In this document: positions 1-64,000 of the stretch, in pieces
Layout: every line of letters starts with the position of its first letter
How positions within the stretch are numbered: position 1 is the stretch's first letter
Sequence record: OR757454.1
Reading direction: 5' to 3' (one strand)
Length of the DNA: 64,000 nt
Source: Escherichia phage BYEP02
Position numbers and translations under genes: made by a program
The notes under the pieces: model-generated
What the model saw: the letters and a program-made list of their open reading frames with translations, nothing else
Database searches by the model: none
Told to the model about the DNA's origin: nothing

Positions 1-2
1 AG

Positions 3-341
3 CCAGGTTGTCAAATTGGATGGGCTCATGATACTTTGCTTGAAGCAGTAGATGCTGCTCAAAAATTAGGATATAAATATGTAGAGATTGTTCAACTACC
101 ATCAGGAACAGTTATTACTCTTGAAGAGTTCAATAACATTAAACCAAACTTTTTACTTTTTGCAGGTGATAATTATTATCCTCGTGGTGGATATGCTGAT
201 TTAATCGCGAAAGCCGCTACTGAAGATGAACTTCGTGATATTATCAAAGAAAATGAAAACAAACCGATGTATGGTTCTAATCGCTTTGATTGGTGGCAAA
301 TTGTAAATGCCCATACTCATACTATTGTTGATGAAGGTTGA
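3..341 (+). CDS. hypothetical protein, 5' partial (frame open to window edge)
   Basis: Frame open from position 3, stop TGA 339-341; next gene starts 3 nt later. Confidence 0.5.
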   Translation, partial: PGCQIGWAHDTLLEAVDAAQKLGYKYVEIVQLPSGTVITLEEFNNIKPNFLLFAGDNYYPRGGYADLIAKAATEDELRDIIKENENKPMYGSNRFDWWQIVNAHTHTIVDEG

Positions 342-343
342 TA

Positions 344-631
344 ATGATTCTTTATGCTAAAGTATCATCCATTGAAAATGGATATAAATATGATCAAGAA
401 GCAGTTAAAGCCTTGATTGATGATTATGGCATTTTAACATGTTTTGAAGTTGAAAAGGTTTATGTTGACCGTTCATCTTCTCAAGTTAAATTAGTGAAGG
501 AAGACCGTAAATTTAATACAGTAAATTTTGATTTCTTTATTGAAACAGAAAAAGGTCCTCTTGAATATGATATTTTCAAGAATCCTTTGGGTCTTGAATG
601 CATCGTAAATATGTATTATCATAAATGGTAA
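344..631 (+). CDS. hypothetical protein (95 aa)
   Basis: ATG 344 just after upstream stop; ORF to TAA 629-631. Confidence 0.5.
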   Translation: MILYAKVSSIENGYKYDQEAVKALIDDYGILTCFEVEKVYVDRSSSQVKLVKEDRKFNTVNFDFFIETEKGPLEYDIFKNPLGLECIVNMYYHKW

Positions 632-782
632 ATATGCTTTAAGAATTATTTGTTATTATTAACTCATATCGCACTGATTAATACCCTCTATCATCAAGGG
701 TTCTTTAAATATGCTTTAAGAATTATTTGTTATTATTAACTCATACCGCACTGATTAATACCCTCTATCATCAAGGGTTCTT
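629..782. repeat. 77-bp tandem duplication (629-705 / 706-782), 1 mismatch, intergenic
   Basis: Two adjacent near-identical 77-nt units read directly. Confidence 0.9.
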
Positions 783-818
783 GTTTGAGAGCCTTTGTTA
801 ATAATTGGGAATCATATT

Positions 819-1427
819 ATGGATACTAAATTAGCTGAAATTTTTGAAGGAAAACATCCAAATTTTAGTACAGGAAAGCTGAAAGATAAAATAATAAAAG
901 AAAATATTTTTCCATATGAGTGTGCAATTTGTAAAATTTCAAAATGGCAAAATAAGCATATTGTTCTGCAATTAGACCATATTGACGGAAATAACAAAAA
1001 TCATCTTAAATCAAATTTAAGATTATTATGTCCAAATTGCCATTCGCAAACTGATACTTTTGCTGGTAAAAATATTAAAAATAATAAAAAGCGTTATAAT
1101 GTTAGTGATGAAGAAATTTTAAACGCATTATTAAATTCTGCTACTATATCATCTGCAATTACTTCATTAGGTTTAAGTAAAGGCGGAAACTATAAAAGAT
1201 TCATTAAAATTGCTAATGATAATAAATTATATCATTTACTGGTAAATATTAATGAAAACATTTTAACTGATGAAATTTACGAAGAATTAGTTAAAATTGA
1301 TTATTCTAAATTTGGATGGGTTAGTAAAGCTGCTAAAATAATAGGTATAAGCCCACAAAAAGCTAGAAAATGGATAGAACGAAAGTGTCCAGAATTGATA
1401 GAACAATCTTTTTCACGTAATAAATAA
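819..1427 (+). CDS. HNH-family homing-type endonuclease
   Basis: HNH core in translation (LDHIDGNNKNH...LRLLCPNCH); C-terminal helix-rich segment; lies immediately 5' of tRNA cluster. Confidence 0.7.
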   Translation: MDTKLAEIFEGKHPNFSTGKLKDKIIKENIFPYECAICKISKWQNKHIVLQLDHIDGNNKNHLKSNLRLLCPNCHSQTDTFAGKNIKNNKKRYNVSDEEILNALLNSATISSAITSLGLSKGGNYKRFIKIANDNKLYHLLVNINENILTDEIYEELVKIDYSKFGWVSKAAKIIGISPQKARKWIERKCPELIEQSFSRNK

Positions 1428-1433
1428 TATAGA

Positions 1434-1520
1434 GCGAGAATGGTCAAATTGGTAAAGGCACAGCACTTAAAATGCTGCGGAATGATTTCCTTGTGGGTTC
1501 GAGTCCCACTTCTCGCACCA
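1434..1520 (+). tRNA. tRNA-Leu (anticodon TAA), long variable arm, CCA encoded
   Basis: Acceptor gcgagaa/ttctcgc, anticodon loop ctTAAaa, T-arm gggttcgagtccc. Confidence 0.85.
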
Positions 1521-1525
1521 AATTT

Positions 1526-1752
<227 letters not shown>

Positions 1753-1762
1753 TATGGAGACT

Positions 1763-1852
1763 GGAGGCGTGGCAGAGTGGTTTAATGCACCGGTCTTGAA
1801 AACCGGCAGTCGCTCCGGCGACTCATAGGTTCAAATCCTATCGCCTCCGCCA
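1763..1852 (+). tRNA. tRNA-Ser (anticodon TGA), class II long variable arm
   Basis: Acceptor ggaggcg/cgcctcc, anticodon loop ctTGAaa. Confidence 0.85.
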
Positions 1853-1962
1853 GTTTTGCTGATTTAGCTCAGTAGGTAGAGCACAGTCGCTCCGGCGACT
1901 CATAGGTTCAAATCCTATCGCCTCCGCCAGTTTTTGCTGATTTAGCTCAGTAGGTAGAGCAC
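1808..1962. repeat. 77/78-bp tandem duplication (1808-1884 / 1885-1962) across the Ser-Thr junction, one 1-nt indel
   Basis: 3' part of tRNA-Ser plus spacer plus 5' part of tRNA-Thr repeated. Confidence 0.9.
1858..1929 (+). pseudogene. chimeric tRNA-like element: tRNA-Thr 5' half fused to tRNA-Ser 3' half
   Basis: Thr acceptor/D-arm (gctgatttagctcag...) followed by Ser variable arm/T-arm/acceptor at the duplication junction. Confidence 0.7.
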
Positions 1963-2011
1963 CTCACTTGTAATGAGGACGTCGGCGGTTCGATTCCGTC
2001 AATCAGCACCA
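1936..2011 (+). tRNA. tRNA-Thr (anticodon TGT)
   Basis: Acceptor gctgatt/aatcagc, anticodon loop ctTGTaa, CCA encoded. Confidence 0.85.
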
Positions 2012-2012
2012 A

Positions 2013-2087
2013 GGCCCTGTAGCTGGAAGGTTCAAGCAAGCGACTCATAATCGCCAGATGGTGGTTCAATTCCACCCAGGGCCACCA
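2013..2087 (+). tRNA. tRNA-Ile/Met-type (anticodon CAT)
   Basis: Acceptor ggccctg/cagggcc, anticodon loop ctCATaa; T4 tRNA-Ile uses a CAU anticodon. Confidence 0.8.
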
Positions 2088-2096
2088 AATTAATTT

Positions 2097-2183
2097 GGGG
2101 AGTTATCCCGTAGAGGTAGCGGTGTGGACTGTAAATTCATTGTCATTGCGACTCGGGTGGTTCGACTCCACCACTCCCCACCA
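2097..2183 (+). tRNA. tRNA-Tyr (anticodon GTA), class II
   Basis: Acceptor ggggagt/actcccc, loop ctGTAaa, long variable arm, T-arm ggtggttcgactccacc. Confidence 0.7.
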
Positions 2184-2187
2184 ATTT

Positions 2188-2262
2188 GGATGTGTAGCTC
2201 AATGGCAGAGCGATCGCCTGTTAAGCGATTGGTTATAGGTTCGAATCCTATCACGTCCGCCA
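2188..2262 (+). tRNA. tRNA-Asn (anticodon GTT)
   Basis: Acceptor ggatgtg/cacgtcc, anticodon loop ctGTTaa, T-arm ataggttcgaatcctat. Confidence 0.75.
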
Positions 2263-2376
2263 AATTTGTGACAACTGTCACATTAATATCTACTTGACGC
2301 GATTATAGGGGTTGAACTGATCACTCTTCTCTTAATTTCGTGTGAAGACATCTTGATTGTTGGAGTAGGTATTAAT

Positions 2377-2452
2377 GTGGCCGTAGTTCAGTTGGTAGAA
2401 CTCGAGATTGTGATTCTCGTAGTCATGGGTTCGACTCCCATCGGTCACCCCA
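2377..2452 (+). tRNA. tRNA-His (anticodon GTG)
   Basis: Acceptor gtggccg/cggtcac, anticodon loop ttGTGat. Confidence 0.75.
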
Positions 2453-2456
2453 ATTA

Positions 2457-2532
2457 CGGGGCATAGCTCAGAAGGAAGAGCAAGGACCTTCTAAGTCCTA
2501 GGTCGTAGGTTCGATCCCTACTGCCTCGACCA
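2457..2532 (+). tRNA. tRNA-Arg (anticodon TCT)
   Basis: Acceptor cggggca/tgcctcg, anticodon loop ctTCTaa. Confidence 0.8.
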
Positions 2533-2550
2533 ATTATAAGTGAGGAAAAT

Positions 2551-2901
2551 ATGAAAGGTAATGTTTATTTAGTAGTTCATGATTTAACATTTTACTTCAA
2601 TGAATATGAAAAACATATCTCATTTCGTGAAATTAATTTACTTTATCAACATGCGGATTATATTTATATTCAAAACGAATTTGGTCATTGGCAATTTCTC
2701 AAAAATCGTTCATTTGGCTTAGATGGTTACGAATACTTTGAACGTAAAGACCTTTTAGATAAAATTCCGTTATCTACGCAATATCAAAATCACAAATCTT
2801 TATATAAATGCCGTCCAATTCGAAATGTTGAATCCGCGTATGAAGCAATTGATTTATGGCGTGAACGCCGTAAACAGATTGATGCTTTAAAAGAATATTA
2901 A
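2551..2901 (+). CDS. hypothetical protein (116 aa)
   Basis: ATG with GAGGA RBS directly after tRNA-Arg. Confidence 0.5.
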   Translation: MKGNVYLVVHDLTFYFNEYEKHISFREINLLYQHADYIYIQNEFGHWQFLKNRSFGLDGYEYFERKDLLDKIPLSTQYQNHKSLYKCRPIRNVESAYEAIDLWRERRKQIDALKEY

Positions 2902-2904
2902 GAA

Positions 2905-3160
2905 ACCGGGTCGCTACCGGTAAGTCGTCGGACTGATGTTCCCTGAGTAAGGAATTGCGTTAATAATCTTTGCGTTTATTGATGCCCTCTTACATCACAG
3001 CAGAAACGGCGCACCGAATTATCGATTCGAGGAAATATCTTTGCCGTAAGCCGAGTAGCGTTTTTGACGGAACGTTCGGATATGGTCGAGATATGGCCTT
3101 TTAAAAATATTGAGTAGCGTCAACTGCTTAATAACCGGGTTCGAATCCCGGCGTTTCGTA
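2905..3160 (+). ncRNA. possible small stable RNA(s) distal to tRNA cluster
   Basis: Non-coding GC-rich stretch with tRNA T-arm-like element (ccgggttcgaatcccgg); position matches where T4 has small stable RNAs. Confidence 0.3.
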
Positions 3161-3210
3161 CAAACACTTGCCTTAGCAGGTGGAACCCCGACAAGGTTGC
3201 CGCAAGGCTT

Positions 3211-3239
3211 AGCCCCGACCGAAAGGTTGGGGCTTTTTG
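3211..3239 (+). terminator. intrinsic terminator, 10-bp stem, GAAA loop, T-tract
   Basis: agccccgacc-gaaa-ggttggggct followed by ttttt. Confidence 0.7.
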
Positions 3240-3291
3240 GTATAACACTTGCCTTAGCAGGTGGAACCCCGACAAGGTTGCCGCAAGGCTT

Positions 3292-3320
3292 AGCCCCAGC
3301 CGAAAGGTTGGGGCTTTTTA
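3292..3320 (+). terminator. intrinsic terminator (second repeat unit)
   Basis: agccccagcc-gaaa-ggttggggct followed by tttt. Confidence 0.7.
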
Positions 3321-3321
3321 G

Positions 3322-3329
3322 TATAAATA
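3322..3329 (+). promoter_or_regulatory. T4-type late promoter TATAAATA
   Basis: Exact TATAAATA ~37 nt upstream of ATG 3366. Confidence 0.55.
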
Positions 3330-3365
3330 AGTATATTAAATCTACAAATTAAAACAGGAAATAAG

Positions 3366-3839
3366 ATGAAATCATATGCTCAATTTTTAAATGAAGCGGT
3401 GTTAAATGAAGCATCTAGCACTGAAATTCAAGCTGTTGCAAAAGCTGCCATTGCCGCGGGTAAATATTCCTATAAAGATGCTTCCGATGAATCACGATTC
3501 CAATTTGCTCGTGATATGAAAGCCGAAGGATTTACAGGGAATGCAGTTAGTATGGCTTGGAAAAGTTTAGTTGCTACTGGAGCTGCTTTTGCAAAGGCTT
3601 CAGGTAAACCTGCTCCTAAGGCTGACCCTAAAGCAGCACAAGAAAAAAATATTGCTAAAGGAATTATCTCTAGGTATGAAGCAATTCTTAAAGAACTTTT
3701 GATAATTAAGACCGAAGGCCAGAAACTTGCGCGTGCTTATAGTTTCAAAGATAATCCACATGCTCATGACCTAGAGTATGTTGAAGACCTCCAAAAAATC
3801 ATCAAAGACCGCATTTGGTCTGCTAAACAAATCAAATAA
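3366..3839 (+). CDS. internal head protein (IP-like) with N-terminal capsid targeting sequence
   Basis: N-terminus MKSYAQFLNEAVLNEASSTE resembles T4 IP targeting sequences; flanked by repeated terminators. Confidence 0.65.
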   Translation: MKSYAQFLNEAVLNEASSTEIQAVAKAAIAAGKYSYKDASDESRFQFARDMKAEGFTGNAVSMAWKSLVATGAAFAKASGKPAPKADPKAAQEKNIAKGIISRYEAILKELLIIKTEGQKLARAYSFKDNPHAHDLEYVEDLQKIIKDRIWSAKQIK

Positions 3840-3846
3840 CATTCTT

Positions 3847-3875
3847 AGCCCCGACCAAAAGGTTGGGGCTTTTTG
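3847..3875 (+). terminator. intrinsic terminator, third copy of the agcccc...ggggct hairpin
   Basis: agccccgacc-aaaa-ggttggggct followed by tttt. Confidence 0.7.
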
Positions 3876-4007
3876 GTATCTAGGCCTTTCCGGGCCTCTC
3901 TAGGCATCATTTAGTTTATACCCTTTATAATATATTATCCTACCTTTTAATTGCCCCTCCTGACCCTAGAATTCCCTAAAACTTTTTAAAAATTTTTTCA
4001 CAAAACT

Positions 4008-4037
4008 GTTTACATCCCTGTTCTTCCATGGTACTAT
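4008..4037 (+). promoter_or_regulatory. T4 early-type promoter (GTTTAC, 18 nt, TACTAT)
   Basis: Upstream A/T tract, -35 gtttac, -10 tactat; same architecture recurs across the window. Confidence 0.6.
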
Positions 4038-4080
4038 ACAACTATCAACTACTGATACAGAAAATAACTTGGAGAATGAA

Positions 4081-4421
4081 ATGGATAATTACGGCGAACT
4101 GTTCAACTTCTTTATGAAATGCGTTTCAGAAGATTTCGGTCGTACAGTGAATGATATTAAAGTCATCGGTCCTGACCATCCAACTTCTTTATGAAATGTG
4201 TTTCAGAAGATTTTGGTCGTACAGTGAATGATATTAAAGTTATCGGTCCTGATCATCCGATGTTTGAAACTTACGCAGTAATGGGTAATGAAGATGGTCA
4301 GTGGTATACTGTAAAGGTTGTGATTAACATGTTCACTGCTGAAGGTTATGTTAAACTGTCTTCTAAAGTTTACCATGATAACGATGAAATCGCAGAAGAA
4401 TATTTCAATAATATGAAATAA
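4081..4421 (+). CDS. hypothetical small protein, frameshifted by a 77-bp duplication
   Basis: ATG 4081; copy 1 gives premature stop; intact sub-ORF 4191-4421. Confidence 0.5.
4104..4257. repeat. 77-bp tandem duplication (4104-4180 / 4181-4257), 4 C/T mismatches
   Basis: Read directly; offset 77. Confidence 0.9.
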
Positions 4422-4451
4422 GTTTACACAGGCTCATGATTGAGATATTAT
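4422..4451 (+). promoter_or_regulatory. T4 early-type promoter (GTTTAC, 18 nt, TATTAT)
   Basis: Motif spacing as at other early promoters. Confidence 0.55.
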
Positions 4452-4477
4452 GAGCCTATAACTTTGAGGAGAACATT

Positions 4478-4813
4478 ATGAAACGTAACTTTAGTAAAGC
4501 TTTTTGTAATAGAAATTATTATCCTGAAGAGCTTTTTGAATCTAAGGACTTTAAAGAGTTTAACGAACGTTCTCAAAACATGCCTGTACAATGGGTGTTA
4601 GATTATGCCAAACGTATCTTTGAAGGTGTACGTTGGTTCAGTCCTGATGATGAAGCCCCATATTTTCAAAGGGCATGGTCTATAGTCAATCAAGCTTATA
4701 TTGATGCTTTAGAAAATATTAATATTATGGATGATGATGATGCTTTGTTAATCATCGATGAGTCTATTAATAGTAGTATCGATAAATTTATTGATGAATT
4801 GGACGAAGAATAA
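4478..4813 (+). CDS. hypothetical acidic protein (111 aa)
   Basis: ORF with RBS; acidic C-terminus. Confidence 0.5.
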   Translation: MKRNFSKAFCNRNYYPEELFESKDFKEFNERSQNMPVQWVLDYAKRIFEGVRWFSPDDEAPYFQRAWSIVNQAYIDALENINIMDDDDALLIIDESINSSIDKFIDELDEE

Positions 4814-4843
4814 GTTTACAAACTCTTGGGAGTAGAGTATAAT
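4814..4843 (+). promoter_or_regulatory. T4 early-type promoter (GTTTAC, 18 nt, TATAAT)
   Basis: Consensus -35/-10. Confidence 0.55.
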
Positions 4844-4888
4844 ACTCCCACGGATTATAAAAACCCTTAATTAACTAAAGGAAATGCT

Positions 4889-5482
4889 ATGAACATGCTG
4901 AAGAAAATTGTTGAGTTTATTCGCACTAAACTTGGTTCTGCTATGGCTAAAAATTTATCTGTTGAAGAACAGTATACTGCTGCGGCAGCAAAACTACTTG
5001 ATAAGATTAAAGATCTAAAAACTGCTTCTGTTAAATCTATTAATGAAGAAAAACGTATTCGTGAACTTATTGTCGAAAAGAATCGACAGGCCGAATCAAA
5101 AGAGCGTGAAATTCGCAAGCTTCTTTCTGAAGGTCAAGATGTAACAATGCATGCTAAACTCGGCTTGCTATATCGTCGAACAGCTGAACAGTTGACTACT
5201 AAAGCTGATGGTTATGCTGAAATGCGAATTGAAATCGCCAAGAAAGTAGTTGAATTGGATGATGCTCGCCAAGAACTTGCAGTTAAATTGGAATATATCC
5301 GTGAAACTCGTGCAGCAAATGCCCTTGGAATTAGTACTGCTGATGATGTAGTTGAAATTGCAGCGCTAACTAAAGTTGATATTGAAGATACTCTCGCCCG
5401 AGTTGAAACCTTTAATGGTAATATTTCTGGGGTTGAAACTACCTCTGCCGATGTTCAGGAATATATTAATTCTCTGAAATAA
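4889..5482 (+). CDS. coiled-coil protein (197 aa), loosely PspA/IM30-like
   Basis: Heptad-rich, charged helical sequence; assignment by composition only. Confidence 0.5.
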
Positions 5483-5487
5483 TGATA

Positions 5488-5510
5488 AGGGGCTTCGGCC
5501 CCTATTACTT
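5488..5510 (+). terminator. intrinsic terminator, UUCG tetraloop hairpin
   Basis: aggggcttcggcccct. Confidence 0.65.
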
Positions 5511-5523
5511 GGAGTAAGTAGGA

Positions 5524-6132
5524 ATGAAAATGCAAAGTGATTTCAATTCAATGTTTGAAGAGTTCCAAAGACAGGTTGATGTTCCAGATCAATTATTAAA
5601 TGCTCTTAAACGTATGGCAGAAGGACGTAATTATTATTGGGGTTCTTCATATGAAACTGATGAAAGTCTTTCTAGAGGATTTTCTAGAGGTAAAAAGTCT
5701 TTAATACGTCCTGGAATACTTATTAACAGTATTGAATCAATTCATTTATTAACATGCGATTTTGACGTTGAATTTACTGATTTTGTTTCTCCTGAATGGA
5801 CGGTCTGTTATTTAAACGACGATTATGATTATCTTGGCGTTTATAGTTTAAGTGATGCACGGTTTAAACGTAATTTACAAAAGTCAAATTTATTTTATAT
5901 TGATACTACTGTAAAATTTCAGGGCAAGAAATATTTCTTTACTCTTATAGTTGATTCTGAAACGAAGCATGAAAATAAACGTATTCTTAGTAAAAAGAAT
6001 ATCTTGAATATTGTTGATGATCTTTTTGATAAATTCGTAGAAAATCTCAATTTTGAAAGCGATTTATTATTAGAAAAATTTGTTAAGGAATGTAGAGAAT
6101 ATGTCAAAGCCATCAATGTATCTTCCAAGTAA
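5524..6132 (+). CDS. hypothetical protein (202 aa)
   Basis: ORF with upstream GGAG. Confidence 0.5.
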   Translation: MKMQSDFNSMFEEFQRQVDVPDQLLNALKRMAEGRNYYWGSSYETDESLSRGFSRGKKSLIRPGILINSIESIHLLTCDFDVEFTDFVSPEWTVCYLNDDYDYLGVYSLSDARFKRNLQKSNLFYIDTTVKFQGKKYFFTLIVDSETKHENKRILSKKNILNIVDDLFDKFVENLNFESDLLLEKFVKECREYVKAINVSSK

Positions 6133-6463
6133 ACCGTTGAAGTATGAATTAAAGCGCCAGCTAATTTCTACTGATGTATTAATAGGTCCTGTAATAGCTG
6201 TATCATTTGTAATTCTACTGGGGGTTGGAATAGTTATAGATGTTATGACTGATATTGAATCTAATATAATATTTGCGTCAACATTAATTCTTCCAATGAT
6301 AGTTCCATTTTTATTAGTACCTGTAAATTGGGTAGGATACTGGTATCAAGGAAGACATTATCGTAAACGTGTACGTGAATGGAAAGCTCAGTGTAAAAAG
6401 ATTAAAAAGGAACACCAGCTTAAACTTGCTGCGTATGAATTTGATGAAATTATGAAATTATGA
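6101..6463 (+). CDS. small membrane protein (2 predicted TM segments)
   Basis: ATG 6101; hydrophobic core, basic C-terminus. Confidence 0.5.
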   Translation: MSKPSMYLPSKPLKYELKRQLISTDVLIGPVIAVSFVILLGVGIVIDVMTDIESNIIFASTLILPMIVPFLLVPVNWVGYWYQGRHYRKRVREWKAQCKKIKKEHQLKLAAYEFDEIMKL

Positions 6464-6482
6464 AATTTGTTAAGGAATCACG

Positions 6483-6922
6483 ATGCAAAAGCCAAAACTA
6501 AATAAAGTCAAATATTCGCTTCCTGAGTCATTTTTAATTTTTGCTGTGGCGTTGGCTGTAGCTCTTGCTGGTAGTCTTATTGGATTAATGATTGACTGTA
6601 TTATTTTAAACATCGATGGCACAGTAATTATAACAGATGTTTGGAGTGAACTTCGTTTTACTATAGCGATTTCATTATTTTCATTCTTTGGTACCATGTT
6701 ATATTTTCATTATGATAATTTTAAAATAAATTGGCAAAGAAAAAAGGATTACAAAATACAATTAAAAGAATATAATAATATTTTCATTATGATAATTTTA
6801 AAATAAATTGGCAAAGAAAAAAGGATTACAAAATACAATTAAAAGAATATAATAACTACATGTCTTATATTGAAAATGAATCAATGGAAGAGTTTGTGAG
6901 TGATTGTAGGAAAATTAAATGA
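6483..6922 (+). CDS. membrane protein, frameshifted by a 77-bp duplication
   Basis: Frame from ATG 6483 restored after removing 77 nt (121 codons). Confidence 0.5.
6704..6857. repeat. 77-bp tandem duplication (6704-6780 / 6781-6857), 1 mismatch
   Basis: Read directly. Confidence 0.9.
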
Positions 6923-7403
6923 TTTTAAAAACTCGCTGGTATGATTTAGATGATGGGGATGATGGCATTTCAGTTGATAGAGTTGACTGGAATGGTTGTT
7001 CCGAAGATATGAAAAATTTGTTGATTAGGGAGTTTAGAATGGGATATCAACCAGTTAAGCCATCTACTATAACAGATGATAAGTTCGTATGTATTCATAA
7101 TGGTCGCGCTAAGTTAACGAACGCTAATTGGTTCACAGATAAAATTATGATTCTGTGGTACATTATTAGTTTTCCTGTGACATCATTTGTATTTTGCTTC
7201 TTTGGAGAAAGTCCAGTAGGCAGAACGGAAGATTGGATTCTTTTAATTATACTTGTTAATATTTTTACAGCAGCAATATTATCTGGGATATGGTACACGT
7301 TCATTGAAATGCCATGGCGGCTACGCAGACAACAAAAGATTTTTGATGAAAAGAAATACACTCAAAATTTAAATAACTTTATCACTGAATGCAGGAAATT
7401 AAA

Positions 7404-7407
<4 letters not shown>
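6919..7407 (+). CDS. membrane protein (162 aa)
   Basis: ATG overlapping upstream stop; hydrophobic segments. Confidence 0.5.
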
Positions 7408-8802
<1,395 letters not shown>

Positions 8803-8803
8803 T

Positions 8804-8833
8804 GTTTACTTCCTCCAAGGACTTTGATACTAT
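8804..8833 (+). promoter_or_regulatory. T4 early-type promoter (GTTTAC, 18 nt, TACTAT)
   Basis: Consensus motifs upstream of denV. Confidence 0.55.
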
Positions 8834-8860
8834 ACATTCATCAACTACTTGGAGGAAATT

Positions 8861-9277
8861 ATGACTCGTATCAATTTAACACTTGTTTCTGAACTGACCG
8901 ACCAACATCTTATGGCTGAGTATCGTGAATTGCCGCGTGTTTTTGGTATAGTTCGTAAACATGTGGCAAATGGTAAGCGGGTTAAAGATTTTAAAATATC
9001 TTCCGAGTTTATTTTAGGCTCTGGTCATGTTAAGTTCTTTTACGATAAGTTAGAATTTTTGCGAAAGCGTCAATCAGACATTATAACGGAATGCTTAAAA
9101 CGTGGGTTTAGTATAAAAGATACTGAAGTTCCTGACATCAGCGATATTCCAGCAGAATGGAAAAATGATTATAATCCATGCAAATCAGCTATTAAATTGA
9201 GTCAACAACGACTCGATGAAAAAATTTTAATGAAGCCACACTGGTACAAGTATTACGGCAAAAATATTTACATTTAA
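8861..9277 (+). CDS. denV: endonuclease V (pyrimidine-dimer DNA glycosylase)
   Basis: Translation [29 protein letters not shown]... matches T4 endonuclease V. Confidence 0.95.
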
Positions 9278-9286
9278 AGGAAACAT

Positions 9287-9760
9287 ATGAAAACATATCA
9301 AGAATTTATCACTGAAGCAGCTATTAATTCTCAAATTATTGCTGAATCTTTTACTGATCTTTTGAAATTTAAAAAAGGTCAAAAAATTACTGCTGTATTG
9401 GATGATGGTACAGAAGTTGAGATGGATGTACAGGGATATAATTATGCAGTAGATGGAAAACTGTATAATAAATCCCATGCTAAATTTGATTCATTTGACG
9501 ACTTTGTTAATACAGTTGAAGATGAAAAAACTCGTAGATCAATTTCAACTGGTGATGCTAAGGTTCTTATGGCACACGGTCATGAACGTATTCGCGCTAA
9601 ACAGAATAAAATGGGTGAAGATAATTTCGCATTAGTTGGTTATCAATCTGGTAAACAAACTTATGGCTATCAGCGTACTGCTACCATGTATAATAAAAAT
9701 GGTAAAATCGCTTTCGTGAATAGTAAAGGTTCTATTCAGTACGTCAAATCATTCAAATAA
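9287..9760 (+). CDS. internal head protein (IP-like) with capsid targeting sequence
   Basis: N-terminus MKTYQEFITEAAINSQIIAE is the T4 IP-type targeting sequence. Confidence 0.65.
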   Translation: MKTYQEFITEAAINSQIIAESFTDLLKFKKGQKITAVLDDGTEVEMDVQGYNYAVDGKLYNKSHAKFDSFDDFVNTVEDEKTRRSISTGDAKVLMAHGHERIRAKQNKMGEDNFALVGYQSGKQTYGYQRTATMYNKNGKIAFVNSKGSIQYVKSFK

Positions 9761-9865
9761 GCAAATAAGAAATATGGGAACAAGCTGGACCTCATGATTC
9801 TGTGAGGGATTCCCGCCAACCTGTAATAAGGTCGAGCCCAAGTGCGGTAATGGGTAAATACAGAA

Positions 9866-10530
9866 ATGGACAATTCATGCGCCATGGAATGGCCCAAATT
9901 TAGAGAGAATAAAATGAGAACATTTTTAACTGGACCTTATCTATCCCTGATGAATGCTTTTACACACCATTCTGATGCTAGAGTAGAAGAAATTTGTAAA
10001 AACGATTATATCCCACCATTTGAAGACTTACTCAAACAGTATTGCACACTTCGACTAGATGGTGGACGTCAATCCGGTAAATCAACTGCCCGCCATTTGA
10101 AGAATTACTTAAACAGTACTGCACACTTCGACTAGATGGTGGACGTCAATCTGGTAAATCAATTGCTGTGACTAACTTTGCTGCTAATTGGTTGTATGAT
10201 GGCGGAACAGTTATTGTTCTTTCTAATACTTCAGCTTACGCTAAAATTTCTGCAAATAACATTAAAAAGGAATTTTCGCGTTATTCTAATGATGATATAC
10301 GTTTTCGTTTATTTACTGATTCTGTGCGCAGTTTTATTGGTAATAAAGGAAGCAAGTTCAGAGGTTTATCGCTTTCGCGAATTTTGTATATAATCGATGA
10401 GCCTGTTAAATCTCCTGATATGGATAAAATTTACGATATTCATATTGAAACTGTGCACCACTGTTGCAATAGTAAATGCTGCATTGGTGGTATTACTCGT
10501 CCACAGTTTTTCATAATCGGAATGCAATGA
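9866..10530 (+). CDS. P-loop protein (GGRQSGKS), frameshifted by a 77-bp duplication; true start may be ATG 9914
   Basis: Walker-A-like GGRQSGKS duplicated with the repeat; frame restored on removing 77 nt. Confidence 0.45.
10018..10171. repeat. 77-bp tandem duplication (10018-10094 / 10095-10171), 5 mismatches
   Basis: Read directly. Confidence 0.9.
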
Positions 10531-10856
10531 TGACAGACACGCAACTTTTCGAATATCTTTATTTTTCGCCAAAAACTATTAAAAATAAATTGGTGAATCA
10601 TTTTGAAATTTTGGCAAATAACAACGTCTTGAGCGAATTTTATCCTAAGCAATACAAATTACAAAAAGGCGTATTCAAAGGATGCAGAGTTTTGTGCACT
10701 GCTCCTAATGCAAGATTAATGAATAAAATTCCATATTTTACCATGGAATTTATTGATGGGCCTTTTAAAGGACTAATTACCCAAAGTTTAATGGCATATG
10801 ATTCTGAGCCATTTTTAATTAAAGAGCAATCTTGGATAAATTTATTTTCTAATTGA
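10527..10856 (+). CDS. hypothetical protein (109 aa)
   Basis: ATGATG start overlapping upstream stop. Confidence 0.5.
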
Positions 10857-10864
10857 GAGGTTAT

Positions 10865-11227
10865 ATGAAAGCATATCAAATTCTTGAAGGCACGCATAAA
10901 GGTACTATTTATTTTGAAGACGGTATTCAAGCACGAATTATTGTCTCTAAAACCTTTAAAGAGGACTCTTTTGTAGACCCAGAAATTTTCTACGGTTTGC
11001 ATGCCCGTGAAATTGAAATTGAAACACAACCTACAGTTAAAATTGAAGGTGGTCAACACTTGAACGTTAATGTTCTGCGTCGTGAAACTCTGGAAGATGC
11101 AGTTAAGCATCCGGAAAAATATCCGCAGCTGACCATCCGTGTATCCGGTTATGCAGTTCGCTTTAACTCTCTGACTCCGGAACAGCAGCGCGACGTTATC
11201 GCTCGTACCTTTACTGAGAGTTTGTAA
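10865..11227 (+). CDS. autonomous glycyl-radical cofactor (GrcA/YfiD-like)
   Basis: C-terminal half ...[57 protein letters not shown] carries the RVSGYAV glycine-radical motif. Confidence 0.8.
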
Positions 11228-11525
11228 TGGCAAAGATAATTATTGAAGGTTCTGAAGATGTGCTAAATGCTTTCGCCGAATGGTTTAGTAATTCAGGCGA
11301 ACAGCAATTTAATGAAGCGTGGAAGGTTCTAAAGATGTGCTAAATGCTTTCGCCGAATGGTTTAGTAATTCAGGCGAACAGCAATTTAACGAAGCATGGA
11401 ACATGGGTGATATTAATGGAATTTATCCTACTACAGAAATTTCTGTTCAAGGATATGGCATTCATGAACCTATTCGTTTAGTTGAATACGATTTATGTAC
11501 TGGTGAGGAAGTCAAATATGATTGA
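11227..11525 (+). CDS. hypothetical small protein, frameshifted by a 77-bp duplication
   Basis: ATG 11227 overlapping upstream stop; 74 codons after removing 77 nt. Confidence 0.45.
11245..11398. repeat. 77-bp tandem duplication (11245-11321 / 11322-11398), 3 mismatches
   Basis: Read directly. Confidence 0.9.
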
Positions 11526-11784
11526 AGATATTAAAGGTTATAAGCCACATACCGACGAAAAAATCGGTAAAGTAAATGCTATTAAAGACGCTGAAGTTCG
11601 TTTAGGACTTATCTTTGATGCTTTATACGATGAATTTTGGGAAGCACTAGATAATTGTGAAGACTGTGAATTCGCGAAGAATTATGCTGAAAGCCTCGAT
11701 CAGTTAACCATTGCTAAAACGAAACTCAAAGAAGCCAGTATGTGGGCTTGTCGTGCTGTGTTCCAACCAGAGGAAAAATATTAA
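11518..11784 (+). CDS. hypothetical protein (88 aa)
   Basis: ATG with GAGGAAG RBS. Confidence 0.45.
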
Positions 11785-12062
11785 TGGCTCAATTAAGCGC
11801 AGGGTTTGGTTATGAGTATTATACTGCCCCTCGTCGTGTATCTGTTGCTCCTAAGAAAATTCAAAGTCTTGATGACTTCCAGGAAGTAGTCCGTAAAGCT
11901 TTCCAGGACTATGCACGTTATCTTAAAGAAGATTCACAGGACTGTCTCGAAGAAGATGAAATTGCTTACTATGAGCAACGTCTTGAACAGCTCAAAAACC
12001 TACATGAGGTTCGTGCAGAAGTTTCAAAGTCTATGAATAAATTGATTAGATTTAAAGAATAA
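11785..12062 (+). CDS. hypothetical protein (92 aa)
   Basis: ATG directly after upstream stop. Confidence 0.45.
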
Positions 12063-12064
12063 CT

Positions 12065-12094
12065 GTTTACTTTTCCTCTTGACTGTGGTATAAT
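12065..12094 (+). promoter_or_regulatory. T4 early-type promoter (GTTTAC, 18 nt, TATAAT)
   Basis: Upstream of regB. Confidence 0.55.
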
Positions 12095-12121
12095 TTTTCT
12101 ATCAGTTAAGAGGAGAATAAC

Positions 12122-12583
12122 ATGACTATCAATACAGAAGTTTTTATCCGTCGAAATAAGCTCCGTCGTCACTTTGAGTCGGAGTTTCGTCAAATTAACA
12201 ATGAGATTCGTGAGGCATCAAAAGCAGCAGGGGTCTCATCGTTTCATCTAAAATATTCTCAACATCTTCTTGATCGTGCAATTCAACGGGAGATTGATGA
12301 GACATACGTTTTTGAATTATTCCATAAAATAAAAGACCATGTTTTAGAAGTTAATGAATTCCTGAGTATGCCTCCGCGTCCTGACATTGACGAGGATTTT
12401 ATTGATGGGGTTGAATATCGTCCTGGACGTTTAGAAATCACAGATGGAAATCTTTGGCTTGGATTTACAGTTTGTAAACCTAACGCGAAGTTCAAAGACC
12501 CGTCACTTCAGTGTAGGATGGCAATTATCAACAGTCGTCGTTTACCGGGAAAGGCTTCTAAAGCAGTAATTAAAACTCAATGA
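12122..12583 (+). CDS. regB: RegB sequence-specific endoribonuclease
   Basis: Translation MTINTEVFIRRNKLRRHFESEFRQ... matches T4 RegB as recalled; 153 aa. Confidence 0.85.
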   Translation: MTINTEVFIRRNKLRRHFESEFRQINNEIREASKAAGVSSFHLKYSQHLLDRAIQREIDETYVFELFHKIKDHVLEVNEFLSMPPRPDIDEDFIDGVEYRPGRLEITDGNLWLGFTVCKPNAKFKDPSLQCRMAIINSRRLPGKASKAVIKTQ

Positions 12584-12590
12584 GGTAAGC

Positions 12591-13136
12591 ATGAGAAAAG
12601 CACTACTCGCTGGTCTATTGGCCATTTCAATGATGGCACATAGCTCCGAGCATACTTTCAGTAATGTCCAACTCGATAACATGCGTTACGCGTATCAATT
12701 CGGGGAACAATTTTCTAAGGATGGAAAATATAAAACACACAAAAATATCCACAAGAGCGGATTGGGTCATATAATGGCTGCTATTTTATGGCAAGAAAGC
12801 TCTGCCGGAGTTAATTTAAAATCTAAACCAAAGCATCATGCCTATGGAATGTTCCAAAATTATTTGCCGACTATGCGAGCAAGAGTTAAGGAACTTGGTT
12901 ATAATATGACCGATGCTGAAATAAAAAGAATGTTGAATAAACGGTCCAATTCAGCTTCATGGGCGTACATTGAACTTTCTTATTGGTTAAATATACATAA
13001 GGGCGATATAAGAAAGGCAATATCCTCTTATAATTCGGGATGGAATGTTAAAGCAGGTTCTAAATATGCTTCTGAAGTCCTAGAAAAGGCTAATTACCTT
13101 AAAAATAATAAACTTTTGGAAATAGTAAATGACTAA
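12591..13136 (+). CDS. secreted protein, possibly lytic-transglycosylase-like
   Basis: Signal peptide MRKALLAGLLAISMMAHS; WQESS motif resembling a transglycosylase catalytic Glu-Ser. Confidence 0.5.
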   Translation: MRKALLAGLLAISMMAHSSEHTFSNVQLDNMRYAYQFGEQFSKDGKYKTHKNIHKSGLGHIMAAILWQESSAGVNLKSKPKHHAYGMFQNYLPTMRARVKELGYNMTDAEIKRMLNKRSNSASWAYIELSYWLNIHKGDIRKAISSYNSGWNVKAGSKYASEVLEKANYLKNNKLLEIVND

Positions 13137-13470
13137 AATTTTGGTTTTATGTATAGGATTAATTTCATTTTCTGCGTTAGCAAATACATCATACACTGAA
13201 ATTAGAGAGTATGTAAACCGTACTGCCGCGGATTATTGTGGGAAAAATAAAGCATGCCAAGCTGAATTTGCGCAGAAATTAATATATGCATATAAAGACG
13301 GAGAAAGAGATAAATCAAGTAGATACAAAAATGATACTTTATTAAAACGATATGCTAAAAAGTGGAATACCTTAGAATGTTCAGTTGCGGAGGAGAAAGA
13401 TAAAGCCGCTTGTCATTCAATGGTTGACCGTTTGGTAGATTCTTATAATCGAGGATTGAGTACTAGATGA
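13129..13470 (+). CDS. secreted/periplasmic protein (113 aa)
   Basis: Signal peptide MTKILVLCIGLISFSALA; four Cys. Confidence 0.5.
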   Translation: MTKILVLCIGLISFSALANTSYTEIREYVNRTAADYCGKNKACQAEFAQKLIYAYKDGERDKSSRYKNDTLLKRYAKKWNTLECSVAEEKDKAACHSMVDRLVDSYNRGLSTR

Positions 13471-13581
13471 TTGTAAAATATATCAAGGGCGATATTGTCG
13501 CCCTCCGTTTGGTAGATTCTTATAATCGAGGATTGAGTACTAGATGATTGTAAAATATATCAAGGGCGATATTGTCGCCCT
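13428..13581. repeat. 77-bp tandem duplication (13428-13504 / 13505-13581), identical; spans a gene junction, both genes intact
   Basis: Read directly. Confidence 0.9.
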
Positions 13582-14011
13582 TTTCGCTGAAGGTAAAAAT
13601 ATTGCGCATGGATGTAATTGTTTTCACACGATGAAAGCTGGAGTCGCAGGTCAATTAACTAAAGCTTTCCCTAAAATTTTGGAAGCTGATAAATTACAGA
13701 CAGAATGGGGCGATGTAACTAAACTCGGTTCTTACTCAGTCTATGAAAAATACTTTAGGACTCATAAAGCTTACTGCTTCAATCTTTATACTCAATTTCA
13801 ACCGGGGCCAAATTTTGAGTATTCCGCTTTAATGAATTGTATGTTAGAATTAAATGAGTTTGGTGAAAATAAACTGATTAAACCTACAATCTATATGCCT
13901 AGGATTGGTGCAGGCATAGGTAAAGGGAACTGGGATATTATTGAGGGGATTTTAGATACATATTCCTCTAAATTAGAAATTGTGATTGTTGATTGGGAAC
14001 CGTTATTATGA
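13544..14011 (+). CDS. macro-domain-like protein (ADP-ribose binding/processing fold)
   Basis: N-terminal KGDIVAL...AHGCNC...MKAGVAGQL follows the macro-domain pattern; C-terminal PRIGAGIGKGNW. Confidence 0.5.
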   Translation: MIVKYIKGDIVALFAEGKNIAHGCNCFHTMKAGVAGQLTKAFPKILEADKLQTEWGDVTKLGSYSVYEKYFRTHKAYCFNLYTQFQPGPNFEYSALMNCMLELNEFGENKLIKPTIYMPRIGAGIGKGNWDIIEGILDTYSSKLEIVIVDWEPLL

Positions 14012-14220
14012 ATATACATTATCCACATCCGTATGACCCAAAGAATAAGGCAGTAATTATTCGTCAATGGGAACGCATTTGCCGTACTAAATGTCCAATT
14101 AATAGTCCACATGATGTAGATAAAGACTACATTGGAACATTCGTTGAATATACCTTTATTGATAAGAAAGGTCGTAAACAACATGTAGAAGAATATTGCT
14201 TAAAGGTTACATGGTTATGA
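14008..14220 (+). CDS. hypothetical protein (70 aa)
   Basis: ATGA overlap with upstream stop. Confidence 0.45.
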   Translation: MNIHYPHPYDPKNKAVIIRQWERICRTKCPINSPHDVDKDYIGTFVEYTFIDKKGRKQHVEEYCLKVTWL

Positions 14221-14423
14221 GCCAAACTAGTATTCTTAAAAATGCCCACTGCGAAAAGTGTAAGTGGCCGGTTGTTTTTGCTTTATGCAACGATGAAATG
14301 ACTTGTGATTTCGATTATTGGTGCTATTGTTCTAATAAAGGATGCATCAATCATAAAGGTGAAGGATTTTATTCAGGATTTTATCCTTATCCTGATTTCG
14401 TTAAAGAAGGTAAACCAAAATGA
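14217..14423 (+). CDS. Cys-rich small protein (CxxC ... CxC ... C)
   Basis: CEKCKW...CNDEMTCDFDYWCYCSNKGC. Confidence 0.45.
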   Translation: MSQTSILKNAHCEKCKWPVVFALCNDEMTCDFDYWCYCSNKGCINHKGEGFYSGFYPYPDFVKEGKPK

Positions 14424-14596
14424 ATGATGATTTAAAATATCAATTATTACGTGAACTTGATGTTTTGATTAAACTTTCTGCGCAAAAAGGATTTATAATT
14501 GGATCAGGTCAAAAAGACCCCAACGGTCATTCAATCGTAGCAGTTATGAATCAGAAACGAGTCATTTTAAAACTTTTGGGGATTGACATACTGTGA
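14420..14596 (+). CDS. hypothetical protein (58 aa)
   Basis: ATGA overlap; not in supplied ORF track (below its length cutoff). Confidence 0.4.
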   Translation: MNDDLKYQLLRELDVLIKLSAQKGFIIGSGQKDPNGHSIVAVMNQKRVILKLLGIDIL

Positions 14597-14778
14597 GCCT
14601 AAGCAAAGAACAAAAAGATAAATTGTTTGAGCTTATCCATGAACTTCTAGATGAGCATACAGAAGCAAACACCTTTTATGATGAATACGGCCCGCTATCT
14701 CCTGAACAGCAGGAAGAATTTGCTGATCGGTTTGATAAGAAAGAAAATGAATTAATAGCTTATGTGAATACGCTTTAA
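14593..14778 (+). CDS. hypothetical acidic protein (61 aa), GTG start
   Basis: GTGA overlap with upstream stop. Confidence 0.45.
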   Translation: MSLSKEQKDKLFELIHELLDEHTEANTFYDEYGPLSPEQQEEFADRFDKKENELIAYVNTL

Positions 14779-14787
14779 GAAGGTGAT

Positions 14788-15369
14788 ATGGCGAGTTTAA
14801 TTTTTACTTATGCAGCAATGAATGCTGGAAAATCTGCTTCTCTTTTGACTGCTGCGCATAATTATAAAGAACGCGGAATGAGTGTATTAGTTCTTAAGCC
14901 TGCTATTGATACTCGCGATTCTGTCTGTGAAGTCGTTTCTCGCATTGGAATTAAGCAGGAAGCGAATATTATTACGGATGATATGGATATTTTTGAGTTC
15001 TATAAATGGGCTGAAGCACAAAAAGATATTCATTGCGTATTTGTAGATGAAGCTCAGTTTTTAAAAACTGAACAGGTGCATCAATTAAGCCGAATTGTTG
15101 ATACATATAATGTTCCTGTTATGGCTTATGGGCTAAGGACTGATTTCGCTGGAAAATTATTTGAAGGTTCTAAAGAACTTTTGGCGATTGCAGATAAACT
15201 TATTGAACTAAAAGCAGTTTGTCATTGTGGTAAAAAAGCTATTATGACAGCTCGATTAATGGAAGATGGAACACCAGTTAAAGAAGGTAATCAAATCTGT
15301 ATTGGTGATGAAATTTATGTTTCTTTGTGTAGAAAACATTGGAATGAATTAACTAAAAAGCTCGGTTAG
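14788..15369 (+). CDS. tk: thymidine kinase
   Basis: Translation MASLIFTYAAMNAGKSASLL... with P-loop; matches T4 Tk. Confidence 0.95.
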   Translation: MASLIFTYAAMNAGKSASLLTAAHNYKERGMSVLVLKPAIDTRDSVCEVVSRIGIKQEANIITDDMDIFEFYKWAEAQKDIHCVFVDEAQFLKTEQVHQLSRIVDTYNVPVMAYGLRTDFAGKLFEGSKELLAIADKLIELKAVCHCGKKAIMTARLMEDGTPVKEGNQICIGDEIYVSLCRKHWNELTKKLG

Positions 15370-15378
15370 TGCAAAAGT

Positions 15379-15386
15379 TATAAATA
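15379..15386 (+). promoter_or_regulatory. T4 late promoter TATAAATA
   Basis: Exact TATAAATA ~26 nt upstream of ATG 15412. Confidence 0.5.
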
Positions 15387-15411
15387 GGTTTATCTAACTA
15401 AAGGGGTATAT

Positions 15412-15624
15412 ATGCTACAATTAACTGAAAAGCAACTTCGCAATCTTACTGTTCTTCAATTAGATGAAATTCGTAGGGAAGTTGGAAATATCATTTCAGC
15501 TTTGCGTCGAGAAGTATCACTCAACCAATCTCCGGCAGACTATACTAGATTGCGAAATTTTGAAAAATACCTTGATAGAGTTAAGGCCGTGCATCGGCAT
15601 AAAGTAAATACAGGACAAAAATGA
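15412..15624 (+). CDS. hypothetical protein (70 aa)
   Basis: ORF with GGGG RBS. Confidence 0.5.
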
Positions 15625-15636
15625 TAGGAGGCCTTT

Positions 15637-15930
15637 ATGGCCTTAAAAGCAACGGCACTATTTGCCATGCTAGGATTGTCATTTGTTTTATCTCCATCGA
15701 TTGAAGCGAATGTCGATCCTCATTTTGATAAATTTATGGAATCTGGTATTAGGCACGTTTATATGCTTTTTGAAAATAAAAGCGTAGAATCGTCTGAACA
15801 ATTCTATAGTTTTATGAGAACGACCTATAAAAATGACCCGTGCTCTTCTGATTTTGAATGCATAGAACGAGGCGCGGAGATGGCACAATCATACGCTAGA
15901 ATTATGAACATTAAATTGGAGACTGAATGA
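15637..15930 (+). CDS. rI: RI lysis-inhibition regulator (antiholin)
   Basis: Translation MALKATALFAMLGLSFVLSPSIEANVDPHFDKF... matches T4 RI; signal-anchor N-terminus. Confidence 0.9.
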   Translation: MALKATALFAMLGLSFVLSPSIEANVDPHFDKFMESGIRHVYMLFENKSVESSEQFYSFMRTTYKNDPCSSDFECIERGAEMAQSYARIMNIKLETE

Positions 15931-16390
15931 AATTCAGCGACTTTTCACAAAGTGGAAAACCTTCAAAGGCAGATGAATACTTAGGTTTATTAATGGCTGC
16001 ACAAGCTTATTTTCATTCTGCTCACAAAGTGGAAAACCTTCAAAGGCAGATGAATACTTAGGTTTATTAATGGCTGCACAAGCTTATTTTCATTCTGCAC
16101 ATTTTGAAACTAAAAGTTATGCTAGACACAAAGCATACGATTTTATTTTCTCCGAGTTGCCAGATTTGATTGATAAATTTGGTGAGCAATATTTGGGGTA
16201 TTCTGGTAGAAAATACACACCTTCAATTCCAGATGCTAGTAAACTTCCTACCGACACAATTAAAATGATTGATCGCATACTAGACCAATCTAACAGCATT
16301 TATAAAGAAATGCCTCCAGCCATCCAAAGCACGATAGATGATATTACTGGAATGTTTTACCAGAGTAAGTATCTTCTTTCCCTCGAATAA
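15927..16390 (+). CDS. hypothetical protein, frameshifted by a 77-bp duplication
   Basis: ATGA overlap with rI stop; 129 codons after removing 77 nt. Confidence 0.5.
15946..16099. repeat. 77-bp tandem duplication (15946-16022 / 16023-16099), 0-1 mismatch
   Basis: Read directly. Confidence 0.9.
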
Positions 16391-16395
16391 CGTTA

Positions 16396-16417
16396 GTCTC
16401 CTTCGGGAGACTTTTTT
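16396..16417 (+). terminator. intrinsic terminator, UUCG tetraloop hairpin
   Basis: gtctccttcgggagac followed by tttttt. Confidence 0.7.
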
Positions 16418-16427
16418 CATTTTACCG

Positions 16428-16457
16428 GTTTACTTTCCATTTGAGCTGTGATACTAT
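16428..16457 (+). promoter_or_regulatory. T4 early-type promoter (GTTTAC, 18 nt, TACTAT)
   Basis: Consensus motifs. Confidence 0.55.
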
Positions 16458-16485
16458 ACAACCATCGGATAAAGAGGAGAACATC

Positions 16486-16674
16486 ATGAAAATTGAAGCA
16501 CTCAATCAAGAAGGAAATATCTACGTCATCATTAATGGTGATTTTTTCGTCGACATGGATGAAGTTACTAGTGAAGAACTTGTAGAACTTCTTAAGAAAC
16601 GTTATAATATGTGTGATGAAGTTGCAACTCACATGGCGTGTGCAATATTCTCTCTTTCATATGTGGTGGAATAA
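16486..16674 (+). CDS. hypothetical small protein
   Basis: ATG with GAGGAG RBS. Confidence 0.45.
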
Positions 16675-16877
16675 TGATTAGTATCGAACAAGCTGATAAA
16701 ATTAAGGAATTGGTAGCTTTAATTCGTAAAGCAGACGAGGAGCGCATTAACTTTGCTTGGTATTCATCGGGTATTTCGAATAAAGGCATTAAAGACTTTG
16801 AAACTAAAGTGGATAATGCTTTAGAAGCGTTAGATATGTTTCTTGATGAAATTATCGATCATAATACGAGAGTTTAA
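16674..16877 (+). CDS. small protein, member of a 4-gene local paralogue set
   Basis: N-terminus [23 protein letters not shown] resembles those of the ORFs at 16880, 17064 and 17402. Confidence 0.45.
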   Translation: MISIEQADKIKELVALIRKADEERINFAWYSSGISNKGIKDFETKVDNALEALDMFLDEIIDHNTRV

Positions 16878-16879
16878 GT

Positions 16880-17074
16880 ATGCTAACACGCGAACAGTTT
16901 GAAAAAATCATTAAATTAGCACGTGATATTGAAATAGATTCATATCAATTAGCAGTTGAGCATTGTGAAGGATATTCATACGACGGTATAGAAGCAGCTA
17001 AAAAGGATTTGGATAAATCTAAAGCTAAGTTAGTTCAATATCTTGAAATGATTAGGTGGAATAATGAAAACTGA
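16880..17074 (+). CDS. small protein, paralogue set member
   Basis: MLTREQFEKIIKLARDIEIDSYQLA. Confidence 0.45.
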   Translation: MLTREQFEKIIKLARDIEIDSYQLAVEHCEGYSYDGIEAAKKDLDKSKAKLVQYLEMIRWNNEN

Positions 17075-17237
17075 AAAGCAGATGTTTTTAATGAAACTAA
17101 TTGAAGAATATGCTAATGCAGTTTCTGACTATGAGTATTCTGCTCGGGAAAGAGGTACAGCTTTCGCAAAAGAAGAAATGAAAATCATGGTTGATGCTCA
17201 CACAAAGCTTCAGAATTTTATTGAAAACGTCATTTAA
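17064..17237 (+). CDS. small protein, paralogue set member
   Basis: MKTEKQMFLMKLIEEYANAVSDYEYS; not in supplied ORF track. Confidence 0.4.
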   Translation: MKTEKQMFLMKLIEEYANAVSDYEYSARERGTAFAKEEMKIMVDAHTKLQNFIENVI

Positions 17238-17239
17238 TG

Positions 17240-17269
17240 GTTTACAAGTTGGCAAGGTTATGGTATAGT
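17240..17269 (+). promoter_or_regulatory. T4 early-type promoter (GTTTAC, 18 nt, TATAGT)
   Basis: Consensus motifs. Confidence 0.5.
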
Positions 17270-17401
17270 AATCTTGTCAACTGCCAAGGAGAAGAGAATG
17301 AAAGTTTTGTTTGTTGTGTATGTGATGATTCAATATAATTACCCAATGTTTACTTATAATCTGGTGAACAACATTATTGATATTATTCAAAGGAGTATGT
17401 A

Positions 17402-17587
17402 ATGACAAGTGAGCAGGCTTTTAAATTAAGAGAATTAATTGAGACGTATAGTAAAGCTGTTCATACATCAACAATTATTGATGAATCAGCTTTCTCCGGA
17501 CATGCTAACAAGATTAAATACAAAACTCTTATGGAAGAAGCTAAAGTAAATCTTGATTCTTATATTGAAACTTTAATTGGTGAATAA
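17402..17587 (+). CDS. small protein, paralogue set member
   Basis: MTSEQAFKLRELIETYSKAVHTS. Confidence 0.45.
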   Translation: MTSEQAFKLRELIETYSKAVHTSTIIDESAFSGHANKIKYKTLMEEAKVNLDSYIETLIGE

Positions 17588-17588
17588 T

Positions 17589-17855
17589 ATGAGTTTTCCT
17601 AAATTAGAAGTAGGTGACTTAGTTTTAACAAAATTATGGAATGGTGTTCAATCAGTAGAAATCTGCCAATATCGTGGAGCAACAGGTAATTTGATGTACA
17701 CGATTTATAATCCAGAAATTTTGTTAGAGTGTCATTTGGAACGCTTTATAAAAGACACCGATAGTATGCCTTATAGTGTATCAATTGTACGTAAATCTGA
17801 TACAAAGGAATACTCTAAAATTTTAGAACAAATCAGCGCAAATAAAAAGGATTAA
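17589..17855 (+). CDS. hypothetical protein (88 aa)
   Basis: ATG after upstream stop. Confidence 0.45.
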   Translation: MSFPKLEVGDLVLTKLWNGVQSVEICQYRGATGNLMYTIYNPEILLECHLERFIKDTDSMPYSVSIVRKSDTKEYSKILEQISANKKD

Positions 17856-17856
17856 T

Positions 17857-18467
17857 ATGAAACGATTAGTATTAGAAGTTAGTTCATTTTTTGGTGAATT
17901 GGCTATAGAAAAAGTAAATAATATGTATCGTTTGACGCAAGAAGACGATATGCTATATTTTACGCCTAGCGAAATTATTCATTTAACCCAAATTGAAAAA
18001 CCTTACACTGATAAAATTGTAAGCATTAATGATGAGCATAAAATTCATTTCTATTCTTTATGCCCAGGATTTAACATTGAAAGCGAGTCAATATGCTTAT
18101 CAGTTATCCATTGGGATAGTTTTATAGCTAAGATTAAATATTTTTATTATTCTAATGAAAGAAAACATAGTTTAAAATGGCTCAAAAATTGCAATGCTAT
18201 TATTACTAACGCTTGCAATCAGAATGATGAAACTGTTTTAAACATAGTTTAAAATGGCTCAAAAATTGCAATGCTATTATTACTAACGCTTGCAATCAGA
18301 ATGATGAAACTGTTTTAAATGTATCAAAATGTTATGAAGATGGAGATGTCTTAACTATTCGTCAAATTGATGATTTTCGAGCGCATATTGTCACATTTAC
18401 CAAAGACGAAGCTATTGCGTTAAAGACTTATCTTGATTCTGTCATTCCAACTATGATTTCAAAGTGA
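17857..18467 (+). CDS. hypothetical protein, frameshifted by a 77-bp duplication
   Basis: 178 codons after removing 77 nt. Confidence 0.5.
18164..18317. repeat. 77-bp tandem duplication (18164-18240 / 18241-18317), identical
   Basis: Read directly. Confidence 0.9.
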
Positions 18468-18473
18468 GGAAAT

Positions 18474-18995
18474 ATGTTTATTTCAAGTGGAAGCGGTTTA
18501 ATTCGTGTTGAATTTAAAAATGACATCTTTCTTAGTCAAGGAGATGATATTATTAAAATGAGTTATGACGAAATCAAGAAAATTTGTCATGCTCTTGAAA
18601 GTCATGGAAAGGAAAATGCTACTATCGATATAGGTGATTTATGGGTGACACTTTATGAAGTATCCGAAGGATTTAACATTGAAGATGAAAACAACATTTT
18701 AGCTATTGATAAAAGAAGTGATTTGTTTGATGTATTAAAAGTTTATGAACAGTCAAATGGTGGAAGAAAAGCTGTATTGATTTATCAAAAACCACATTCG
18801 TGTGGAACTGCTTCAATCATTTCAAATATTGAAGATGAAACTGATACTTATATGTGTGTTTTAAAAGCCGGTGGTGACCGTCATCCGGATTTTATTTCTA
18901 TTCGTCAAAACAATGGAGAAATTTCATTATCAAAATCAGAAGCTGAAGCTATGATTAAGTATTTAACAACCGTTACGCCTTCAATGAAAGGATGA
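18474..18995 (+). CDS. hypothetical protein (173 aa)
   Basis: ATG with GAGGAAA RBS. Confidence 0.5.
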   Translation: MFISSGSGLIRVEFKNDIFLSQGDDIIKMSYDEIKKICHALESHGKENATIDIGDLWVTLYEVSEGFNIEDENNILAIDKRSDLFDVLKVYEQSNGGRKAVLIYQKPHSCGTASIISNIEDETDTYMCVLKAGGDRHPDFISIRQNNGEISLSKSEAEAMIKYLTTVTPSMKG

Positions 18996-19465
18996 TTATA
19001 ATTATGATTATTAATGAAAACTCTTGGCACTATAAATTATTCAAATTGTTTAACGATGAATGGCAACGACCTAAGACACTGTGCGCGTATTTTTGGTCTA
19101 TTGTTATTCCTACATTTTTCGTTTCTTTTTTCGGATGTACTATACTCGTAGGTCTAACTATTATCTGCGCAGAAATCATGCAGAAATGGCTTATTTTTGG
19201 TAGTTTATGGACTCTTATTCCATCAGCATTTATACTTGCCATTTTGCTTGTTTTACTTATTATCGGTTCATTTGTTATTCCTGCACAACTGCGTGAAAAA
19301 TATAAAGATTATAAATGGAAAAAGGATTATGCTTTACACGTAGAAAATATTGATAGGGCGTATAAAGGTTTACCTCCTATTCAACCTAAGAAATCGATTA
19401 TCGTCGAATTTTTAAAAGCTCGTAAAGCTAAAGTATGTCCTGTTATTGAATATAAGGCTGAATGA
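18992..19465 (+). CDS. membrane protein (157 aa)
   Basis: Multiple hydrophobic segments. Confidence 0.5.
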   Translation: MIIIMIINENSWHYKLFKLFNDEWQRPKTLCAYFWSIVIPTFFVSFFGCTILVGLTIICAEIMQKWLIFGSLWTLIPSAFILAILLVLLIIGSFVIPAQLREKYKDYKWKKDYALHVENIDRAYKGLPPIQPKKSIIVEFLKARKAKVCPVIEYKAE

Positions 19466-20552
19466 TGAAAACAGTAATGAAAAGCTATTTTGGTAGTCAT
19501 CTTTATGGAACTTCTACTCCAGAATCTGATGTAGATTTTAAAGAAATCTTTGTTCCTCCTGCTCGTGATATTCTTATTGGAAATGTTAAAGAGCATATGA
19601 GCAAAAACACTAACAACACATCATCTAAAAACACTAAAGATGATATTGACCATGAACTATACAGTCTTAAGTATTTCTTTAAATTAGCAGCAGATGGTGA
19701 AACTGTAGCATTGGATATGCTCCACACTCCACCTGAACTAGTCTTAAATATTTCTTTAAATTAGCAGCAGATGGTGAAACCGTAGCATTGGATATGCTTC
19801 ACACTCCACCTGAACTAGTGGTTAAATCTGATTTGCCTGATGTGTGGAAGTTTATTCAAGACAACCGTTCTCGTTTTTATACGACTAACATGAAATCCTA
19901 TTTAGGATATGTCCGTAAGCAAGCTTCTAAATATGGCGTCAAGGGTTCTCGTTTGGCTGCATTACGTGATGTATTGAAAGTAGTTAATCAAATCCCTGAG
20001 CAATGGATTGATTACCAAGAAGATGGTTCTATTAAGCAGCGTCGTACTAAAGTTGAAGATATTAAGCATCGTCTTCCAGAAAACGAATTCTGTGAATGGG
20101 TGTTCCATAATCATGAGAAAACAGGCCCACAAACGTTCTACACTGTGTTGGGTCGTAAATATCAGACAACGCTTTCTCTTATTGAGCTTAAGCAGTCACT
20201 GAACAAATTAGATGCTGAATACGGTGAACGCGCTCGTAAGGCCGAAGCCAATGAAGGCATTGACTGGAAAGCTCTGAGCCATGCCTGCCGTGGTGGACTC
20301 CAACTATTGGAAATTTACAAAACTGGTGACTTGGTTTATCCACTCCAAGATGCTCCATTTATTCTCGACGTGAAGTTGGGTAAACACCCATTTAAAACAG
20401 TTCAAGAGTTTTTGGAAGATGTGGTCGATCAAGTAGAAGCAGCATCTACTGAAGCTTCTAAGAACGGTATGCAGCAAAAAGTAGACATGGGTTTCTGGGA
20501 TGACTTCCTTGAGAAGGTTTATCTTGAAAACCACCGAAGCTATTATAAATGA
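19462..20552 (+). CDS. nucleotidyltransferase-fold protein, frameshifted by a 77-bp duplication
   Basis: N-terminal FGSHLYGTSTPESDVDF fits the GS...D.D minimal nucleotidyltransferase signature; 338 codons after removing 77 nt. Confidence 0.55.
19664..19817. repeat. 77-bp tandem duplication (19664-19740 / 19741-19817), 3 mismatches
   Basis: Read directly. Confidence 0.9.
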
Positions 20553-20554
20553 TA

Positions 20555-20579
20555 GGGAGCCCGAAGGCTCCCTTTTTTT
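20555..20579 (+). terminator. intrinsic terminator hairpin with T-tract
   Basis: gggagcccgaaggctccc followed by ttttttt. Confidence 0.7.
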
Positions 20580-20603
20580 ATTTCAAAAATTTTTCACAAA
20601 ACT

Positions 20604-20633
20604 GTTTACAAGCATAAAGCTTTATGGTACTAT
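20604..20633 (+). promoter_or_regulatory. T4 early-type promoter (GTTTAC, 18 nt, TACTAT)
   Basis: Consensus motifs with upstream A/T tract. Confidence 0.6.
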
Positions 20634-20669
20634 ACAACTATCAAAACAAACACTTAAACGGAAAACAAA

Positions 20670-20818
20670 ATGAAAATTACACCAATTGAAGTAAAAAAGT
20701 TGATTGATACAGAAGAAATTTCAGAGTGTTTTGAAAGTTTCTTAGAAGACGCAACTGAAGATAACGCGGTTTATCTCGCCCAGAAAATTATCGAAACTTA
20801 TTTGGAGAAGAATCAATG
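20670..20818 (+). CDS. hypothetical small acidic protein (49 aa)
   Basis: ATG downstream of early promoter; not in supplied ORF track. Confidence 0.35.
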
Positions 20819-21079
20819 ACAGTTTACGTAGATGTTTTAATGAATCATGGATGGAAACTTCGCGGTCATCCAACTAAAAATTGTCATATGTTCACTGATG
20901 GAGATATTGAAGAGCTTCACGAAATGGCAGAAGCAATAGGAATGAAACGTTCTTGGTTTCAAGATAAACGCATTAAACATTATGACTTACGTGCAAGTCG
21001 TCGTCAAAAAGCTATAGAACTTGGCGCCGTAGAAGTATCGAGGCGAGAAGCAGTAAAAATTTGGCGAAAATTAAAATAA
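20816..21079 (+). CDS. hypothetical protein (87 aa)
   Basis: ATGA overlap with upstream stop. Confidence 0.5.
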   Translation: MTVYVDVLMNHGWKLRGHPTKNCHMFTDGDIEELHEMAEAIGMKRSWFQDKRIKHYDLRASRRQKAIELGAVEVSRREAVKIWRKLK

Positions 21080-21082
21080 ATT

Positions 21083-21112
21083 GTTTACATGGTCTGTAGT
21101 TGTTGATACTAT
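21083..21112 (+). promoter_or_regulatory. T4 early-type promoter (GTTTAC, 18 nt, TACTAT)
   Basis: Consensus motifs. Confidence 0.55.
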
Positions 21113-21150
21113 AGACCTATCAAAACAAATGAGTAAATTGGAGATACAAA

Positions 21151-21351
21151 ATGACTACTTTGAATAAACGTTTCGGTAAAGCTAAATCTGGTTGTGCAGC
21201 TGAACGTCGTTATGTTTTCGCTCAGTTAGAAGATGTAGAGTATCAGATTAATCAAGTTCACATTACTGGTATCGAGCCTATGTGTGGCCTTGAAGCTCTT
21301 CGTGAAGTTCGTGACGGGTATCGTCGTGACATCGAAGAAATGTCAAAATAA
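21151..21351 (+). CDS. hypothetical protein (66 aa)
   Basis: ORF with GGAGA RBS. Confidence 0.5.
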   Translation: MTTLNKRFGKAKSGCAAERRYVFAQLEDVEYQINQVHITGIEPMCGLEALREVRDGYRRDIEEMSK

Positions 21352-21381
21352 GTATACAAACTGATAGGACTATGTTATAGT
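21352..21381 (+). promoter_or_regulatory. early-type promoter variant (GTATAC -35, TATAGT -10)
   Basis: Same spacing as other early promoters. Confidence 0.45.
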
Positions 21382-21408
21382 AGTCCTATCAAATCATTGG
21401 AGAATAAA

Positions 21409-22454
21409 ATGAAAACTGTAACTATCAATAAGGGTATCTACTTCGGTAAAGAAATCTCTGGAACTTTTGAGCTCTTAGGCGAATGGTTCCCAGATAATGC
21501 TCCGGTAGATGCACAAGGAGATGGTAAAGTTTTTGTTGAAATTGACGGTAAACGTCGCGGTGTTTGGGTTTACAAATCAGACATTTCATATGATGGTGTA
21601 AAAGTTGAAGAAGTTAAAGAATCGTATGAAGATATGAAAACCCGCATTAATAAAAGATTTAATGTTATGGGAATGATGACGAATGGTATTATTAATGGAA
21701 ACATTCGTTCATTAATTATCTCTGGTGCGGCGGGTATTGGTAAAACGTATTCTTTAGATAAAGCTTTGAATAAAGCAAATGATAATGGATACATTGAATA
21801 TAAAAGCATTAACGGTAAAATCTCTGGTATTGGTCTTTATGAGCAGCTTTGGAATAATCGTGAAGAGAATTCTGTCCTTTTGATTGATGATGTGGATGTT
21901 TTCTCTGATATGGACATTCTTAATCTTCTAAAAGCCGCTCTGGACACTGGAGAGACCCGTAAAGTCTGCTGGAGCACTGCATCTTCTTACTTAGAAGAAA
22001 AAGGCATTGAGCGTGAGTTTGAATTTAAAGGAACGATTGTTTTTATCACAAACGTTGACATTGACCGCGAATTAGACCGTGGTACTAAACTTGCTCCACA
22101 CTTACAAGCATTAGTGTCCCGCTCAGTTTATTTGGATTTGGGTGTTCATACTAATGAAGAAATTATGGTCAGGGTTGAAGATGTTATTCTTTCAACTGAC
22201 ATGATGCAAAAGCGCGGTCTTTCTACACTAATGAAGAAATTATGGTCAGGGTTGAAGATGTTATTCTTTCAACCGACATGATGCAAAAGCGCGGTCTTTC
22301 TGATGAAGAAACTTATAAAGCATTATCATGGATGAAAGTCAATGTTAACCGTTTACGCAATGTTTCACTGCGTACTGCACTTTATCTTGCTGACTTTATT
22401 ATGACCGACAAAAACGGCTGGCAAGAAATCGCTGAGGTTACTCTTCTGAAATAA
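21409..22454 (+). CDS. P-loop ATPase (AAA-like), frameshifted by a 77-bp duplication
   Basis: Walker A GAAGIGKTY, Walker B LLIDDVD; 323 codons after removing 77 nt. Confidence 0.6.
22148..22301. repeat. 77-bp tandem duplication (about 22148-22224 / 22225-22301), 1-3 mismatches
   Basis: Offset 77 between repeated ATG-containing segments. Confidence 0.85.
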
Positions 22455-22555
22455 TTCATAAGAGGACTTCTATGACAAAAAGGCAGTTCAGAAATAGATT
22501 ATATGGACTGCCATCAAAAAGATGATTAGAATTAAACTGGTAAATGGAGGTAGTG

Positions 22556-22858
22556 ATGTTATACTCAAAGGCTCGTGAAATTTACGAAACTAAAATTAAA
22601 GACGCGGTTCATCAGTTCGCAACGACAATGCGTTGGACAAATGACTGGGAATACTCCAAGAATCATAAGAAGCCCTTGGTGACAAGAAAGGCTCATGTGT
22701 TAGTGTTAATAGACCGTGAGCAGATTAAAGCCCGAGAAGCCCTCCAGAATCATAAAAAGGCTGCCTTTGAATGGTTTATGGATAACACTGCTCCTGAGAC
22801 TAAGAAAGCAGTGAGTGCGTGGTTCAGTGGAAAAAATTGTGAAAGAAGTTTCTTTTAG
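22556..22858 (+). CDS. hypothetical protein (100 aa)
   Basis: ATG after GGAGG RBS. Confidence 0.45.
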   Translation: MLYSKAREIYETKIKDAVHQFATTMRWTNDWEYSKNHKKPLVTRKAHVLVLIDREQIKAREALQNHKKAAFEWFMDNTAPETKKAVSAWFSGKNCERSFF

Positions 22859-22860
22859 TT

Positions 22861-22890
22861 GTTTACAAGACCGTTCCTCTGTGGTACTAT
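22861..22890 (+). promoter_or_regulatory. T4 early-type promoter (GTTTAC, 18 nt, TACTAT)
   Basis: Consensus motifs. Confidence 0.55.
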
Positions 22891-22918
22891 ACAACTATCA
22901 ACTACGGAGGAACACAAA

Positions 22919-23233
22919 ATGAACGCTAAAGATATTTTCAACTTGGTAAATTACAACGATGGTAAATTTAAATCTGAAGCACAAAGCAAGTTCTTTAATG
23001 ACATCTCAATCGGAGGTGAAATCACTGTTGATGGAGGACAAATTTACAAATCCCGTTGGAATTGGATCGTTATTATTGATGAGATCGGTATTGTAGAAAT
23101 TTACAAAAATACGAATAAAAATCGTACATTGCACTGGTCTCGTGATACTAACGAACAGTACAAAAAGGATAAAGCATCTAAATTATCTCGTGTAACTCAA
23201 GAAGATATTGAGTTCATCAAGAAGATATTTTAA
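22919..23233 (+). CDS. hypothetical protein (104 aa)
   Basis: ATG with GGAGG RBS downstream of promoter. Confidence 0.5.
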   Translation: MNAKDIFNLVNYNDGKFKSEAQSKFFNDISIGGEITVDGGQIYKSRWNWIVIIDEIGIVEIYKNTNKNRTLHWSRDTNEQYKKDKASKLSRVTQEDIEFIKKIF

Positions 23234-23445
23234 TGTATGATAACTTAATTGCTGAAGAGCAAGCTGTTATTGATAAATTTGACGAGATTAAAGCTTCTCG
23301 TGAAATTCCTGATTTTATGAAAGAATCAGTAAATGAACGATACACTCTCATTTCAGAGCGTATTGAAACTTACAAAAAGCAAAGAGCTGAACGCCAAAAT
23401 ACTCTTCGGAAGTTTGAAGAACGGTTAAAGACGGTACTCGCATAA
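23233..23445 (+). CDS. hypothetical protein (70 aa)
   Basis: ATG overlapping upstream stop. Confidence 0.45.
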   Translation: MYDNLIAEEQAVIDKFDEIKASREIPDFMKESVNERYTLISERIETYKKQRAERQNTLRKFEERLKTVLA

Positions 23446-23497
23446 CCGCTTTATACCAAGGATGGTATAATGGTTCTAAGCCCTTTTAATTGAGATT

Positions 23498-23884
23498 ATG
23501 AAACAGTTGATAATTAAAAGATTGAATTTATTGATATGTTGTTTATGTGTAGTAGTTGCATACGGTTATTATGCTATTAATGATTATATGCATTATAAAG
23601 ATTATGATGTTACTGTAGTTAATACCATTACAGGAACACAAGGAAAAGGGTCTAGTTTATCGTTTATTGCCGTATATGAACTCAAAGACGGTTATAGATT
23701 TAGTGAATATATTTCCCCAGAGATGTATTCTTCAATAGAAAAAGGTGATAATATTACTGTAAGTTTACGTCCTTTCGACGTAAAACAGACACTGTTTGAT
23801 AATATTGTTTGGTTCTTTGGAATGGTATTAGTTCAATCTGTGTGGTGCTTATATAGTCTGTTCAATCATATTCTGTATATTTAG
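23498..23884 (+). CDS. membrane protein (128 aa)
   Basis: Hydrophobic N- and C-terminal segments. Confidence 0.5.
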   Translation: MKQLIIKRLNLLICCLCVVVAYGYYAINDYMHYKDYDVTVVNTITGTQGKGSSLSFIAVYELKDGYRFSEYISPEMYSSIEKGDNITVSLRPFDVKQTLFDNIVWFFGMVLVQSVWCLYSLFNHILYI

Positions 23885-23912
23885 TAAAATTGAAATTGAG
23901 TGAGGAAAATAT

Positions 23913-24884
23913 ATGTCAGCAGTAATTAATAATGTCAATGCAGTAATTAAATCTTTAGTTAATAAAAAAATGATGAATGAATGGACTGTATTTCGTCGTG
24001 GAGAGCCAGATAAATTTTTTCATAGATTTAACCCAACTTTGGATTTGAATGTTATCGACAAAGATGTTCATGCTGAAATTTTAGATAAGTTTAAAGTTGA
24101 TATTGGATTTGGATTAGAAAAACATCTACAGCGAACAAATGGGTCTGGAATGAGTTTATCTAATCGCATTATGAAAGCCCTTAATAAAATTGGAGCATTG
24201 TCTCGTATTAAGCGAACAAACGGGTCTGGAATGGGTTTATCTAATCGCATTATGAAAGCCCTTAATAAAATTGGAGCATTGTCTCGTATTAATGCAAGTG
24301 AAATTCTTCGCAATTATAATAAAGGCTATGATCTTTACGGTCGACTAATGCCGAAATTATCATTTGACCAAATGATCGCAGATTTGTGGGAAAATCAACG
24401 ACGATTATTAGCATTAGGCGCTCGATTAGCTAAAGGTCTAGATAAACAAATGATTTTTAAGACCAATAATACAGAAGACCTTAAATGCTTTAAATTTAGT
24501 ATTCGCGGCGATGATTATTACGTCAGAGCTCGCTCTACAGATTATGTTAATATGGGGCATCATCTCTGTTTAGCTTTTGAAGTTTTAAAAGAAGCCGGAA
24601 CATTAGAATATGTGTCTGGTGCTAAATGCCCGATTGGTTCAAGTTGTATTTTAATTTATCGCCCGGATGAATCCAGTTTAACTAAATTGCCTACAAAACC
24701 TGTACCAGTTCGCAGTAATGAAAAACATTCTGAGCAAATTGATTATTTTAATAAGCAAATTGAAGAGCTGAATATTTCTATTCAACAGTATGACGATGAA
24801 ATTTTCAGACTATCTGGATTGAGTAGTAAAGCTAAATCTGAGCGTGAAAAATTAATTAAAATTGTTGATTTACTTAAATCTTAA
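23913..24884 (+). CDS. hypothetical protein A of a 4-gene tandem set; contains an in-frame 27-aa tandem repeat; C-terminal coiled coil
   Basis: ORF intact through 81-bp repeat; C-terminus heptad-like. Confidence 0.55.
   Translation: MSAVINNVNAVIKSLVNKKMMNEWTVFRRGEPDKFFHRFNPTLDLNVIDKDVHAEILDKFKVDIGFGLEKHLQRTNGSGMSLSNRIMKALNKIGALSRIKRTNGSGMGLSNRIMKALNKIGALSRINASEILRNYNKGYDLYGRLMPKLSFDQMIADLWENQRRLLALGARLAKGLDKQMIFKTNNTEDLKCFKFSIRGDDYYVRARSTDYVNMGHHLCLAFEVLKEAGTLEYVSGAKCPIGSSCILIYRPDESSLTKLPTKPVPVRSNEKHSEQIDYFNKQIEELNISIQQYDDEIFRLSGLSSKAKSEREKLIKIVDLLKS
24131..24292. repeat. 81-bp in-frame tandem repeat (24131-24211 / 24212-24292), 3 mismatches
   Basis: Encodes RTNGSGMSLSNRIMKALNKIGALSRIK / RTNGSGMGLSNRIMKALNKIGALSRIN. 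Confidence 0.9.
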
Positions 24885-24892
24885 GGAACACC

Positions 24893-25918
24893 ATGAAAAC
24901 TCGTTCTCAAATTGAAGATATGGTTCGTAATGCCAGCTATACTCGTGATGTTATGACATTTTTGTGCCAAAATAATTTAGACCCTGATAAAGTTAATCGT
25001 GATATTCACTTTAAGTATATGAATAGCAGTGAATGGTTACGTCATTTTAGTAAAGCTGGGTATATTACACAAATGACTGCTCGTGAGCAGCTCACCGATT
25101 TCTGTAAAACTATTGATTATAAAAATCCTCTATTTGTTCAAGGCGTTGGTCAAAGTAAGGTTGATTTATCATCTGGATTTTTCAATCCAAATCATTATCG
25201 TCTTGAATGGAGATTTATTGCTCTATTCCGTAAACAATTAAAGCAAATTTTGTCTACTGCTAGTCGATTAAAAGGTTCTGATATTAACTTAAAGAACCTG
25301 AAATTTGATGGTTATACTCTTCAGATGGAAGTAAGACCGTTAAAAGAAAATAATAGAACTGCACGAATTAGCTTTAAACCTAATACAAAAAATTCTCTTT
25401 CAATTTGTGAATGCCTTAAATCACAGTTGACAGAAGCATTTAAGTATATGGATGTTGTTGCTGCTGTTCAATCTAAGATTTTACCTCGTTTTGAACGATT
25501 TAAGTTAGATACAACATCATATGAACTTGATATGATCGTTTCATTTAAATATGAATTTTTGAGAAAGGACGAAGTCCCGCAAGAGAAAAAGCAGGAAGTA
25601 CAAGATAACTTAAATTTAAATTTATCCAATTACTTATCAAACGATCCTAAATTTTGGATGTATAGTTCAGGTAATAAAGATGCATGGAAATTCAATAAAG
25701 TGAATTTTCTTCCTGTTGAAAATCCGAGTCTTAAACCTGTTGAAAAATGGCACGCGGATGCGATTGAGAAGTCTCTTAAGGCAGTAGATGATGAACTCGT
25801 TAAAGCAACTAATGAAGTGCTAGAAGCTGAAAAGGTGTTAAAACAAGCTCAGTCAAGGGTTCAAAATCTGACAAAGCAACGTTCTAAACTGAACAATGCA
25901 CTAAATGCACTGAACTAG
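24893..25918 (+). CDS. hypothetical protein B of tandem set (341 aa); C-terminal coiled coil
   Basis: Similar size and architecture to neighbours. Confidence 0.55.
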   Translation: MKTRSQIEDMVRNASYTRDVMTFLCQNNLDPDKVNRDIHFKYMNSSEWLRHFSKAGYITQMTAREQLTDFCKTIDYKNPLFVQGVGQSKVDLSSGFFNPNHYRLEWRFIALFRKQLKQILSTASRLKGSDINLKNLKFDGYTLQMEVRPLKENNRTARISFKPNTKNSLSICECLKSQLTEAFKYMDVVAAVQSKILPRFERFKLDTTSYELDMIVSFKYEFLRKDEVPQEKKQEVQDNLNLNLSNYLSNDPKFWMYSSGNKDAWKFNKVNFLPVENPSLKPVEKWHADAIEKSLKAVDDELVKATNEVLEAEKVLKQAQSRVQNLTKQRSKLNNALNALN

Positions 25919-25975
25919 TTTACTTTGCCACAAGGATGTGGTATAATGTTCTTACTTTCTACTGAGGAGATTAAT

Positions 25976-26977
25976 ATGACTCGTAACGAATATATCAAAT
26001 CATTCAATAGCGTTATTGATGATAAAGCTATACCGATGTTTGGTCAAAATATCGTTCTTTCTATTATCAATCAATGGCTCAATAGTGTTGATGCAAGTAT
26101 TGTTTCTTCTACTAAATTTATTCATGAAATTCGTAAAATTTCTAGTCGTGTAGATAAAGATGTTATCAAGAAAACCTTTAAAGAGTCTCGTCTTCTTTCA
26201 TATTTGGTTAATCGGGATATTCTTGGTAATTTTGGGAAAGAAATTAAACGAACTAAAGATGTAGTAGGATATAATTGGTTCGGTGATGTTAATTCTTATC
26301 ATCTTAATAATAAAGAAGACCCTGAGAATATTTTTACTCGTCGTTGGATTAGTAATTTCAGACTTTTCAAAGGACAGATTCTAAAATCAGCTTCTAAATT
26401 ATGTTATGGCGATTATCGTCAAATTCATCCTTTGGCTTCTGATATGATTATCGTAAAAGAATATGAACTTGATAAAAATAAAGTATCTATTTTTGTGAAT
26501 TATGGATTTTTTACACCAGAAACTAACCAAAAGAATATTAATAAATTTTTCTCAATTGCTAGCACTATAACTCGTCAATTAGAGACCGCATTACTTTGTA
26601 TGGAAACAGTAGAAAATATTCATACTTATCCTTTTAAGAATATATGCGGTTGGGAAGGATATAAAATTGTAATTAGTCTTCGTGAAGTGAAATGTGCTTA
26701 TTCACCTACTGATAAAGAAATTTACCAACAAAAATGTGATGAAATTGTGAATACTCCTAAAGAAGAAACTACCCTTGAGGAACTAATGGAATGTCTTGAC
26801 GATTCACCTGAACCGGTAGAAATTCGTCCAGAAGTTATTGCACTAGAAAAAGCTTATAAAGAAGTTCTAGAAATTTCTAATAAAGCGCAGAAAGAATATG
26901 AGAAGGCTAAAAGGATTTGGGAAGAATCTGTTAATCGCCTTGATCGTTTGGAACAAGCTTTACAGTTAATTAAGTAA
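25976..26977 (+). CDS. hypothetical protein C of tandem set (333 aa); C-terminal coiled coil
   Basis: ATG with GAGGAG RBS. Confidence 0.55.
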   Translation: MTRNEYIKSFNSVIDDKAIPMFGQNIVLSIINQWLNSVDASIVSSTKFIHEIRKISSRVDKDVIKKTFKESRLLSYLVNRDILGNFGKEIKRTKDVVGYNWFGDVNSYHLNNKEDPENIFTRRWISNFRLFKGQILKSASKLCYGDYRQIHPLASDMIIVKEYELDKNKVSIFVNYGFFTPETNQKNINKFFSIASTITRQLETALLCMETVENIHTYPFKNICGWEGYKIVISLREVKCAYSPTDKEIYQQKCDEIVNTPKEETTLEELMECLDDSPEPVEIRPEVIALEKAYKEVLEISNKAQKEYEKAKRIWEESVNRLDRLEQALQLIK

Positions 26978-27083
26978 TTTAAAGCCAAGGATGGCTCGGA
27001 GTATAAGTTAATCGTCTTGATCGTCTGGAACAAGCTTTACAGTTAATTAAGTAATTTAAAGCCAAGGATGGCTCGGAGTATAA
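26930..27083. repeat. 77-bp tandem duplication (26930-27006 / 27007-27083), 2 mismatches; gene 3' end and intergenic
   Basis: Read directly. Confidence 0.9.
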
Positions 27084-27106
27084 ATCATTAACCAAGTGAG
27101 AAGAAC

Positions 27107-28036
27107 ATGAAAACTCGTAAACATTATATTGATTATTTTGACAGTCTTATTACTAAACACCGTAATTATCAGATCGGACACAGAGCAGTAATCAATAATA
27201 TTCTTCGTGATTTCCTTCAATATGTTGGCCAGGAAAATCATATCTGTAAAGATACTCAAAACGCTTATTCTCATTCGTTGGGCAATTTGCTTCAATGGTT
27301 TAAACGTTCTCGTATGTTATCTTCTACTGTAGCTCGCGATAACATTAAAAACTTTATGAAGCCGAGCTTTATTAAATCTGAGACATCTATAACTGATTTG
27401 GTTGAATTTACTATTGTTAACGATGTTAAAAAGACCCATTTGGCTGATTGGTTATCTACCATTCCTGAAACTAAATTTGCTGATAAATTTGCTTGTCAAT
27501 TCAATGACCAAGTGAATATGCTTTTTAAGCATGCTCGCAAACTATTTACCGCGGGCGATGACCGTACAAATACAGTTCATGTTAAGGATTGGGTTATTGC
27601 TGATGAAGTAACACACAAGCCAGGTGGTTCATCAGTATTAATTAATATCCAGGTTCCTTATTATTACTCACGTAATCTCGGCACCATGAACTCTAGAGAA
27701 ATTAATAAGCACAACAAAACTATTCGTTCGTTATCTTATAAACTCCGCATGATGTTAAAAATCATGGACGTAGTAGAAATGTATGACGAAACCGAAGATA
27801 ATGGTTCAATGTTATACAGTTCACGCATTTTAATTAAACTGAAGAACCCTAATACATATAAGACAGTTGTAAAAGAGCCTAAAGTAGAAAAGATTGATAA
27901 CTTGAGCGAAGAACGTGAATACCTCAAATCTCGACTAGTTGAAGTTGAAGCTCAGATTGCCGAACACACTAAATTGTTAAAAGCTCTTAATGCAAAAGCA
28001 AATGGTTTACGTAATGCTATTGAGGTATTGAAATGA
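27107..28036 (+). CDS. hypothetical protein D of tandem set (309 aa); C-terminal coiled coil
   Basis: Begins MKTR like protein B. Confidence 0.55.
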   Translation: MKTRKHYIDYFDSLITKHRNYQIGHRAVINNILRDFLQYVGQENHICKDTQNAYSHSLGNLLQWFKRSRMLSSTVARDNIKNFMKPSFIKSETSITDLVEFTIVNDVKKTHLADWLSTIPETKFADKFACQFNDQVNMLFKHARKLFTAGDDRTNTVHVKDWVIADEVTHKPGGSSVLINIQVPYYYSRNLGTMNSREINKHNKTIRSLSYKLRMMLKIMDVVEMYDETEDNGSMLYSSRILIKLKNPNTYKTVVKEPKVEKIDNLSEEREYLKSRLVEVEAQIAEHTKLLKALNAKANGLRNAIEVLK

Positions 28037-28422
28037 AAAAGCGTCTATTAGAAGATATTGCAGCTTCAAGTAATTCCAGTCTAATTAAAATTATTATGGC
28101 TGGTGAAGAAGACGATCTGGAAATGCGCGGAAAGATTCATGGTTGTGATGATTTAGATTTTAAACCTCCAGCCTGGGATGCTATTATGGTTATGGTTAAA
28201 CGTCGCGAAAGGGCTTCTAAAAACGTTCCTAATTGTCCTGAATGCGGTACTGAACAAGTTCAATTGATTAACTGGCGTAAACCGGAACTTGAATATAAAT
28301 GCCGTCATTGCAAACATAAATTTAGTAAGCATGCTCCGGAAATGGTTAAATTACCTGACTCTACTGAGTTCTTTAAAGAACTTGCGAGTGTTCAACCAAT
28401 GCCTAATAATATTTTGGATTAA
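28033..28422 (+). CDS. zinc-ribbon protein (129 aa)
   Basis: CPECG...CRHCKH. Confidence 0.5.
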
Positions 28423-28424
28423 AA

Positions 28425-28667
28425 ATGACCAAGCGTAAAGAATATATGGAGACTGCTGAAAAGGCAGTCCGTGAATTAGCAATAGCTTATTATAATGAAC
28501 ACGGTAAATTTCCTGATAGATACAGCGTGCTTAAATCTGCTTTAACTCGTTCATATAAAAATATGCTATCAGAAGTAAGTGATATTATATACAAACATAA
28601 AGAACAAACGGGCCAAAGTCTTGATTACGACGAGACTTTTAAACAAGTACTAGGAATTAAGGAATAA
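28425..28667 (+). CDS. hypothetical protein (80 aa)
   Basis: ATG right after upstream stop. Confidence 0.5.
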
Positions 28668-28668
28668 T

Positions 28669-28932
28669 ATGTTTAAAGTATATGGTTATGATAGCAACAT
28701 CCACAAATGTGTGTATTGCGATAATGCAAAACGTCTTTTGACAGTGAAGAAACAACCGTTTGAATTTATCAACATTATGCCGGAAAAAGGTGTTTTTGAT
28801 GATGAGAAAATCGCTGAGCTTCTGACTAAACTAGGTCGTGATACTCAAATCGGCTTGACAATGCCCCAGGTATTTGCTCCTGATGGAAGTTATATTGGTG
28901 GATTTGACAAATTGCGGGAATACTTTAAATGA
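28669..28932 (+). CDS. nrdC: thioredoxin/glutaredoxin-like NrdC
   Basis: Translation MFKVYGYDSNIHKCVYCDNAKRLL... with CVYC active site matches T4 NrdC. Confidence 0.9.
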   Translation: MFKVYGYDSNIHKCVYCDNAKRLLTVKKQPFEFINIMPEKGVFDDEKIAELLTKLGRDTQIGLTMPQVFAPDGSYIGGFDKLREYFK

Positions 28933-29144
28933 TTCTCGAAGGAACTGATTATATCCATGACTACCGCGGAAGCGCGGTATATGTAGGTGATGAGGTTGCA
29001 GTTTATTACGGGTATGGAACTTTGATGACAGCCAAAGTTATTCAAATTAAAAATAACCGTGCTAAACTCGAAGTTTATTATTCTAACGGTGAAAAGTCTA
29101 TTTCTAAATGGAAATATGGCGATTGTATGGTCAAACTGGGGTAA
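28929..29144 (+). CDS. hypothetical protein (71 aa)
   Basis: ATGA overlap with nrdC stop. Confidence 0.45.
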   Translation: MILEGTDYIHDYRGSAVYVGDEVAVYYGYGTLMTAKVIQIKNNRAKLEVYYSNGEKSISKWKYGDCMVKLG

Positions 29145-29146
29145 AT

Positions 29147-29317
29147 ATGATTTACGATATTAGTGTATCAAGAACTCCGTCAATGGTTACTATTCCAGCC
29201 GAAGAACTAGATCGTCTTCAGAAAATTGAAGAACTTCTTTGGGAAATTGAATCTGATTTGCCATCAGGACTAGAATCCTGGATTGATTATGAAGAACTTA
29301 ATAAGCTTCGGGGTTAA
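29147..29317 (+). CDS. hypothetical acidic protein (56 aa)
   Basis: ATG 3 nt after upstream stop. Confidence 0.4.
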   Translation: MIYDISVSRTPSMVTIPAEELDRLQKIEELLWEIESDLPSGLESWIDYEELNKLRG

Positions 29318-29395
29318 AGGAAATTGAATCTGATTTGCCATCAGGACTAGAATCCTGGATTGATTATGAAGAACTTAATAAGCTTCGGGGTTAAA
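29242..29395. repeat. 77-bp tandem duplication (29242-29318 / 29319-29395), identical
   Basis: Read directly. Confidence 0.9.
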
Positions 29396-29516
29396 CCTTG
29401 GTGGGCGGTTAGATGGGAAACTGTAGAGCCAGAGCCGGAAGAACCGGTTTACACTGATGAAGAAACAGTATATAATGAACCAACGATAAATGACTTAATT
29501 GATATGGAGATGGGAC

Positions 29517-30002
29517 ATGATTACAGTAGATAAGTGGTTTAGAATTAATCGTGCTGATACAGGGCTGTGTAATTACTGGCCGGAACTTAGTGCAGGTACT
29601 GTCTTTAAAGTTCGTGAACTTGCAAAAGAATGTGAAGATGATATAGAGCCTGATACTGGAATTATTGAAATTGAACTTTCCGACGGAAAGATTATTAACA
29701 TCTATGATAAGCCAATTACGTATTGGTGCTTGTGGAATACTGAATCAGTAGAAAATGGCGAAATTGAAGAAGTTGTAGAGCGAACTAATCAAGTTGTTCA
29801 GAAGCCTAAAGCCGATTTTCAAGGTGAACGTATTTCATACGCATTAGCTAAATTAGCTGCACAAGAAAATAACGATGGTTATGAAGGAAATTTGATGCAA
29901 GCTGCGGCAGAATATATTGAATGGCTTGAAACTCAAATTTCTTTTTCTGACCAAAAGATTCGGCAATATAAGCGATTGAATCAAATGTTTTACAATACTT
30001 GA
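29517..30002 (+). CDS. pin: Pin-like protein (protease inhibitor), by position between nrdC and 49
   Basis: 161 aa ORF in the T4 pin position; identity not confirmed by motif. Confidence 0.55.
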   Translation: MITVDKWFRINRADTGLCNYWPELSAGTVFKVRELAKECEDDIEPDTGIIEIELSDGKIINIYDKPITYWCLWNTESVENGEIEEVVERTNQVVQKPKADFQGERISYALAKLAAQENNDGYEGNLMQAAAEYIEWLETQISFSDQKIRQYKRLNQMFYNT

Positions 30003-30086
30003 AAATAATGCTGCGGCAGAATATATTGAATGGCTTGAAACTCAAATTTCTTTTTCTGACCGAGCGTTTTAATACTTGAAAATAAT
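29901..30086. repeat. imperfect direct repeat: 109-bp unit (29901-30009) then 77-bp variant unit (30010-30086) sharing a 52-bp identical core
   Basis: Second unit looks like the first with a ~32-bp internal deletion. Confidence 0.8.
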
Positions 30087-30121
30087 AAATACCCTTATCT
30101 ATTTAAGGTAAGGGTTTTATT

Positions 30122-30672
30122 ATGTTATTGACTGGCAAATTATACAAAGAAGAAAAACAGAAATTTTATGATGCACAAAACGGTAAATGCTTAATTTGCC
30201 AACGAGAACTAAATCCTGATGTTCAAGCTAATCACCTTGACCATGACCATGAATTAAATGGACCGAAAGCTGGAAAGGTGCGTGGATTGCTCTGTAATCT
30301 TTGCAATGCTGCGGAAGGTCAAATGAAGCATAAATTTAATCGTTCTGGCTTAAAGGGACAAGGTGTTGATTATCTTGAATGGTTAGAAAATTTACTTACT
30401 TATTTAAAATCCGATTACACCCAAAATAATATTCACCCTAACTTTGTTGGAGATAAATCAAAGGAATTTTCTCGTTTAGGAAAAGAGGAAATGATGGCTG
30501 AGATGCTTCAAAGAGGATTTGAATATAATGAATCTGACACGAATTTTCTCGTTTAGGAAAAGAGGAAATGATGGCCGAGATGCTTCAAAGAGGATTTGAA
30601 TATAATGAATCTGACACAAAAACACAGTTAATAGCTTCATTCAAGAAGCAGCTTAGAAAGAGTTTAAAATGA
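30122..30672 (+). CDS. 49: endonuclease VII (Holliday-junction resolvase), frameshifted by a 77-bp duplication
   Basis: Translation MLLTGKLYKEEKQKFYDAQNGKCLICQREL... matches T4 gp49; 157 aa after removing 77 nt. Confidence 0.9.
30464..30617. repeat. 77-bp tandem duplication (30464-30540 / 30541-30617), 1 mismatch, inside gene 49
   Basis: Read directly. Confidence 0.9.
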
Positions 30673-32563
30673 CAATTGAAAAAGAAATTGAAGGATTGAT
30701 TCATAAAACTAATAAAGACCTTTTGAACGAGAATGCTAATAAAGATTCTCGTGTTTTTCCAACTCAACGGGACCTTATGGCTGGTATTGTGTCTAAACAC
30801 ATTGCCAAAAATATGGTCCCGTCTTTTATTATGAAAGCGCATGAAAGCGGAATTATTCATTTCCATGATATTGATTATTCCCCTGCTCTTCCATTTACTA
30901 ATTGCTGTTTAGTAGATTTAAAAGGAATGCTTGAGAACGGATTTAAGCTTGGTAATGCACAGATTGAAACTCCTAAATCAATTGGCGTTGCTACTGCAAT
31001 TATGGCACAAATTACTGCACAGGTTGCTTCCCATCAATATGGCGGAACGACTTTTGCGAATGTAGATAAAGTACTTTCTCCTTATGTTAAACGCACATAT
31101 GCAAAACATATTGAGGATGCAGAAAAATGGCAAATCGCTGATGCGTTGAATTATGCTCAATCTAAAACAGAAAAAGACGTATACGATGCATTCCAAGCTT
31201 ATGAATATGAAGTAAATACTCTCTTTAGTTCAAACGGGCAAACACCTTTTGTAACAATTACATTTGGTACGGGAACTGACTGGACTGAACGAATGATTCA
31301 GAAAGCAATTCTGAAAAATCGTATTAAAGGTCTTGGTCGTGATGGGATAACTCCTATTTTCCCTAAGCTTGTTATGTTTGTTGAAGAAGGTGTTAATCTT
31401 TACAAAGACGATCCGAACTATGATATTAAGCAGCTTGCTCTAGAGTGTGCAAGCAAAAGGATGTATCCTGATATTATTTCAGCTAAGAACAATAAAGCTA
31501 TCACTGGTTCATCTATTCCTGTTTCTCCAATGGGATGCCGTAGTTTCTTGAGCGTATGGAAAGATTCGACTGGCAATGAAATTCTTGATGGACGTAATAA
31601 TCTTGGTGTTGTAACACTGAATCTTCCTCGCATCGCGTTAGATTCTTATATTGGAACACAGTTCAATGAACAGAAATTTGTTGAATTATTCAATGAACGA
31701 ATGGATTTGTGTTTTGAAGCTTTGATGTGTAGAATTAGTTCCTTAAAAGGAGTTAAAGCTACTGTTGCTCCTATTCTTTACCAAGAAGGTGCATTCGGGG
31801 TTCGTCTTAAACCTGATGACGATATAATTGAGTTATTTAAAAACGGTAGAAGTTCAGTCAAGAAGGTGCATTCGGGGTTCGTCTTAAACCTGATGACGAC
31901 ATAATTGAGTTATTTAAAAACGGTAGAAGTTCAGTGTCCTTAGGATACATTGGTATTCACGAATTGAATATTCTTGTCGGTCGTGATATTGGACAAGAAA
32001 TTTTAACTAAGATGAATGCTCATCTTAAACAGTGGACCGAAAGAACCGGTTTTGCTTTTAGCTTGTATTCTACTCCTGCTGAAAACCTTTGCTATCGCTT
32101 CTGTAAACTTGATACTGAAAAATATGGAAGCGTAAAAGATGTTACTGATAAAGGTTGGTACACTAATAGTTTCCATGTTTCAGTAGAAGAAAATATCACT
32201 CCGTTTGAAAAGATTTCTCGTGAAGCACCATATCATTTCATTGCGACAGGTGGTCACATTTCTTATGTTGAACTTCCTGATATGAAAAATAACCTAAAAG
32301 GTCTTGAGGCTGTATGGGATTATGCTGCACAACATTTAGATTATTTTGGTGTTAACATGCCAGTAGATAAATGTTTTACGTGTGGAAGCACTCATGAAAT
32401 GACTCCTACTGAAAACGGATTTGTTTGTTCTATTTGTGGAGAAACTGATCCTAAAAAGATGAACACAATAAGAAGAACATGCGGCTATCTTGGAAACCCG
32501 AACGAACGCGGATTTAATCTCGGCAAAAATAAAGAAATCATGCATAGGGTTAAACACCAATGA
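30669..32563 (+). CDS. nrdD: anaerobic ribonucleotide reductase NrdD, frameshifted by a 77-bp duplication; no intron
   Basis: 605 aa after removing 77 nt; both halves read as T4 NrdD. Confidence 0.9.
31782..31935. repeat. 77-bp tandem duplication (31782-31858 / 31859-31935), 1 mismatch, inside nrdD
   Basis: Read directly. Confidence 0.9.
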
Positions 32564-33030
32564 ATTATGATAGATTTTATCCTTGCGATTTTATTAATGG
32601 TCCTGGCTGCAGGACCGTTCTTTTCGTTACAGGTTGTTTGCATAAATGTGAAGGGTGTTATAATAAATCAACATGGAATGCTAGAAATGGTATTCCATTC
32701 ACTGGTGAAACACTAGAGCAATTAATTGAATGTTTGAATAATGATTATATAGAAGGATTGACTATAACTGGAGGTGACCCTCTCTATCCTGATAACCGAG
32801 ATGTTATTCATTGCATTGTTCAAACAGTAAAAAATCTTTATCCCAATAAAAGCATTTGGTTGTGGACAGGATATAAGTTTGAAGATATTAAACAACTAGA
32901 AATGCTTAAATATGTTGATGTTATTATTGATGGGAAGTATGAGAAAAATCTTCCGACCAAAAAGCTGTGGCGAGGTTCAGATAATCAGCGACTTTGGTCA
33001 AATACCGATGGGGTGTGGAAACATGATTAA
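32560..33030 (+). CDS. nrdG: anaerobic RNR activating enzyme NrdG (radical SAM)
   Basis: Cys cluster CLHKCEGC; ATGA overlap with nrdD stop; 156 aa. Confidence 0.9.
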   Translation: MNYDRFYPCDFINGPGCRTVLFVTGCLHKCEGCYNKSTWNARNGIPFTGETLEQLIECLNNDYIEGLTITGGDPLYPDNRDVIHCIVQTVKNLYPNKSIWLWTGYKFEDIKQLEMLKYVDVIIDGKYEKNLPTKKLWRGSDNQRLWSNTDGVWKHD

Positions 33031-33144
33031 ACTGAATTATATTATTGATACTATAAATGATATGATTTTTCATTTTGGTCCAGAATTTTATTCGCAGTAT
33101 AGTTTAGTACTTATCAATGCTTGGTTAATCAATTAAGGGTAAAT

Positions 33145-33434
33145 ATGTATAAATTTCGTAAAGGTTTAGCTGATTTTCTTACAACTGTAACGTTCTTTTT
33201 GTTTATGGCAGTTGGAGCTATTTTCCTTATTCCTTTTATTGCTATATTTTTCGTGATTAGCTTAATTTCTCCAGAAAAAGGCTTATCTTCTAGGCTATTT
33301 TCCTTATTCCTTTTATTGCTATATTTTTCGTGATTAGTTTGATTTCTCCAGAAAAGGGCTTATCTTCTAGTGAGTTCAATGAGCGTCTGGATAAAATTAC
33401 TAACAAGCTGAATGCTGCTCTTAGTAAGGAATAG
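33145..33434 (+). CDS. small membrane protein, frameshifted by a 77-bp duplication
   Basis: 71 codons after removing 77 nt. Confidence 0.45.
33218..33371. repeat. 77-bp tandem duplication (33218-33294 / 33295-33371), 3 mismatches
   Basis: Read directly. Confidence 0.9.
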
Positions 33435-33436
33435 TT

Positions 33437-33745
33437 GTGAAACAAAATAAGATTGAAGTCTATGGAATTCCAGATGAAGTTGGTCGTTGTCCTGGATGTC
33501 AATCAGTTACAAAACTTCTAAAGGAGCTCAATGCTCCTTTTACTTTCTATAAAGTTCTTACAAATAATGGTAAGATTGAGTATGATCGTCCACTGATTGT
33601 ATCTCTTGCTAAACGCGCTGGATTCACATCTCTTAACATTCGTTATCCAGTCATTTTCATCAATGATTCCAGACAAAAGAACATTAAACACTTCAAAGAA
33701 ACTCTCATTTCACTTGGATATGATAGAGATATCATAGAAGACTAA
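33437..33745 (+). CDS. nrdH: glutaredoxin-like NrdH
   Basis: CPGC active site; GTG start; 102 aa. Confidence 0.8.
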   Translation: MKQNKIEVYGIPDEVGRCPGCQSVTKLLKELNAPFTFYKVLTNNGKIEYDRPLIVSLAKRAGFTSLNIRYPVIFINDSRQKNIKHFKETLISLGYDRDIIED

Positions 33746-33843
33746 GACGGGCCCTCTGGGCCTTTCTTTCTCGCATTCTGTATATTACCATTCTAAGCTA
33801 TCGTTCCTTTCTTATCATTCCCTAAAATAATTTTCACAAAGTT

Positions 33844-33873
33844 GTTTACAACGAGCTCAAACTGTGGTATTAT
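33844..33873 (+). promoter_or_regulatory. T4 early-type promoter (GTTTAC, 18 nt, TATTAT)
   Basis: Consensus motifs. Confidence 0.55.
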
Positions 33874-33903
33874 TAACATATGAATTGCCTTTGAGGAATT
33901 GAT

Positions 33904-34086
33904 ATGGTTATGGTTGATAAAGAAATTAAAAAGGGACAGTATTATCTCATTAATGGTAATGCTGTTCGTGTTACTCATGTAAATAGTTTTGAAGTTTGCT
34001 ATATTATACTCAAGTTACATAAACGCATGATTTGTGATCGTGCTGTATTTAGTTCAGTTGCTAAGGAAATTAAACTCCATGGGTAA
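33904..34086 (+). CDS. hypothetical protein (60 aa)
   Basis: ATG after GAGGAA RBS. Confidence 0.4.
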   Translation: MVMVDKEIKKGQYYLINGNAVRVTHVNSFEVCYIILKLHKRMICDRAVFSSVAKEIKLHG

Positions 34087-34372
34087 AACGTATCGTCGTA
34101 AAGACTTAAAAGTGCGTGATTATGACTATTTCGGAAAGCGTAAAGCTCCTGATGGGGTAAGTCATAAAGATATGGTTGAAAACATTTTTCGCTCAGATAA
34201 ATGGCGTAGAATGAAAGGCATTGATTCAGAAGTTAAAGATGAGCTAAATCGTCAATTACGCGGTGAAGTAAGAAAGTTGAAAAAATCAGTTTACATTGAC
34301 GATGATTTTGATTACAATACTTCTCAACGAGTTGCTAAGCGTAAATCAAACGAGTGCTATCGTTACAGCTGA
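34079..34372 (+). CDS. hypothetical basic protein (97 aa)
   Basis: ATG overlapping upstream 3' end. Confidence 0.45.
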   Translation: MGKTYRRKDLKVRDYDYFGKRKAPDGVSHKDMVENIFRSDKWRRMKGIDSEVKDELNRQLRGEVRKLKKSVYIDDDFDYNTSQRVAKRKSNECYRYS

Positions 34373-34379
34373 GGAAAAT

Positions 34380-34511
34380 ATGAATATCAAACGCATGCTT
34401 TTTAAACAAGGATTATACACTTTAAATATTGCTCCAAAAGGCGATACGACCAAGTGGTCAGTAAATGACTGGATTAAATTTATTGATGAAAACGGTAACT
34501 GGAAAATTTAA
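34380..34511 (+). CDS. hypothetical small protein (43 aa)
   Basis: ATG with GAGGAAAA RBS. Confidence 0.35.
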   Translation: MNIKRMLFKQGLYTLNIAPKGDTTKWSVNDWIKFIDENGNWKI

Positions 34512-34712
34512 ATGAATCCTGAATCTAAATTATCACAACGAATTGCCGAAGCTCGTCGTCAGTTCTTTGAAAATATGATAGCCCAAGGTATTGATGACGA
34601 AGTTTTTCTGAACTGGTTTTGGAATCACAAATATTCAAGTTGCTCAGGAGCAATATTAATATCAGCCGCAATGATGTACGAAGGCTGGAAGGGTGCCAAA
34701 AAGTTTAGCTAA
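34512..34712 (+). CDS. hypothetical protein (66 aa)
   Basis: ATG directly after upstream stop. Confidence 0.45.
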   Translation: MNPESKLSQRIAEARRQFFENMIAQGIDDEVFLNWFWNHKYSSCSGAILISAAMMYEGWKGAKKFS

Positions 34713-34729
34713 GGGCTTCGGCCCTTTTT
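34712..34729 (+). terminator. intrinsic terminator, UUCG tetraloop
   Basis: agggcttcggccct followed by ttttt. Confidence 0.65.
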
Positions 34730-34764
34730 GGATAATAAAATTTTAACGTAATTGAGGATAATGT

Positions 34765-35091
34765 ATGACTATTCAAATTAAAAACGTCATTAATTCTTAC
34801 GCATATGATAAAGTAGTTTCTTTGCTAGAAAAAGGCGATATTGTAACTCCTCAAATTTTGGATAAATGGGAAAAAGAGCTTCATCAAATGATGAAACAGA
34901 ATGATCAGAAGATTGGACGCAATACTGTCCGTGAATTGTTGGTTCAATATATCTTGTCAGAATTTGATGTTAAAGTTTTTGGTGTAGAATCTAAAGCTTA
35001 TCAAAAGCATGAAATTTCCGATAAAACTATTCGTCGCATGAAAAATCAACGCAAGAAAAAATTTGCAGACCGGAAAATTGCTAAGGTATAA
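34765..35091 (+). CDS. hypothetical protein (108 aa)
   Basis: ATG with GAGGA RBS. Confidence 0.5.
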   Translation: MTIQIKNVINSYAYDKVVSLLEKGDIVTPQILDKWEKELHQMMKQNDQKIGRNTVRELLVQYILSEFDVKVFGVESKAYQKHEISDKTIRRMKNQRKKKFADRKIAKV

Positions 35092-35093
35092 TT

Positions 35094-35309
35094 ATGAACG
35101 AAGCTCTTATTAACGATTTGCGTCTTGCTGGATATGAAGTAAATACAAATGGCATTGGTTTAACTCAAATTGAAGGAAATGGATTCATCCTTGAGTATGA
35201 ATTTAGCCAATGGTGGTTATACGCTAATTACGGCGAATTGATTGAATACGTTGACCAATTTGATTCACTAGATGCAGCTCTTGAAGCGGCTAAGTTGATG
35301 AATGCATGA
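35094..35309 (+). CDS. hypothetical acidic protein (71 aa)
   Basis: ATG 3 nt after upstream stop. Confidence 0.45.
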   Translation: MNEALINDLRLAGYEVNTNGIGLTQIEGNGFILEYEFSQWWLYANYGELIEYVDQFDSLDAALEAAKLMNA

Positions 35310-35575
35310 AATTAATTAATATTTCTATTGCTATTGAAAATTTTGGTATTTTCTATGTTGACCAATACATGAAAATTTCATTTTTCCCAAATAAGATTGG
35401 TGTTGGATATTGGGAAAGCCATGTTTCTGAATTAAATGAAAGTAAATATTCTAACACCCATAAAAAGTTTTTAGACTTTTTATATCGTGCTGATATTAAT
35501 GATCATTACATAGATATTCATGAATTTAAAAAGATGATGGAGAAAGTATTCCAAGCATACTGTTTACTTAGATAA
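35306..35575 (+). CDS. hypothetical protein (89 aa)
   Basis: ATGA overlap. Confidence 0.45.
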   Translation: MKLINISIAIENFGIFYVDQYMKISFFPNKIGVGYWESHVSELNESKYSNTHKKFLDFLYRADINDHYIDIHEFKKMMEKVFQAYCLLR

Positions 35576-35653
35576 CTGATATCCTCTATGCTTTAAGATA
35601 GATCTTCAAATATTATGATATAATAGATCTATGAATTGAGCTAAGAGGTGAAA

Positions 35654-36211
35654 ATGTCAGAAACTAAGCCTAAATATAATTACGTAAACAATAAAGAGCT
35701 TTTACAAGCTATTATTGATTGGAAAACAGAATTAGCAAATAATAAAGACCCAAATAAAGTAGTTCGTCAGAATGATACTATCGGATTAGCCATTATGCTT
35801 ATTGCAGAAGGCTTATCTAAACGTTTCAACTTTTCAGGATACACCCAATCCTGGAAACAAGAAATGATTGCAGATGGTATAGAAGCTTCTATTAAGGGGC
35901 TTCATAATTTTGACGAAACGAAATATAAAAACCCACATGCATATATAACTCAAGCTTGTTTTAATGCATTCGTCCAACGTATTAAAAAAGAACGTAAGGA
36001 AGTTGCAAAGAAATATAGTTACTTCGTTCACAATGTCTATGACAGTCGTGACGACGATATGGTTGCGTTAGTAGATGAAACTTTTATTCAAGACATCTAC
36101 GATAAAATGACGCATTACGAAGAATCAACCTATAGAACACCGGGGGCTGAAAAGAAAAGTGTTGTAGACGATTCTCCTAGTTTGGATTTTTTATATGAGG
36201 CTAACGATTAA
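35654..36211 (+). CDS. 55: late-transcription sigma factor gp55
   Basis: Translation [24 protein letters not shown]... matches T4 gp55; 185 aa. Confidence 0.9.
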
Positions 36212-36413
36212 CCTCTCCGGATTCTTGGAAGAAATACCTGAAGTTGAAGCTATTCCCTATTTACTTAAAATGTATCTCAGGGAAGTTTTAGCTCTTGACA
36301 TTGATATTGATCCAGAAAATCCGTATGATACCGCTTTTAAATCTAATGGTGTAGAATTAAACTATCGGTATCATTTAACAGATGATGATTTTTATTTTAT
36401 ATTAGAGAAATAA
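36195..36413 (+). CDS. hypothetical protein (72 aa)
   Basis: Overlaps gp55 3' end. Confidence 0.45.
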
Positions 36414-36414
36414 T

Positions 36415-36732
36415 ATGACTGATAAACCCGAAATTAATGATGAAGTGGAAAAGCTTATTTCTTCTATTGAAGAAAAGAACCGTCTTGAAGCAGAAAGAAA
36501 AGCAAATAAGTTATTGTCTAAAAATAAACGCGAACTGAACCGTCTTTATAAGCACGCTCAGATTGCAGCTGAAAATAATAATTTTGCTCAATACGAATAT
36601 GCTATCAAGAAAAGTCGGGATATTCTAAAACAGCCATATAACGATGAACTCATTAGTATTCTTTGGAAGACTACTAGATCGCAGATTGAGGATATGATTG
36701 ATGCTTACACACGTAAAATTCAAGCGTCTTAA
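36415..36732 (+). CDS. hypothetical coiled-coil protein (105 aa)
   Basis: ATG 2 nt after upstream stop. Confidence 0.5.
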   Translation: MTDKPEINDEVEKLISSIEEKNRLEAERKANKLLSKNKRELNRLYKHAQIAAENNNFAQYEYAIKKSRDILKQPYNDELISILWKTTRSQIEDMIDAYTRKIQAS

Positions 36733-36904
36733 AATTAATGCAGGATTTACTGAATCTTTGAATGGTCATCTTTGTGTGAAAATTTCTGAAAAAGAATACC
36801 ATGATAGTTCAATTAAAGAAGTTAATCCTCCTATTGTAAGAGCAGACCCTAATATGAAAGTGTGGGTTGATTCTTATCAAGTCAAAAAATGGTGGCAACT
36901 GTGA
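36701..36904 (+). CDS. hypothetical protein (67 aa)
   Basis: ATG overlapping upstream 3' end. Confidence 0.45.
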   Translation: MLTHVKFKRLKINAGFTESLNGHLCVKISEKEYHDSSIKEVNPPIVRADPNMKVWVDSYQVKKWWQL

Positions 36905-37049
36905 AAGATGAACACCCAGACTTCTGAAATAGATTATAATAAAATTCGTTCCTCTAAAGTAGAAATGATGAGCAACTGTGAAAGATGAACGCCCAGACTT
37001 GTGAAATAGATTATAATAAAATTCGTTCCTCTAAAGAGGAAATGATGAG
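36896..37049. repeat. 77-bp tandem duplication (36896-36972 / 36973-37049), 4 mismatches
   Basis: Read directly. Confidence 0.9.
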
Positions 37050-37157
37050 ACGCTTTAAAGAGTCTCATGATAAAGCTAAAGCAGAAGGAACTATAACATA
37101 TAAGCGCATAAAATTTAAAAGTTCTAATGAGCCTCTGTATGGCGTATTATGCGGATA

Positions 37158-37175
37158 GGAGCTTCGGCTCCTATA
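37158..37175 (+). terminator. UUCG tetraloop hairpin, weak T-tract
   Basis: ggagcttcggctcc. Confidence 0.45.
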
Positions 37176-37224
37176 TTGCTTTATAAATTTTTGATAAAAT
37201 AAACCAAAACAAAGAGGATATTAA

Positions 37225-38427
37225 ATGAAAGTATGTATTTTTATGGCTCGAGGTCTTGAAGGTTGTGGTGTAACTAAATTTTCTCTTGAGCAACGTGATT
37301 GGTTTATTAAGAATGGTCATGAAGTAACTTTGGTTTATGCTAAAGATAAATCATTTACTCGTACAAGTTCTCATGACCACAAATCATTTTCAATTCCAGT
37401 TATTTTAGCTAAAGAATACGATAAAGCACTTAAGCTGGTAAATGATTGTGATATTCTAATTATTAATTCTGTTCCTGCTACTTCCGTTCAAGAAGCCACG
37501 ATTAATAACTATAAAAAACTTTTAGATAATATTAAACCTTCTATTCGTGTTGTAGTTTATCAGCATGATCATTCTGTTCTTTCTTTGCGTCGAAATTTGG
37601 GATTAGAAGAAACTGTTCGTCGAGCTGATGTTATTTTTAGCCATTCTGATAATGGTGACTTTAATAAAGTTTTGATGAAAGAATGGTATCCGGAAACTGT
37701 TTCTCTGTTTGATGATATTGAAGAAGCACCGACCGTATATAACTTTCAGCCTCCTATGGATATTGCGAAAGTTCGATCAACCTACTGGAAAGATGTTTCT
37801 GAAATTAACATGAATATCAATCGTTGGATTGGTCGTACGACTACATGGAAAGGTTTTTACCAGATGTTTGATTTTCACGAAAAATTCTTAAAACCTGCTG
37901 GTAAATCCACTGTAATGGAAGGTCTTGAACGTTCCCCTGCTTTTATTGCAATTAAGGAAAAAGGTATTCCGTATGAATATTACGGTAATCGTGAGATCGA
38001 TAAAATGAATCTCACGCCGAATCAACCGGCACAAATCCTAGATTGTTATATTAATAGTGAAATGCTTGAACGAATGAGTAAATCTGGCTTTGGATATCAG
38101 TTGAGTAAACTTAACCAGAAATACTTACAACGCTCACTAGAATATACTCATCTTGAATTAGGTGCTTGCGGTACAATTCCTGTTTTCTGGAAATCTACTG
38201 GCGAAAATTTAAAATTCCGTGTTGATAATACTCCTTTGACCTCGCATGATAGCGGTATCATTTGGTTTGATGAAAATGACATGGAATCAACATTCGAGCG
38301 TATTAAAGAACTGTCATCTGACCGAGCTCTTTATGACCGTGAGCGAGAAAAAGCATATGAATTTTTGTATCAGCATCAAGATTCAAGCTTCTGCTTTAAA
38401 GAACAGTTTGACATTATTACAAAATAA
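37225..38427 (+). CDS. a-gt: DNA alpha-glucosyltransferase
   Basis: 400 aa; translation MKVCIFMARGLEGCGVTKFSLEQRDWF... matches T4 alpha-gt. Confidence 0.9.
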   Translation: MKVCIFMARGLEGCGVTKFSLEQRDWFIKNGHEVTLVYAKDKSFTRTSSHDHKSFSIPVILAKEYDKALKLVNDCDILIINSVPATSVQEATINNYKKLLDNIKPSIRVVVYQHDHSVLSLRRNLGLEETVRRADVIFSHSDNGDFNKVLMKEWYPETVSLFDDIEEAPTVYNFQPPMDIAKVRSTYWKDVSEINMNINRWIGRTTTWKGFYQMFDFHEKFLKPAGKSTVMEGLERSPAFIAIKEKGIPYEYYGNREIDKMNLTPNQPAQILDCYINSEMLERMSKSGFGYQLSKLNQKYLQRSLEYTHLELGACGTIPVFWKSTGENLKFRVDNTPLTSHDSGIIWFDENDMESTFERIKELSSDRALYDREREKAYEFLYQHQDSSFCFKEQFDIITK

Positions 38428-38445
38428 AGGGCTTCGGCCCTTTAG
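38428..38445 (+). terminator. intrinsic terminator, UUCG tetraloop
   Basis: agggcttcggccct followed by tt. Confidence 0.6.
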
Positions 38446-38466
38446 CTTTATACGGAGTTTGATATA

Positions 38467-38607
38467 ATGATATTTCTTGGATATGTGATACTTTTTCTTG
38501 CATTTTATCTATTCACTAGAGCATGTTGGATTGGGTTCTTTAGCACTCCAGATGGATTTATTTCAATAATTTTATTTTGCATTTCAATGACGGTTCTTGA
38601 TATATGA
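38467..38607 (+). CDS. possible small membrane protein (46 aa)
   Basis: Hydrophobic ORF overlapping gene 47 start; not in supplied ORF track. Confidence 0.3.
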   Translation: MIFLGYVILFLAFYLFTRACWIGFFSTPDGFISIILFCISMTVLDI

Positions 38608-39623
38608 AAATTTTAAATTTAGGTGATTGGCATTTAGGCGTTAAAGCTGATGATGAGTGGATTCGCGGTATTCAAATTGATGGAATTAAGCAAGCGATAG
38701 AATATTCTAAGAAAAACGGAATTACTGTATGGATTCAATATGGTGATATTTTTGATGTGCGAAAAGCGATCACGCATAAAACTATGGAGTTTGCTCGCGA
38801 AATAGTTCAAATGCTTGATGACGTTGGAATCACATTACATACTATTGTAGGAAATCACGATCTCCACTATAAAAATGTAATGCATCCAAATGCTTCTACT
38901 GAGCTTTTGGCTAAATACCCTAATGTTAAAGTATATGATAAGCCTACTACAGTAGATTTTGACGGATGTTTGATTGATTTAATTCCTTGGATGTGTGAAG
39001 AAAATACCGGTGAAATTCTTGAACATATTAAAACTTCATCTGCTTCTTTTTGTGTCGGTCACTGGGAACTGAATGGATTTTATTTTTATAAAGGAATGAA
39101 ATCTCACGGTCTTGAACCTGATTTCCTTAAGACTTACAAAGAAGTGTGGTCTGGTCACTTCCATACTATCTCTGAGGCTGCTAACGTTAGATATATTGGG
39201 ACACCATGGACACTAACTGCAGGTGACGAGAATGACCCTCGCGGGTTCTGGATGTTTGATACAGAAACAGAACGAATGGAATTTATTCCAAACAACACTA
39301 CCTGGCATCGTCGAATTCAATATCCATTTAAGGGAAAAATTGACTATAAAGATTTTACAAATCTATCAGTACGTGTTATAGTAACTGAGGTAGACAAAAA
39401 TCTGACGAAGTTCGAATCTGAACTAGAAAAAGTTGTGCATTCATTACGAGTTGTGTCAAAGATTGATAACTCTGTCGAGTCAGATGATAGTGAAGAAGTT
39501 GAAGTTCAATCTCTTCAGACGTTGATGGAAGAATACATTAATGCAATTCCAGACATCACTGATTCTGACCGCGAAGCACTTATTCAATATGCAAATCAGT
39601 TATATGTAGAGGCAACACAATGA
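38604..39623 (+). CDS. 47: recombination nuclease gp47 (Mre11-like)
   Basis: 339 aa; phosphoesterase motifs LGDWH and GNHD. Confidence 0.9.
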   Translation: MKILNLGDWHLGVKADDEWIRGIQIDGIKQAIEYSKKNGITVWIQYGDIFDVRKAITHKTMEFAREIVQMLDDVGITLHTIVGNHDLHYKNVMHPNASTELLAKYPNVKVYDKPTTVDFDGCLIDLIPWMCEENTGEILEHIKTSSASFCVGHWELNGFYFYKGMKSHGLEPDFLKTYKEVWSGHFHTISEAANVRYIGTPWTLTAGDENDPRGFWMFDTETERMEFIPNNTTWHRRIQYPFKGKIDYKDFTNLSVRVIVTEVDKNLTKFESELEKVVHSLRVVSKIDNSVESDDSEEVEVQSLQTLMEEYINAIPDITDSDREALIQYANQLYVEATQ

Positions 39624-39883
39624 CTTTTGATGAATTTAAAAATGTTATGATGAGTCAGCATTTTGAATGCGAAGTAAAAGATGATATTGGGCATAAAGAA
39701 ATTATTGAATACTGGTTTGAACCACTAGAGGTTGAAGATAATTGTATTAAAAAGGTCACAGTCTGCACTGACTGGGCTGTATCTTTTAACTTCAACATTT
39801 TAGATAATGACACACCTAAATCATTACAAGATATGGCTGTATCTTGTATTAAGGATGCATACTGTGAAGTTTTCGACATTTGA
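39620..39883 (+). CDS. hypothetical protein (87 aa)
   Basis: ATGA overlap with gene 47 stop. Confidence 0.5.
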   Translation: MTFDEFKNVMMSQHFECEVKDDIGHKEIIEYWFEPLEVEDNCIKKVTVCTDWAVSFNFNILDNDTPKSLQDMAVSCIKDAYCEVFDI

Positions 39884-40070
39884 CATTAACGATGAATTCA
39901 TAGCAAATATTGAATACACCGAAGAAGATTCTAGATATGTTGGAATAATTTATATCACATCAAAAGCAGCACAAGGTGTTGTTTGCATGGCTGAATTTGA
40001 TGAATACTTTTTAGATTATGATGATATGATAGAATGGTCTAAAAGATACATTAAAAGGAATCTTTTGTGA
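39855..40070 (+). CDS. hypothetical protein (71 aa); start uncertain (ATG 39855 or GTG 39864)
   Basis: ORF ending at gene 46 start. Confidence 0.4.
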   Translation: MHTVKFSTFDINDEFIANIEYTEEDSRYVGIIYITSKAAQGVVCMAEFDEYFLDYDDMIEWSKRYIKRNLL

Positions 40071-41826
40071 AGAATTTTAAACTTAACCGAGTTAGGTATC
40101 AAAATATAATGTCAGTAGGTGGAAATCCTATTGACATTCAACTAGATAAGGTTCAAAAAACTCTTATTACTGGACGAAATGGCGGTGGTAAGTCTACTAT
40201 GCTAGAATTGACATTCAATTAGATAAGGTTCAAAAAACTCTTATTACTGGACGAAATGGCGGTGGTAAGTCTACTATGTTAGAAGCCATCACATTCGGGC
40301 TTTTTGGCAAGCCATTCCGTGATGTAAAGAAAGGCCAATTAATAAACAGTACAAATAAGAAAGAACTTTTAGTTGAACTGTGGATGGAATATGACGAGAA
40401 AAAGTACTATATCAAAAGAGGACAAAAACCAAACGTTTTCGAAATCACCGTTAACGGTACACGTCTTAATGAATCTGCCAGCAGTAAAGATTTCCAAGCA
40501 GAATTTGAACAGCTTATCGGAATGTCATATGCCAGTTTCAAGCAGATTGTTGTCCTTGGTACAGCAGGGTATACCCCTTTCATGGGTTTGTCGACCCCTG
40601 CGCGAAGAAAGCTTGTGGAAGACCTGCTCGAGGTAGGAACATTAGCTGAAATGGATAAGCTTAATAAAGCACTAATACGTGAATTAAATTCACAAAACCA
40701 AGTGCTTGATGTTAAAAAAGATAGTATTATCCAGCAAATTAAAATATATAATGATAACGTTGAACGCCAGAAAAAATTAACTGGTGATAACCTTACTCGT
40801 CTACAGAATATGTATGATGATTTAGCAAAAGAAGCTAGAACGCTAAAATCGGAAATAGAAGAAGCTAATGAAAGATTAGTTAATATTGTTTTGGATGAAG
40901 ACCCGACTGATGCATTTAATAAAATCGGTCAAGAAGCATTTTTAATTAAATCAAAAATTGACTCGTATAATAAAGTCATTAATATGTATCACGAAGGTGG
41001 ATTATGTCCAACCTGTTTGTCACAATTAAGTTCTGGTGATAAAGTTGTTTCTAAAATTAAAGATAAAGTTTCTGAATGTACGCATTCATTTGAACAGCTT
41101 TCAACACATCGTGATAATTTAAAAGTTCTTGTTGACGAATACCGAGATAATATTAAAACCCAGCAGACGTTGGCAAATGATATTCGCAATAAAAAGCAAT
41201 CTCTAATCACGACTGTAGATAAAGCTAAAAAAGTTAAAGCAGCTATAGAAAAAGCATCATCTGAGTTTATTGACCATGCTGATGAAATAGCACTGCTTCA
41301 AGAAGAACTTGATAAAATTGTTAAGACAAAAACTAATTTAGTAATGGAAAAATACCACAGAGGAATTTTGACTGATATGCTCAAAGATTCTGGTATTAAA
41401 GGTGCTATTATTAAAAAGTACATTCCATTATTTAATAAGCAGATTAACCATTATCTTAAAATAATGGAAGCGGATTATGTGTTTACATTAGATGAAGAAT
41501 TTAATGAGACAATTAAATCCCGTGGTCGTGAAGATTTTAGTTATGCTTCATTTAGTGAAGGTGAAAAAGCACGAATTGATATTGCTCTTTTATTTACTTG
41601 GCGTGATATTGCTTCTATTGTATCTGGTGTTAGTATTAGTACATTAATTCTTGATGAAGTGTTTGATGGGTCATTTGATGCCGAAGGTATTAAAGGTGTA
41701 GCTAATATTATAAATTCAATGAAAAATACTAATGTTTTTATAATTTCGCATAAAGACCATGACCCGCAAGAATATGGTCAGCATCTTCAAATGAAGAAAG
41801 TTGGTCGATTTACTGCAATGGTTTAA
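40067..41826 (+). CDS. 46: recombination ATPase gp46 (Rad50/SbcC-like), frameshifted by a 77-bp duplication
   Basis: Walker A GRNGGGKST (duplicated by the repeat); 560 aa after removing 77 nt; GTG start. Confidence 0.9.
40131..40284. repeat. 77-bp tandem duplication (40131-40207 / 40208-40284), 2 mismatches, inside gene 46
   Basis: Read directly. Confidence 0.9.
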
Positions 41827-41881
41827 TTTATAAGAGATTATGCTTTAATTTATTAGAGTATAATCTCTATGGAGGAAAAAC

Positions 41882-42070
41882 ATGGAATATTCAACTGGAC
41901 AGCATCTATTAACTATTCCTGAAATAAAACGATATATTCTGAGAAATAATTTTTCTAATGAAGAGCATATAGTTACTGAATCTATGCTTAAGAATGCATT
42001 TAAATCAGAATATACGAAAATAATGTCCAACAGAAATGAAGCTTGGACTGTTACTGATTATTATGACTAA
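41882..42070 (+). CDS. hypothetical protein (62 aa)
   Basis: ATG with GGAGGA RBS. Confidence 0.45.
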   Translation: MEYSTGQHLLTIPEIKRYILRNNFSNEEHIVTESMLKNAFKSEYTKIMSNRNEAWTVTDYYD

Positions 42071-42079
42071 AGGTGTATT

Positions 42080-42546
42080 ATGACTAAAATTACTGTGAAT
42101 TATACTGTTGATGTAAAAGATATTCAGCCAAAACACGTGCGTTCTGATTCAAATCCACAAAACCAAAATAAAATTCGTCGAGCATGGGTTTTGTCTCTTT
42201 CTGATAACGCAATGGAAGTTATTCAGAACAAAATTAAATCTGCACCTGCTCGTCATGCGTATTATGAAGCTATCGATCGTGAAGTAAGTAATAAATGGAT
42301 TGAACTAATGCGCAAACATACTACAGAATCCCTAAACGCCGGTGCTAAATTTATTATGACTTCATGTGGTGAACGCCTTGAAGATGACGCAAACATACTA
42401 CAGAATCCCTAAACGCCGGTGCTAAATTTATTATGACTTCATGTGGTGAACGTCTTGAAGATGATTATTGCGGTAATGCAGATGAACGTCTAATTGTTGC
42501 TGCTCAAATTGTTGCGGAAACAATTGCGGCTGATTTTAATCGTTAA
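42080..42546 (+). CDS. rpbA: RNA polymerase binding protein RpbA, frameshifted by a 77-bp duplication
   Basis: 129 aa after removing 77 nt; sits between 46 and 45 as in T4. Confidence 0.7.
42313..42466. repeat. 77-bp tandem duplication (42313-42389 / 42390-42466), 1-2 mismatches
   Basis: Read directly. Confidence 0.9.
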
Positions 42547-42699
42547 TTGCTTTATTAAATTAGTTATAAAATTAAATCTCATTTGAATTGAAGGAAATTA
42601 CATGAAACTGTCTAAAGATACAATTGCTTTATTAAATTAGTTATAAAATTAAATCTCATTTGAATTGAAGGAAATTACATGAAACTGTCTAAAGATACA
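42546..42699. repeat. 77-bp tandem duplication (42546-42622 / 42623-42699), identical; duplicates the gene 45 promoter, RBS and first 7 codons
   Basis: Read directly. Confidence 0.9.
42624..42649 (+). promoter_or_regulatory. possible MotA-dependent middle promoter (TTGCTTTA box plus TATAAA)
   Basis: ttgctttattaaattagttataaaat ~30 nt upstream of gene 45 ATG. Confidence 0.4.
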
Positions 42700-43365
42700 C
42701 TGAATATTTTGAAAAATTTCGCTACTATTAACTCTGGCATTATGCTTAAATCCGGTCAATTTATTATGACTCGCGCAGTTAATGGTACAACTTATGCGGA
42801 AGCAAATATTTCTGACGTTATTGATTTTGATGTAGCAATTTACGATTTGAACGGTTTTCTCGGTATTCTGTCTCTAGTTAATGATGATGCAGAAATTTCC
42901 CAGTCAGAAGATGGAAATATTAAAATTGCTGATGCTCGTTCAACAATTTTTTGGCCAGCAGCCGATCCGAGTACAGTAGTTGCTCCTAATAAACCAATTC
43001 CATTCCCGGTAGCATCTGTTGTTACTGAAATTAAAGCTGAAGACCTTCAACAACTGTTGCGTGTATCTCGTGGTCTGCAAATTGATACAATTGCTATCAC
43101 GGTAAAAGAAGGTAAAATCGTAATTAACGGTTTTAATAAAGTAGAAGATTCTGCTTTGACCCGTGTTAAATATTCTTTGACTCTTGGTGATTATGATGGT
43201 GAAAATACATTTAATTTCATTATCAATATGGCAAATATGAAAATGCAACCAGGAAATTATAAACTTCTGCTCTGGGCAAAAGGTAAACAAGGTGCTGCTA
43301 AATTTGAAGGTGAACACGCGAATTATGTAGTAGCTCTTGAAGCTGATTCTACCCACGACTTTTAA
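42679..43365 (+). CDS. 45: sliding clamp gp45
   Basis: 228 aa; translation MKLSKDTLNILKNFATINSGIMLKSGQFIMTRA... matches T4 gp45. Confidence 0.95.
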   Translation: MKLSKDTLNILKNFATINSGIMLKSGQFIMTRAVNGTTYAEANISDVIDFDVAIYDLNGFLGILSLVNDDAEISQSEDGNIKIADARSTIFWPAADPSTVVAPNKPIPFPVASVVTEIKAEDLQQLLRVSRGLQIDTIAITVKEGKIVINGFNKVEDSALTRVKYSLTLGDYDGENTFNFIINMANMKMQPGNYKLLLWAKGKQGAAKFEGEHANYVVALEADSTHDF

Positions 43366-43367
43366 TA

Positions 43368-43386
43368 AAGGGCTTCGGCCCTTTAT
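43368..43386 (+). terminator. UUCG tetraloop hairpin
   Basis: aagggcttcggccctt. Confidence 0.55.
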
Positions 43387-43416
43387 AATTTACACTAAAA
43401 CTTGAATGAGGAAATT

Positions 43417-44453
43417 ATGATTACTGTAAATGAAAAAGAACACATTCTTGAACAGAAATATCGTCCATCTACTATCGATGAATGTATTCTTCCCGCCTTT
43501 GATAAAGAAACCTTTAAATCTATTACAAGTAAAGGTAAGATTCCACATATTATTCTTCATTCTCCTTCTCCAGGAACAGGTAAAACAACCGTAGCAAAAG
43601 CATTGTGTCATGACGTAAATGCTGATATGATGTTTGTGAATGGGTCAGATTGTAAAATTGATTTCGTTCGTGGTCCTTTGACTAATTTTGCTAGTGCAGC
43701 TTCATTTGATGGTCGTCAAAAAGTAATTGTTATTGATGAATTTGACCGTTCAGGGTTAGCAGAGTCTCAAGTGCAGCTTCATTTGATGGTCGTCAAAAAG
43801 TAATCGTTATTGATGAATTTGACCGTTCAGGGCTAGCAGAGTCTCAGCGACATCTTCGTTCATTTATGGAAGCTTATAGTTCAAACTGTAGTATTATTAT
43901 TACTGCTAACAATATTGATGGTATTATTAAACCGCTTCAGTCACGCTGCCGAGTTATTACATTCGGTCAACCGACCGATGAAGATAAAATTGAAATGATG
44001 AAGCAGATGATTCGTCGATTGACTGAAATCTGCAAGCGTGAAGGAATTGCTATAGCTGATATGAAAGTTGTAGCAGCTTTGGTTAAAAAGAATTTTCCTG
44101 ATTTTCGTAAAACTATTGGCGAGCTTGATAGTTATTCATCTAAAGGTGTTTTGGATGCTGGTATTTTATCACTGGTTACTAACGATCGTGGTGCTATTGA
44201 TGATGTTCTTGAATCTCTCAAAAATAAAGATGTTAAACAGCTCAGAGCTTTAGCACCAAAATATGCAGCTGATTATTCGTGGTTCGTAGGTAAACTTGCC
44301 GAAGAAATTTATTCACGTGTAACTCCGCAAAGTATTATTCGTATGTATGAAATTGTTGGTGAAAATAACCAGTATCATGGTATTGCAGCTAATACTGAGT
44401 TACATTTAGCATATCTTTTCATTCAATTGGCATGCGAAATGCAGTGGAAGTGA
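43417..44453 (+). CDS. 44: clamp-loader large subunit gp44, frameshifted by a 77-bp duplication
   Basis: Walker [11 protein letters not shown]; 319 aa after removing 77 nt. Confidence 0.9.
43694..43847. repeat. 77-bp tandem duplication (43694-43770 / 43771-43847), 3 mismatches, inside gene 44
   Basis: Read directly. Confidence 0.9.
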
Positions 44454-44454
44454 T

Positions 44455-45018
44455 ATGAGCTTATTTGAAGATGATATTCAATTAAACGAGCATCAAGTTG
44501 CTTGGTATTCAAAAGATTGGACAGCTGTCCAATCTGCTGCTGATTCTTTTAAAGAAAAAGCTGAAAATGAATTTTTTGAAATAATTGGAGCTATTAATAA
44601 TAAAACTAAATGCTCTATTGCTCAAAAAGATTATTCAAAATACATGGTTGAGAATGCATTATCACAATTTCCAGAGTGCATGCCAGCTGTATATGCTATG
44701 AATTTAATTGGATCAGGTTTAAGTGATGAAGCTCATTTTAATTATCTGATGGCTGCTGTTCCTCGGGGTAAAAGATATGGTAAATGGGCAAAACTGGTTG
44801 AAGATTCCACCGAAGTATTGATTATTAAGTTACTTGCTAAACGGTATCAAGTTAATACAAATGATGCAATTAACTATAAATCAATTCTTACTAAAAATGG
44901 AAAACTTCCTTTAGTATTAAAAGAACTAAAAGGTTTAGTCACGGATGATTTTTTGAAAGAAGTGACTAAGAACGTAAAAGAACAGAAACAACTCAAAAAA
45001 CTAGCATTGGAATGGTAA
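44455..45018 (+). CDS. 62: clamp-loader small subunit gp62
   Basis: 187 aa immediately after gene 44. Confidence 0.9.
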
Positions 45019-45019
45019 A

Positions 45020-45388
45020 ATGATTGAAATTACTCTTAAAAAACCTGAAGATTTTCTGAAAGTAAAAGAAACTTTGACTCGTATGGGAATTGCTAATAAT
45101 AAAGATAAAGTTCTGTATCAGTCCTGCCACATTCTTCAGAAAAAAGGACTATACTATATCGTTCATTTTAAAGAAATGCTTCGTATGGATGGCCGTCAGG
45201 TTGAAATGACAGAAGAAGATGAAGTTCGTCGTGATTCGATTGCATGGCTGTTAGAAGATTGGGGACTGATTGAAATCGTTCCTGGTCAAAGAACTTTTAT
45301 GAAAGATTTAACTAATAACTTCCGAGTTATTTCTTTTAAACAAAAACACGAATGGAAACTCGTTCCTAAATATACGATTGGTAATTAA
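45020..45388 (+). CDS. regA: translational repressor RegA
   Basis: 122 aa; translation MIEITLKKPEDFLKVKETLTRMGIANN... matches T4 RegA. Confidence 0.9.
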   Translation: MIEITLKKPEDFLKVKETLTRMGIANNKDKVLYQSCHILQKKGLYYIVHFKEMLRMDGRQVEMTEEDEVRRDSIAWLLEDWGLIEIVPGQRTFMKDLTNNFRVISFKQKHEWKLVPKYTIGN

Positions 45389-45391
45389 GCA

Positions 45392-45410
45392 AGGGGCTTC
45401 GGCCCCTTAT
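45392..45410 (+). terminator. UUCG tetraloop hairpin
   Basis: aggggcttcggcccct. Confidence 0.55.
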
Positions 45411-45466
45411 TTGGAGTATAATATATCAAGAGCCTAATAACTCGGGCTATAAACTAAGGAATATCT

Positions 45467-48240
45467 ATGAAAGAATTTTATATCTCTATTGAAACAGTCG
45501 GAAATAATATTGTTGAACGTTATATTGATGAAAATGGAAAGGAACGTACTCGTGAAGTAGAATATCTTCCGACTATGTTTAGGCATTGTAAGGAAGAGTC
45601 AAAATACAAAGACATTTATGGTAAAAATTGCGCTCCTCAAAAATTTCCATCAATGAAAGATGCACGAGACTGGATGAAGCGAATGGAAGACATCGGTCTC
45701 GAAGCTCTTGGTATGAACGATTTTAAACTCGCTTATATCAGTGATACATATGGTTCAGAAATTGTTTATGACCGAAAATTTGTTCGTGTAGCTAACTGTG
45801 ACATTGAGGTTACTGGCGATAAATTTCCTGACCCAATGAAAGCAGAATATGAAATTGATGCTATCACTCATTATGATTCAATTGATGATCGTTTTTACGT
45901 CTTTGATTTGTTGAATTCAATGTACGGTTCAGTATCAAAATGGGATGCAAAGTTAGCTGCTAAGCTTGACTGTGAAGGTGGCGATGAAGTTCCTCAAGAA
46001 ATTCTTCAGTATCAAAATGGGATGCAAAGTTAGCTGCTAAGCTTGACTGTGAAGGTGGTGATGAAGTTCCTCAAGAAATTCTTGACCGAGTAATTTATAT
46101 GCCATTCGATAATGAGCGTGATATGCTCATGGAATATATCAATCTTTGGGAACAGAAACGACCTGCTATTTTTACTGGTTGGAATATTGAGGGATTTGAC
46201 GTTCCGTATATCATGAATCGCGTTAAAATGGTTCTCGGTGAACGTAGTATGAAACGCTTCTCTCCAATCGGTCGGGTAAAATCTAAACTAATTCAAAATA
46301 TGTACGGTAGCAAAGAAATTTATTCTATTGATGGCGTATCTATTCTTGATTATTTAGATTTGTACAAGAAATTTGCTTTTACTAATTTGCCGTCATTCTC
46401 TTTGGAATCAGTTGCTCAACATGAAACCAAAAAAGGTAAATTACCATACGACGGTCCTATTAATAAACTCCGTGAGACTAATCATCAACGATACATTAGT
46501 TATAACATCATTGACGTAGAATCAGTTCAAGCAATTGATAAAATTCGCGGGTTTATCGATCTAGTTTTAAGTATGTCTTATTATGCTAAAATGCCTTTTT
46601 CTGGTGTAATGAGTCCTATTAAAACTTGGGATGCTATTATTTTTAACTCATTGAAAGGTGAACACAAGGTTATTCCTCAGCAAGGTTCGCATGTTAAACA
46701 GAGTTTTCCGGGTGCATTTGTATTTGAACCTAAACCAATTGCTCGTCGATATATTATGAGTTTTGACTTGACGTCTCTGTATCCGAGCATTATTCGTCAG
46801 GTTAACATTAGTCCTGAGACTATTCGTGGTCAGTTTAAAGTTCATCCAATTCATGAATATATCGCAGGAACAGCTCCTAAACCGAGTGATGAATATTCTT
46901 GTTCTCCGAATGGATGGATGTACGATAAGCATCAAGAAGGTATCATTCCAAAGGAAATCGCTAAAGTATTTTTCCAGCGTAAAGATTGGAAAAAGAAAAT
47001 GTTCGCTGAAGAAATGAATGCCGAAGCTATTAAAAAGATTATTATGAAAGGCGCAGGGTCTTGTTCAACTAAACCTGAAGTTGAACGATATGTTAAGTTC
47101 AGTGATGATTTCTTAAATGAACTATCGAATTATACTGAATCTGTTCTCAATAGTTTGATTGAAGAATGTGAAAAAGCGGCTACACTTGCTAACACAAATC
47201 AGCTGAACCGTAAAATTCTTATTAACAGCCTTTACGGTGCTCTTGGTAATATTCATTTCCGTTACTATGATTTGCGAAATGCTACTGCTATCACAATTTT
47301 CGGTCAAGTCGGTATTCAGTGGATTGCTCGTAAAATTAATGAATATCTAAATAAAGTATGTGGAACTGATGGTGAAGATTTCATTGCCGCGGGTGATACT
47401 GATTCGGTATATGTTTGTGTAGATAAAGTAATTGAAAAAGTAGGTCTTGACCGCTTTAAAGAACAAAATGATTTAGTTGAATTCATGAATCAGTTTGGTA
47501 AGAAAAAGATGGAACCTATGATTGATGTTGCATATCGTGAGTTATGTGATTATATGAATAATCGCGAGCATCTGATGCATATGGACCGTGAAGCTATTTC
47601 TTGCCCTCCACTTGGTTCAAAGGGCGTTGGTGGATTTTGGAAAGCGAAAAAGCGTTATGCTCTGAACGTTTATGATATGGAAGATAAACGATTTGCTGAA
47701 CCGCATCTAAAAATCATGGGTATGGAAACTCAACAGAGTTCAACACCAAAAGCAGTGCAAGAAGCTCTCGAAGAAAGTATTCGTCGTATTCTTCAGGAAG
47801 GTGAAGAGTCTGTCCAAGAATACTACAAGAACTTCGAGAAAGAATATCGTCAACTTGACTATAAAGTTATTGCTGAAGTAAAAACTGCGAACGATATAGC
47901 AAAATATGATGATAAAGGTTGGCCAGGATTTAAATGTCCGTTCCATATTCGCGGTGTGCTAACTTATCGTCGAGCTGTTAGTGGTCTGGGTGTAGCTCCA
48001 ATTTTGGATGGAAATAAAGTAATGGTTCTTCCATTGCGTGAAGGAAATCCATTTGGTGACAAGTGCATTGCTTGGCCGTCGGGCACAGAACTTCCAAAAG
48101 AAATTCGTTCTGATGTACTATCTTGGATTGACTACTCAACTTTGTTCCAAAAATCGTTTGTTAAACCGCTTGCGGGCATGTGTGAATCGGCTGGTATGGA
48201 CTATGAAGAAAAAGCTTCGTTAGACTTCCTGTTTGGCTGA
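45467..48240 (+). CDS. 43: DNA polymerase gp43 (family B), frameshifted by a 77-bp duplication
   Basis: 898 aa after removing 77 nt; exo and polymerase motifs present (e.g. YGDTDS-like GDTDS). Confidence 0.95.
45930..46083. repeat. 77-bp tandem duplication (45930-46006 / 46007-46083), 1 mismatch, inside gene 43
   Basis: Read directly. Confidence 0.9.
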
Positions 48241-48252
48241 TAGAATAAATCT

Positions 48253-48274
48253 AGGGACCTCCGGGTCCCTTTTT
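48253..48274 (+). terminator. intrinsic terminator hairpin with T-tract
   Basis: agggacctccgggtccct followed by tttt. Confidence 0.65.
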
Positions 48275-48357
48275 CATACAAGTAATATAAATCTATACTT
48301 AGGAAAAATAGATGATTCTAGGTCCTGTAAATTCATTAAAAATTTTTTCACAAAACT

Positions 48358-48387
48358 GTTTACAAGACTGTTCCTCTGTGGTACTAT
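48358..48387 (+). promoter_or_regulatory. T4 early-type promoter (GTTTAC, 18 nt, TACTAT)
   Basis: Consensus motifs with A/T upstream element. Confidence 0.6.
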
Positions 48388-48421
48388 ACAATTATCAACT
48401 AATACGGATTTGGAGAATAAA

Positions 48422-48658
48422 ATGAAAATTGTTATGGGATGCTTAGCAGTTTGTTTAGTTGCATTAGCAGCAGTTCCATTTGTTAGTGTTGAAAATGATA
48501 CTCAACCTGTGATTGAATCTAGCACCGTTATTCACACTAATGGTAAAATATCAGTTAAAATTGATGATAATCTTCATGTGAATACTAATGGAACGCTGGG
48601 TGTTCAATTAGGTAATATCTGTGTAAGCACTACTGGAGTAATTACTACTTGTATTTGA
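48422..48658 (+). CDS. small secreted protein (78 aa)
   Basis: Signal-peptide-like MKIVMGCLAVCLVALAAVPFVSV. Confidence 0.5.
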   Translation: MKIVMGCLAVCLVALAAVPFVSVENDTQPVIESSTVIHTNGKISVKIDDNLHVNTNGTLGVQLGNICVSTTGVITTCI

Positions 48659-48668
48659 GGAAATTATT

Positions 48669-49049
48669 ATGAAAATCGCTATTTTGGTTATTGCATTAGG
48701 TCTTACTGGTTGTGTAGCTCAAGGACCGGTAGTAAATCAGTCTGATGCAGGAAAAATTGTAAACTGTTCAAGCAAATTTTATAATCCTAATGTCAAGTGT
48801 TATAAAGAAGCTCCAAAGCAAACAGTCGAACAAATGCAGGCGAATTTTGACGAAGCTATTCGTCCAGATGAATCTGCTCAAGCATATCGTAATTCTGATG
48901 TAATTACACGCGAAGAAAAAATTGAAAACTACTGCGCCGAAATTTGGGCTAATTGGGCTAATAATTACCAATGGCGTACTGGTAAAAATGCTCCGATGGA
49001 GTATGTAGTGAATTCTTATAATTCATGCGTAAAAAATTTGACTAAGTGA
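48669..49049 (+). CDS. lipoprotein (126 aa)
   Basis: Lipobox LGLTGC after signal peptide. Confidence 0.55.
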   Translation: MKIAILVIALGLTGCVAQGPVVNQSDAGKIVNCSSKFYNPNVKCYKEAPKQTVEQMQANFDEAIRPDESAQAYRNSDVITREEKIENYCAEIWANWANNYQWRTGKNAPMEYVVNSYNSCVKNLTK

Positions 49050-49056
49050 GGAAAAC

Positions 49057-49308
49057 ATGGAAACTTTAGTAGCAGGTTCAATTTTTATGGTTTTAGTATC
49101 AGGCGTGTTGGCTATTATTATATACATGCTTCCATGGTTTATCGCCTTGATGCGTGGGTCAAAATCGACAGTAGGAATCTTTTTCACATCTTTACTGTTT
49201 AACTGGTCAATTATTGGTTGGTTTATTACATTTATTTGGTCAATTGTAGGTGAAACTAAAAAGTCTGCGCAGCCAAATCAGGTAATTATCATCAGAGAGA
49301 AGGAATGA
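49057..49308 (+). CDS. imm: Imm superinfection-immunity membrane protein
   Basis: 83 aa, two TM helices; between 43 and 42 as in T4. Confidence 0.8.
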   Translation: METLVAGSIFMVLVSGVLAIIIYMLPWFIALMRGSKSTVGIFFTSLLFNWSIIGWFITFIWSIVGETKKSAQPNQVIIIREKE

Positions 49309-49454
49309 AAAGCAAAATTATAGCAGTGTTGCTTTTAATCTTGATGGTTATAATAAGTATATACTATAGTGTAACGGTTCCTCTTATGATTCCAACTATT
49401 ATTTTAGGTTGGAGTTTATTACTGTTACAAATTAAATATGAATGCATCAATTGA
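49305..49454 (+). CDS. possible small membrane protein (49 aa)
   Basis: ATGA overlap with imm stop; hydrophobic; not in supplied ORF track. Confidence 0.35.
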   Translation: MKSKIIAVLLLILMVIISIYYSVTVPLMIPTIILGWSLLLLQIKYECIN

Positions 49455-49461
49455 GGTTTAA

Positions 49462-50279
49462 ATGATTAACGATTATATGACAGTTGAAGAAATCCGTCTT
49501 GATTTGGGTCTTGCATTAAAGGAAAAAGATTTCGTAATTGATAAAACCGGGGTTAAAACTATTGAAATTATTGGTGCATCATTTGTAGCAGATGAACCTT
49601 TTATTTTTGGCGCTCTTAATGATGAATACATTCAGCGTGAACTTGAATGGTATAAATCTAAGAGCTTGTTCGTTAAAGATATTCCAGGTGAAACACCGAA
49701 GATTTGGCAGCAGGTAGCATCTTCTAAAGGCGAAATTAACTCGAATTATGGTTGGGCTATCTGGTCAGAAGATAACTATGCTCAGTATGATATGTGTTTA
49801 GCTGAACTTGGTCAAAATCCTGATTCTCGACGTGGTATCATGATTTATACTCGTCCATCCATGCAATTTGACTACAATAAAGATGGTATGTCAGATTTCA
49901 TGTGCACGAATACAGTACAGTACCTGATTCGTGATAAGAAAGTCAATGCAGTGGTTAACATGAGAAGCAATGATTGCTGGGCAGGCTATCGTAATGATTA
50001 TGCATGGCAAAAATACGTATTAGATAAATTAGTATCTGATTTGAATGCAGGCGACCCATCGCGGCAATATAAAGCAGGTTCTATTATATGGAACGTTGGA
50101 AGTCTTTAGTATCTGATTTGAATGCAGGCGATTCAACTCGTCAGTATAAAGCAGGTTCTATTATATGGAATGTTGGAAGTCTTCATGTATATTCTCGTCA
50201 TTTTTACTTGGTTGATCATTGGTGGAATACTGGCGAAACTCATATTGTGAAAAAAGATTATAACGGTGAGTGGAAATGA
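49462..50279 (+). CDS. 42: dCMP hydroxymethylase gp42, frameshifted by a 77-bp duplication
   Basis: 246 aa after removing 77 nt; thymidylate-synthase-like fold sequence. Confidence 0.9.
50031..50184. repeat. 77-bp tandem duplication (50031-50107 / 50108-50184), about 7 clustered differences (GDPSRQY vs GDSTRQY)
   Basis: Read directly. Confidence 0.9.
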
Positions 50280-51118
50280 TTCAATTCGTAATTCCAAGCT
50301 ATCAACGCGTAGGGGCAGTTTCTGCCCTTGATATGTTTCCGACTGATTATGAACCACATATTGTAGTGCGTGAACACGAAGAAAAAGCTTATTATGATGC
50401 TTATGGGTCTAGAGCTAAAATTGTAACTATTCCTGATGATGTTAATGGAATTGCCGGTACTCGTAAAGCAATTACTGATATGTATGCAGGTCAACGAATC
50501 TGGATGATTGATGATGATACTACTATTCGTATGAGTTCAATACGAAAGAGAGACGATAAACGGCGCGTAGATAAAATTAATCAATTAACTCGTGAACAGT
50601 TCTATGAATTAATTCAATACGTTGAGGATGCTATGGATTGCGGGTATTATCACGGTCATGCTCGTCTACCAATTTTTAAAATTACTTCATCTTGGGGTAA
50701 TTATCGTGAAAACTCATATGGATTCACGAATACATGGTATGACCTCGGAAAACTTACGACAGAACAAATTGGGTATGGAAAAATTGATTTATGTGAAGAT
50801 ATGTACGCATTTCTCAATTTAATTAATCAAGGTTATCCGCATTTGGCCTTGTTCAAATATCTAGTTGTATCTGGAAAATCACACGCTCCCGGCGGGTGCA
50901 GTTCAATTCGTAGTAATTCTAAACATAATAGAGCGCTTGAACAAATCAATAGAGAGTTTCCAGAGCAAGCTCGTTGGAAAACTTCTAATATTGAAAAACG
51001 AAAATCGTTGGGTGAAGAAGACGAGCCATTAAAGGTTCTTCGCATGTGTGTTTCTCGTAAAGAAAAATCAGAAGCATTTCATAAGTTTAATGCTATTCAT
51101 CCAATAGCAGTTGATTAA
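50276..51118 (+). CDS. putative glycosyltransferase in the beta-gt position but unlike T4 beta-gt (possibly T2/T6-type beta-glucosyl-HMC alpha-glucosyltransferase)
   Basis: 280 aa ORF between 42 and uvsX; family assignment by position and size only. Confidence 0.5.
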   Translation: MIQFVIPSYQRVGAVSALDMFPTDYEPHIVVREHEEKAYYDAYGSRAKIVTIPDDVNGIAGTRKAITDMYAGQRIWMIDDDTTIRMSSIRKRDDKRRVDKINQLTREQFYELIQYVEDAMDCGYYHGHARLPIFKITSSWGNYRENSYGFTNTWYDLGKLTTEQIGYGKIDLCEDMYAFLNLINQGYPHLALFKYLVVSGKSHAPGGCSSIRSNSKHNRALEQINREFPEQARWKTSNIEKRKSLGEEDEPLKVLRMCVSRKEKSEAFHKFNAIHPIAVD

Positions 51119-51195
51119 TGCCTAAATTTATTGTGTTATAATTACTCTATCTTTAACCAGTGAGGAAAATATAATGATGCCTATGGAAAAAATGA

Positions 51196-52377
51196 ATGTC
51201 TATTGCAGATTTAAAATCCCGTTTGATTAAAGCTTCCACTTCTAAAATGACTGCTGAACTGACTACATCTAAATTCTTTAATGAAAAGGATGTAATTCGT
51301 ACAAAAATTCCAATGCTTAATATTGCTATTTCTGGTGCGATTGATGGTGGTATGCAGTCTGGTTTAACTATTTTCGCAGGGCCTTCTAAACACTTTAAAT
51401 CAAATATGTCTTTGACTATGGTTGCGGCGTATTTGAACAAATATCCTGACGCGGTTTGTCTATTCTATGATAGCGAATTTGGTATTACTCCAGCTTATTT
51501 GCGATCCATGGGAGTTGACCCGGAACGAGTAATTCATACGCCGATTCAGTCAGTTGAACAACTGAAAATTGATATGGTGAACCAGCTTGAAGCTATTGAG
51601 CGTGGTGAAAAGGTTATTGTATTCATCGACTCAATCGGTAATATGGCTTCTAAGAAAGAAACGGAAGATGCCTTGAATGAAAAATCTGTGGCAGATATGA
51701 CTCGTGCTAAATCACTGAAGTCATTATTCCGTATTGTTACTCCTTATTTTAGCATTAAAAATATTCCGTGCGTTGCGGTTAACCATACAATTGAAACAAT
51801 TGAAATGTTTAGTAAAACCGTGATGACAGGTGGTACAGGCGTAATGTATTCGGCTGATACTGTATTCATTATCGGTAAGCGTCAGATTAAAGATGGTTCT
51901 GATCTTCAGGGGTATCAATTTGTTCTAAATGTAGAAAAATCTCGTACCGTTAAAGAAAAAAGTAAATTCTTTATTGATGTTAAATTTGACGGTGGTATCG
52001 ATCCTTATTCTGGATTGTTAGATATGGCTCTAGAATTAGGATTCGTGGTAAAACCTAAAAATGGCTGGTATGCTCGTGAATTTCTTGATGAAGAAACCGG
52101 CGAGATGATTCGCGAAGAAAAATCTTGGCGTGCAAAAGATACCAACTGCACTACATTCTGGGGTCCTTTATTTAAGCATCAACCATTCCGAGATGCTATT
52201 AAACGCGCTTATCAGTTAGGTGCTATTGATAGTAATGAAATTGTTGAAGCTGAAGTTGATGAATTGATTAACTCAAAGGTTGAAAAATTTAAATCTCCAG
52301 AAAGTAAAAGTAAATCAGCAGCTGATTTAGAAACTGACCTAGATCAGTTAAGTGATATGGAAGAATTTAATGAATAA
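51196..52377 (+). CDS. uvsX: UvsX recombinase (RecA-like)
   Basis: Walker A GPSKHFKS; translation matches T4 UvsX along its length. Confidence 0.95.
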   Translation: MSIADLKSRLIKASTSKMTAELTTSKFFNEKDVIRTKIPMLNIAISGAIDGGMQSGLTIFAGPSKHFKSNMSLTMVAAYLNKYPDAVCLFYDSEFGITPAYLRSMGVDPERVIHTPIQSVEQLKIDMVNQLEAIERGEKVIVFIDSIGNMASKKETEDALNEKSVADMTRAKSLKSLFRIVTPYFSIKNIPCVAVNHTIETIEMFSKTVMTGGTGVMYSADTVFIIGKRQIKDGSDLQGYQFVLNVEKSRTVKEKSKFFIDVKFDGGIDPYSGLLDMALELGFVVKPKNGWYAREFLDEETGEMIREEKSWRAKDTNCTTFWGPLFKHQPFRDAIKRAYQLGAIDSNEIVEAEVDELINSKVEKFKSPESKSKSAADLETDLDQLSDMEEFNE

Positions 52378-52714
52378 AGATGATTTAGATTTAGATCTAG
52401 AAATTATCGACGAATCCCCCTCTTCGGAGGGGGAAGAAGAAAGAAAAGAACGTCTTTTTAATGAATCTCTTAAGATAATTAAATCTGCCATGGAAAATGT
52501 TATCCAGGAGATTGTCATTAAACTAGAAGATGGTTCTACACACATTGTGTATGTGACAAAATTAGATTGGGTTGATGGAAAAGTCGTAATGGACTTTGCT
52601 GTTCTTGACCAAGAAAGAAAAGCTGAGTTAGCTCCTCATGTAGAAAAATGTATTACAATGCAACTACAAGATGCATTTAACAAAAGGTCAAAGAAAAAAT
52701 TTAAATTCTTTTAA
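52370..52714 (+). CDS. 40: gp40 head-vertex assembly chaperone
   Basis: 114 aa acidic protein between uvsX and 41. Confidence 0.75.
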   Translation: MNKDDLDLDLEIIDESPSSEGEEERKERLFNESLKIIKSAMENVIQEIVIKLEDGSTHIVYVTKLDWVDGKVVMDFAVLDQERKAELAPHVEKCITMQLQDAFNKRSKKKFKFF

Positions 52715-52723
52715 GGAGTAAGT

Positions 52724-54228
52724 GTGGTAGAAATTATTCTTTCTCATCTCATATTTGATCAAGCTTATTTTTCAAAAGTTTGGCCATATATGGATTCAGA
52801 ATATTTTGAAAGTGGTCCAGCTAAAAATACATTCAAATTAATTAAATCTCATGTTAATGAGTACCATAGCGTTCCATCCATTAATGCGTTAAATGTTGCA
52901 TTAGAAAATAGTTCATTTACTGAAACAGAATATTCTGGTGTAAAAACACTTATTTCAAAACTAACCGATTCTCCGGAAGACCACAGCTGGTTAGTAAAAG
53001 AAACAGAAAAATATGTTCAGCAAAGGGCGATGTTTAATGCTACGTCTAAAATAATTGAAATTCAAACCAATGCTGAGCTTCCTCCAGAAAAACGAAATAA
53101 GAAAATGCCAGATGTAGGTGCTATTCCTGACATCATGCGCCAAGCATTGTCAATTTCATTTGATAGCTACGTCGGTCATGATTGGATGGATGACTACGAA
53201 GCACGTTGGCTATCTTATATGAATAAAGCTCGTAAGGTTCCATTTAAACTCAAAATTCTAAATAAAATTACTAAAGGCGGAGCTGAAACTGGAACACTGA
53301 ACGTTTTAATGGCTGGTGTTAACGTTGGTAAGTCATTAGGATTGTGTTCATTGGCAGCAGATTATTTGCAGCTCGGACACAATGTTCTTTACATTTCCAT
53401 GGAAATGGCAGAAGAAGTCTGTGCTAAGCGTATTGACGCTAATATGCTCGATGTTTCTCTTGATGACATTGATGATGGGCATATTTCTTACGCTGAATAT
53501 AAAGGAAAAATGGAAAAATGGCGTGAGAAATCTACTCTTGGACGTTTAATCGTTAAACAGTATCCTACTGGTGGAGCAGACGCTAATACATTTCGATCGC
53601 TTTTAAACGAATTAAAGCTCAAGAAGAATTTTGTTCCAACAATCATTATTGTTGACTATCTAGGTATTTGTAAATCTTGTCGCATCAGAGTTTATTCAGA
53701 AAATAGTTACACAACTGTTAAAGCTATCGCAGAGGAATTGCGTGCTCTGGCTGTTGAAACCGAAACTGTTCTTTGGACCGCAGCACAAGTTGGTAAGCAA
53801 GCTTGGGATTCTTCTGATGTTAACATGAGCGATATTGCAGAATCTGCCGGTCTTCCGCAGCACAGGTTGGTAAACAAGCTTGGGATTCTTCTGATGTTAA
53901 CATGAGCGATATTGCAGAATCTGCCGGTCTTCCAGCAACAGCCGATTTTATGCTTGCGGTCATTGAAACCGAGGAGTTAGCAGCTGCTGAACAACAACTC
54001 ATTAAGCAAATCAAATCACGATATGGTGATAAGAATAAATGGAATAAGTTTTTGATGGGTGTTCAAAAAGGAAATCAAAAATGGGTAGAAATTGAGCAAG
54101 ATTCTACTCCAACTGAAGTTAACGAAGTAGCAGGTTCACAGCAGATTCAGGCTGAGCAGAATCGCTATCAAAGAAACGAATCTACTCGAGCCCAGTTAGA
54201 TGCTTTGGCAAATGAATTAAAATTTTAG
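52724..54228 (+). CDS. 41: replicative helicase gp41 (DnaB-like), frameshifted by a 77-bp duplication
   Basis: Walker A GVNVGKS; 475 aa after removing 77 nt; GTG start. Confidence 0.9.
53780..53933. repeat. 77-bp tandem duplication (53780-53856 / 53857-53933), 2 mismatches, inside gene 41
   Basis: Read directly. Confidence 0.9.
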
Positions 54229-54257
54229 TTTACAAGCTGACAGGACTATGGTATAGT
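54228..54257 (+). promoter_or_regulatory. T4 early-type promoter (GTTTAC, 18 nt, TATAGT)
   Basis: Consensus motifs upstream of dmd. Confidence 0.5.
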
Positions 54258-54286
54258 AGTCTTGTTGGTTAAATGAGGAGATTGTT

Positions 54287-54546
54287 ATGGAATTGGTAAA
54301 GGTAGTTTTTATGGGGTGGTTTAAGAATGAAAGCATGTTTACTAAAGAAATCACAATGATGAAAGAGAATTGGTAAAGGTAGTTTTTATGGGGTGGTTTA
54401 AGAATGAAAGCATGTTTACTAAAGAAATCACAATGATGAAAGATGACGTTCAATGGGCTACTACTCAGTATGCTGAAGTTAATAAAGCATTAGTTAAAGC
54501 TTTCATTGATGACAAGAAAGTATGTGAAGTGGATTGCCGAGGATAA
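54287..54546 (+). CDS. dmd: Dmd (antitoxin against host RnlA/LsoA-type RNases), frameshifted by a 77-bp duplication
   Basis: 60 aa after removing 77 nt: MELVKVVFMGWFKNESMFTKEITMMKDDVQW... Confidence 0.85.
54290..54443. repeat. 77-bp tandem duplication (54290-54366 / 54367-54443), identical, inside dmd
   Basis: Read directly. Confidence 0.9.
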
Positions 54547-54547
54547 T

Positions 54548-54805
54548 ATGCATATTGTTTTATTTAAACCTACTCCGTATAACGTCAGGAAAAATACACA
54601 ATTCAAAGCACTTATTGCAGATACGTGGGAATTGGTATTAGATATTCCAGCAGAAGAAAGTCCTCCATTTGGTCGAGTGGAATTTATTAAGTTTGCTGTT
54701 CGCCCTACGAAGCGGCAGATTCGCCAATGCAAAAGATACTTTCGTAAAATCGTCAAGCTAGAGAAACAGTTTGTAACATGTGATTATGCAAAAGTTTTAA
54801 AATAG
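54548..54805 (+). CDS. hypothetical basic protein (85 aa)
   Basis: ATG right after dmd stop. Confidence 0.5.
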   Translation: MHIVLFKPTPYNVRKNTQFKALIADTWELVLDIPAEESPPFGRVEFIKFAVRPTKRQIRQCKRYFRKIVKLEKQFVTCDYAKVLK

Positions 54806-54807
54806 CT

Positions 54808-54837
54808 GTTTACTTTTGTTGGAAATTGAGATACTAT
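54808..54837 (+). promoter_or_regulatory. T4 early-type promoter (GTTTAC, 18 nt, TACTAT)
   Basis: Upstream of sp. Confidence 0.55.
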
Positions 54838-54863
54838 AAACATAAACTACTGAGGAGATTATC

Positions 54864-55157
54864 ATGAAAAAATTTATCTTTGCTACAATTTTTGCTTTAG
54901 CTTCTTGTGCTGCTCAGCCTGCTATGGCAGGTTATGATAAAGATTTGTGCGAATGGTCTATGACTGCTGATCAGACTGAAGTTGAAACCCAAATTGAAGC
55001 AGATATTATGAATATCGTTGAGCGCGATCGTCCTGAAATGAAAGCTGAAGTGCAAAAACAGCTTAAGTCTGGTGGTGTAATGCAGTATAATTATGTTCTG
55101 TATTGCGATAAAAACTTTAATAATAAAAATATCATCGCTGAAGTGGTAGGTGAATAA
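54864..55157 (+). CDS. sp: Spackle (periplasmic lysozyme inhibitor, superinfection exclusion)
   Basis: 97 aa with signal peptide MKKFIFATIFALASCAAQPAMA; matches T4 Sp as recalled. Confidence 0.85.
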   Translation: MKKFIFATIFALASCAAQPAMAGYDKDLCEWSMTADQTEVETQIEADIMNIVERDRPEMKAEVQKQLKSGGVMQYNYVLYCDKNFNNKNIIAEVVGE

Positions 55158-55783
55158 TGCTCTATCAAATGCACAAGTGCAAAGATACATACAAATATAA
55201 AGGTGCCCAGTGTTATATCATTAATCGTGAAAACGCGGGTCCAGGTCATTCGCATCAATCACGGTTTGTATTCGTTAAAAATAATGAAATTATAGCAGTT
55301 GCTAATTACATGCTTGTGACTAATGATGTTAATCCGGTGCCTTTTACATATTATAATCTAATGGATTTGGCGTACGATTATAATTGGTTTAATCATGACA
55401 CTTTGGCTCATATCGAAGGCGTAGGATTTGACATCTCTTATTCTAGTTACTCGTTGTGTCCTATGAGCCGAGCTCATAAAGAGCCTGAATATTTTTCATT
55501 TCGTCGGCGTGTAGACTTTAAACGCAGTACAGAGTATGTCGGTGGAATCTTTGTTAAAGATAATCGAATTACTCGCATTATTTATCCTTTGGGCTTTGGT
55601 CAAAAAGATATTGATGTCGATTTAGACTTCACTGAAAATATCATTAATCATATTGCTTCTGTGTATTTTGATATTGATCATAAAATTGTAATATGTGGAT
55701 ATGAATTGCCATCTGAAAAACAGTCTAAAGTAAATGTTTCTATTGATGACCAAATTTTTAATGCTTTTATGAATAGAGATTAA
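55157..55783 (+). CDS. hypothetical protein (208 aa); C-terminus shared with next gene
   Basis: Ends SIDDQIFNAFMNRD. Confidence 0.55.
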   Translation: MLYQMHKCKDTYKYKGAQCYIINRENAGPGHSHQSRFVFVKNNEIIAVANYMLVTNDVNPVPFTYYNLMDLAYDYNWFNHDTLAHIEGVGFDISYSSYSLCPMSRAHKEPEYFSFRRRVDFKRSTEYVGGIFVKDNRITRIIYPLGFGQKDIDVDLDFTENIINHIASVYFDIDHKIVICGYELPSEKQSKVNVSIDDQIFNAFMNRD

Positions 55784-56147
55784 TATGTATAGTTCTGAAT
55801 TTTCATATTTAAAAATGGAAAAAATTTCATACGATTTCATAGATGAAAAGGTTTATTACAGTTTCCATGAACCACGTTTTAATAGTGAAGTTGGGTTTAT
55901 TGTAGTAAAAGACAATTTCATTTTAAAGATATATTCGGCATTAAAGGATTTTCACTACGAAAATATTAACCTAAAATTTGATAAAGAAAACGTTCGTAAT
56001 TGTGCAGTAACAATTACAGGAAATAAAGGCACATGTGTTATGATATCTGATGAAATTAATGATTTGCTAAATGATGCCGAAAAGGTTGCTATTCCATCTA
56101 TTGATGACCAAATTTTTAATGCTTTTATGAATAGAGGTTAATATGAA
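55739..56147. repeat. dispersed direct repeat, two ~49-bp copies (55739-55789 and 56097-56147) at the 3' ends of adjacent genes
   Basis: tctattgatgaccaaatttttaatgcttttatgaatagag(a/g)ttaatatg. Confidence 0.85.
55785..56141 (+). CDS. hypothetical protein (118 aa); C-terminus shared with previous gene
   Basis: Ends SIDDQIFNAFMNRG. Confidence 0.5.
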   Translation: MYSSEFSYLKMEKISYDFIDEKVYYSFHEPRFNSEVGFIVVKDNFILKIYSALKDFHYENINLKFDKENVRNCAVTITGNKGTCVMISDEINDLLNDAEKVAIPSIDDQIFNAFMNRG

Positions 56148-56307
56148 AACATATAAAGAATTTATTAAAGAAGATATGGTTGCTGGAGATTCAGGTGGTA
56201 ATCCTGAAAATATCTCTACTGGAACAACGTCAGGTGCTGTAGTAAATAAAGGTCCTGAACAGATTCCTAAAAAGAAAAAAGAGGAATCTAAAGAAAAAGA
56301 AGAGTAA
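56143..56307 (+). CDS. small protein (54 aa) with capsid-targeting-like N-terminus MKTYKEFIKE
   Basis: ATG 2 nt after upstream stop; Lys/Glu-rich tail; not in supplied ORF track. Confidence 0.4.
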   Translation: MKTYKEFIKEDMVAGDSGGNPENISTGTTSGAVVNKGPEQIPKKKKEESKEKEE

Positions 56308-56428
56308 AAATGTCATCAATACCTTGGATTGATAATGAGTTTGCATACCGTAAAAAAGAGGAATCTAAAGAAAAAGAAGAGTAAAAATGTCATCAATACC
56401 TTGGATTGATAATGAGTTTGCATACCGT
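56275..56428. repeat. 77-bp tandem duplication (56275-56351 / 56352-56428), identical; duplicates the gene 61 RBS and start
   Basis: Read directly. Confidence 0.9.
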
Positions 56429-57415
56429 GCATTAGCTCATTTACCTAAATTCACACAAGTAAATAATAGTTCAACTTTTAAATTACGGTTTAGATGTCCT
56501 GTTTGCGGAGATTCAAAAACCGACCAAAATAAAGCCCGTGGATGGTATTATGGTGATAATAATGAAGGAAATATTCATTGTTATAACTGTAACTATCATG
56601 CACCAATCGGAATATATTTAAAGGAGTTTGAACCTGATTTATATCGTGAGTATATCTTTGAAATAAGAAAAGAAAAAGGTAAAAGTCGTCCAGTAGAAAA
56701 ACCTAAAGAACTTCCTAAACAACCTGAGAAGAAAATAATTAAATCTCTTCCGTCATGTGTTAGATTAGATAAACTGGCGGAAGACCATCCAATTATAAAA
56801 TATGTAAAAGCTCGTTGTATTCCAAAGGATAAATGGAAATATCTTTGGTTTACAACCGAATGGCCTAAATTGGTTAATAGCATAGCACCGGGAACATATA
56901 AAAAGGAAATTTCTGAGCCTCGTCTTGTTATTCCAATTTATAATGCTAATGGAAAAGCTGAGTCGTTTCAAGGACGTGCATTAAAGAAAGATGCTCCTCA
57001 AAAATATATCACCATCAAAGCTTATCCTGAAGCAACAAAAATCTATGGAGTCGAACGAGTTAAAGATGGTGATGTATATGTTCTAGAAGGACCTATAGAT
57101 TCACTTTTTATTGAAAATGGTATAGCTATTACGGGTGGTCAATTAGACCTAGAAGTTGTTCCATTTAAAGATAGACGAGTGTGGGTTTTAGATAATGAAC
57201 CTCGTCACCCTGACACTATTAAACGAATGACTAAATTAGTTGATGCAGGAGAAAGGGTTATGTTTTGGGATAAATCTCCCTGGAAATCAAAAGATGTTAA
57301 TGATATGATTAGAAAGGAAGGTGCAACCCCTGAACAAATTATGGAATATATGAAAAATAATATTGCCCAGGGGTTGATGGCTAAAATGCGGCTATCTAAA
57401 TATGCCAAGATTTAA
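56387..57415 (+). CDS. 61: DNA primase gp61
   Basis: 342 aa; zinc ribbon CPVCGDS...CYNCNYH; matches T4 gp61. Confidence 0.95.
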   Translation: MSSIPWIDNEFAYRALAHLPKFTQVNNSSTFKLRFRCPVCGDSKTDQNKARGWYYGDNNEGNIHCYNCNYHAPIGIYLKEFEPDLYREYIFEIRKEKGKSRPVEKPKELPKQPEKKIIKSLPSCVRLDKLAEDHPIIKYVKARCIPKDKWKYLWFTTEWPKLVNSIAPGTYKKEISEPRLVIPIYNANGKAESFQGRALKKDAPQKYITIKAYPEATKIYGVERVKDGDVYVLEGPIDSLFIENGIAITGGQLDLEVVPFKDRRVWVLDNEPRHPDTIKRMTKLVDAGERVMFWDKSPWKSKDVNDMIRKEGATPEQIMEYMKNNIAQGLMAKMRLSKYAKI

Positions 57416-57612
57416 ATTAACCCAACTAAAGCAAATGCTAGATCTACGAATGTATCAAGAGTAACTACTGGAATATTAACACCATGCGCAATTGCAATTG
57501 GTGATAAAATAAAGTTCCAGAGTAAAATTCCTACCATAGCAGAAATAGTAAAAGCTATACGTTTTTTATTACCTTTTATGGCATTAACAAGTGCCATTAA
57601 TTTTTGTACCAT
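57412..57612 (-). CDS. small membrane protein (66 aa), the only minus-strand gene in the window
   Basis: Reverse-strand ATG with GGAGGA RBS 5 nt upstream; two hydrophobic segments; convergent with gene 61. Confidence 0.5.
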   Translation of the reverse strand: MVQKLMALVNAIKGNKKRIAFTISAMVGILLWNFILSPIAIAHGVNIPVVTLDTFVDLAFALVGLI

Positions 57613-57656
57613 ATGTCCTCCTTTAAATTAATATTTATCACAAATTTCATAAATTT

Positions 57657-57686
57657 GTTTACTTTCTCAGCTTGTTATGGTATTAT
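57657..57686 (+). promoter_or_regulatory. T4 early-type promoter (GTTTAC, 18 nt, TATTAT)
   Basis: Upstream of the 57712 ORF and dam. Confidence 0.55.
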
Positions 57687-57711
57687 AAAATAAATTGCTG
57701 AGGATGATATA

Positions 57712-59134
<1,423 letters not shown>

Positions 59135-59188
59135 ACATACTCAAATGATATAATTATTTAACTTATTAATGAATTGAAAGGAAAAATA

Positions 59189-59707
59189 ATGGCTCACTTT
59201 AATGAATGTGCTCATTTGATCGAAGGTGTTGATAAAGCAAATCGTGCATATGCTGAGTATATTATGCACAGTATTGACCCATTGCAGGTTATGCTTGACA
59301 TGCAGCGGCATTTACAGATTCGTTTGGCTAATGATAAGCCAGAAACAAATCGTCATCCTGATTCACTTGAAACTGCAGGAGAAGTTCTTGCTTGGTTGCG
59401 AAACCAAGACGATTATATCGCAGATGAAACTCGCGAGCTATATACTTCTCTTGGTGGTATGAGTAATGGTGAAAAAGAAGCTTCTGCTGTATGGAAACCT
59501 TGGAAGAAACGTTATTCTGAAATGCAATCCAAGAAAATTCAAGATTTATCTCCCGAAGATCAGCTTGAAATTAAATTTGAACTGATTGATCAATTTCACT
59601 TTTTCATGAATAAATTTATTGCTCTTGGAATGTCGGCTGAAGAAATCTTTAAACTTTATTATCTGAAAAATGCTGAAAACTTCGCTCGTCAAGACCGAGG
59701 TTATTGA
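59189..59707 (+). CDS. 56: dCTPase/dUTPase gp56 (MazG-like pyrophosphatase)
   Basis: ~172 aa; MAHFNECAHLIEGVDKA... and position between dam and soc as in T4. Confidence 0.8.
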   Translation: MAHFNECAHLIEGVDKANRAYAEYIMHSIDPLQVMLDMQRHLQIRLANDKPETNRHPDSLETAGEVLAWLRNQDDYIADETRELYTSLGGMSNGEKEASAVWKPWKKRYSEMQSKKIQDLSPEDQLEIKFELIDQFHFFMNKFIALGMSAEEIFKLYYLKNAENFARQDRGY

Positions 59708-59901
59708 TGGCTAGTTTAAATAAACGCCAGCTCAAGAAAGCCCATAAGAAACGTATTGACCAGCTATTTAAAGATTATAACAAAGAGCTCGTGTGTGAGC
59801 TCTTAACTAATCAACTTCGTATGGTTGAAATTATAGAAGGTCCTGACGAAATTTTTGTCAGTGAAGAAGCTTTAAAATTAATTATAGAGCATTCAAAATG
59901 A
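59704..59901 (+). CDS. hypothetical basic protein (65 aa)
   Basis: ATGA overlap. Confidence 0.45.
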   Translation: MMASLNKRQLKKAHKKRIDQLFKDYNKELVCELLTNQLRMVEIIEGPDEIFVSEEALKLIIEHSK

Positions 59902-60107
59902 AATTTGATTTTTATGCATGGCAAAAAGCCGGGAGACCGGCTAGTCGAGCATTTGGTTCTGATGGATATAATATTAGAGCCCATTGGAAATTTAATGCTC
60001 CAGAAGATTATTCTCCGGTAATTATTAACGGCGATGTTGTTATATTAACTAAAATTGGGTATTTTAACGTTCCGCGAGAATTTATTATAAATAATCATGT
60101 AATTTAA
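59898..60107 (+). CDS. hypothetical protein (69 aa)
   Basis: ATGA overlap. Confidence 0.45.
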   Translation: MKFDFYAWQKAGRPASRAFGSDGYNIRAHWKFNAPEDYSPVIINGDVVILTKIGYFNVPREFIINNHVI

Positions 60108-60123
60108 ATAAAAGGAGAATTAC

Positions 60124-60369
60124 ATGGCTAGTACTCGCGGTTATGTTAATATCAAAACATTTGAGCAGAAATTAGATGGAAATAAGAAAATTGAAGGAAA
60201 GGAAATTTCTGTAGCTTTCCCTCTTTATTCTGACGTTCACAAAATTTCTGGTGCTCATTATCAGACATTCCCTTCAGAAAAAGCAGCATATTCTACAGTA
60301 TATGAAGAAAATCAACGTACTGAATGGATTGCTGCAAATGAAGATTTGTGGAAAGTAACTGGTGAATAA
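60124..60369 (+). CDS. soc: small outer capsid protein Soc
   Basis: 81 aa; translation MASTRGYVNIKTFEQKLDGNKKIEGKEISVAFPLY... matches T4 Soc. Confidence 0.9.
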   Translation: MASTRGYVNIKTFEQKLDGNKKIEGKEISVAFPLYSDVHKISGAHYQTFPSEKAAYSTVYEENQRTEWIAANEDLWKVTGE

Positions 60370-60375
60370 ATTCAA

Positions 60376-60399
60376 GGACTCCTTCGGGAGTCCTTTTTT
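60376..60399 (+). terminator. intrinsic terminator, UUCG tetraloop with T-tract
   Basis: ggactccttcgggagtcc followed by tttttt. Confidence 0.7.
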
Positions 60400-60409
60400 C
60401 ATTTAAATG

Positions 60410-60439
60410 GTTTACTTTCCAAAATGAGTATGGTATAAT
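60410..60439 (+). promoter_or_regulatory. T4 early-type promoter (GTTTAC, 18 nt, TATAAT)
   Basis: Consensus motifs. Confidence 0.55.
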
Positions 60440-60465
60440 AGAATTATCTTATAGAGGAGAGCACT

Positions 60466-60672
60466 ATGTTAAATCGCTGGATTAAACCAAATGAAGATTT
60501 AGATATTATCATTTCACGACATGTAATGAAGAAATATGAACTACAGCCATGGTCTACAGAAGTTGTTGTGCATTCATTTATGATGTACGCAGATGGTTCT
60601 GTCGAATTTAATGCAGAGATTCGATATGATTATGGCGAAAAGCAAGTCGAATTCAAGAGAGGCTTTTTGTAA
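60466..60672 (+). CDS. hypothetical protein (68 aa)
   Basis: ATG with GAGGAGAG RBS. Confidence 0.45.
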   Translation: MLNRWIKPNEDLDIIISRHVMKKYELQPWSTEVVVHSFMMYADGSVEFNAEIRYDYGEKQVEFKRGFL

Positions 60673-61004
60673 TGTTTATCTTTAATTGGTTTAAAAGTTT
60701 CTTTACGGATTTTTTCTCTACAACTCCCGGAGAAGGTGTAGTTCCTATTTCAAATGACTACCTCTCTTTAACTGTAGTTGAATATGTTTATATGGGAGAT
60801 GGAACAGTAGAAGCAGTTACTATGACTTATGAAGAAGCCCAAGAATATTATAAAAATCCTTGGCGCTGGTCAGTACCTACTACATCATCTAATACACAGT
60901 CTAGTTCTGATTCATATGATACAAATGTCCCTGTTCATGTATGGGCAGGTGATTCATGCGGAAGTTCTTGTGATTCTAGTTGTTCATCTACATCTTGCGA
61001 TTGA
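60672..61004 (+). CDS. hypothetical protein with Cys/Ser-rich C-terminal tail
   Basis: Ends [18 protein letters not shown]. Confidence 0.5.
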
Positions 61005-61013
61005 GGAAAATTA

Positions 61014-61498
61014 TGGAAGCGATTTTGTTTGAAATGTATATTAGCAGTAATAGCATGTCGTTTGCTAAAGATGTTCCAATTACTGTAGCCGTAGTGATTG
61101 ATAAGGGTTATTGTAACCCTATGTATCTCGTAGAAAATTTCGTTTCAATGCCAGTTCCAGAAGATGTTGAAATAAAACTTAAAAAGATCGGAATTATTGA
61201 AACTGTGCCAAATAGTCCGTTTAGAGCAATTGAAGCATTTACTAAATCCGAATACATTAATGTTAGCGCAGAACAATATAATGGTAATCCTTTATCTTTT
61301 TATTCGTACGATTCAGTATATGACTGGAAAATAAATGAAGGAAATAAATTTATAATTGCGAGTGAAGATGCTTTATCATACTTTATTTATTATGTATGGA
61401 ATAATTTAAAACCAAATTTGCTAAAAATTCATGAATTTGACGATGCTCCTACTATTGTTTTAGGTAAAATAAATGAAAGTTCTGAAGAAGATTCTTGA
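61014..61498 (+). CDS. hypothetical protein (161 aa)
   Basis: ATG with GAGGAAAA RBS. Confidence 0.5.
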
Positions 61499-61676
61499 AT
61501 GGCTCAATAGACCAAACTCAATGTATATTGATGATGGCTGGGTTGAACAAGCAAATAAAGAAATGCAGAACGAATCAGAAGAGTGGATGAAATCTATGAT
61601 TAAAGCTGAGCAAGAAAAGAAATTAGAGCGCTCAGCTCTTAAATTAATGAGAGATATTTACGGTGATAAATCATGA
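61473..61676 (+). CDS. hypothetical protein (67 aa)
   Basis: ORF overlapping upstream 3' end. Confidence 0.45.
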
Positions 61677-61837
61677 GCAAAGATATGACGTTAGAAGAGG
61701 CCAAAGCAAAAGCAAATGAAGCAATGGATTTGCTTCTTAAAATTGGTAGTAAAATGATGGAAGAAAATGAGAAATACATTCAGGAAAACAAAATTCCTGA
61801 CGGTCCATTAGTAGGCAAAAGGAAATCACATGATTGA
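61673..61837 (+). CDS. hypothetical protein (54 aa)
   Basis: ATGA overlap; not in supplied ORF track. Confidence 0.4.
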
Positions 61838-62377
61838 AGTAGCAAAATTATATTCAATAGAATTTATGTCTAAAGAAGGTAAATCAGTAAATACACTTGA
61901 TAAAAAGTGCTCATTAATTATTCCTATTATTCAATAGAATTTATGTCCAAAGAAGGTAAATCAGTAAATACACTTGATAAAAATTGCTCGTTAATTATTC
62001 CTTTAGCAGAAAATCCGGATATTTTAATTAAAGATATAAAAGAAAGAAAATATCCAGAAAATGTTATTCTAATTATAAAGCATACTGAAGATATTTTGCA
62101 GAATACTGATTCACCATTTTCTTCTTCTGAAGCTTTAACTATTAAAGGCTATAAAAGAGCTCATGAATATGGTCTTTTTGACCTGTTTGAAGACGATAAA
62201 GTTAAATTAGCGAGTCAACCTTTTAAAAGTAAAACATTCATTATTGAAGATATTAAAGATATAAATGCATTTGTTAGGATGGTCTGGGCTCATTTTGATG
62301 TTGGACTACGCTGGAGAATGTCCGAAGAAGAAAGAAAGATTGCTGAAGCTAATCGTCATTTTGGTTTTTATCGCTAG
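61830..62377 (+). CDS. hypothetical protein, frameshifted by a 77-bp duplication
   Basis: 156 aa after removing 77 nt. Confidence 0.5.
61849..62002. repeat. 77-bp tandem duplication (about 61849-61925 / 61926-62002), 3-4 mismatches
   Basis: Read directly. Confidence 0.85.
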
Positions 62378-62385
62378 GAATTAAT

Positions 62386-62568
62386 ATGGATTTATTTGAG
62401 ATGTTAGAAGATAATCATTCTACGAATATCCAGAATGATTCCAGTGATTATAAGAAAGAGTACCGTATAGTATTACAGAATTATGGAATTGAAGCCCCAG
62501 ATGCTCTTCTAGAAGAACTAGCTTCATACCATCTTGACCCTCCGCCCTGGGCTCCCTGGGCAAAATAA
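62386..62568 (+). CDS. hypothetical acidic protein (60 aa)
   Basis: ATG after upstream stop. Confidence 0.45.
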   Translation: MDLFEMLEDNHSTNIQNDSSDYKKEYRIVLQNYGIEAPDALLEELASYHLDPPPWAPWAK

Positions 62569-62579
62569 TTCAAAAAGTT

Positions 62580-62609
62580 GTTTACTTTCCTTTCTAACGA
62601 TGATATGAT
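62580..62609 (+). promoter_or_regulatory. T4 early-type promoter (GTTTAC, 18 nt, TATGAT)
   Basis: Upstream of modB. Confidence 0.5.
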
Positions 62610-62635
62610 AGCTTCTGAAGTATATGGAGGCTATC

Positions 62636-63259
62636 ATGATTATTAATCTTGCAGATGTTGAACAGTTATCTATAAAAGCTGAAAGCGTTGATTTTCAATA
62701 TGATATGTATAAAAAGGTCTGTGAAAAATTTACTGACTTTGAACAGTCAATTCTTTGGCAATGTATGGAAGCCAAAAAGAATGAAGCTCTTCATCGGCAG
62801 TTGAATAAAATCATTAAAAAGCATTTAACTAAATCGCCTTATCAGTTATATCGTGGTATATCAAAATCGACAAAAGAACTTATTAAAGATTTACAAGTTG
62901 GAGAAGTGTTTTCAACGAACAGGGTAGATTCATTTACTACTAGTTTACTCACAGCATGTTCTTTTTCTTATGCTGAATATTTTACTAAAATAATATTCCG
63001 CTTAAAAACTGATAAAGCTTTTAATTATTCTGACCATATCAGCGATATTATACTTTCTTCTCCTAATACTGAGTTCAAGTACACGTATGAAGATACTGAT
63101 GGGCTAGATTCAGAGCGTACTGATAACTTAATGATGATTGTGCGTGAACAAGAATGGATGATTCCAATTGGAAAGTATAGAATAACTTCTATTTCAAAAG
63201 AAAAATTACACGATTCATTTGGAACATTTAAAGTTTATGATATTGAGGTAGTTGAATGA
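62636..63259 (+). CDS. modB: ADP-ribosyltransferase ModB-like
   Basis: R-S-EXE type motifs: YRG, FTTS, EQEWMIP; ~207 aa; immediately before modA. Confidence 0.75.
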   Translation: MIINLADVEQLSIKAESVDFQYDMYKKVCEKFTDFEQSILWQCMEAKKNEALHRQLNKIIKKHLTKSPYQLYRGISKSTKELIKDLQVGEVFSTNRVDSFTTSLLTACSFSYAEYFTKIIFRLKTDKAFNYSDHISDIILSSPNTEFKYTYEDTDGLDSERTDNLMMIVREQEWMIPIGKYRITSISKEKLHDSFGTFKVYDIEVVE

Positions 63260-63858
63260 AATACTCAGTAATGCAACTAAAAGATTTTAAAATAAAATCA
63301 ATGGATACATCGGTGCGTGCTTCTATTCGTGAAGAATTACTTTCTGAAGGGTTTAATTTATCTGAAATTGAACTTTTAATTCATTGTATTACTAATAAGC
63401 CAGATGACCATACTTGGTTAAATGAAATAATCAAATCTCGTTTGGTTCCAAACGATAAACCTCTTTGGAGAGGTGTTCCAGCTGAGACTAAGCAGGTGTT
63501 AAATCAAGGAATTGATATTATTACATTTGATAAAGTCGTATCAGCTTCATATGATAAAAATATAGCTCTACATTTTGCTTCCGGTTTAGAGTATAACACG
63601 CAAGTTATTTTTGAATTCAAAGCTCCTATGGTATTTAATTTCCAGGAGTATGCTATAAAAGCTCTACGTTGTAAAGAATATAGTCCGAGTTTTAAGTTTC
63701 CGGATAGCCATCGTTATCGTAATATGGAATTAGTTTCAGATGAACAAGAAGTAATGATACCAGCTGGAAGTGTATTTAGAATTGCGGATAGATATGAGTA
63801 TAAAAAGCATTCAACATACACTATCTATACTCTTGACTTTGAAGGATTTAATCTATAA
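63256..63858 (+). CDS. modA: ADP-ribosyltransferase ModA-like
   Basis: WRG, SAS, EQEVMIP motifs; 200 aa. Confidence 0.75.
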   Translation: MKYSVMQLKDFKIKSMDTSVRASIREELLSEGFNLSEIELLIHCITNKPDDHTWLNEIIKSRLVPNDKPLWRGVPAETKQVLNQGIDIITFDKVVSASYDKNIALHFASGLEYNTQVIFEFKAPMVFNFQEYAIKALRCKEYSPSFKFPDSHRYRNMELVSDEQEVMIPAGSVFRIADRYEYKKHSTYTIYTLDFEGFNL

Positions 63859-63914
63859 TGGAAGGACTTAGATTCATTATACCATGAAAGTTTTAAAGCA
63901 TTTTTCATAAAGTT

Positions 63915-63946
63915 GTTTACAATCTGAAGTAAAAATGTTATAGTAT
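63915..63946 (+). promoter_or_regulatory. T4 early-type promoter (GTTTAC, TATAGT-like -10)
   Basis: Consensus -35; -10 position approximate. Confidence 0.45.
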
Positions 63947-63973
63947 AAGTAGTTAACCGTCCGTGAGAAAAAT

Positions 63974-64000
63974 ATGAAACTGTCTAAAAATCAAATTCGT
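63974..64000 (+). CDS. start of a gene running off the window (MKLSKNQIR...)
   Basis: ATG with GAGAAAAAT RBS downstream of early promoter. Confidence 0.3.

What the first reader, a model, noticed from the sequence alone, without database searches (positions are those of the whole stretch)
13544..14011. Macro-domain-like ORF in the same genome as ModA/ModB ADP-ribosyltransferases
The N-terminus (KGDIVAL ... AHGCNC ... MKAGVAGQL) fits the macro-domain pattern for ADP-ribose binding or removal. The phage encodes ModB and ModA at 62636-63858. A macro domain could reverse or read ADP-ribosylation, or counter host ADP-ribosylating defences.
Basis: inference. Interest (0 to 1): 0.55.

Follow-up and report, generated by a model that had tools for sequence, protein, structure and literature searches.

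The report
T4 Tk.4/AdfM anti-DarTG2 macrodomain gene
The ORF is a genuine macrodomain, the T4-type gene tk.4 (now called adfM), which has already been shown genetically in phage T4 to protect against the bacterial DNA-ADP-ribosylating defence DarTG2, so the finding is correct but already known.

The parts
13544..14011 (+). tk.4 / adfM coding sequence (155 aa, stop included); a single macrodomain with no extra domain
13607..13618 (+). Codons H22-G23-C24-N25 (H-x-C-N motif). N25 is the macrodomain active-site Asn, equivalent to DarG N22, PhiKZ AdfM N23 and SCO6735 N27. H22 is equivalent to SCO6735 H24, and G23 sits at the V25 backbone position.
   Evidence: G23 and N25 are invariant and H22 and C24 are at least 90% conserved in 80 homologs. 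Alignment to references. Roles in SCO6735, DarG and PhiKZ AdfM.
13631..13651 (+). Codons M30-G36 (MKAGVAG), the Gly-rich ribose/phosphate-binding loop 1. It holds the only two differences from T4 Tk.4 (K31 for G, A32 for S).
   Evidence: G33 and A35 invariant. Differences from T4. Aligned with the MGAG/MGKG loop of TARG1/DarG.
13781..13795 (+). Codons N80-L-Y-T-Q84. Q84 occupies the position of the catalytic Lys of DarG (K80), TARG1 (K84) and PhiKZ AdfM (K78), and of the essential Gln85 of SCO6735.
   Evidence: Y82 and Q84 invariant, N80 and T83 at least 90% conserved. hhalign columns. MAFFT. SCO6735 Q85A/E is inactive.
13898..13933 (+). Codons P119-W130 (PRIGAGIGKGNW), the phosphate-binding loop 2. 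G126 aligns with TARG1 D125, so the TARG1 Lys/Asp dyad is absent.
   Evidence: P119, I121, G122 and G124 invariant. Alignment to PRIGCGLAGGxW of BT1257/SCO6735 and PRIGCGLDRLQW of TARG1.
13129..13470 (+). vs (valyl-tRNA synthetase modifier), the upstream gene. In relatives its TGA overlaps the tk.4 ATG (ATGA), which implies co-transcription and translational coupling.
   Evidence: PHROG 1256 at E 6.5e-40. NBEco003 and T4 annotation show a 4-nt overlap of vs and tk.4.
13428..13581 (+). Perfect 77-bp tandem duplication (2.0 copies) spanning the vs stop and the tk.4 start. It creates a 26-codon mini-ORF (13467..13547) between intact vs and intact tk.4, ending again in ATGA on the real tk.4 start.
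   Evidence: TRF reports 100% match, period 77. Alignment to NBEco003 shows a 77-bp insertion. Mini-ORF translation. Junction absent from phage records, IMG/VR and JGI metagenomes.

Best explanation
The ORF is the ortholog of T4 tk.4 (adfM), a standalone phage macrodomain that acts as an 'orphan antitoxin' against the bacterial DarTG2 defence. On infection, DarT2 ADP-ribosylates thymidines in single-stranded phage DNA and blocks replication. Tk.4 most likely binds the ADP-ribose through its two Gly-rich loops and hydrolyses the thymidine-ribose N-glycosidic bond, restoring replicable DNA. It does this not with the catalytic lysine of DarG/TARG1 but with the Gln-type active site described for Streptomyces SCO6735. 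In that model, Gln84 is held by Asn25 and positions the distal ribose, while a water molecule held on the backbone at position 23 starts the reaction. What is shown: the macrodomain fold, the orthology, and (in the literature, for T4) the anti-DarTG2 phenotype. What is inferred: the hydrolytic mechanism and the roles of the individual residues.
For: Identity and fold are covered. Orthology: 153/155 identical to T4 Tk.4 with the same vs-tk.4-tk.3 synteny. Function in T4: tk.4 was the single significant transposon-screen hit in DarTG2-expressing cells, and a clean knockout was sensitised (10.1101/2025.11.20.689424). Precedent that a phage macrodomain removes DarT2-made ADPr from DNA in vitro: PhiKZ gp104 (PMC13309987). 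Precedent that a Gln-type enzyme of this class does the chemistry: SCO6735 cleaves dT-ADPr faster than DarG/TARG1 and rescues E. coli from DarT, Q85A/E is inactive and N27S nearly inactive (PMC9411070). Tk.4 conserves the matching H22, N25 and Q84, and N25 and Q84 are invariant in 80 homologs down to 33% identity. hhalign places Q84 on DarG K80 and TARG1 K84 at 98.9% and 98.4% probability. An NJ tree puts the Tk.4 clade sister to BT1257+SCO6735 (35/40 bootstraps) and apart from DarG+PhiKZ AdfM (40/40).
Against: No biochemistry exists for T4 Tk.4 or this protein in what I could find; the preprint itself only says enzymatic removal 'seems likely'. The genetic evidence is a preprint, not peer reviewed. 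Tk.4 lacks the 5-6-residue longer 'mobile loop', with its Lys89, that defines the SCO6735 subclass and was implicated in DNA binding, so the mechanism may not transfer exactly. SCO6735 Q85A still inhibits DarT by binding, so protection by direct toxin inhibition cannot be excluded. This window's protein differs from T4's at two loop-1 residues (G31K, S32A), with unknown effect. The SCO6735 mechanism itself rests on MD simulation and mutagenesis.
Confidence: 0.8

Rival explanations
1. Eraser or regulator of the phage's own ADP-ribosylation: Tk.4 removes or reads the ADP-ribose (or RNA-ADP-ribose) that Alt, ModA and ModB put on host RNA polymerase, S1 and other proteins.
For: ModB and ModA are encoded in the same window. 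The protein is a macrodomain with an intact ADPr-binding site. Arg-specific macrodomains do exist, for example Legionella MavL (title).
Against: The distributions do not match: 2733 phage records carry a Tk.4 homolog, many in phage groups where no ModB homolog was detected, against 1010 records with ModB. The genes are about 49 kb apart. In T4 the only reported conditional phenotype is against DarTG2. Characterised members of this class act on dT-ADPr and Glu/Asp-ADPr, while Alt/Mod make Arg-ADPr (established knowledge). Alt-type ARTs were not included in the distribution test.
Confidence: 0.06
2. Small-molecule enzyme: an ADP-ribose-1''-phosphate phosphatase or O-acetyl-ADP-ribose deacetylase (the 'phosphatase'/'Poa1p-like' label in databases), acting on NAD-derived metabolites rather than on DNA.
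Against: The label is inherited from the domain name, not from an assay. Such an activity does not explain the DarTG2-specific phenotype. Many macrodomains show weak Appr1p/OAADPr activity as a side reaction (established knowledge).
Confidence: 0.05
3. Non-catalytic inhibitor: Tk.4 protects by binding and blocking DarT2, or by shielding ADP-ribosylated DNA, without hydrolysis.
For: It lacks the catalytic Lys of DarG/TARG1. Catalytically dead SCO6735 Q85A, DarG K80A and TARG1 K84A all still inhibit DarT in vitro.
Against: N25 and Q84 are invariant and H22 is at least 90% conserved across distant homologs, which argues for selection on an active site. It lacks the C-terminal DarT-binding domain of DarG, being 155 aa and single-domain. 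The Gln-type relative SCO6735 is the fastest dT-ADPr hydrolase of the three tested.
Confidence: 0.07

Closest known systems
T4 Tk.4 = AdfM (anti-DarT factor Macrodomain), bioRxiv 10.1101/2025.11.20.689424
   Same: Ortholog: 153/155 identical, same length, same position between vs and tk.3. All conserved active-site residues are identical.
   Different: Two substitutions in loop 1 (G31K, S32A). This window has a 77-bp tandem duplication across the start of the gene that T4 and all searched relatives lack.
Streptomyces coelicolor SCO6735 / Bacteroides BT1257 (Gln-type subclass of ALC1-like macrodomains; PDB 5E3B, 2FG1)
   Different: Only 20-29% identity. Tk.4 lacks the 5-6-residue longer mobile loop that defines that subclass. 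It is phage-borne rather than cellular.
DarG macrodomain (antitoxin of DarTG2; PDB 5M3E, 5M3I) and PhiKZ gp104 'AdfM' (PMC13309987)
   Different: Catalytic Lys (K80/K78) replaced by Gln84. NCBIfam DarG scores 25 bits against a cut-off of 250. There is no C-terminal DarT-binding domain and no adjacent darT. BLASTP to PhiKZ gp104 finds only a 23-residue match. The two sit in separate, well-supported clades. The two phage proteins that share the name AdfM are therefore not orthologs.
Human TARG1/OARD1 (PDB 4J5S)
   Same: Top Foldseek hit (E 9e-10, TM 0.71-0.78), and the T83 position is shared. TARG1 also removes dT-ADPr.
   Different: The K84/D125 dyad is replaced by Q84/G126. TARG1 has Ser where Tk.4 has Asn25.
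T4 AdfN (30.3, NADAR) - anti-DarTG1 (PMC11825919)
   Same: Same strategy, in the same type of phage: a standalone antitoxin-like ADP-ribosylglycohydrolase that undoes DarT damage.
   Different: Unrelated fold (NADAR). It acts on guanine-ADPr made by DarT1, not on thymidine-ADPr.

Membership tests
Macrodomain superfamily (Pfam PF01661) | Profile match above the curated gathering score | tested here: met
   25.0 bits against a cut-off of 22, covering profile positions 2-113 of 118.
Macrodomain superfamily (Pfam PF01661) | Three-layer alpha/beta/alpha macro fold | tested here: met
Macrodomain superfamily (Pfam PF01661) | Binds ADP-ribose | not testable with these tools
   Only inferred, from conserved Gly-rich loops 30-36 and 119-130 and Asn25.
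T4 Tk.4 / AdfM orthologous group | High identity and conserved synteny (vs - tk.4 - tk.3 ... tk) | tested here: met
   153/155 identical to NP_049723; gene order matches.
T4 Tk.4 / AdfM orthologous group | Confers resistance to DarTG2 | not testable with these tools
   Shown for T4 only, in a preprint.
ALC1-like (TARG1/DarG/Poa1p/SCO6735) macrodomain class | Closest structural and profile neighbours belong to this class, separated from other classes | tested here: met
DarG-type antitoxin macrodomain | Catalytic lysine (Taq/Mtb K80) | tested here: not met
   Invariant Gln84 aligns to it.
DarG-type antitoxin macrodomain | NCBIfam NF048014 equivalog score | tested here: not met
   25.1 bits against a cut-off of 250.
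DarG-type antitoxin macrodomain | C-terminal DarT-binding domain and an adjacent darT gene | tested here: not met
   The protein is 155 aa and single-domain. Its neighbours are vs and tk.3.
DarG-type antitoxin macrodomain | Conserved active-site Asn (N22) | tested here: met
   N25 is invariant and aligned.
SCO6735/BT1257 Gln-type subclass | Gln at the catalytic position, held by a conserved Asn; His-x-Cys-Asn motif | tested here: met
   H22, C24, N25 and Q84 align with H24, C26, N27 and Q85.
SCO6735/BT1257 Gln-type subclass | Mobile loop about 5 residues longer than in DarG/TARG1 (stated as characteristic of the subclass) | tested here: not met
   The Tk.4 loop has the DarG/TARG1 length, and BT1257 and SCO6735 carry a 5-6-residue insertion relative to it.
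SCO6735/BT1257 Gln-type subclass | Phylogenetic grouping | tested here: inconclusive
   Sister relationship in 35 of 40 NJ bootstraps, on 16 sequences only. Tk.4 is a distinct clade, not nested inside.
Poa1p-like Appr-1''-p phosphatase | Phosphatase activity on ADP-ribose-1''-phosphate | not testable with these tools

The most novel reading that the evidence does not exclude
The Tk.4 clade, present in about 5% of sequenced phage genomes, could be a third and mechanistically distinct solution within this macrodomain class: a Gln-type active site on a short-loop scaffold. Its substrate range could be wider than DarT2 damage, for example Glu/Asp-linked protein ADPr or RNA-linked ADPr from other host ART defences. 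That would make it a broad-spectrum anti-ADP-ribosylation factor rather than a DarTG2-specific one. It would also mean the two phage proteins now both called AdfM are convergent recruitments from different macrodomain lineages.
Probability: 0.25. Interest if true: 0.45.

Novelty: already known. Interest (0 to 1): 0.2.

Why it matters
For the scan it matters mainly as a calibration point. Biologically, tk.4/adfM shows that T4-type phages carry separate standalone 'orphan antitoxins' for the two DarTG types: the NADAR protein AdfN for guanine-ADPr and the macrodomain AdfM for thymidine-ADPr. The small addition from this work is that the T4-type AdfM uses Gln where DarG and PhiKZ AdfM use the catalytic Lys. 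It resembles SCO6735 in this respect, so it is not simply a captured DarG. That guides which mutants to make (Q84, N25, H22 rather than a lysine). It also flags that one name now covers two lineages.

Tried and rejected
- NCBIfam and PADLOC gave only weak DarG matches (25-30 bits), far below membership level, so 'captured DarG' was rejected.
- I looked for cellular homologs next to a DarT-like toxin. The two 'bacterial MAG' homologs I examined (P0070, P0098) sit on T4-like phage contigs carrying Rnl1, a Dda-like helicase, Pnk, a spanin and dCMP deaminase. That gave no information on a cellular origin.
- The ModA/ModB partnership was rejected on distribution, genomic distance and class chemistry.
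- The duplication junction was searched in phage records, IMG/VR and JGI metagenomes with no contiguous match. It cannot be shown to be either real or an assembly artefact.
- The promoter scan of 11500-15500 found fewer sigma-70-like sites than in shuffles (11 against 15.6), so nothing can be said about timing from it.
- The hairpin at the start of tk.4 is only modestly better than shuffles (z -2.2).
- The ArcZ-tk.4 RNA contact reported for T2 had no detectable effect on protein level.
- Not done: checking that DarTG2-sensitive phages such as T5 lack a homolog, docking of ADP-ribose, and a large-scale phylogeny.

Full report
**Observation**

Independent evidence identifies it as a macrodomain:
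- Pfam PF01661 Macro scores 25.0 bits against a gathering cut-off of 22, over almost the whole profile.
- PHROG 335 matches at E 1.4e-64.
- PDB sequence hits are BT1257 (E 2e-8), Poa1p, TARG1/OARD1, SCO6735 and DarG.
- A profile of 80 homologs raises these to E 9e-19 (BT1257), 4e-16 (TARG1), 9e-15 (SCO6735) and 3.5e-14 (Mtb DarG).
- An AlphaFold2 model built on that alignment is confident, with pLDDT 95.3 and pTM 0.90.
- Foldseek puts TARG1, Poa1p, BT1257 and DarG on top, with TM 0.7-0.8.

**Which gene it is**

The window comes from a T4-like phage (Tequatrovirus). Its first 20 kb are 98.8% identical to phage slur03. The local gene order is regB, vs.1, vs, this ORF, small tk.x ORFs, then tk, which matches T4. 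The protein is 153/155 identical to T4 Tk.4 (NP_049723) and differs only at G31K and S32A. It is 100% identical to the copy in phage NBEco003.

Public records already call the gene 'macro domain protein', 'Poa1p-like family protein' or 'phosphatase (contains A1pp phosphatase motif)'. The A1pp/macro match in tk.4 orthologs was published in 2006 (PMC1524935).

**What is known about its function**

- The HIDEN-SEQ preprint (bioRxiv 10.1101/2025.11.20.689424) screened a T4 transposon library on cells expressing DarTG2. It found tk.4 as the single significant hit, and a clean tk.4 knockout became sensitive to DarTG2. The authors renamed the gene adfM (anti-DarT factor Macrodomain) and considered enzymatic removal of ADP-ribose from DNA 'likely'.
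- A separate study gave the same name to PhiKZ gp104. [quoted passage not shown]
- A full-text sweep for 'tk.4' found no biochemical study of the T4 protein. The other mentions are a stock-drift SNP and an ArcZ sRNA contact in T2 with no effect on protein level.

**Mechanism: what this work adds**

T4-type Tk.4 is not a DarG-type macrodomain. PhiKZ gp104 matches Mtb DarG at E 9e-25. This protein matches Mtb DarG only at E 0.1, and BLASTP aligns only 23 residues of it with PhiKZ gp104. NCBIfam DarG scores 25 bits against a cut-off of 250.

In 80 homologs down to 33% identity, the invariant residues are G23, N25, G33, A35, D49, Y82, Q84, P119, I121, G122 and G124. Profile-profile alignments to DarG-type sequences (98.9% probability) and to TARG1 (98.4%) both place Q84 on the catalytic lysine (DarG K80, TARG1 K84). 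They place G126 on TARG1 D125.

This is the situation described for Streptomyces SCO6735 (PMC9411070), where Gln85 replaces the lysine:
- The enzyme still cleaves DarT-made thymidine-ADPr on ssDNA faster than DarG or TARG1 and rescues E. coli from DarT.
- It does not touch guanine-ADPr.
- Q85A/E is inactive and N27S nearly inactive.
- The proposed chemistry uses a water molecule held by the backbone of V25, with Gln85 (locked by Asn27) positioning the distal ribose.

In a MAFFT alignment, Tk.4 H22-G23-C24-N25 matches SCO6735 H24-V25-C26-N27, and Q84 matches Q85. PRIGAGIGKGNW matches PRIGCGLAGGTW. A rough NJ tree gives three results:
- The Tk.4 family is monophyletic (40/40 bootstraps).
- It is sister to BT1257+SCO6735 (35/40).
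- It is separate from DarG+PhiKZ AdfM (40/40).

One defining feature of the SCO6735 subclass is not met. Its mobile loop is about 5 residues longer, and Tk.4 has the short DarG/TARG1 length. I therefore describe Tk.4 as working like SCO6735 but as a separate, phage-borne clade.

**The ModA/ModB idea**

ModB and ModA are present at 62624..63259 and 63256..63858, but nothing links them to this gene:
- Tk.4 homologs are found in 2733 of 50,697 phage records. These include 182 Pseudomonas, 128 Vibrio, 92 Acinetobacter and 86 Aeromonas phage records, plus Felixounavirus-sized genomes.
- ModB homologs are found in 1010 records, and the organism names listed for them are enterobacterial.
- The genes are about 49 kb apart.
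- The characterised enzymes of this class act on thymidine-ADPr and Glu/Asp-ADPr. Alt/ModA/ModB make arginine-linked ADPr (established knowledge, not tested here).

I give this reading about 6%. The 'phosphatase' reading (about 5%) rests on a label inherited from the domain name. A non-catalytic DarT-blocking role (about 7%) cannot be excluded, because catalytically dead SCO6735, DarG and TARG1 still inhibit DarT. The invariant active-site residues argue against it.

**Origin**

The homologs retrieved are essentially phage-borne and standalone. Two that are labelled as bacterial MAG proteins sit on T4-like phage contigs. No adjacent darT-like gene was seen.

**Seen in passing**

A perfect 77-bp tandem duplication (13428..13581) spans the vs stop and the tk.4 start. 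Both genes stay intact, and a 26-codon mini-ORF (MIVKYIKGDIVALRLVDSYNRGLSTR) is inserted between them. The mini-ORF ends in the same ATGA overlap on the true tk.4 start. NBEco003 lacks the duplication, and so does every phage record, IMG/VR contig and JGI metagenome contig searched. Its right edge lies one base short of the 3' end of an 8-bp-stem hairpin just inside tk.4. It may be a recent slippage event or an assembly artefact.

**Verdict**

The gene and its role are already known. The Gln-for-Lys active site and the non-orthology of the two 'AdfM' proteins are a modest refinement that I did not find stated in the parts of the cited papers that I read. Interest is low (0.2).

Noticed in passing
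window 13428-13581: Perfect 77-bp tandem duplication (2.0 copies, 100% identity) spanning the vs stop codon and the tk.4 start codon. It leaves both genes intact and creates a 26-codon mini-ORF (13467-13547, MIVKYIKGDIVALRLVDSYNRGLSTR*) that again ends in ATGA on the real tk.4 start. It is absent from NBEco003 (which has an identical Tk.4 protein), from all 501 matching phage records, and from IMG/VR and JGI metagenomes. It could be a recent slippage event or an assembly artefact.
   Followed up: yes
window 13562-13582 (copy at 13485-13505): GC-rich hairpin AAGGGCGATATTGTCGCCCTT (8-9 bp stem) within codons 7-13 of tk.4. The right boundary of the 77-bp duplication lies one base short of its 3' end. 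The fold is only modestly better than shuffles (z -2.2). It could influence translation initiation or have promoted the duplication.
   Followed up: partly
literature (10.1101/2025.11.20.689424 and PMC13309987), compared with window 13544-14011: The name AdfM has been given independently to T4 Tk.4 and to PhiKZ gp104. These are not orthologs. gp104 is a DarG-type, Lys-containing macrodomain (E 9e-25 to Mtb DarG). Tk.4 is a Gln-type clade nearer SCO6735/BT1257, and BLASTP finds only a 23-residue match between the two.
   Followed up: yes
window 13634-13639 (codons 31-32): The only differences from T4 Tk.4 are G31K and S32A in the Gly-rich loop 1, where the family consensus is MGAG. The Lys lies one position from the SCO6735 Lys34 that helps position DNA. 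The same variant occurs in NBEco003.
   Followed up: partly
window 14008-14778: Four small overlapping ORFs lie between tk.4 and tk, as in NBEco003, whereas the T4 RefSeq record annotates three (tk.3, tk.2, tk.1). This is a small gene-content difference in a hypervariable stretch.
   Followed up: no
L003 (GCA_051648945.1) and L004 (GCA_051660865.1): Contigs deposited in MAGs labelled Bacilli and Culicoidibacterales carry T4-like phage genes (Rnl1, Dda-like helicase, Pnk, spanin, dCMP deaminase) around the macrodomain gene. They are probably phage contigs binned into bacterial genomes.
   Followed up: partly
window 12591-13136: vs.1 (181 aa), two genes upstream of tk.4, is 'unknown function' in PHROGs. 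It was reported to carry an SLT lytic-transglycosylase-like domain in the 2006 comparison, and one record annotates it as a lytic transglycosylase. It has an N-terminal signal-like sequence.
   Followed up: no

What the first reader, a model, noticed from the sequence alone, without database searches (positions are those of the whole stretch)
16674..17587. Cluster of four small paralogous ORFs
ORFs at 16674, 16880, 17064 and 17402 (57-67 aa) share an N-terminal pattern M.(S/T).EQ..K(I/L).EL(I/V). They appear to be local duplications in the hyperplastic tk-to-nrdC interval. Small tandem paralogue families in such regions often encode host-takeover or anti-defence factors.
Basis: seen in the sequence. 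Interest (0 to 1): 0.4.

Follow-up and report, generated by a model that had tools for sequence, protein, structure and literature searches.

The report
Early helical-hairpin gene family in T-even phage
The four small genes are true but ancient paralogues, with a fifth copy beside the thymidine kinase gene, of a catalogued T4-like phage family (Pfam DUF7438) of about 60-residue acidic two-helix proteins made early in infection, whose function is still unknown.

Summary
Observation confirmed. The window is a Tequatrovirus genome, 100% identical to Escherichia phage slur03/08/14 over 16400-17900. The four ORFs are the T4-type genes mobD.4, mobD.3 and mobD.2a, plus a 61-aa gene that T4 lacks.

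- **Family:** all four, and a fifth copy at 14593-14778 (tk.2), match Pfam DUF7438 at 58-70 bits against a cut-off of 25. Each is still retrieved when its own orthologues are left out of the profile (E 4e-5 to 1e-9).
- **Age:** they share only 14-30% identity and no DNA similarity. The duplications predate the Tequatrovirus/Mosigvirus/Dhakavirus split, so they are not recent.
- **Real genes:** pN/pS is 0.04-0.24. Two T4-documented early promoters are conserved here. T4 proteomics detects MobD.3, MobD.4, Tk.1 and Tk.2.
- **Dispensable and variable:** T4 tolerates deletion of nrdC.11-mobD.3. Copy number near tk runs from 0 to 6 across T4-like genera. In T4 the family occurs only around tk.
- **Structure:** AlphaFold gives a two-helix hairpin (pLDDT 84 and 95). 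Fold matches such as Rop are generic and not significant.

The function is untested. My best inference is small oligomerising binders of host or rival proteins, that is host-takeover or counter-defence accessories. The family is already catalogued, so interest is modest.

The parts
14593..14778 (+). tk.2-type DUF7438 gene (61 aa, GTG start overlapping the upstream stop).
   Evidence: Pfam DUF7438 69.6 bits, E 2.9e-19. Leave-out HMM E 1e-8. A DUF7438 ORF sits at the same position in PhAPEC2, VR5, JD18 and TG1. tblastn finds it in 741 phage records.
16395..16422 (+). Intrinsic-terminator-like hairpin (AGTCTCC-TTCG-GGAGACT plus a T run) after rI.-1. It closes the upstream transcription unit.
   Evidence: Conserved in T4.
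16429..16457 (+). T4-type early promoter of mobD.5 (TTTACT, 17-nt spacer, TGaTACTAT). It drives mobD.5-mobD.4-mobD.3-mobD.2a.
   Evidence: Read from the sequence. It scores below the scan tool's 9-of-12 threshold. Conserved in T4 with a 1-nt indel. The T4 mobD.5 promoter was seen by primer extension 3 min after infection (PMC1702504).
16486..16674 (+). mobD.5 (62 aa, acidic). First gene of the unit and not a family member.
   Evidence: phrog_3024, with no DUF7438 hit.
16674..16877 (+). mobD.4-type DUF7438 gene (67 aa). Its start overlaps the mobD.5 stop (TAATG). The inter-helix loop is the variable part, with 60- and 67-aa alleles.
   Evidence: Pfam 59.8 bits. phrog_653. pN/pS 0.24. Found in 504 phage records, most at 80-90% identity. 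T4 protein detected early.
16880..17074 (+). mobD.3-type DUF7438 gene (64 aa).
   Evidence: Pfam 64.1 bits. AlphaFold2 hairpin H4-30/H34-63, pLDDT 95.4. pN/pS 0.04. Found in 585 records. T4 protein detected early.
17064..17237 (+). mobD.2a-type DUF7438 gene (57 aa). It overlaps the end of mobD.3 by 11 nt. It is intact here and frameshifted in T4.
   Evidence: Pfam 59.8 bits. phrog_2758. pN/pS 0.09. The T4 copy is split into two frames.
17241..17269 (+). Early promoter (TTTACA, 17 nt, TGgTATAGT), equivalent to T4 Pe57954. The predicted start is near 17276.
   Evidence: Best promoter-like site in the region. 63/65 identical to T4 57994-57930. Pe57954/Pe57.9 are listed as T4 early promoters (PMC6024815).
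17298..17402 (+). mobD.2 (34 aa, hydrophobic). Not a family member. It fills the apparent gap and is start/stop-coupled (TAATG) to the next gene.
   Evidence: Same 105-nt length and position as T4/T2 mobD.2. No Pfam hit.
17402..17587 (+). DUF7438 gene (61 aa, 'ACG-C40_0100' type, named 'helicase loader' in RefSeq). Absent from T4 and present in about 190 Tequatrovirus records.
   Evidence: Pfam 57.8 bits. phrog_4859. AlphaFold2 hairpin H3-29/H34-60, pLDDT 83.9. Found in 192 records, against 501 records with near-identical Tk.
17589..17855 (+). Downstream phage Tudor-domain gene (88 aa) in the same early unit. Not a family member.
   Evidence: Pfam Phage_tudor, E 2.3e-40.

Best explanation
What is shown. 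The four ORFs plus tk.2 are ancient paralogues of one small protein family, Pfam DUF7438. The family is essentially confined to T4-like (Tevenvirinae) phages. Each protein is an acidic (pI 4.3-5.3), roughly 60-residue antiparallel two-helix hairpin. The conserved parts are an N-terminal M-(I/L)-T-x-E-Q helix cap and heptad-spaced hydrophobic positions in both helices. The surface positions and the inter-helix loop are variable. The genes sit in two groups around tk-rI. They are served by two T4-type early promoters and are translationally coupled. They are under purifying selection, and their T4 orthologues are detected as proteins early in infection. They are dispensable for growth on laboratory E. 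coli, and whole copies are gained, lost or pseudogenised between close relatives.

What is inferred. A 60-residue hairpin is too small to be an enzyme and probably too small to be stable alone. These proteins therefore most likely pair, with themselves or with each other, into four-helix bundles. They would then act stoichiometrically as binders or inhibitors of host proteins, or of a competitor's proteins, during the first minutes of infection. That makes them host-takeover or counter-defence accessory factors, with each paralogue keeping its own binding surface. No target is known.

My confidence is about 0.95 for the identity and anatomy and about 0.35-0.4 for the mechanism. The figure given is a blend of the two.
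For: - **Family membership:**. Independent homology test.
- **Narrow distribution:** only 36 clusters at 50% identity among 1.84 billion representatives. All close hits are T4-like phages.
- **Fold:**. Acidity and the heptad pattern.
- **Purifying selection:** pN/pS 0.04-0.24, against 0.08 for rI.
- **Early promoters:**, with T4 data in PMC1702504 and PMC6024815.
- **Protein detection:** MobD.3 and MobD.4 show early RNA and early protein. Tk.1 and Tk.2 show early RNA and middle protein (PMC9697503 supplement).
- **Dispensability:** the T4 nrdC.11-mobD.3 fragment can be deleted (PMC9825161).
- **Copy-number variation:**
- **Localisation:** in T4 the family is found only around tk, genome-wide.
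- **Neighbourhood:** the window also carries known counter-defence or takeover genes such as Acb2/vs.4 and Dmd.
Against: - No experiment, interaction or homology links any member to a host target or a defence system.
- No paper in the library names the family. It is absent from the accessory-gene screen supplement I could search.
- Oligomerisation was not tested, because only monomer prediction was possible.
- Strong purifying selection and cross-genus conservation of tk.2 and mobD.3 are less typical of fast-evolving anti-defence genes. They would also fit a housekeeping-type phage role.
- Fold searches give only generic, non-significant hairpin matches.
Confidence: 0.55

Rival explanations
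1. Phage-internal adaptors. The hairpins bind phage proteins encoded nearby, such as thymidine kinase and the dNTP-synthesis complex or the rI lysis-inhibition module, and tune them rather than attacking the host.
For: A DUF7438 gene immediately upstream of tk is conserved in five genera: Tequatrovirus, Mosigvirus, Dhakavirus, Jiaodavirus and Tegunavirus. Purifying selection is strong. In T4 the family is found only around tk-rI.
Against: tk-bearing Slopekvirus, Krischvirus and Aeromonas phages have no copy near tk. The mobD group is separated from tk by five genes and is deletable. Copies come and go within one genus.
Confidence: 0.2
2. Rop-like RNA binders. The hairpins dimerise into four-helix bundles that bind RNA structures and modulate early phage or host RNAs.
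For: The best PDB fold matches of the 17402-ORF model are ColE1 Rop and its mutants (TM 0.84-0.90, rmsd 1.0-1.2 A). Size and acidity are similar to Rop (my own knowledge).
Against: Foldseek E-values are 0.5-1.9, so not significant, and any 57-residue hairpin would match. The better mobD.3 model does not list Rop in its top 50. No Pfam Rop hit appears at E <= 1. No Rfam element lies nearby.
Confidence: 0.05
3. Signal sponges. The hairpins oligomerise, like Acb2/Tad1, to sequester immune signalling nucleotides, with each paralogue covering a different signal.
For: They are small helical early proteins. The Acb2 (vs.4) gene lies about 3 kb upstream of tk.2 and 5 kb upstream of the mobD group, on the same strand. 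A paralogous expansion would suit multiple ligands.
Against: No profile similarity to the window's vs.4 and vs.3 proteins. No Acb2_Tad1_hairpin Pfam hit for any member. No Acb2 or Tad structures appear among the fold matches.
Confidence: 0.07
4. Not a real family. The similarity would reflect chance among short helical ORFs, non-coding ORFs, or the duplication artefacts seen in this assembly.
For: Pairwise E-values are weak. The window does contain many artefactual 77-nt tandem duplications.
Against: Leave-out profiles recover each member at E 4e-5 to 1e-9, with the next ORF at E >= 0.05. Matches to the curated Pfam model are well above threshold. pN/pS is 0.04-0.24. The T4 proteins are detected. 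The same genes occur in 190-740 independent phage records. No duplication junction falls within 16099-18162.
Confidence: 0.01

Closest known systems
Pfam DUF7438 (PF24219), covering PHROGs 653, 2758 and 4859 and the T4 genes tk.1, tk.2, mobD.2a, mobD.3 and mobD.4
   Same: All five window proteins match the whole 57-position model far above threshold. They share the same length, the same phage group and the same genomic position as the T4 genes.
   Different: Nothing substantive. The 17402-type copy has no T4 counterpart, and the mobD.4 allele here is the rarer 67-aa loop form. The family has no assigned function.
ColE1 Rop/Rom (helical hairpin that dimerises into a four-helix bundle and binds RNA kissing complexes)
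   Same: Predicted monomer geometry: two antiparallel helices of about 27 residues, TM up to 0.90. Small size and acidic charge.
   Different: No detectable sequence or profile similarity. The fold match is not statistically significant. Dimerisation and RNA binding are untested.
Small helical phage-encoded inhibitors, such as the Acb2/Tad1 hairpin sponges, the T7 Gp5.9 DNA mimic and the Pseudomonas phage Aqs1 hairpin dimer (the last two recalled from my own knowledge)
   Same: Early expression, about 50-90 residues, helical, acidic, dispensable, and located in accessory regions.
   Different: No homology: Pfam, hhalign and fold searches are all negative. No ligand or target is known. The resemblance is one of lifestyle only.

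Membership tests
Pfam DUF7438 (PF24219) | Whole-protein score above the curated gathering threshold (25 bits), covering the full 57-position model | tested here: met
   59.8, 64.1, 59.8 and 57.8 bits for the four ORFs and 69.6 for tk.2. Model positions 1-57 are matched, or 1-56 for mobD.2a.
Pfam DUF7438 (PF24219) | Homology that does not depend on the protein's own orthologues being in the model | tested here: met
   Leave-one-orthogroup-out HMMs give E 2.9e-9, 1.3e-9, 4.2e-5, 5.6e-8 and 1e-8. The next window ORF is at E >= 0.05.
Pfam DUF7438 (PF24219) | Single-domain protein of about 55-67 aa that folds as a two-helix hairpin | tested here: met
   AlphaFold2 gives H3-29/H34-60 (pLDDT 83.9) and H4-30/H34-63 (pLDDT 95.4).
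Pfam DUF7438 (PF24219) | Occurrence in T4-like phages around tk/rI | tested here: met
Rop/Rom RNA-binding four-helix-bundle proteins | Sequence or profile similarity to Rop | tested here: not met
   No Pfam Rop hit at E <= 1. hhalign probability 0.3%.
Rop/Rom RNA-binding four-helix-bundle proteins | Significant structural match to Rop | tested here: inconclusive
   TM 0.84-0.90 but Foldseek E 0.5-1.9. Rop is absent from the top 50 for the second model.
Rop/Rom RNA-binding four-helix-bundle proteins | Homodimeric four-helix bundle and RNA binding | not testable with these tools
   Only monomer prediction is available, and there is no binding assay.
Acb2/Tad1 hairpin sponges (PF24729) | Match to the Acb2_Tad1_hairpin profile or to the phage's own Acb2 | tested here: not met
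   No Pfam hit for any member. hhalign against the window's vs.4 and vs.3 proteins gives probability below 1%.
'Molybdopterin-guanine dinucleotide biosynthesis protein MobD' (RefSeq product name for mobD.4/mobD.3 orthologues) | Any similarity to molybdenum-cofactor biosynthesis families | tested here: not met
   No Pfam or NCBIfam match of that kind. The name evidently derives from the T4 locus name mobD.x, meaning next to the mobile endonuclease gene mobD.
'Helicase loader' (phrog_4859 / RefSeq name for the 17402-type ORF) | Similarity to the T4 gp59-type helicase loader | tested here: not met
   Apart from one weak sub-threshold match, the only Pfam hit is DUF7438. T4 gp59 is a separate 217-aa protein encoded elsewhere in the genome.

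The most novel reading that the evidence does not exclude
The DUF7438 hairpins could be a combinatorial set of counter-defence or takeover inhibitors. Co-expressed paralogues would pair as homo- and heterodimeric four-helix bundles whose variable loops and surfaces each neutralise a different host immune or housekeeping protein. Copy-number differences between T-even phages would then help set host range.
Probability: 0.12. Interest if true: 0.6.

Novelty: already known. Interest (0 to 1): 0.28.

Why it matters
T4 is the best-studied lytic phage, yet about half of its early genes have no known role. This work ties six T4/T6 'hypothetical' genes (tk.1, tk.2, mobD.2a, mobD.3, mobD.4 and the T6/slur03 61-aa gene) into one early-expressed, dispensable, copy-number-variable hairpin family. 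That defines a compact target for knock-out and pull-down experiments on host takeover or counter-defence. It also flags misleading database names ('MobD molybdopterin...', 'helicase loader', 'kilA anti-repressor'). It does not reveal a new kind of system.

Tried and rejected
- **Sequence search of solved structures** with two family profiles: nothing significant. The best hit was E 0.039, an anti-CRISPR chain with no aligned stretch.
- **Fold searches** of both models against PDB and BFVD: only generic hairpins, all at E >= 0.01.
- **hhalign** against Acb2/vs.3 and Rop: negative.
- **NCBIfam:** no model.
- **Rfam** on 14000-18600: nothing.
- **DNA repeat search:** no nucleotide similarity between copies.
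- **The search for related loci** with the family alignment failed because no stretch was conserved enough.
- **Contexts of two distant relatives** (P0132, P0140) were short, uninformative contigs.
- **Literature:** no paper mentions DUF7438. My mixed search on mobD.2/3/4 and tk.2 was swamped by unrelated 'tk.2' matches. The accessory-gene screen papers do not mention these genes or sequences. The CRISPRi-ART supplement held has no entry.
- **Extra members:** iterated local HMM searches found none in the window or in T4. T4 pseT.1 was a weak hit (E 0.023), but Pfam does not support it.
- **T7 Gp5.9-like ORF:** I tried to identify which window ORF gives the weak Pfam Phage_T7_Gp5_9 hit and failed.

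Full report
**Identity of the window**

Megablast of 16400-17900 finds 501 phage records. The region is 100% identical to Escherichia phages slur03, slur08 and slur14 (Tequatrovirus) and about 96.5% identical to T6. In those records and in T4 the ORFs are annotated as follows:
- mobD.4 = 16674-16877
- mobD.3 = 16880-17074
- mobD.2a = 17064-17237
- 'ACG-C40_0100' = 17402-17587, a gene that T4 lacks

The landmarks around them are tk at 14788-15369, rI at 15637-15930 and nrdC near 28669.

**Checking the observation**

The four ORFs exist with the stated coordinates and sizes. The N-terminal pattern is looser than written. The strict regular expression fits only the 16674 ORF. A relaxed version fits three ORFs, against 0.000 hits expected in shuffled ORF sets.

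A naive five-way alignment gives 16-28% identity. Pairwise phmmer E-values are only 3e-4 to 0.3. On pairwise evidence alone the claim would be shaky. Profile evidence settles it:
- Every ORF matches Pfam DUF7438 (PF24219) over the whole model at 58-64 bits, against a cut-off of 25.
- The Pfam seed may contain their orthologues, so I ran a leave-one-orthogroup-out test.
- Profiles built without any sequence close to the tested paralogue still rank it first among the non-training ORFs of the window (720 ORFs).
- The E-values are 2.9e-9, 1.3e-9, 4.2e-5 and 5.6e-8, and the next ORF is at E >= 0.05.

The similarity is real homology.

**A fifth member and the full inventory**

The ORF just upstream of tk (14593-14778, GTG start, annotated Tk.2) is the best DUF7438 match of all, at 69.6 bits. 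Its leave-out E-value is 1e-8.
- Scanning all six frames of the window with seed, broadened and iterated HMMs finds exactly these five.
- Scanning 64 small + strand ORFs with Pfam itself finds DUF7438 four times. tk.2 was not in that ATG-only set. No other family is hit more than once.
- In T4, scanned genome-wide except for 2 kb, the only members are tk.2, tk.1, mobD.4, mobD.3 and a frameshifted mobD.2a.
- A weak pseT.1 hit is not supported by Pfam.

**Age of the duplications**

There is no nucleotide-level repeat between the copies. On a profile alignment the copies share only 14-30% identity. Orthologues of individual copies are far more similar across genera:
- tk.2: 55-71% between Tequatrovirus, Mosigvirus and Dhakavirus
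- mobD.3: 69%
- mobD.2a against RB69p108: 45%

The duplications therefore predate these genera. They are not recent local events. They are also unrelated to the 77-nt assembly-type duplications that pepper the window.

**Are they genes?**

Yes, on four lines of evidence.
- **Translation signals:** most of the genes have good Shine-Dalgarno sequences, and several have start/stop overlaps typical of translational coupling.
- **Selection:** across seven Tequatrovirus genomes pN/pS is 0.24 (mobD.4), 0.04 (mobD.3) and 0.09 (mobD.2a), against 0.08 for rI. Variation in mobD.4 is concentrated in the loop, which has 60- and 67-aa alleles.
- **Transcription:**
  - A terminator-like hairpin at 16395-16412 is followed by a T4-type early promoter upstream of mobD.5.
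  - The best promoter-like site of the region, at 17241-17269, precedes mobD.2 and the 17402 ORF.
  - Both promoters are conserved in T4, and the second maps exactly to T4 Pe57954.
  - The T4 literature documents the mobD.5 promoter at 3 min after infection (PMC1702504) and lists Pe57954/Pe57.9 as early promoters (PMC6024815).
- **Protein:** T4 time-resolved omics classify mobD.3 and mobD.4 as early RNA with early protein, and tk.1 and tk.2 as early RNA with middle protein. The frameshifted mobD.2a has RNA but no protein (PMC9697503 supplement).

**Dispensability and variation**

A T4 genome-reduction study recovered viable mutants lacking nrdC.11 through mobD.3 (PMC9825161). tblastn counts of phage records carrying each gene are:

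| Gene | Records |
|---|---|
| tk.2 | 741 |
| mobD.3 | 585 |
| mobD.4 | 504 |
| mobD.2a | 491 |
| 17402-type | 192 |
| Tk at >= 95% identity (for comparison) | 501 |

Copy number within 9-12 kb of tk:

| Phage (genus) | Copies |
|---|---|
| T6 (Tequatrovirus) | 6 |
| this phage (Tequatrovirus) | 5 |
| T4 (Tequatrovirus) | 4, plus 1 pseudogene |
| VR5 (Dhakavirus) | 3 |
| PhAPEC2 (Mosigvirus) | 2 |
| JD18 (Jiaodavirus) | 1 |
| TG1 (Tegunavirus) | 1 |
| a Slopekvirus, a Krischvirus, Aeromonas phage Aes508 | 0 |

An exhaustive profile search of 1.84 billion cluster representatives finds only 36 clusters at E <= 1e-3. The family is small and phage-lineage-restricted.

**Structure and what it suggests**

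AlphaFold2 gives an antiparallel two-helix hairpin for the 17402 ORF (pLDDT 83.9) and for mobD.3 (pLDDT 95.4). All five proteins are acidic, with pI 4.3-5.3. Across 24 diverse members the conserved positions are the N-terminal M-I/L-T-x-E-Q cap and heptad-spaced hydrophobic residues in both helices. The surfaces and the loop vary.

Fold searches return only generic hairpins with non-significant E-values: Rop, Mediator subunits, CnrX, CdsO, designed homo-oligomers and SSV1 D-63. BFVD returns many uncharacterised 55-60-aa proteins, most of them from T4-like phages. No solved structure is related by sequence. Profile comparisons with Rop and with the window's Acb2 are negative.

**Mechanism (inference)**

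A 60-residue acidic hairpin cannot be an enzyme. Most of the analogous hairpins returned by the fold searches act as oligomeric bundles (my own knowledge). The family is also made early, dispensable in the laboratory, patchy between relatives, and located in a window that carries known takeover and counter-defence genes (Acb2 and Dmd).

The most likely role is therefore a set of small stoichiometric protein binders acting on host or competitor targets in the first minutes of infection. I put this at roughly 0.35-0.4.

The main rival, at about 0.2, is an internal phage role. The argument for it is the conserved tk.2-tk adjacency in five genera together with strong purifying selection. Rop-like RNA binding and Acb2-like sponging remain possible but have no positive support.

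**Comparison with what is known, and novelty**

The genes are identical to deposited, annotated genes, and the family is already curated as DUF7438 and split among PHROGs 653, 2758 and 4859. No paper in the library mentions it. The finding is therefore 'already known' as an object, with the function still open. Several database product names are propagation errors with no supporting similarity: 'molybdopterin-guanine dinucleotide biosynthesis protein MobD', 'helicase loader' and 'kilA anti-repressor'.

**Verdict**

Interest is modest.

Noticed in passing
window, throughout; e.g. 13428/13505, 15945/16022, 18163/18240, 29242/29319, 42545/42622, 56275/56352: The repeat search found 35 families of short-range direct repeats. 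Of the 20 largest families listed, 18 include a tandem duplication of exactly 77 nt (100% or 97-99% identical) and the other two are 81-nt tandem pairs. At the four junctions compared with slur03 (13505, 16022, 18240, about 19740) the duplication is absent from the published genome; a fifth (about 22221) is absent from T6 and T4. This looks like assembly-graph nodes (k = 77) joined without trimming their overlaps. The duplications break ORFs such as rI.-1 (16022), the mobD.1-like gene (18240) and the nrdC.11-like gene (about 19740).
   Followed up: partly
L003 5997-6178 (T4 record about 57996-58177): T4's own mobD.2a is a frameshifted pseudogene. The N-terminal 38 aa and the C-terminal helix lie in different frames. 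The gene is intact (57 aa) in this phage, T6, T2, ime09 and others. T4 proteomics show RNA but no protein for it.
   Followed up: yes
window 16674-16877 and orthologues: mobD.4 has two loop alleles: 67 aa ('FAWYSSGISNKGIKDF') and 60 aa ('FALSGIEE'). It also has the highest pN/pS of the cluster (0.24), and most database orthologues are only 80-90% identical to this allele. The loop is the fast-evolving part.
   Followed up: partly
window 17298-17402: The apparent 164-nt gap between mobD.2a and the 17402 ORF holds an early promoter and the 34-aa hydrophobic ORF mobD.2 (MKVLFVVYVMIQYNYPMFTYNLVNNIIDIIQRSM). mobD.2 is start/stop-coupled to the next gene. One metagenomic read-through protein (P0057) carries a precomputed Pfam PF26864 label, presumably on this segment.
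   Followed up: partly
RefSeq/GenBank annotations of orthologues: Product names for these 60-aa proteins are unsupported name or similarity propagations. They include 'molybdopterin-guanine dinucleotide biosynthesis protein MobD', 'helicase loader', 'kilA anti-repressor', 'XRE family transcriptional regulator' and 'integrase and recombinase'.
   Followed up: yes
window, one of 64 small + strand ORFs (not located): One small ORF gives a weak Pfam hit to Phage_T7_Gp5_9, the T7 RecBCD inhibitor family (E 5.7e-4). It is not one of nine ORFs tested in the tk-nrdC interval, and it was not found with a remembered T7 gp5.9 sequence.
   Followed up: partly
window 17589-17855: An 88-aa phage Tudor-domain protein (Pfam Phage_tudor, E 2e-40) lies directly downstream of the last DUF7438 gene in the same early unit. 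Like that gene, it appears to be absent from T4 (T4 has nothing between mobD.2 and mobD.1).
   Followed up: no
L006 11276-12013 (VR5); L011 7995-8954 (Aes508); T4 mobD: Homing-endonuclease genes are inserted at different points next to tk or the DUF7438 genes in different phages. In VR5 one lies between tk.2 and tk. This fits the view that the interval is a hotspot for mobile-element insertion.
   Followed up: no

What the first reader, a model, noticed from the sequence alone, without database searches (positions are those of the whole stretch)
23913..28036. Four tandem ~310-350 aa ORFs with C-terminal coiled coils
Four consecutive genes of similar size each end in a ~35-40 aa heptad-like segment (for example ...QNLTKQRSKLNNALNALN and ...[20 protein letters not shown]). 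Two begin MKTR. This looks like a diverged paralogue array with variable N-terminal domains and a shared C-terminal oligomerisation or docking helix. I cannot assign a function.
Basis: seen in the sequence. Interest (0 to 1): 0.5.

Follow-up and report, generated by a model that had tools for sequence, protein, structure and literature searches.

The report
T4 nrdC.3–nrdC.6 paralogue gene array
The four genes are the T4-phage genes nrdC.6, nrdC.5, nrdC.4 and nrdC.3, which turn out to be diverged copies of one fast-evolving protein (a globular body plus a C-terminal coiled-coil tail); nrdC.5 is already published as a blocker of the bacterial Dsr1 immune protein, so the array is probably a set of anti-immunity proteins.

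Summary
The window is a T4-like coliphage, 99.2% identical to phage slur03. The four ORFs are T4 nrdC.6, nrdC.5, nrdC.4 and nrdC.3.

All four end in a heptad-periodic helix. In the last 42 residues, 10-11 of 12 a/d positions are hydrophobic, in the same register. AlphaFold2 predicts helices of 48-59 residues there for NrdC.4 and NrdC.5.

The four proteins are homologous beyond the coil. With coil and linker removed, profile-profile scores are 41-42, against shuffled nulls of 14-15 ± 2.6. Databases split them into three Pfam and three PHROG families.

Two details in the window are artefacts. An 81-nt in-frame duplication inflates NrdC.6 from 295 to 323 aa; it is one of 33 tandem duplications (31 of 77 nt, two of 81 nt) along the window. 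NrdC.4 starts at ATG 25976 (333 aa), not TTG 25925.

On function, T4 nrdC.5 (96% identical here) was shown in 2022 to overcome Dsr1. The genes are dispensable, vary from 1 to 4 copies, and have a higher dN/dS than most neighbouring genes. The NrdC.4 model (pLDDT 83.6) has no significant match among solved structures.

The best reading is an array of oligomeric counter-defence proteins. This is shown only for NrdC.5 and inferred for the other three.

The parts
23913..24884 (+). nrdC.6 orthologue. It is 323 aa as written in the window and 295-296 aa once the artefactual 27-aa repeat is removed. Assigned to PHROG 2257 and Pfam PF26899.
   Evidence: Homology to the other three.
24130..24292 (.). 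81-nt tandem duplication (2 copies, 97% identical) inside nrdC.6, probably an assembly artefact. It adds residues ~100-126 as a copy of ~73-99.
   Evidence: TRF; absent from slur03 and T4. It is one of 33 such arrays in the window.
24738..24881 (+). NrdC.6 C-terminal heptad segment (about the last 48 aa: IDYFNKQIEEL...KIVDLLKS).
   Evidence: a/d hydrophobic at 10 of 12 positions, p<0.0005.
24893..25918 (+). nrdC.5 orthologue (341 aa). Pfam DUF7235/PF23882, 404 bits. 95.9% identical to T4 NrdC.5, the published anti-Dsr1 gene.
   Evidence: Literature: (PMC9391042).
25736..25915 (+). NrdC.5 C-terminal long helix / coiled coil (residues 282-341).
   Evidence: AF2 helix 282-340, pLDDT 70-90. (11 of 12 a/d positions).
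25919..25947 (+). Promoter-like site: (G)TTTACT, 17 nt, TG-TATAAT, directly upstream of nrdC.4.
   Evidence: This is a consensus match only. The resemblance to the T4 early-promoter consensus rests on my own knowledge.
25976..26977 (+). nrdC.4 orthologue, 333 aa from the ATG preceded by GAGGAG. PHROG 1435; homologues carry Pfam PF26897.
   Evidence: AF2 model pLDDT 83.6.
26828..26974 (+). NrdC.4 C-terminal long helix / coiled coil (residues 285-333).
   Evidence: helix 285-332. (10 of 12 a/d positions, p=0.001).
26930..27083 (.). 77-nt tandem duplication covering the nrdC.4 3' end and the spacer, probably an assembly artefact. It does not change either protein.
27107..28036 (+). nrdC.3 orthologue (309 aa), PHROG 1435. 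The slur03-type allele is only 60% identical to T4's own NrdC.3. Its stop overlaps the nrdC.2 start (28033).
27908..28033 (+). NrdC.3 C-terminal heptad segment (last 42 aa: EEREYLKSRL...RNAIEVLK).
   Evidence: 10 of 12 a/d positions, p=0.0075.

Best explanation
The four genes are nrdC.6, nrdC.5, nrdC.4 and nrdC.3 of a T4-type (Tequatrovirus) phage. They are anciently duplicated, strongly diverged paralogues of one protein with a common architecture:
- an N-terminal helical bundle;
- a small beta sheet;
- a conserved helix pair (motif ...ILKSASKL..GD);
- a beta-beta-alpha-beta-beta unit;
- a disordered, often acidic linker;
- a 45-60-residue C-terminal amphipathic helix ending in [KR]L..A[LI]..LK.

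They are non-essential accessory genes. NrdC.5 is a published counter-defence factor that lets T4 grow on E. coli carrying the NAD-depleting sirtuin Dsr1.

The most likely mechanism has three steps:
1. Each paralogue is made early in infection.
2. It oligomerises through its C-terminal coiled coil.
3. Its rapidly diverging globular domain binds and neutralises a host immune protein. For NrdC.5 the target is Dsr1, most simply by occupying or locking its TPR sensor so that the major capsid protein can no longer trigger it.

Duplication and divergence would then give the phage several specificities in one cassette.

Shown: gene identity, paralogy, architecture, heptad periodicity, variable copy number, a higher dN/dS than most neighbouring genes, and (from the literature) the anti-Dsr1 phenotype of T4 nrdC.5.

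Inferred: early timing in this phage, oligomerisation, direct binding, and any anti-defence role for NrdC.6, NrdC.4 and NrdC.3.
For: Identity. The region is 99.2% identical to slur03. Synteny and annotation match T4 NrdC.6/5/4/3.

Paralogy. With coils removed, hhalign scores are 42.3 and 40.9, against block-shuffled nulls of 15.0 ± 2.5 and 14.3 ± 2.6. A four-family MAFFT alignment is collinear and shares five motif blocks.

Structure. The NrdC.4 AF2 model has pLDDT 83.6 and pTM 0.68. The low-confidence NrdC.5 model shows the same order of elements from the long helix onward: beta-beta, alpha, beta-beta, disordered linker, long terminal helix. BFVD Foldseek gives 18 hits with E<=1e-3. All named hits are proteins of 155-374 aa from T4-like phages, including nrdC.6 of JS10.

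Coiled coil..

Function. Expressing T4 nrdC.5 alone restores plating of a deletion mutant on MG1655 carrying dsr1 from ECOR17 (PMC9391042). The window's NrdC.5 is 95.9% identical to T4's. The Dsr1 sensor is a TPR domain triggered by the major capsid protein (PMC12803255).

Accessory, arms-race signature:
- ACG-C40 has a natural deletion of nrdC.5 to nrdC.3.
- Copy number is 4 in Tequatrovirus, 3 in Mosigvirus and in a second group of T4-like viral contigs (L011-L019), and 1 in Klebsiella JD18.
- nrdC.3 alleles are 60-79% identical within otherwise >90% identical genomes.
- dN/dS is 0.17-0.27 for nrdC.3-5, against 0.01-0.06 for nrdC, nrdC.10, nrdC.8 and endoVII.

By sequence the family is very narrow: 18 of 1.84 billion representative proteins have E<=1e-3.
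Against: Only NrdC.5 has any experimental phenotype, and its mechanism is unpublished. Nothing links NrdC.6, NrdC.4 or NrdC.3 to a defence system.

dN/dS is raised but well below 1, and for nrdC.6 it is only 0.10. Relaxed constraint therefore explains the numbers as well as diversifying selection does. Two small neighbours, nrdC.7 (0.32) and nrdC.2 (0.16), are just as high.

The most conserved blocks lie in the globular core and at the very end of the coil. That could mean a shared partner rather than different targets.

No oligomer was modelled.

Confidence: 0.6

Rival explanations
1. The four proteins are subunits of one hetero-oligomeric complex. It would be held together by their similar C-terminal helices and would perform a single function (anti-defence or otherwise), rather than four independent ones.
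For: The last ten residues of the coil form the second most conserved block across all four families, and the heptad register is shared. The genes are adjacent, co-directional and tightly spaced.
Against: nrdC.5 expressed alone from a plasmid complements the anti-Dsr1 defect. However, the text read does not say which genes that mutant's deletion removed. Copy number ranges from 1 to 4 in related phages, and ACG-C40 keeps only nrdC.6. nrdC.3 alleles are swapped independently of the others.
Confidence: 0.12
2. The central alpha/beta domain is a soluble mimic of a virion neck or tail protein (tail terminator, lambda gpU-like). The proteins would act as early-expressed decoys for immune sensors that recognise structural proteins.
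Confidence: 0.1
3. The proteins are host-takeover or DNA-associated factors unrelated to immunity, for example DNA-binding proteins with a recombinase-like N-terminal helical domain. The anti-Dsr1 effect of NrdC.5 would then be indirect.
For: NrdC.3 residues 30-86 give weak matches to the N-terminal SAM-like domain of tyrosine recombinases: Pfam PF02899 E 0.079, and NCBIfam XerD-type models E 0.0013 and 0.014. The mechanism of NrdC.5 is unpublished.
Confidence: 0.1
4. The similarity is not homology. Four unrelated small genes would each have acquired a C-terminal coiled coil independently.
For: Pairwise similarity of NrdC.6 to each single family is not significant (hhalign E 0.005-0.07). Pfam and PHROGs keep three separate families.
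Against: With coil and linker removed, the profiles still match collinearly at about 10 standard deviations above shuffled nulls. Conserved motifs occur in the same order. There is a structural match between the NrdC.4 model and an nrdC.6 entry.
Confidence: 0.04

Closest known systems
Bacteriophage T4 NrdC.5 (Pfam DUF7235/PF23882), counter-defence gene against Dsr1 (Srikant et al. 2022, eLife, PMC9391042)
   Same: The second ORF is its orthologue: 95.9% identical, same position, 404-bit Pfam match. The other three ORFs are its paralogues with the same architecture.
   Different: Only nrdC.5 has a phenotype. NrdC.6, NrdC.4 and NrdC.3 share 15-26% identity with it and have no known target. The superfamily relationship is not recorded in the Pfam or PHROG assignments seen here.
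T4 NrdC.4 / NrdC.3 (PHROG 1435; Pfam PF26897) and NrdC.6 (PHROG 2257; Pfam PF26899), conserved hypothetical proteins
   Same: ORFs 3, 4 and 1 are orthologues of these genes (91-98% identity to Tequatrovirus homologues; NrdC.3 is of the slur03 allele type).
   Different: The window's NrdC.6 carries an artefactual 27-aa repeat. The window's NrdC.3 is only 60% identical to T4's own allele.
DSAD1, the phage inhibitor of DSR2 (binds the sensor domain of a defence sirtuin)
   Same: It is a functional analogy only: a phage protein that lets the phage escape a SIR2-type, NAD-depleting defence that senses a virion structural protein.
Tail terminator / tail completion proteins (lambda gpU fold)
   Different: The scores are below the level usually taken as homology, and Foldseek does not support them. 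NrdC proteins have additional helical domains and a coiled coil. T4 nrdC.5 is described as an early, non-essential gene, not as a virion part.
T4 'anti-TA island' dmd-tifA-adfA (clustered counter-defence genes)
   Same: The concept is the same: adjacent, dispensable, fast-evolving T4 accessory genes that each neutralise a host defence.
   Different: Those genes are unrelated to each other in sequence. Here the neighbours are paralogues of a single family.

Membership tests
Pfam DUF7235 (PF23882) = NrdC.5 family | Full-length match to the family HMM above the gathering score (30 bits) | tested here: met
   ORF2 scores 404.5 bits, E 4e-121, residues 1-341 over profile positions 1-307 of 307. The other three ORFs do not match this model.
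T4 NrdC.5 anti-Dsr1 factor | Orthology to T4 gene nrdC.5 (sequence and position) | tested here: met
   95.9% identity to the T4 protein. Same position between nrdC.6 and nrdC.4.
T4 NrdC.5 anti-Dsr1 factor | Restores phage growth on Dsr1-carrying E. coli | not testable with these tools
   Published for T4 nrdC.5 only (PMC9391042). Needs a plaque assay for this allele and for the paralogues.
PHROG 1435 / Pfam PF26897 (NrdC.4 and NrdC.3) | Significant match to the family profile | tested here: met
   ORF3 E 1.3e-168 and ORF4 E 2.7e-116 to phrog_1435. All 63 homologues of NrdC.4 carry precomputed PF26897. PF26897 itself produced no match for any of the four ORFs in the Pfam scan, presumably because that copy lacks it.
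PHROG 2257 / Pfam PF26899 (NrdC.6) | Significant match to the family profile | tested here: met
   ORF1 E 7.7e-158 to phrog_2257. The match falls in two stretches because of the artefactual repeat. All 105 homologues carry PF26899.
Single NrdC.3-6 superfamily (proposed here) | Profile-profile similarity of the globular parts, coil excluded, above shuffled controls | tested here: met
   NrdC.5 vs NrdC.4+3: score 42.3, E 1.3e-5 (null 15.0 ± 2.5, max 21.8). NrdC.6 vs NrdC.5+4+3: score 40.9, E 2.2e-5 (null 14.3 ± 2.6, max 19.3).
Single NrdC.3-6 superfamily (proposed here) | Similar three-dimensional fold in all four | tested here: inconclusive
   Only NrdC.4 gave a confident model. The NrdC.5 model is poor (pLDDT 52.6) but has the same order of secondary-structure elements in its C-terminal two thirds. 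The NrdC.4 model hits a BFVD nrdC.6 entry at E 3e-5 but TM only 0.38-0.44.
Coiled-coil proteins | Heptad periodicity of hydrophobic residues in a long helix | tested here: met
   10-11 of 12 a/d positions are hydrophobic in each, p<=0.0075. Predicted helices span 282-340 and 285-332. Oligomeric state not testable here.
Tail terminator (lambda gpU-like) fold | Significant structural match to solved tail terminators | tested here: inconclusive
Tyrosine recombinase N-terminal SAM-like domain (PF02899; XerD-type NCBIfam) | Score above the curated cut-off | tested here: not met
   NrdC.3 scores 13.7 bits against a cut-off of 22.3, 18 against 279, and 14.8 against 329.6.
Thioredoxin/glutaredoxin (the label many GenBank records give these genes) | Match to a thioredoxin-fold family | tested here: not met
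   No thioredoxin or glutaredoxin family appears in Pfam, NCBIfam or PHROGs for any of the four. The label appears to be carried over from the neighbouring nrdC gene.

The most novel reading that the evidence does not exclude
NrdC.3-6 would be the founding members of a Straboviridae-wide superfamily of coiled-coil-oligomerised antagonists of bacterial pattern-recognition sensors. Each paralogue would block a different sensor that detects conserved virion proteins. The family includes Dsr1 as a target, whose TPR sensor is shared with Avs7 and with other effector fusions. The conserved C-terminal helix could be the element that inserts into, or cross-links, the oligomeric sensor. One gene cassette would then set host range against several immune systems, and the three uncharacterised paralogues would each point to a defence system that T4 silently overcomes.
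Probability: 0.25. Interest if true: 0.7.

Novelty: new member of a known kind. Interest (0 to 1): 0.45.

Why it matters
T4 is the best-studied phage, yet three of these four genes have no function. The fourth has only a phenotype: it overcomes the Dsr1 sirtuin defence.

All four are copies of one fast-evolving protein with a common body-linker-coiled-coil design. That turns a list of 'hypothetical proteins' into a testable gene family. NrdC.6, NrdC.4 and NrdC.3 become prime candidates for inhibitors of other defence systems. The conserved and variable blocks indicate which parts to mutate. Structural relatives in Acinetobacter, Pectobacterium, Erwinia, Serratia, Yersinia and Klebsiella T4-like phages suggest the strategy is old and widespread.

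On the practical side, the result shows that the window carries periodic tandem duplications (31 of 77 nt, two of 81 nt). These corrupt gene models here and elsewhere in the window. It also shows that the 'thioredoxin' label on these genes in many database records is wrong.

Tried and rejected
1. Family-against-family hhalign with shallow alignments gave no significant link for NrdC.6 (E 0.008-0.12). Only broader profiles and a merged superfamily profile gave a signal.

2. AF2 of NrdC.5 with its own shallow alignment (identities 81-95%, plus one sequence at 42%) gave an unusable model, pLDDT 52.6. It was not used for fold searches.

3. Sequence search of a four-family profile against PDB returned only designed helical repeats and coiled-coil noise.

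4. Foldseek against PDB found nothing significant. The afdb50 library was not available.

5. A whole-library HMMER search with the NrdC.5+4+3 profile found only 18 proteins. None came from outside this phage gene family, so it gave no annotated distant relative.

6. NCBIfam gave only sub-threshold noise.

7. Literature searches for a named anti-Dsr1 protein or mechanism beyond Srikant 2022 found nothing.

8. The idea that the internal repeat in ORF1 is biological was rejected. It is one of 33 near-identical duplications spread along the window (31 of 77 nt, two of 81 nt) and is missing from the nearest relatives.

9. A different internal duplication in Shigella phage Sf25 gp220 is unrelated to it.

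10. The sigma-70 promoter scan of the region was not enriched over shuffles (31 sites against 29 ± 4.5), so only the one strong site upstream of nrdC.4 is reported.

11. Sequence-level tests of the Acinetobacter Acj61 neighbours were not significant (hhalign E 0.009 and 0.09). They are counted as structural relatives only.

Full report
**What the region is**

The window is a T4-like coliphage. Bases 23400-28500 are 99.2% identical to Escherichia phage slur03, and 741 phage records match, mostly Tequatrovirus. Annotated relatives and T4 itself place the four ORFs as nrdC.6, nrdC.5, nrdC.4 and nrdC.3. They lie between nrdC.7 and nrdC.2, upstream of the nrdC glutaredoxin gene.

The family assignments are:

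| Gene | Pfam | PHROG |
|---|---|---|
| nrdC.5 | DUF7235/PF23882, 404 bits | 2351 |
| nrdC.6 | PF26899 (on homologues) | 2257 |
| nrdC.4 | PF26897 (on homologues) | 1435 |
| nrdC.3 | none matched in the Pfam scan | 1435 |

Current resources therefore treat the four as three unrelated families. Many GenBank records mislabel them 'thioredoxin'. No thioredoxin family matches any of them.

**Check of the observation**

Three corrections are needed.

- *Artefactual repeat in nrdC.6.* The window contains 33 near-perfect tandem duplications, 31 of 77 nt and two of 81 nt, at intervals of a few hundred bases to a few kilobases along its whole length. All those in the 20-32 kb stretch are absent from slur03. 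They are most simply untrimmed k-mer overlaps from assembly. The one at 24130-24292 (81 nt, in frame) inserts a 27-aa copy into NrdC.6, giving 323 aa instead of 295-296. Slur03 and T4 lack it.
- *Lengthened spacer.* The duplication at 26930-27083 repeats the end of nrdC.4 and the spacer. It changes no protein.
- *Start of nrdC.4.* NrdC.4 almost certainly starts at ATG 25976 (MTRNEYI, 333 aa). GAGGAG lies 7 nt upstream, and a GTTTAC-17-TATAAT promoter-like site lies just before it. Most homologues start there.

**The C-terminal coil**

In each protein the best heptad window lies at the C-terminus. In the last 42 residues, 10-11 of 12 a/d positions are hydrophobic (p from <0.0005 to 0.0075 against composition shuffles). 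The register counted from the conserved ...LLK end is the same in all four. AlphaFold2 predicts a single helix at 282-340 in NrdC.5 and at 285-332 in NrdC.4, preceded by a low-confidence linker.

**Are the four homologous?**

- NrdC.4 and NrdC.3 are homologous by plain BLASTP (E 2e-8, 26% identity over 226 aa) and by hhalign (98%, E 4.5e-14).
- With shallow family alignments the other pairs were not significant.
- I then added more divergent members from Mosigvirus and from viral contigs of other T4-like phages (loci L005, L011-L019). NrdC.5 then matched the NrdC.4+3 profile at 92.8% probability, E 4e-7, over 250 columns.
- NrdC.6 matched the merged NrdC.5+4+3 profile with local score 39.4 (E 1e-4). 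Thirty block-shuffled controls gave 15.8 ± 2.4, maximum 22.6.

Coiled coils can create spurious similarity, so I removed linker and coil and repeated the test:

| Comparison (coil removed) | Score | E-value | Shuffled null | Null maximum |
|---|---|---|---|---|
| NrdC.5 (1-225) vs NrdC.4+3 (1-240) | 42.3 | 1.3e-5 | 15.0 ± 2.5 | 21.8 |
| NrdC.6 (1-235) vs NrdC.5+4+3 (1-240) | 40.9 | 2.2e-5 | 14.3 ± 2.6 | 19.3 |

A MAFFT alignment of all four families is collinear. Cross-family conservation is concentrated in five short blocks:

- FK.SRLLS;
- DIL..FGK;
- ILKSASKL (followed by ..GD);
- QL..AL..M[DE];
- the last ten residues, [KR]L..A[LI]..LK.

I conclude that the four are true paralogues of one protein, diverged to 15-26% identity.

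**Structure**

NrdC.5 with its own shallow alignment gave a poor model (pLDDT 52.6). NrdC.4 with the four-family alignment gave a good one (pLDDT 83.6, pTM 0.68). Its elements in order are:

- six helices, residues 3-84;
- a three-stranded sheet, 88-110;
- helices, 119-148;
- a beta-beta-alpha-beta-beta unit, 158-235;
- two short helices and a low-confidence linker, 246-286;
- the terminal helix, 285-332.

From its long helix (99-126) onward, the NrdC.5 model has the same order of elements.

Against BFVD there are 18 hits with E<=1e-3. All named hits are proteins of 155-374 aa from T4-like phages of Escherichia, Yersinia, Pectobacterium, Enterobacter, Acinetobacter, Erwinia, Serratia and Klebsiella. 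They include nrdC.6 of JS10 (E 3e-5) and two Acj61 proteins with adjacent accessions.

In Acj61 two ORFs of matching length (304 and 330 aa) sit side by side between nrdC.10 and nrdC, the same locus as in T4. Their sequence similarity to the family is not significant.

**Distribution and evolution**

By sequence the family is very narrow. A full HMMER search of 1.84 billion representative proteins with the NrdC.5+4+3 profile returned 18 proteins. The seven sequences inspected were family members or fragments of them.

Copy number varies:

| Phage or group | Family genes |
|---|---|
| Tequatrovirus | 4 |
| Mosigvirus | 3 |
| T4-like viral contigs L011-L019 (genus not determined) | 3 |
| Klebsiella phage JD18 | 1 clear member |
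| ACG-C40 | nrdC.6 plus a remnant; nrdC.5 to nrdC.3 deleted |

Chimeras exist:

- P0056 fuses NrdC.5 to NrdC.3 across a deletion.
- P0234 joins an unrelated 120-aa N-terminus to the NrdC.5 coil. It comes from a single 803-bp metagenomic contig, so it is anecdotal.

nrdC.3 occurs as allele classes of >=92%, 75-79% and 60% identity to the window's copy. T4's own allele is the 60% class, within genomes that are otherwise >90% identical over this region.

Among seven Tequatrovirus loci, dN/dS values are:

| Gene | dN/dS |
|---|---|
| nrdC.3 | 0.27 |
| nrdC.5 | 0.22 |
| nrdC.4 | 0.17 |
| nrdC.6 | 0.10 |
| nrdC, nrdC.10, nrdC.8, endoVII | 0.01-0.06 |
| nrdC.7 | 0.32 |
| nrdC.2 | 0.16 |

The values for nrdC.3-5 are raised but not above 1, and two small neighbours are equally high.

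**Function**

The literature holds one direct result. An evolved T4 clone carrying genome deletions cannot plate on ECOR17 or on MG1655 carrying ECOR17 dsr1. [quoted passage not shown] 2022, PMC9391042). The window's NrdC.5 is 95.9% identical to T4's.

A 2026 preprint reports that the Dsr1 sensor is a TPR domain shared with Avs7, and that its trigger is the phage major capsid protein (PMC12803255).

No paper I could find gives a mechanism for NrdC.5 or any function for the other three.

**Best explanation and its limits**

The array is a set of diverged paralogues of a dispensable, fast-evolving accessory protein. One member is a proven counter-defence factor.

The most economical mechanism is that each protein oligomerises through its C-terminal coiled coil and uses its globular domain to bind and silence a host immune protein. 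Duplication would supply new specificities. For NrdC.5 the obvious target site is the Dsr1 TPR sensor.

Shown: identity, paralogy, architecture, heptads, copy-number and allele variation, and (by others) the nrdC.5 phenotype.

Inferred: oligomerisation, direct binding, and any immune role for NrdC.6, NrdC.4 and NrdC.3.

The strong conservation of the extreme C-terminus and of core motifs across paralogues leaves room for a shared partner or a hetero-complex. That rival is weakened by single-gene complementation and by variable copy number.

**Novelty**

The genes are known T4 genes and one has a published role, so this is not a new kind of system. New here are:

- the demonstration that the three database families are one superfamily with a common design;
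- structural relatives at the same locus in a distant T4-like phage (Acj61);
- the resulting prediction that the three orphan paralogues are counter-defence candidates.

I rate it a new member (or members) of a known kind, of moderate interest.

Noticed in passing
window 629-62002 (33 arrays, e.g. 22150-22301, 24130-24292, 26930-27083, 29242-29395, 31782-31935): There are near-perfect two-copy tandem duplications, 31 of 77 nt and two of 81 nt, every 0.2-3.7 kb along the whole window. All those in the 20-32 kb stretch are absent from the 99%-identical phage slur03. They look like untrimmed k=77 assembly overlaps. They break or distort gene models, for example nrdC.10 (split at ~22240) and nrdD (split at ~31904/31934).
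   Followed up: partly
window 22859-23445: nrdC.8 is one 528-nt gene in slur03 and T4 but appears as two ORFs here (22859-23233 and 23233-23445). The alignment of 22221-24211 to slur03 has 19 gap positions, so there is a frameshift or indels here in addition to the duplications.
   Followed up: no
window 27107-28036; L003:6001-6927 (T4): nrdC.3 exists as sharply distinct alleles. The window/slur03 type, a 75-79% class that includes Mosigvirus (mar005P1), and the T4 type (60%) all sit in otherwise very similar genomes. The first ~60 and last ~45 residues are conserved and the middle is diverged, which suggests allelic replacement by recombination.
   Followed up: partly
L004:5805-6216 (phage ACG-C40); proteins P0056 and P0234 (L020): Natural rearrangements of the array occur. 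ACG-C40 retains only an NrdC.5 N-terminal remnant and an NrdC.3 C-terminal remnant. P0056 is an in-frame NrdC.5-NrdC.3 fusion. P0234 joins an unrelated 120-aa N-terminus to the NrdC.5 coiled coil (single 803-bp metagenomic contig).
   Followed up: partly
GenBank records matched: nrdC.3 to nrdC.6 are widely annotated as 'thioredoxin', apparently carried over from the gene name nrdC.x. None has any thioredoxin-family match.
   Followed up: yes
protein P0121 (Shigella phage Sf25 gp220, 378 aa): This NrdC.6 homologue carries an 83-aa internal duplication at a different place from the window's. It is probably an assembly artefact in that record too.
   Followed up: no
window 25919-25947: There is a strong promoter-like site (GTTTAC, 17 nt, TG-TATAAT) between nrdC.5 and nrdC.4, overlapping a small hairpin at 25926-25943. 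From memory it resembles the T4 early-promoter consensus. It would give nrdC.4 and nrdC.3 their own transcription start.
   Followed up: no
L021:5574-7594 (Acinetobacter phage Acj61); L022:6212-7186 (Klebsiella phage JD18): The locus between nrdC.10 and nrdC holds family members in distant T4-like phages. Acj61 has two adjacent ORFs (304 and 330 aa) whose lengths match two BFVD structural hits from that phage. JD18 has one ORF matched by sequence (hmmsearch E 1e-21).
   Followed up: partly

What the first reader, a model, noticed from the sequence alone, without database searches (positions are those of the whole stretch)
29901..30086. Variant repeat at the pin 3' end: a 77-bp unit that is a deletion variant of the preceding 109 bp
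A 52-bp identical core is followed in unit 1 by 57 bp and in unit 2 by 25 bp that match only its last 21. Unit 2 is again exactly 77 bp long but is not a copy of the 77 bp before it. It looks like an alternative allele of this locus, which supports the idea that the duplicated units come from a second, related genome.
Basis: seen in the sequence. Interest (0 to 1): 0.45.

Follow-up and report, generated by a model that had tools for sequence, protein, structure and literature searches.

The report
Untrimmed 77-base join, not a repeat
The "variant repeat" after the phage pin gene is one of 34 places where overlapping sequence pieces from at least two related T4-like phages were joined without trimming their overlap, so it is a construction artefact and not a feature of any phage genome.

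Summary
A 109-nt unit (29901-30009) is followed by a 77-nt unit (30010-30086). They share an exact 52-nt core and an exact 16-nt tail and differ by a 32-nt indel.

The window is a T4-like (Tequatrovirus) genome stretch built from 35 consecutive pieces. Each piece re-starts about 77 nt before the previous one ends. Of the 34 junctions, 30 are 77/77, one is 77/78, two are 81/81, and this one is 109/77. No other tandem period between 20 and 300 nt occurs.

At this junction the two overlapping ends carry different natural alleles of the pin 3' end:
- Long allele: as in phage slur03, giving a 161-aa PinA.
- Short allele: as in phage 132, SP21535 and BP32, ending ...SFSDRAF*.

Published genomes carry only one of these alleles. 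The junctions split 11 of 37 tested genes into two reading frames, including genes 41-44 and 46, which are essential in T4. Deleting one copy at every junction restores all of them.

The feature is an artefact of joining. The value 77 points to an untrimmed k-mer overlap, but the software cannot be identified. The pieces also drift away from slur03 towards their 3' ends, and this remains unexplained.

The parts
29517..30002 (+). pin (PinA, inhibitor of host Lon protease), long allele, complete, 161 aa, stop TGA at 30000-30002
   Evidence: Pfam PF10465 Inhibitor_I24, E=2.3e-48, residues 4-141. Full-length tblastn match to slur03 pin. Annotated as inhibitor of host Lon protease in slur03.
29319..30009 (+). 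Left piece (segment 19 of 35), slur03-like, ending with the long pin allele
   Evidence: 99.4% to slur03/slur08/slur14, 4 differences, all 117-130 nt from its end.
29901..30009 (+). Unit 1: the last 109 nt of the left piece, homologous to the first 77 nt of the right piece
   Evidence: Encodes ...AAAEYIEWLETQISFSDQKIRQYKRLNQMFYNT*.
30010..30086 (+). Unit 2: the first 77 nt of the right piece, the untrimmed overlap. It carries the short natural allele of the pin 3' end, with stop TAA at 30070-30072.
   Evidence: Translates to AAAEYIEWLETQISFSDRAF*. With the 38 nt downstream, the 115-nt query is 100% identical to phage 132 and four other phages.
29901..29952 (+). 52-nt core, copy 1 (copy 2 at 30010-30061)
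   Evidence: 100% identical. 0.00 matches expected by chance.
29994..30009 (+). 16-nt tail, copy 1 (copy 2 at 30071-30086)
   Evidence: Family D9, 100% identical, spacing 77.
30010..30540 (+). Right piece (segment 20 of 35), from a different lineage: short pin allele, terminator, and most of gene 49
   Evidence: Best hits ECO07P1/REP4 at 99.4% in one alignment piece. 91.7% to slur03 and 98.1% to phage 132.
30091..30115 (+). Terminator-like hairpin plus T-run between pin and gene 49, present once, just after unit 2
   Evidence: A terminator is annotated at this place in phages GiZh and Kha5h.
30122..30672 (+). Gene 49 (endonuclease VII), split into two frames by the next junction (77-nt copies at 30464-30540 and 30541-30617)
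   Evidence: Pfam Endonuclease_7 and Endonuc-dimeris. tblastn gives residues 1-140 in frame 2 and 115-153 in frame 1. Restored by deleting one copy.
29242..29395 (+). Preceding junction: exact 77-nt overlap (29242-29318 = 29319-29395)

Best explanation
The 109/77-nt structure is a joining artefact. The window was put together from 35 consecutive sequence pieces. Each piece begins about 77 nt before the previous one ends, and the overlaps were left in. At 30009|30010 the left piece ends in the long natural allele of the pin 3' end. The right piece begins, 77 nt back in its own coordinates, in the short natural allele, which lacks 32 nt. The untrimmed overlap therefore appears as a 109-nt unit followed by a 77-nt 'deletion variant'. 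The pieces derive from at least two related Tequatrovirus genomes: one almost identical to phage slur03 and one or more that differ by 1.5-3.5%. Shown here: the fixed overlap length, the two alleles existing separately in nature, the different relatives of the two pieces, the broken essential genes, and their repair by trimming. Inferred: that 77 is the k-mer size of a de Bruijn graph assembler (77 is the largest default k of SPAdes for ~150-nt reads, from my own knowledge), and that graph pieces or contigs from a mixed-strain sample were chained without trimming.
For: (1) Fixed length: a scan of all periods from 20 to 300 nt finds only period 77 (30 sites) and 81 (2 sites), and TRF agrees. 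Suffix-prefix alignment of all 34 junctions gives 30 at 77/77, one at 77/78, two at 81/81, and this one at 109/77.
(2) BLAST against slur03 shows each piece re-starting about 77 nt back in reference coordinates.
(3) No published genome has the duplication. Among more than 700 matching phage records the best ones align in 4 pieces over 1301 nt, spanning 1146 nt of the reference (1301 minus 2x77, within 1 nt), and in 14 pieces over 23 kb.
(4) The junction 32-mer is absent from IMG/VR, JGI metagenome contigs and GTDB genomes.
(5) Both alleles exist separately in nature.
(6) The left and right pieces have different nearest relatives.
(7) 11 of 37 tested genes are split into two frames exactly at junctions, with about 25 residues encoded twice. 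They include genes 41, 42, 43, 44 and 46, which are essential in T4 (established T4 genetics).
(8) Deleting the right copy at every junction restores 37 of 37 genes. Deleting the left copy restores 36 of 37; the exception is pin, which becomes the natural short allele.
(9) The differences between pieces are natural alleles, not errors: 308 synonymous against 49 non-synonymous, and 297 of 357 at codon position 3.
(10) SPAdes contigs carry overlapping sequence at their ends that has to be removed when they are joined (PMC5481147).
Against: In a de Bruijn graph, neighbouring pieces share an exact k-mer. Here only 10 of 34 overlaps are exact and the rest have 1-8 mismatches or an indel, so plain untrimmed graph overlaps do not explain everything. 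Two overlaps are 81 nt, not 77. Differences from slur03 pile up towards the 3' end of pieces: 26 pieces against 3, sign test p=1.5e-5, with decile counts 14, 30, 39, 25, 44, 66, 71, 73, 123, 183. That points to a one-directional walk that re-seeds 77 nt back, not to a symmetric assembler. No reads, graph or record name are available, so the software and the value of k are not verified.
Confidence: 0.9

Rival explanations
1. A real tandem heteroduplication. Unequal or illegitimate recombination between two co-infecting T4-like phages left both pin 3'-end alleles side by side in one viable genome.
For: T4-like phages recombine readily in mixed infection (general knowledge). This particular insertion lies after the pin stop codon and before the terminator, so on its own it breaks no gene.
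Against: It shares the 77-nt signature of 33 other junctions in the same window, 11 of which frameshift genes including essential replication genes. It is absent from more than 700 related genomes and from three contig collections. Trimming restores all tested genes.
Confidence: 0.02
2. A single-strain draft with exact 77-nt untrimmed overlaps was later polished, or had its consensus re-called, with reads from a mixed or different population. Polishing altered one copy of each duplicate, here inserting or deleting 32 nt.
For: It would reconcile a de Bruijn origin (exact overlaps) with the 24 non-identical overlaps. The differences are natural alleles.
Against: The allele differences are not confined to the duplicated 77 nt. 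The whole right piece 30010-30540 differs from slur03 (18 differences), and its best relatives differ from those of the left piece. Random polishing does not predict the strong 5'-to-3' gradient within pieces.
Confidence: 0.08
3. The sequence is not a conventional assembly. It is the output of a one-directional, seeded walk: a reference-guided or greedy k-mer extension, a path sampled through a multi-genome graph, or a generative model restarted from 77-nt seeds. Each seed was left in the output.
For: In 26 of 34 junctions the 200 nt after the right copy are identical to slur03, whereas the 200 nt before the left copy are identical in only 5 of 34. Pieces start slur03-identical for up to 2.7 kb and then drift (sign test). 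The drifted parts match no single published phage better than 98.5-98.7%. The window and its artefact-specific ORF products are in none of the searched collections.
Against: There is no direct evidence about provenance. Six pieces, including the one that starts with unit 2, do not start slur03-identical, so the seed genome would have to be an unpublished slur03 relative. The two 81-nt overlaps do not fit a fixed 77-nt seed. This rival is a variant of the artefact explanation, not a biological alternative.
Confidence: 0.15

Closest known systems
Overlapping k-mer-length sequence at the ends of de Bruijn graph contigs (e.g. SPAdes), which must be trimmed when contigs are chained
   Same: The overlap length is fixed and equals a common default k (77). 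It recurs at every join and is independent of gene structure. Removing one copy restores colinearity with references and intact reading frames. The Unicycler paper states that such overlaps are created by SPAdes and must be removed (PMC5481147).
   Different: Graph overlaps are exact. Here 24 of 34 differ between the two copies, two are 81 nt, and this one differs by a 32-nt indel. The pieces also show a one-directional drift in strain identity.
Strain-chimeric contigs from assemblies of mixed, closely related phages
   Same: Pieces alternate between slur03-identical sequence and sequence 1.5-3.5% diverged that carries mostly synonymous, natural alleles. The pieces flanking the finding have different nearest relatives.
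   Different: Ordinary chimeric contigs switch strain seamlessly in shared sequence. Here the switch back to the slur03-like strain coincides with a duplicated overlap.
Natural length polymorphism of the T4-type pin (PinA) C-terminus
   Same: Unit 1 and unit 2 are the two natural alleles: a 486-nt gene (161 aa) in slur03 and a 447-nt gene (148 aa) in phage 132.
   Different: Natural genomes carry one allele. Only this window carries both in tandem.

Membership tests
Untrimmed k-mer overlap at contig or graph-piece joins (assembly artefact) | The same fixed overlap length at many joins, unrelated to gene boundaries | tested here: met
   30 of 34 junctions are 77/77. Only periods 77 and 81 occur among all periods from 20 to 300 nt. 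Junctions fall inside genes, between genes and inside the tRNA array.
Untrimmed k-mer overlap at contig or graph-piece joins (assembly artefact) | Removing one copy restores colinearity with related genomes and intact reading frames | tested here: met
   37 of 37 genes are full-length after deleting the right copies, against 26 of 37 before. Reference coordinates step back about 77 nt at each join.
Untrimmed k-mer overlap at contig or graph-piece joins (assembly artefact) | The two copies are identical, because neighbours in a de Bruijn graph share an exact k-mer | tested here: not met
   Only 10 of 34 overlaps are exact. Twenty have 1-8 mismatches, one is 77/78, two are 81/81, and this one is 109/77. 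Strict membership therefore fails. It works like an untrimmed overlap, but the joins were made by position or homology, or were altered afterwards.
Untrimmed k-mer overlap at contig or graph-piece joins (assembly artefact) | No sequencing read spans the join, and the assembler was run with k=77 | not testable with these tools
   No reads, graph or provenance are available. The window is not in any searched collection.
Biological tandem duplication in a phage genome | Compatible with a viable genome, with essential genes intact | tested here: not met
   Sister junctions with the same signature frameshift genes 41, 42, 43, 44, 46, 49 and nrdD.
Biological tandem duplication in a phage genome | Seen in independent related genomes or contigs | tested here: not met
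   No contiguous match among more than 700 matching phage records. The junction 32-mer is absent from IMG/VR, JGI metagenomes and GTDB genomes.
PinA peptidase inhibitor (Pfam PF10465, Inhibitor_I24) | Profile match above the curated cut-off | tested here: met
   164 bits against a cut-off of 27, residues 4-141. The two alleles diverge only from residue 146, outside the domain.
Natural allelic pair at the pin 3' end | Each allele found alone in separate natural genomes | tested here: met
   The short allele matches 5 phage records at 100% and more than 30 at 99.1%. The long allele is in the slur03 group and in 5 IMG/VR contigs.

The most novel reading that the evidence does not exclude
The 109+77 arrangement, and possibly the piecewise slur03-to-other-strain drift, records real recombination intermediates or products from a mixed infection by T4-like phages. 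On this reading the two pin alleles are physically adjacent in some molecules, and the arrangement was not produced purely by software.
Probability: 0.02. Interest if true: 0.45.

Novelty: not a real feature. Interest (0 to 1): 0.06.

Why it matters
It matters only as quality control. As written, the sequence contains 34 false duplications totalling about 2.6 kb. They create false frameshifts or pseudogenes in at least 11 genes, including the DNA polymerase, helicase, clamp loader and endonuclease VII. They also create false partial tRNA copies and a strain-chimeric backbone. Any annotation, gene-content comparison, repeat discovery or variant call made on this window would be misled. The only real biology here is already present in public genomes: the pin C-terminus has two natural alleles (161 and 148 aa) that differ downstream of the conserved inhibitor domain.

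Tried and rejected
1. I looked for the window's source, hoping to learn the assembler. Exact scans for the junction 32-mer in IMG/VR, JGI metagenome contigs and GTDB genomes found nothing. Exact-product look-ups of two artefact-specific ORFs, the truncated gene 49 and the nrdD fragment, also found nothing. No INPHARED record carries the duplications.

2. I tested whether the 77 nt is always measured on the right copy, always on the left copy, or in a third reference coordinate system. None fits. The junction at 1885 is 77/78, the one at 30010 is 109/77, and those at 3245 and 24211 are 81/81. A 4-nt indel against slur03 lies 5 nt after the first 81-nt overlap, but nothing comparable lies near the second.

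3. I tested whether the drifted 3' parts of pieces equal one known phage. The best matches are only 98.5% (KFS-EC3, CT01, HMD-9) and 98.7% (F13076). The differences from KFS-EC3 are spread evenly. This leaves either an unpublished strain or a fine mosaic, and the question is not resolved.

4. I rejected sequencing error as the source of the differences, because substitutions are 86% synonymous.

5. I rejected a biological duplication, because essential genes are broken at sister junctions and are repaired by trimming.

6. A scan of IMG/VR for the short allele as an exact 40-mer found nothing. IMG/VR holds few such phages, and the phage record collection did contain it.

Full report
**Observation.** The region was read directly. 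The sequence at 29901-29952 is identical to 30010-30061 (52 nt), and 29994-30009 is identical to 30071-30086 (16 nt). Unit 1 is therefore 109 nt (29901-30009) and unit 2 is exactly 77 nt (30010-30086). They differ by a 32-nt indel plus one or two substitutions. The 52-mer occurs twice in the window, against 0.00 expected in shuffles.

**Genomic context.** The window is a T4-like (Tequatrovirus) genome stretch.
- The ORF at 29517-30002 is pin (Pfam Inhibitor_I24, E=2.3e-48).
- A terminator-like hairpin lies at 30091-30115.
- Gene 49, endonuclease VII, starts at 30122, followed by nrdD.
- The closest published genomes are Escherichia phages slur03, slur08 and slur14, at 98.5-98.8%.

**The two units are two natural alleles.** Unit 1 matches the slur03-type 3' end of pin, giving a 161-aa protein ending ...SFSDQKIRQYKRLNQMFYNT*. 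Unit 2 encodes ...SFSDRAF*. Together with the 38 nt that follow, it is 100% identical to phages 132, SP21535, BP32, F13076 and CJY920, and 99.1% identical to dozens more. In those phages pin is 447 nt. Every reference carries one allele only. The 1301-nt query around the finding spans 1146 nt in the best references, which is two 77-nt units fewer (within 1 nt). The alleles diverge from residue 146, downstream of the Pfam domain, which ends at residue 141.

**The finding is one of 34 junctions of the same kind.**
- TRF lists about 32 two-copy tandem arrays of period 77 or 81 across the window.
- An exhaustive scan of periods 20-300 finds only period 77 (30 sites) and period 81 (2 sites).
- BLAST against slur03 resolves the window into 35 consecutive pieces of 210-4101 nt. 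Each starts about 77 nt before the previous one ends in reference coordinates.
- Suffix-prefix alignment of every junction gives 30 at 77/77 (10 exact, 20 with 1-8 mismatches), one at 77/78, two at 81/81, and 30010 at 109/77.

The finding is simply the one junction where the two overlapping ends differ by a large indel. That is why unit 2 is 'again exactly 77 bp' but is not a copy of the preceding 77 nt.

**It cannot be a real genome feature.** tblastn with 37 slur03 proteins shows 11 genes split into two reading frames exactly at a junction, with about 25 residues encoded twice. These are genes 41 (helicase), 42, 43 (DNA polymerase), 44, 46, 49, nrdD, rpbA, nudE, nrdC.10 and nrdC.11. Genes 41-44 and 46 are essential in T4 (established T4 genetics).

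Deleting the right copy at each junction restores 37 of 37 genes to a single full-length frame. Deleting the left copy restores 36 of 37. The exception is pin, which then becomes the natural short allele.

No phage record holds any of the duplications. The junction 32-mer is absent from IMG/VR, JGI metagenome contigs and GTDB genomes.

**The pieces come from more than one related genome.** Identity of each piece to slur03 ranges from 100% (16022-18239, 42388-42621, 56352-59057) down to 96.5%. Of the 612 substitutions against slur03, 357 fall in the 37 listed genes. Of these, 308 are synonymous and 49 non-synonymous, and 297 sit at codon position 3. They are natural alleles, not errors.

At the finding, the left piece 29319-30009 is closest to the slur03 group (99.4%). 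The right piece 30010-30540 is closest to ECO07P1 and REP4 (99.4%, one alignment piece, short allele). The refinement is that the whole right piece carries the other lineage's alleles, not only the 77 nt.

**Mechanism.** The best-supported explanation is a computational join of overlapping pieces with the overlap left in.

A fixed 77-nt overlap is what neighbouring contigs of a de Bruijn graph assembler share when k=77. From my own knowledge, 77 is the largest default k of SPAdes for ~150-nt reads. The Unicycler paper states that overlapping sequences at contig ends are created by SPAdes and must be removed (PMC5481147).

That the pieces are graph contigs from a mixed-strain sample is an inference. 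It is weakened by three facts:
- 24 of 34 overlaps are not exact.
- Two overlaps are 81 nt.
- There is a striking one-directional pattern, described next.

**Unexplained directional pattern.** Differences from slur03 accumulate towards the 3' end of pieces. The decile counts are 14, 30, 39, 25, 44, 66, 71, 73, 123, 183. Twenty-six pieces have more differences in their 3' half and 3 have more in their 5' half (p=1.5e-5). The 200 nt after the right copy are slur03-identical at 26 of 34 junctions, but the 200 nt before the left copy are identical at only 5 of 34.

This looks like a left-to-right walk that starts on a slur03-like genome, drifts onto other alleles, stops, and is re-seeded 77 nt back with the seed kept in the output. 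Junction 30010 is one of six exceptions where the new piece does not start slur03-identical. The seed genome would therefore be an unpublished slur03 relative carrying the short pin allele. The software cannot be identified from the sequence. All these variants are artefacts, not biology.

**Rivals.**
- A true heteroduplication from recombination between co-infecting phages is not strictly excluded for this one site, because the insertion lies between the pin stop codon and the terminator. The shared 77-nt signature with 33 gene-breaking sister junctions makes it very unlikely (about 2%).
- Later polishing of exact duplicates does not explain why whole pieces differ by lineage, nor the directional gradient.

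**Verdict.** The feature is an artefact of how the sequence was joined. Its interest is low except as a warning that this record needs trimming at 34 junctions and is strain-chimeric. The decisive test is read-level support across 30009|30010.

Noticed in passing
window, first base of each right-hand piece: 706, 1675, 1885, 3245, 4181, 6778, 7672, 8536, 10089, 11322, 13505, 16022, 18240, 19740, 22225, 24211, 27007, 29319, 30010, 30541, 31859, 33294, 36972, 40207, 42388, 42622, 43770, 46005, 50106, 53855, 54367, 56352, 59058, 61928: There are 34 untrimmed overlaps in total: 30 at 77/77, one at 77/78, two at 81/81 and one at 109/77. Together they add about 2.6 kb of false sequence and split 11 of 37 tested genes. 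Trimming one copy at each junction restores all of them.
   Followed up: yes
whole window, within each of the 35 pieces: Differences from phage slur03 accumulate towards the 3' end of pieces (26 pieces against 3, p=1.5e-5). Most pieces restart 100% slur03-identical. This suggests a one-directional seeded walk, but the cause is not identified.
   Followed up: partly
window 3164-3325 and 24130-24291: Two overlaps are 81 nt instead of 77, with 3 and 2 mismatches. The second is in frame and repeats 27 residues inside nrdC.6. Why they are 81 nt is unexplained. A 4-nt indel against slur03 lies just after the first.
   Followed up: partly
window 29952-30002 versus 30061-30072: This is a real natural polymorphism of the PinA C-terminus. 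The 161-aa allele occurs in the slur03 group and the 148-aa allele in phage 132, SP21535, ECO07P1 and others. They diverge only after residue 145, outside the Inhibitor_I24 domain.
   Followed up: partly
window 1434-2532: The array of 10 tRNA genes matches that of slur03. Two junction duplications inside it (1598-1751 and 1807-1962) add false partial tRNA copies and widen the Gly-Pro and Ser-Thr spacers.
   Followed up: partly
window 3976-4093, 20572-20688, 22840-22943, 48326-48440: Four related intergenic elements of about 100 nt have an A/T-rich upstream part, GTTTACA, and TGGTACTATACAAC. They look like T4-type early promoters and are ordinary for this phage group.
   Followed up: partly
window about 45385 (slur03 141321-141539): A 219-nt stretch of slur03 containing ORF 43.1 is absent here, with no 77-nt signature. 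It looks like a natural indel between regA and gene 43.
   Followed up: no
window 52207-53854 and 38395-40206: The drifted 3' parts of pieces match no published phage better than 98.5-98.7%. The second lineage, or lineages, is therefore unpublished, or these parts are a fine mosaic.
   Followed up: partly
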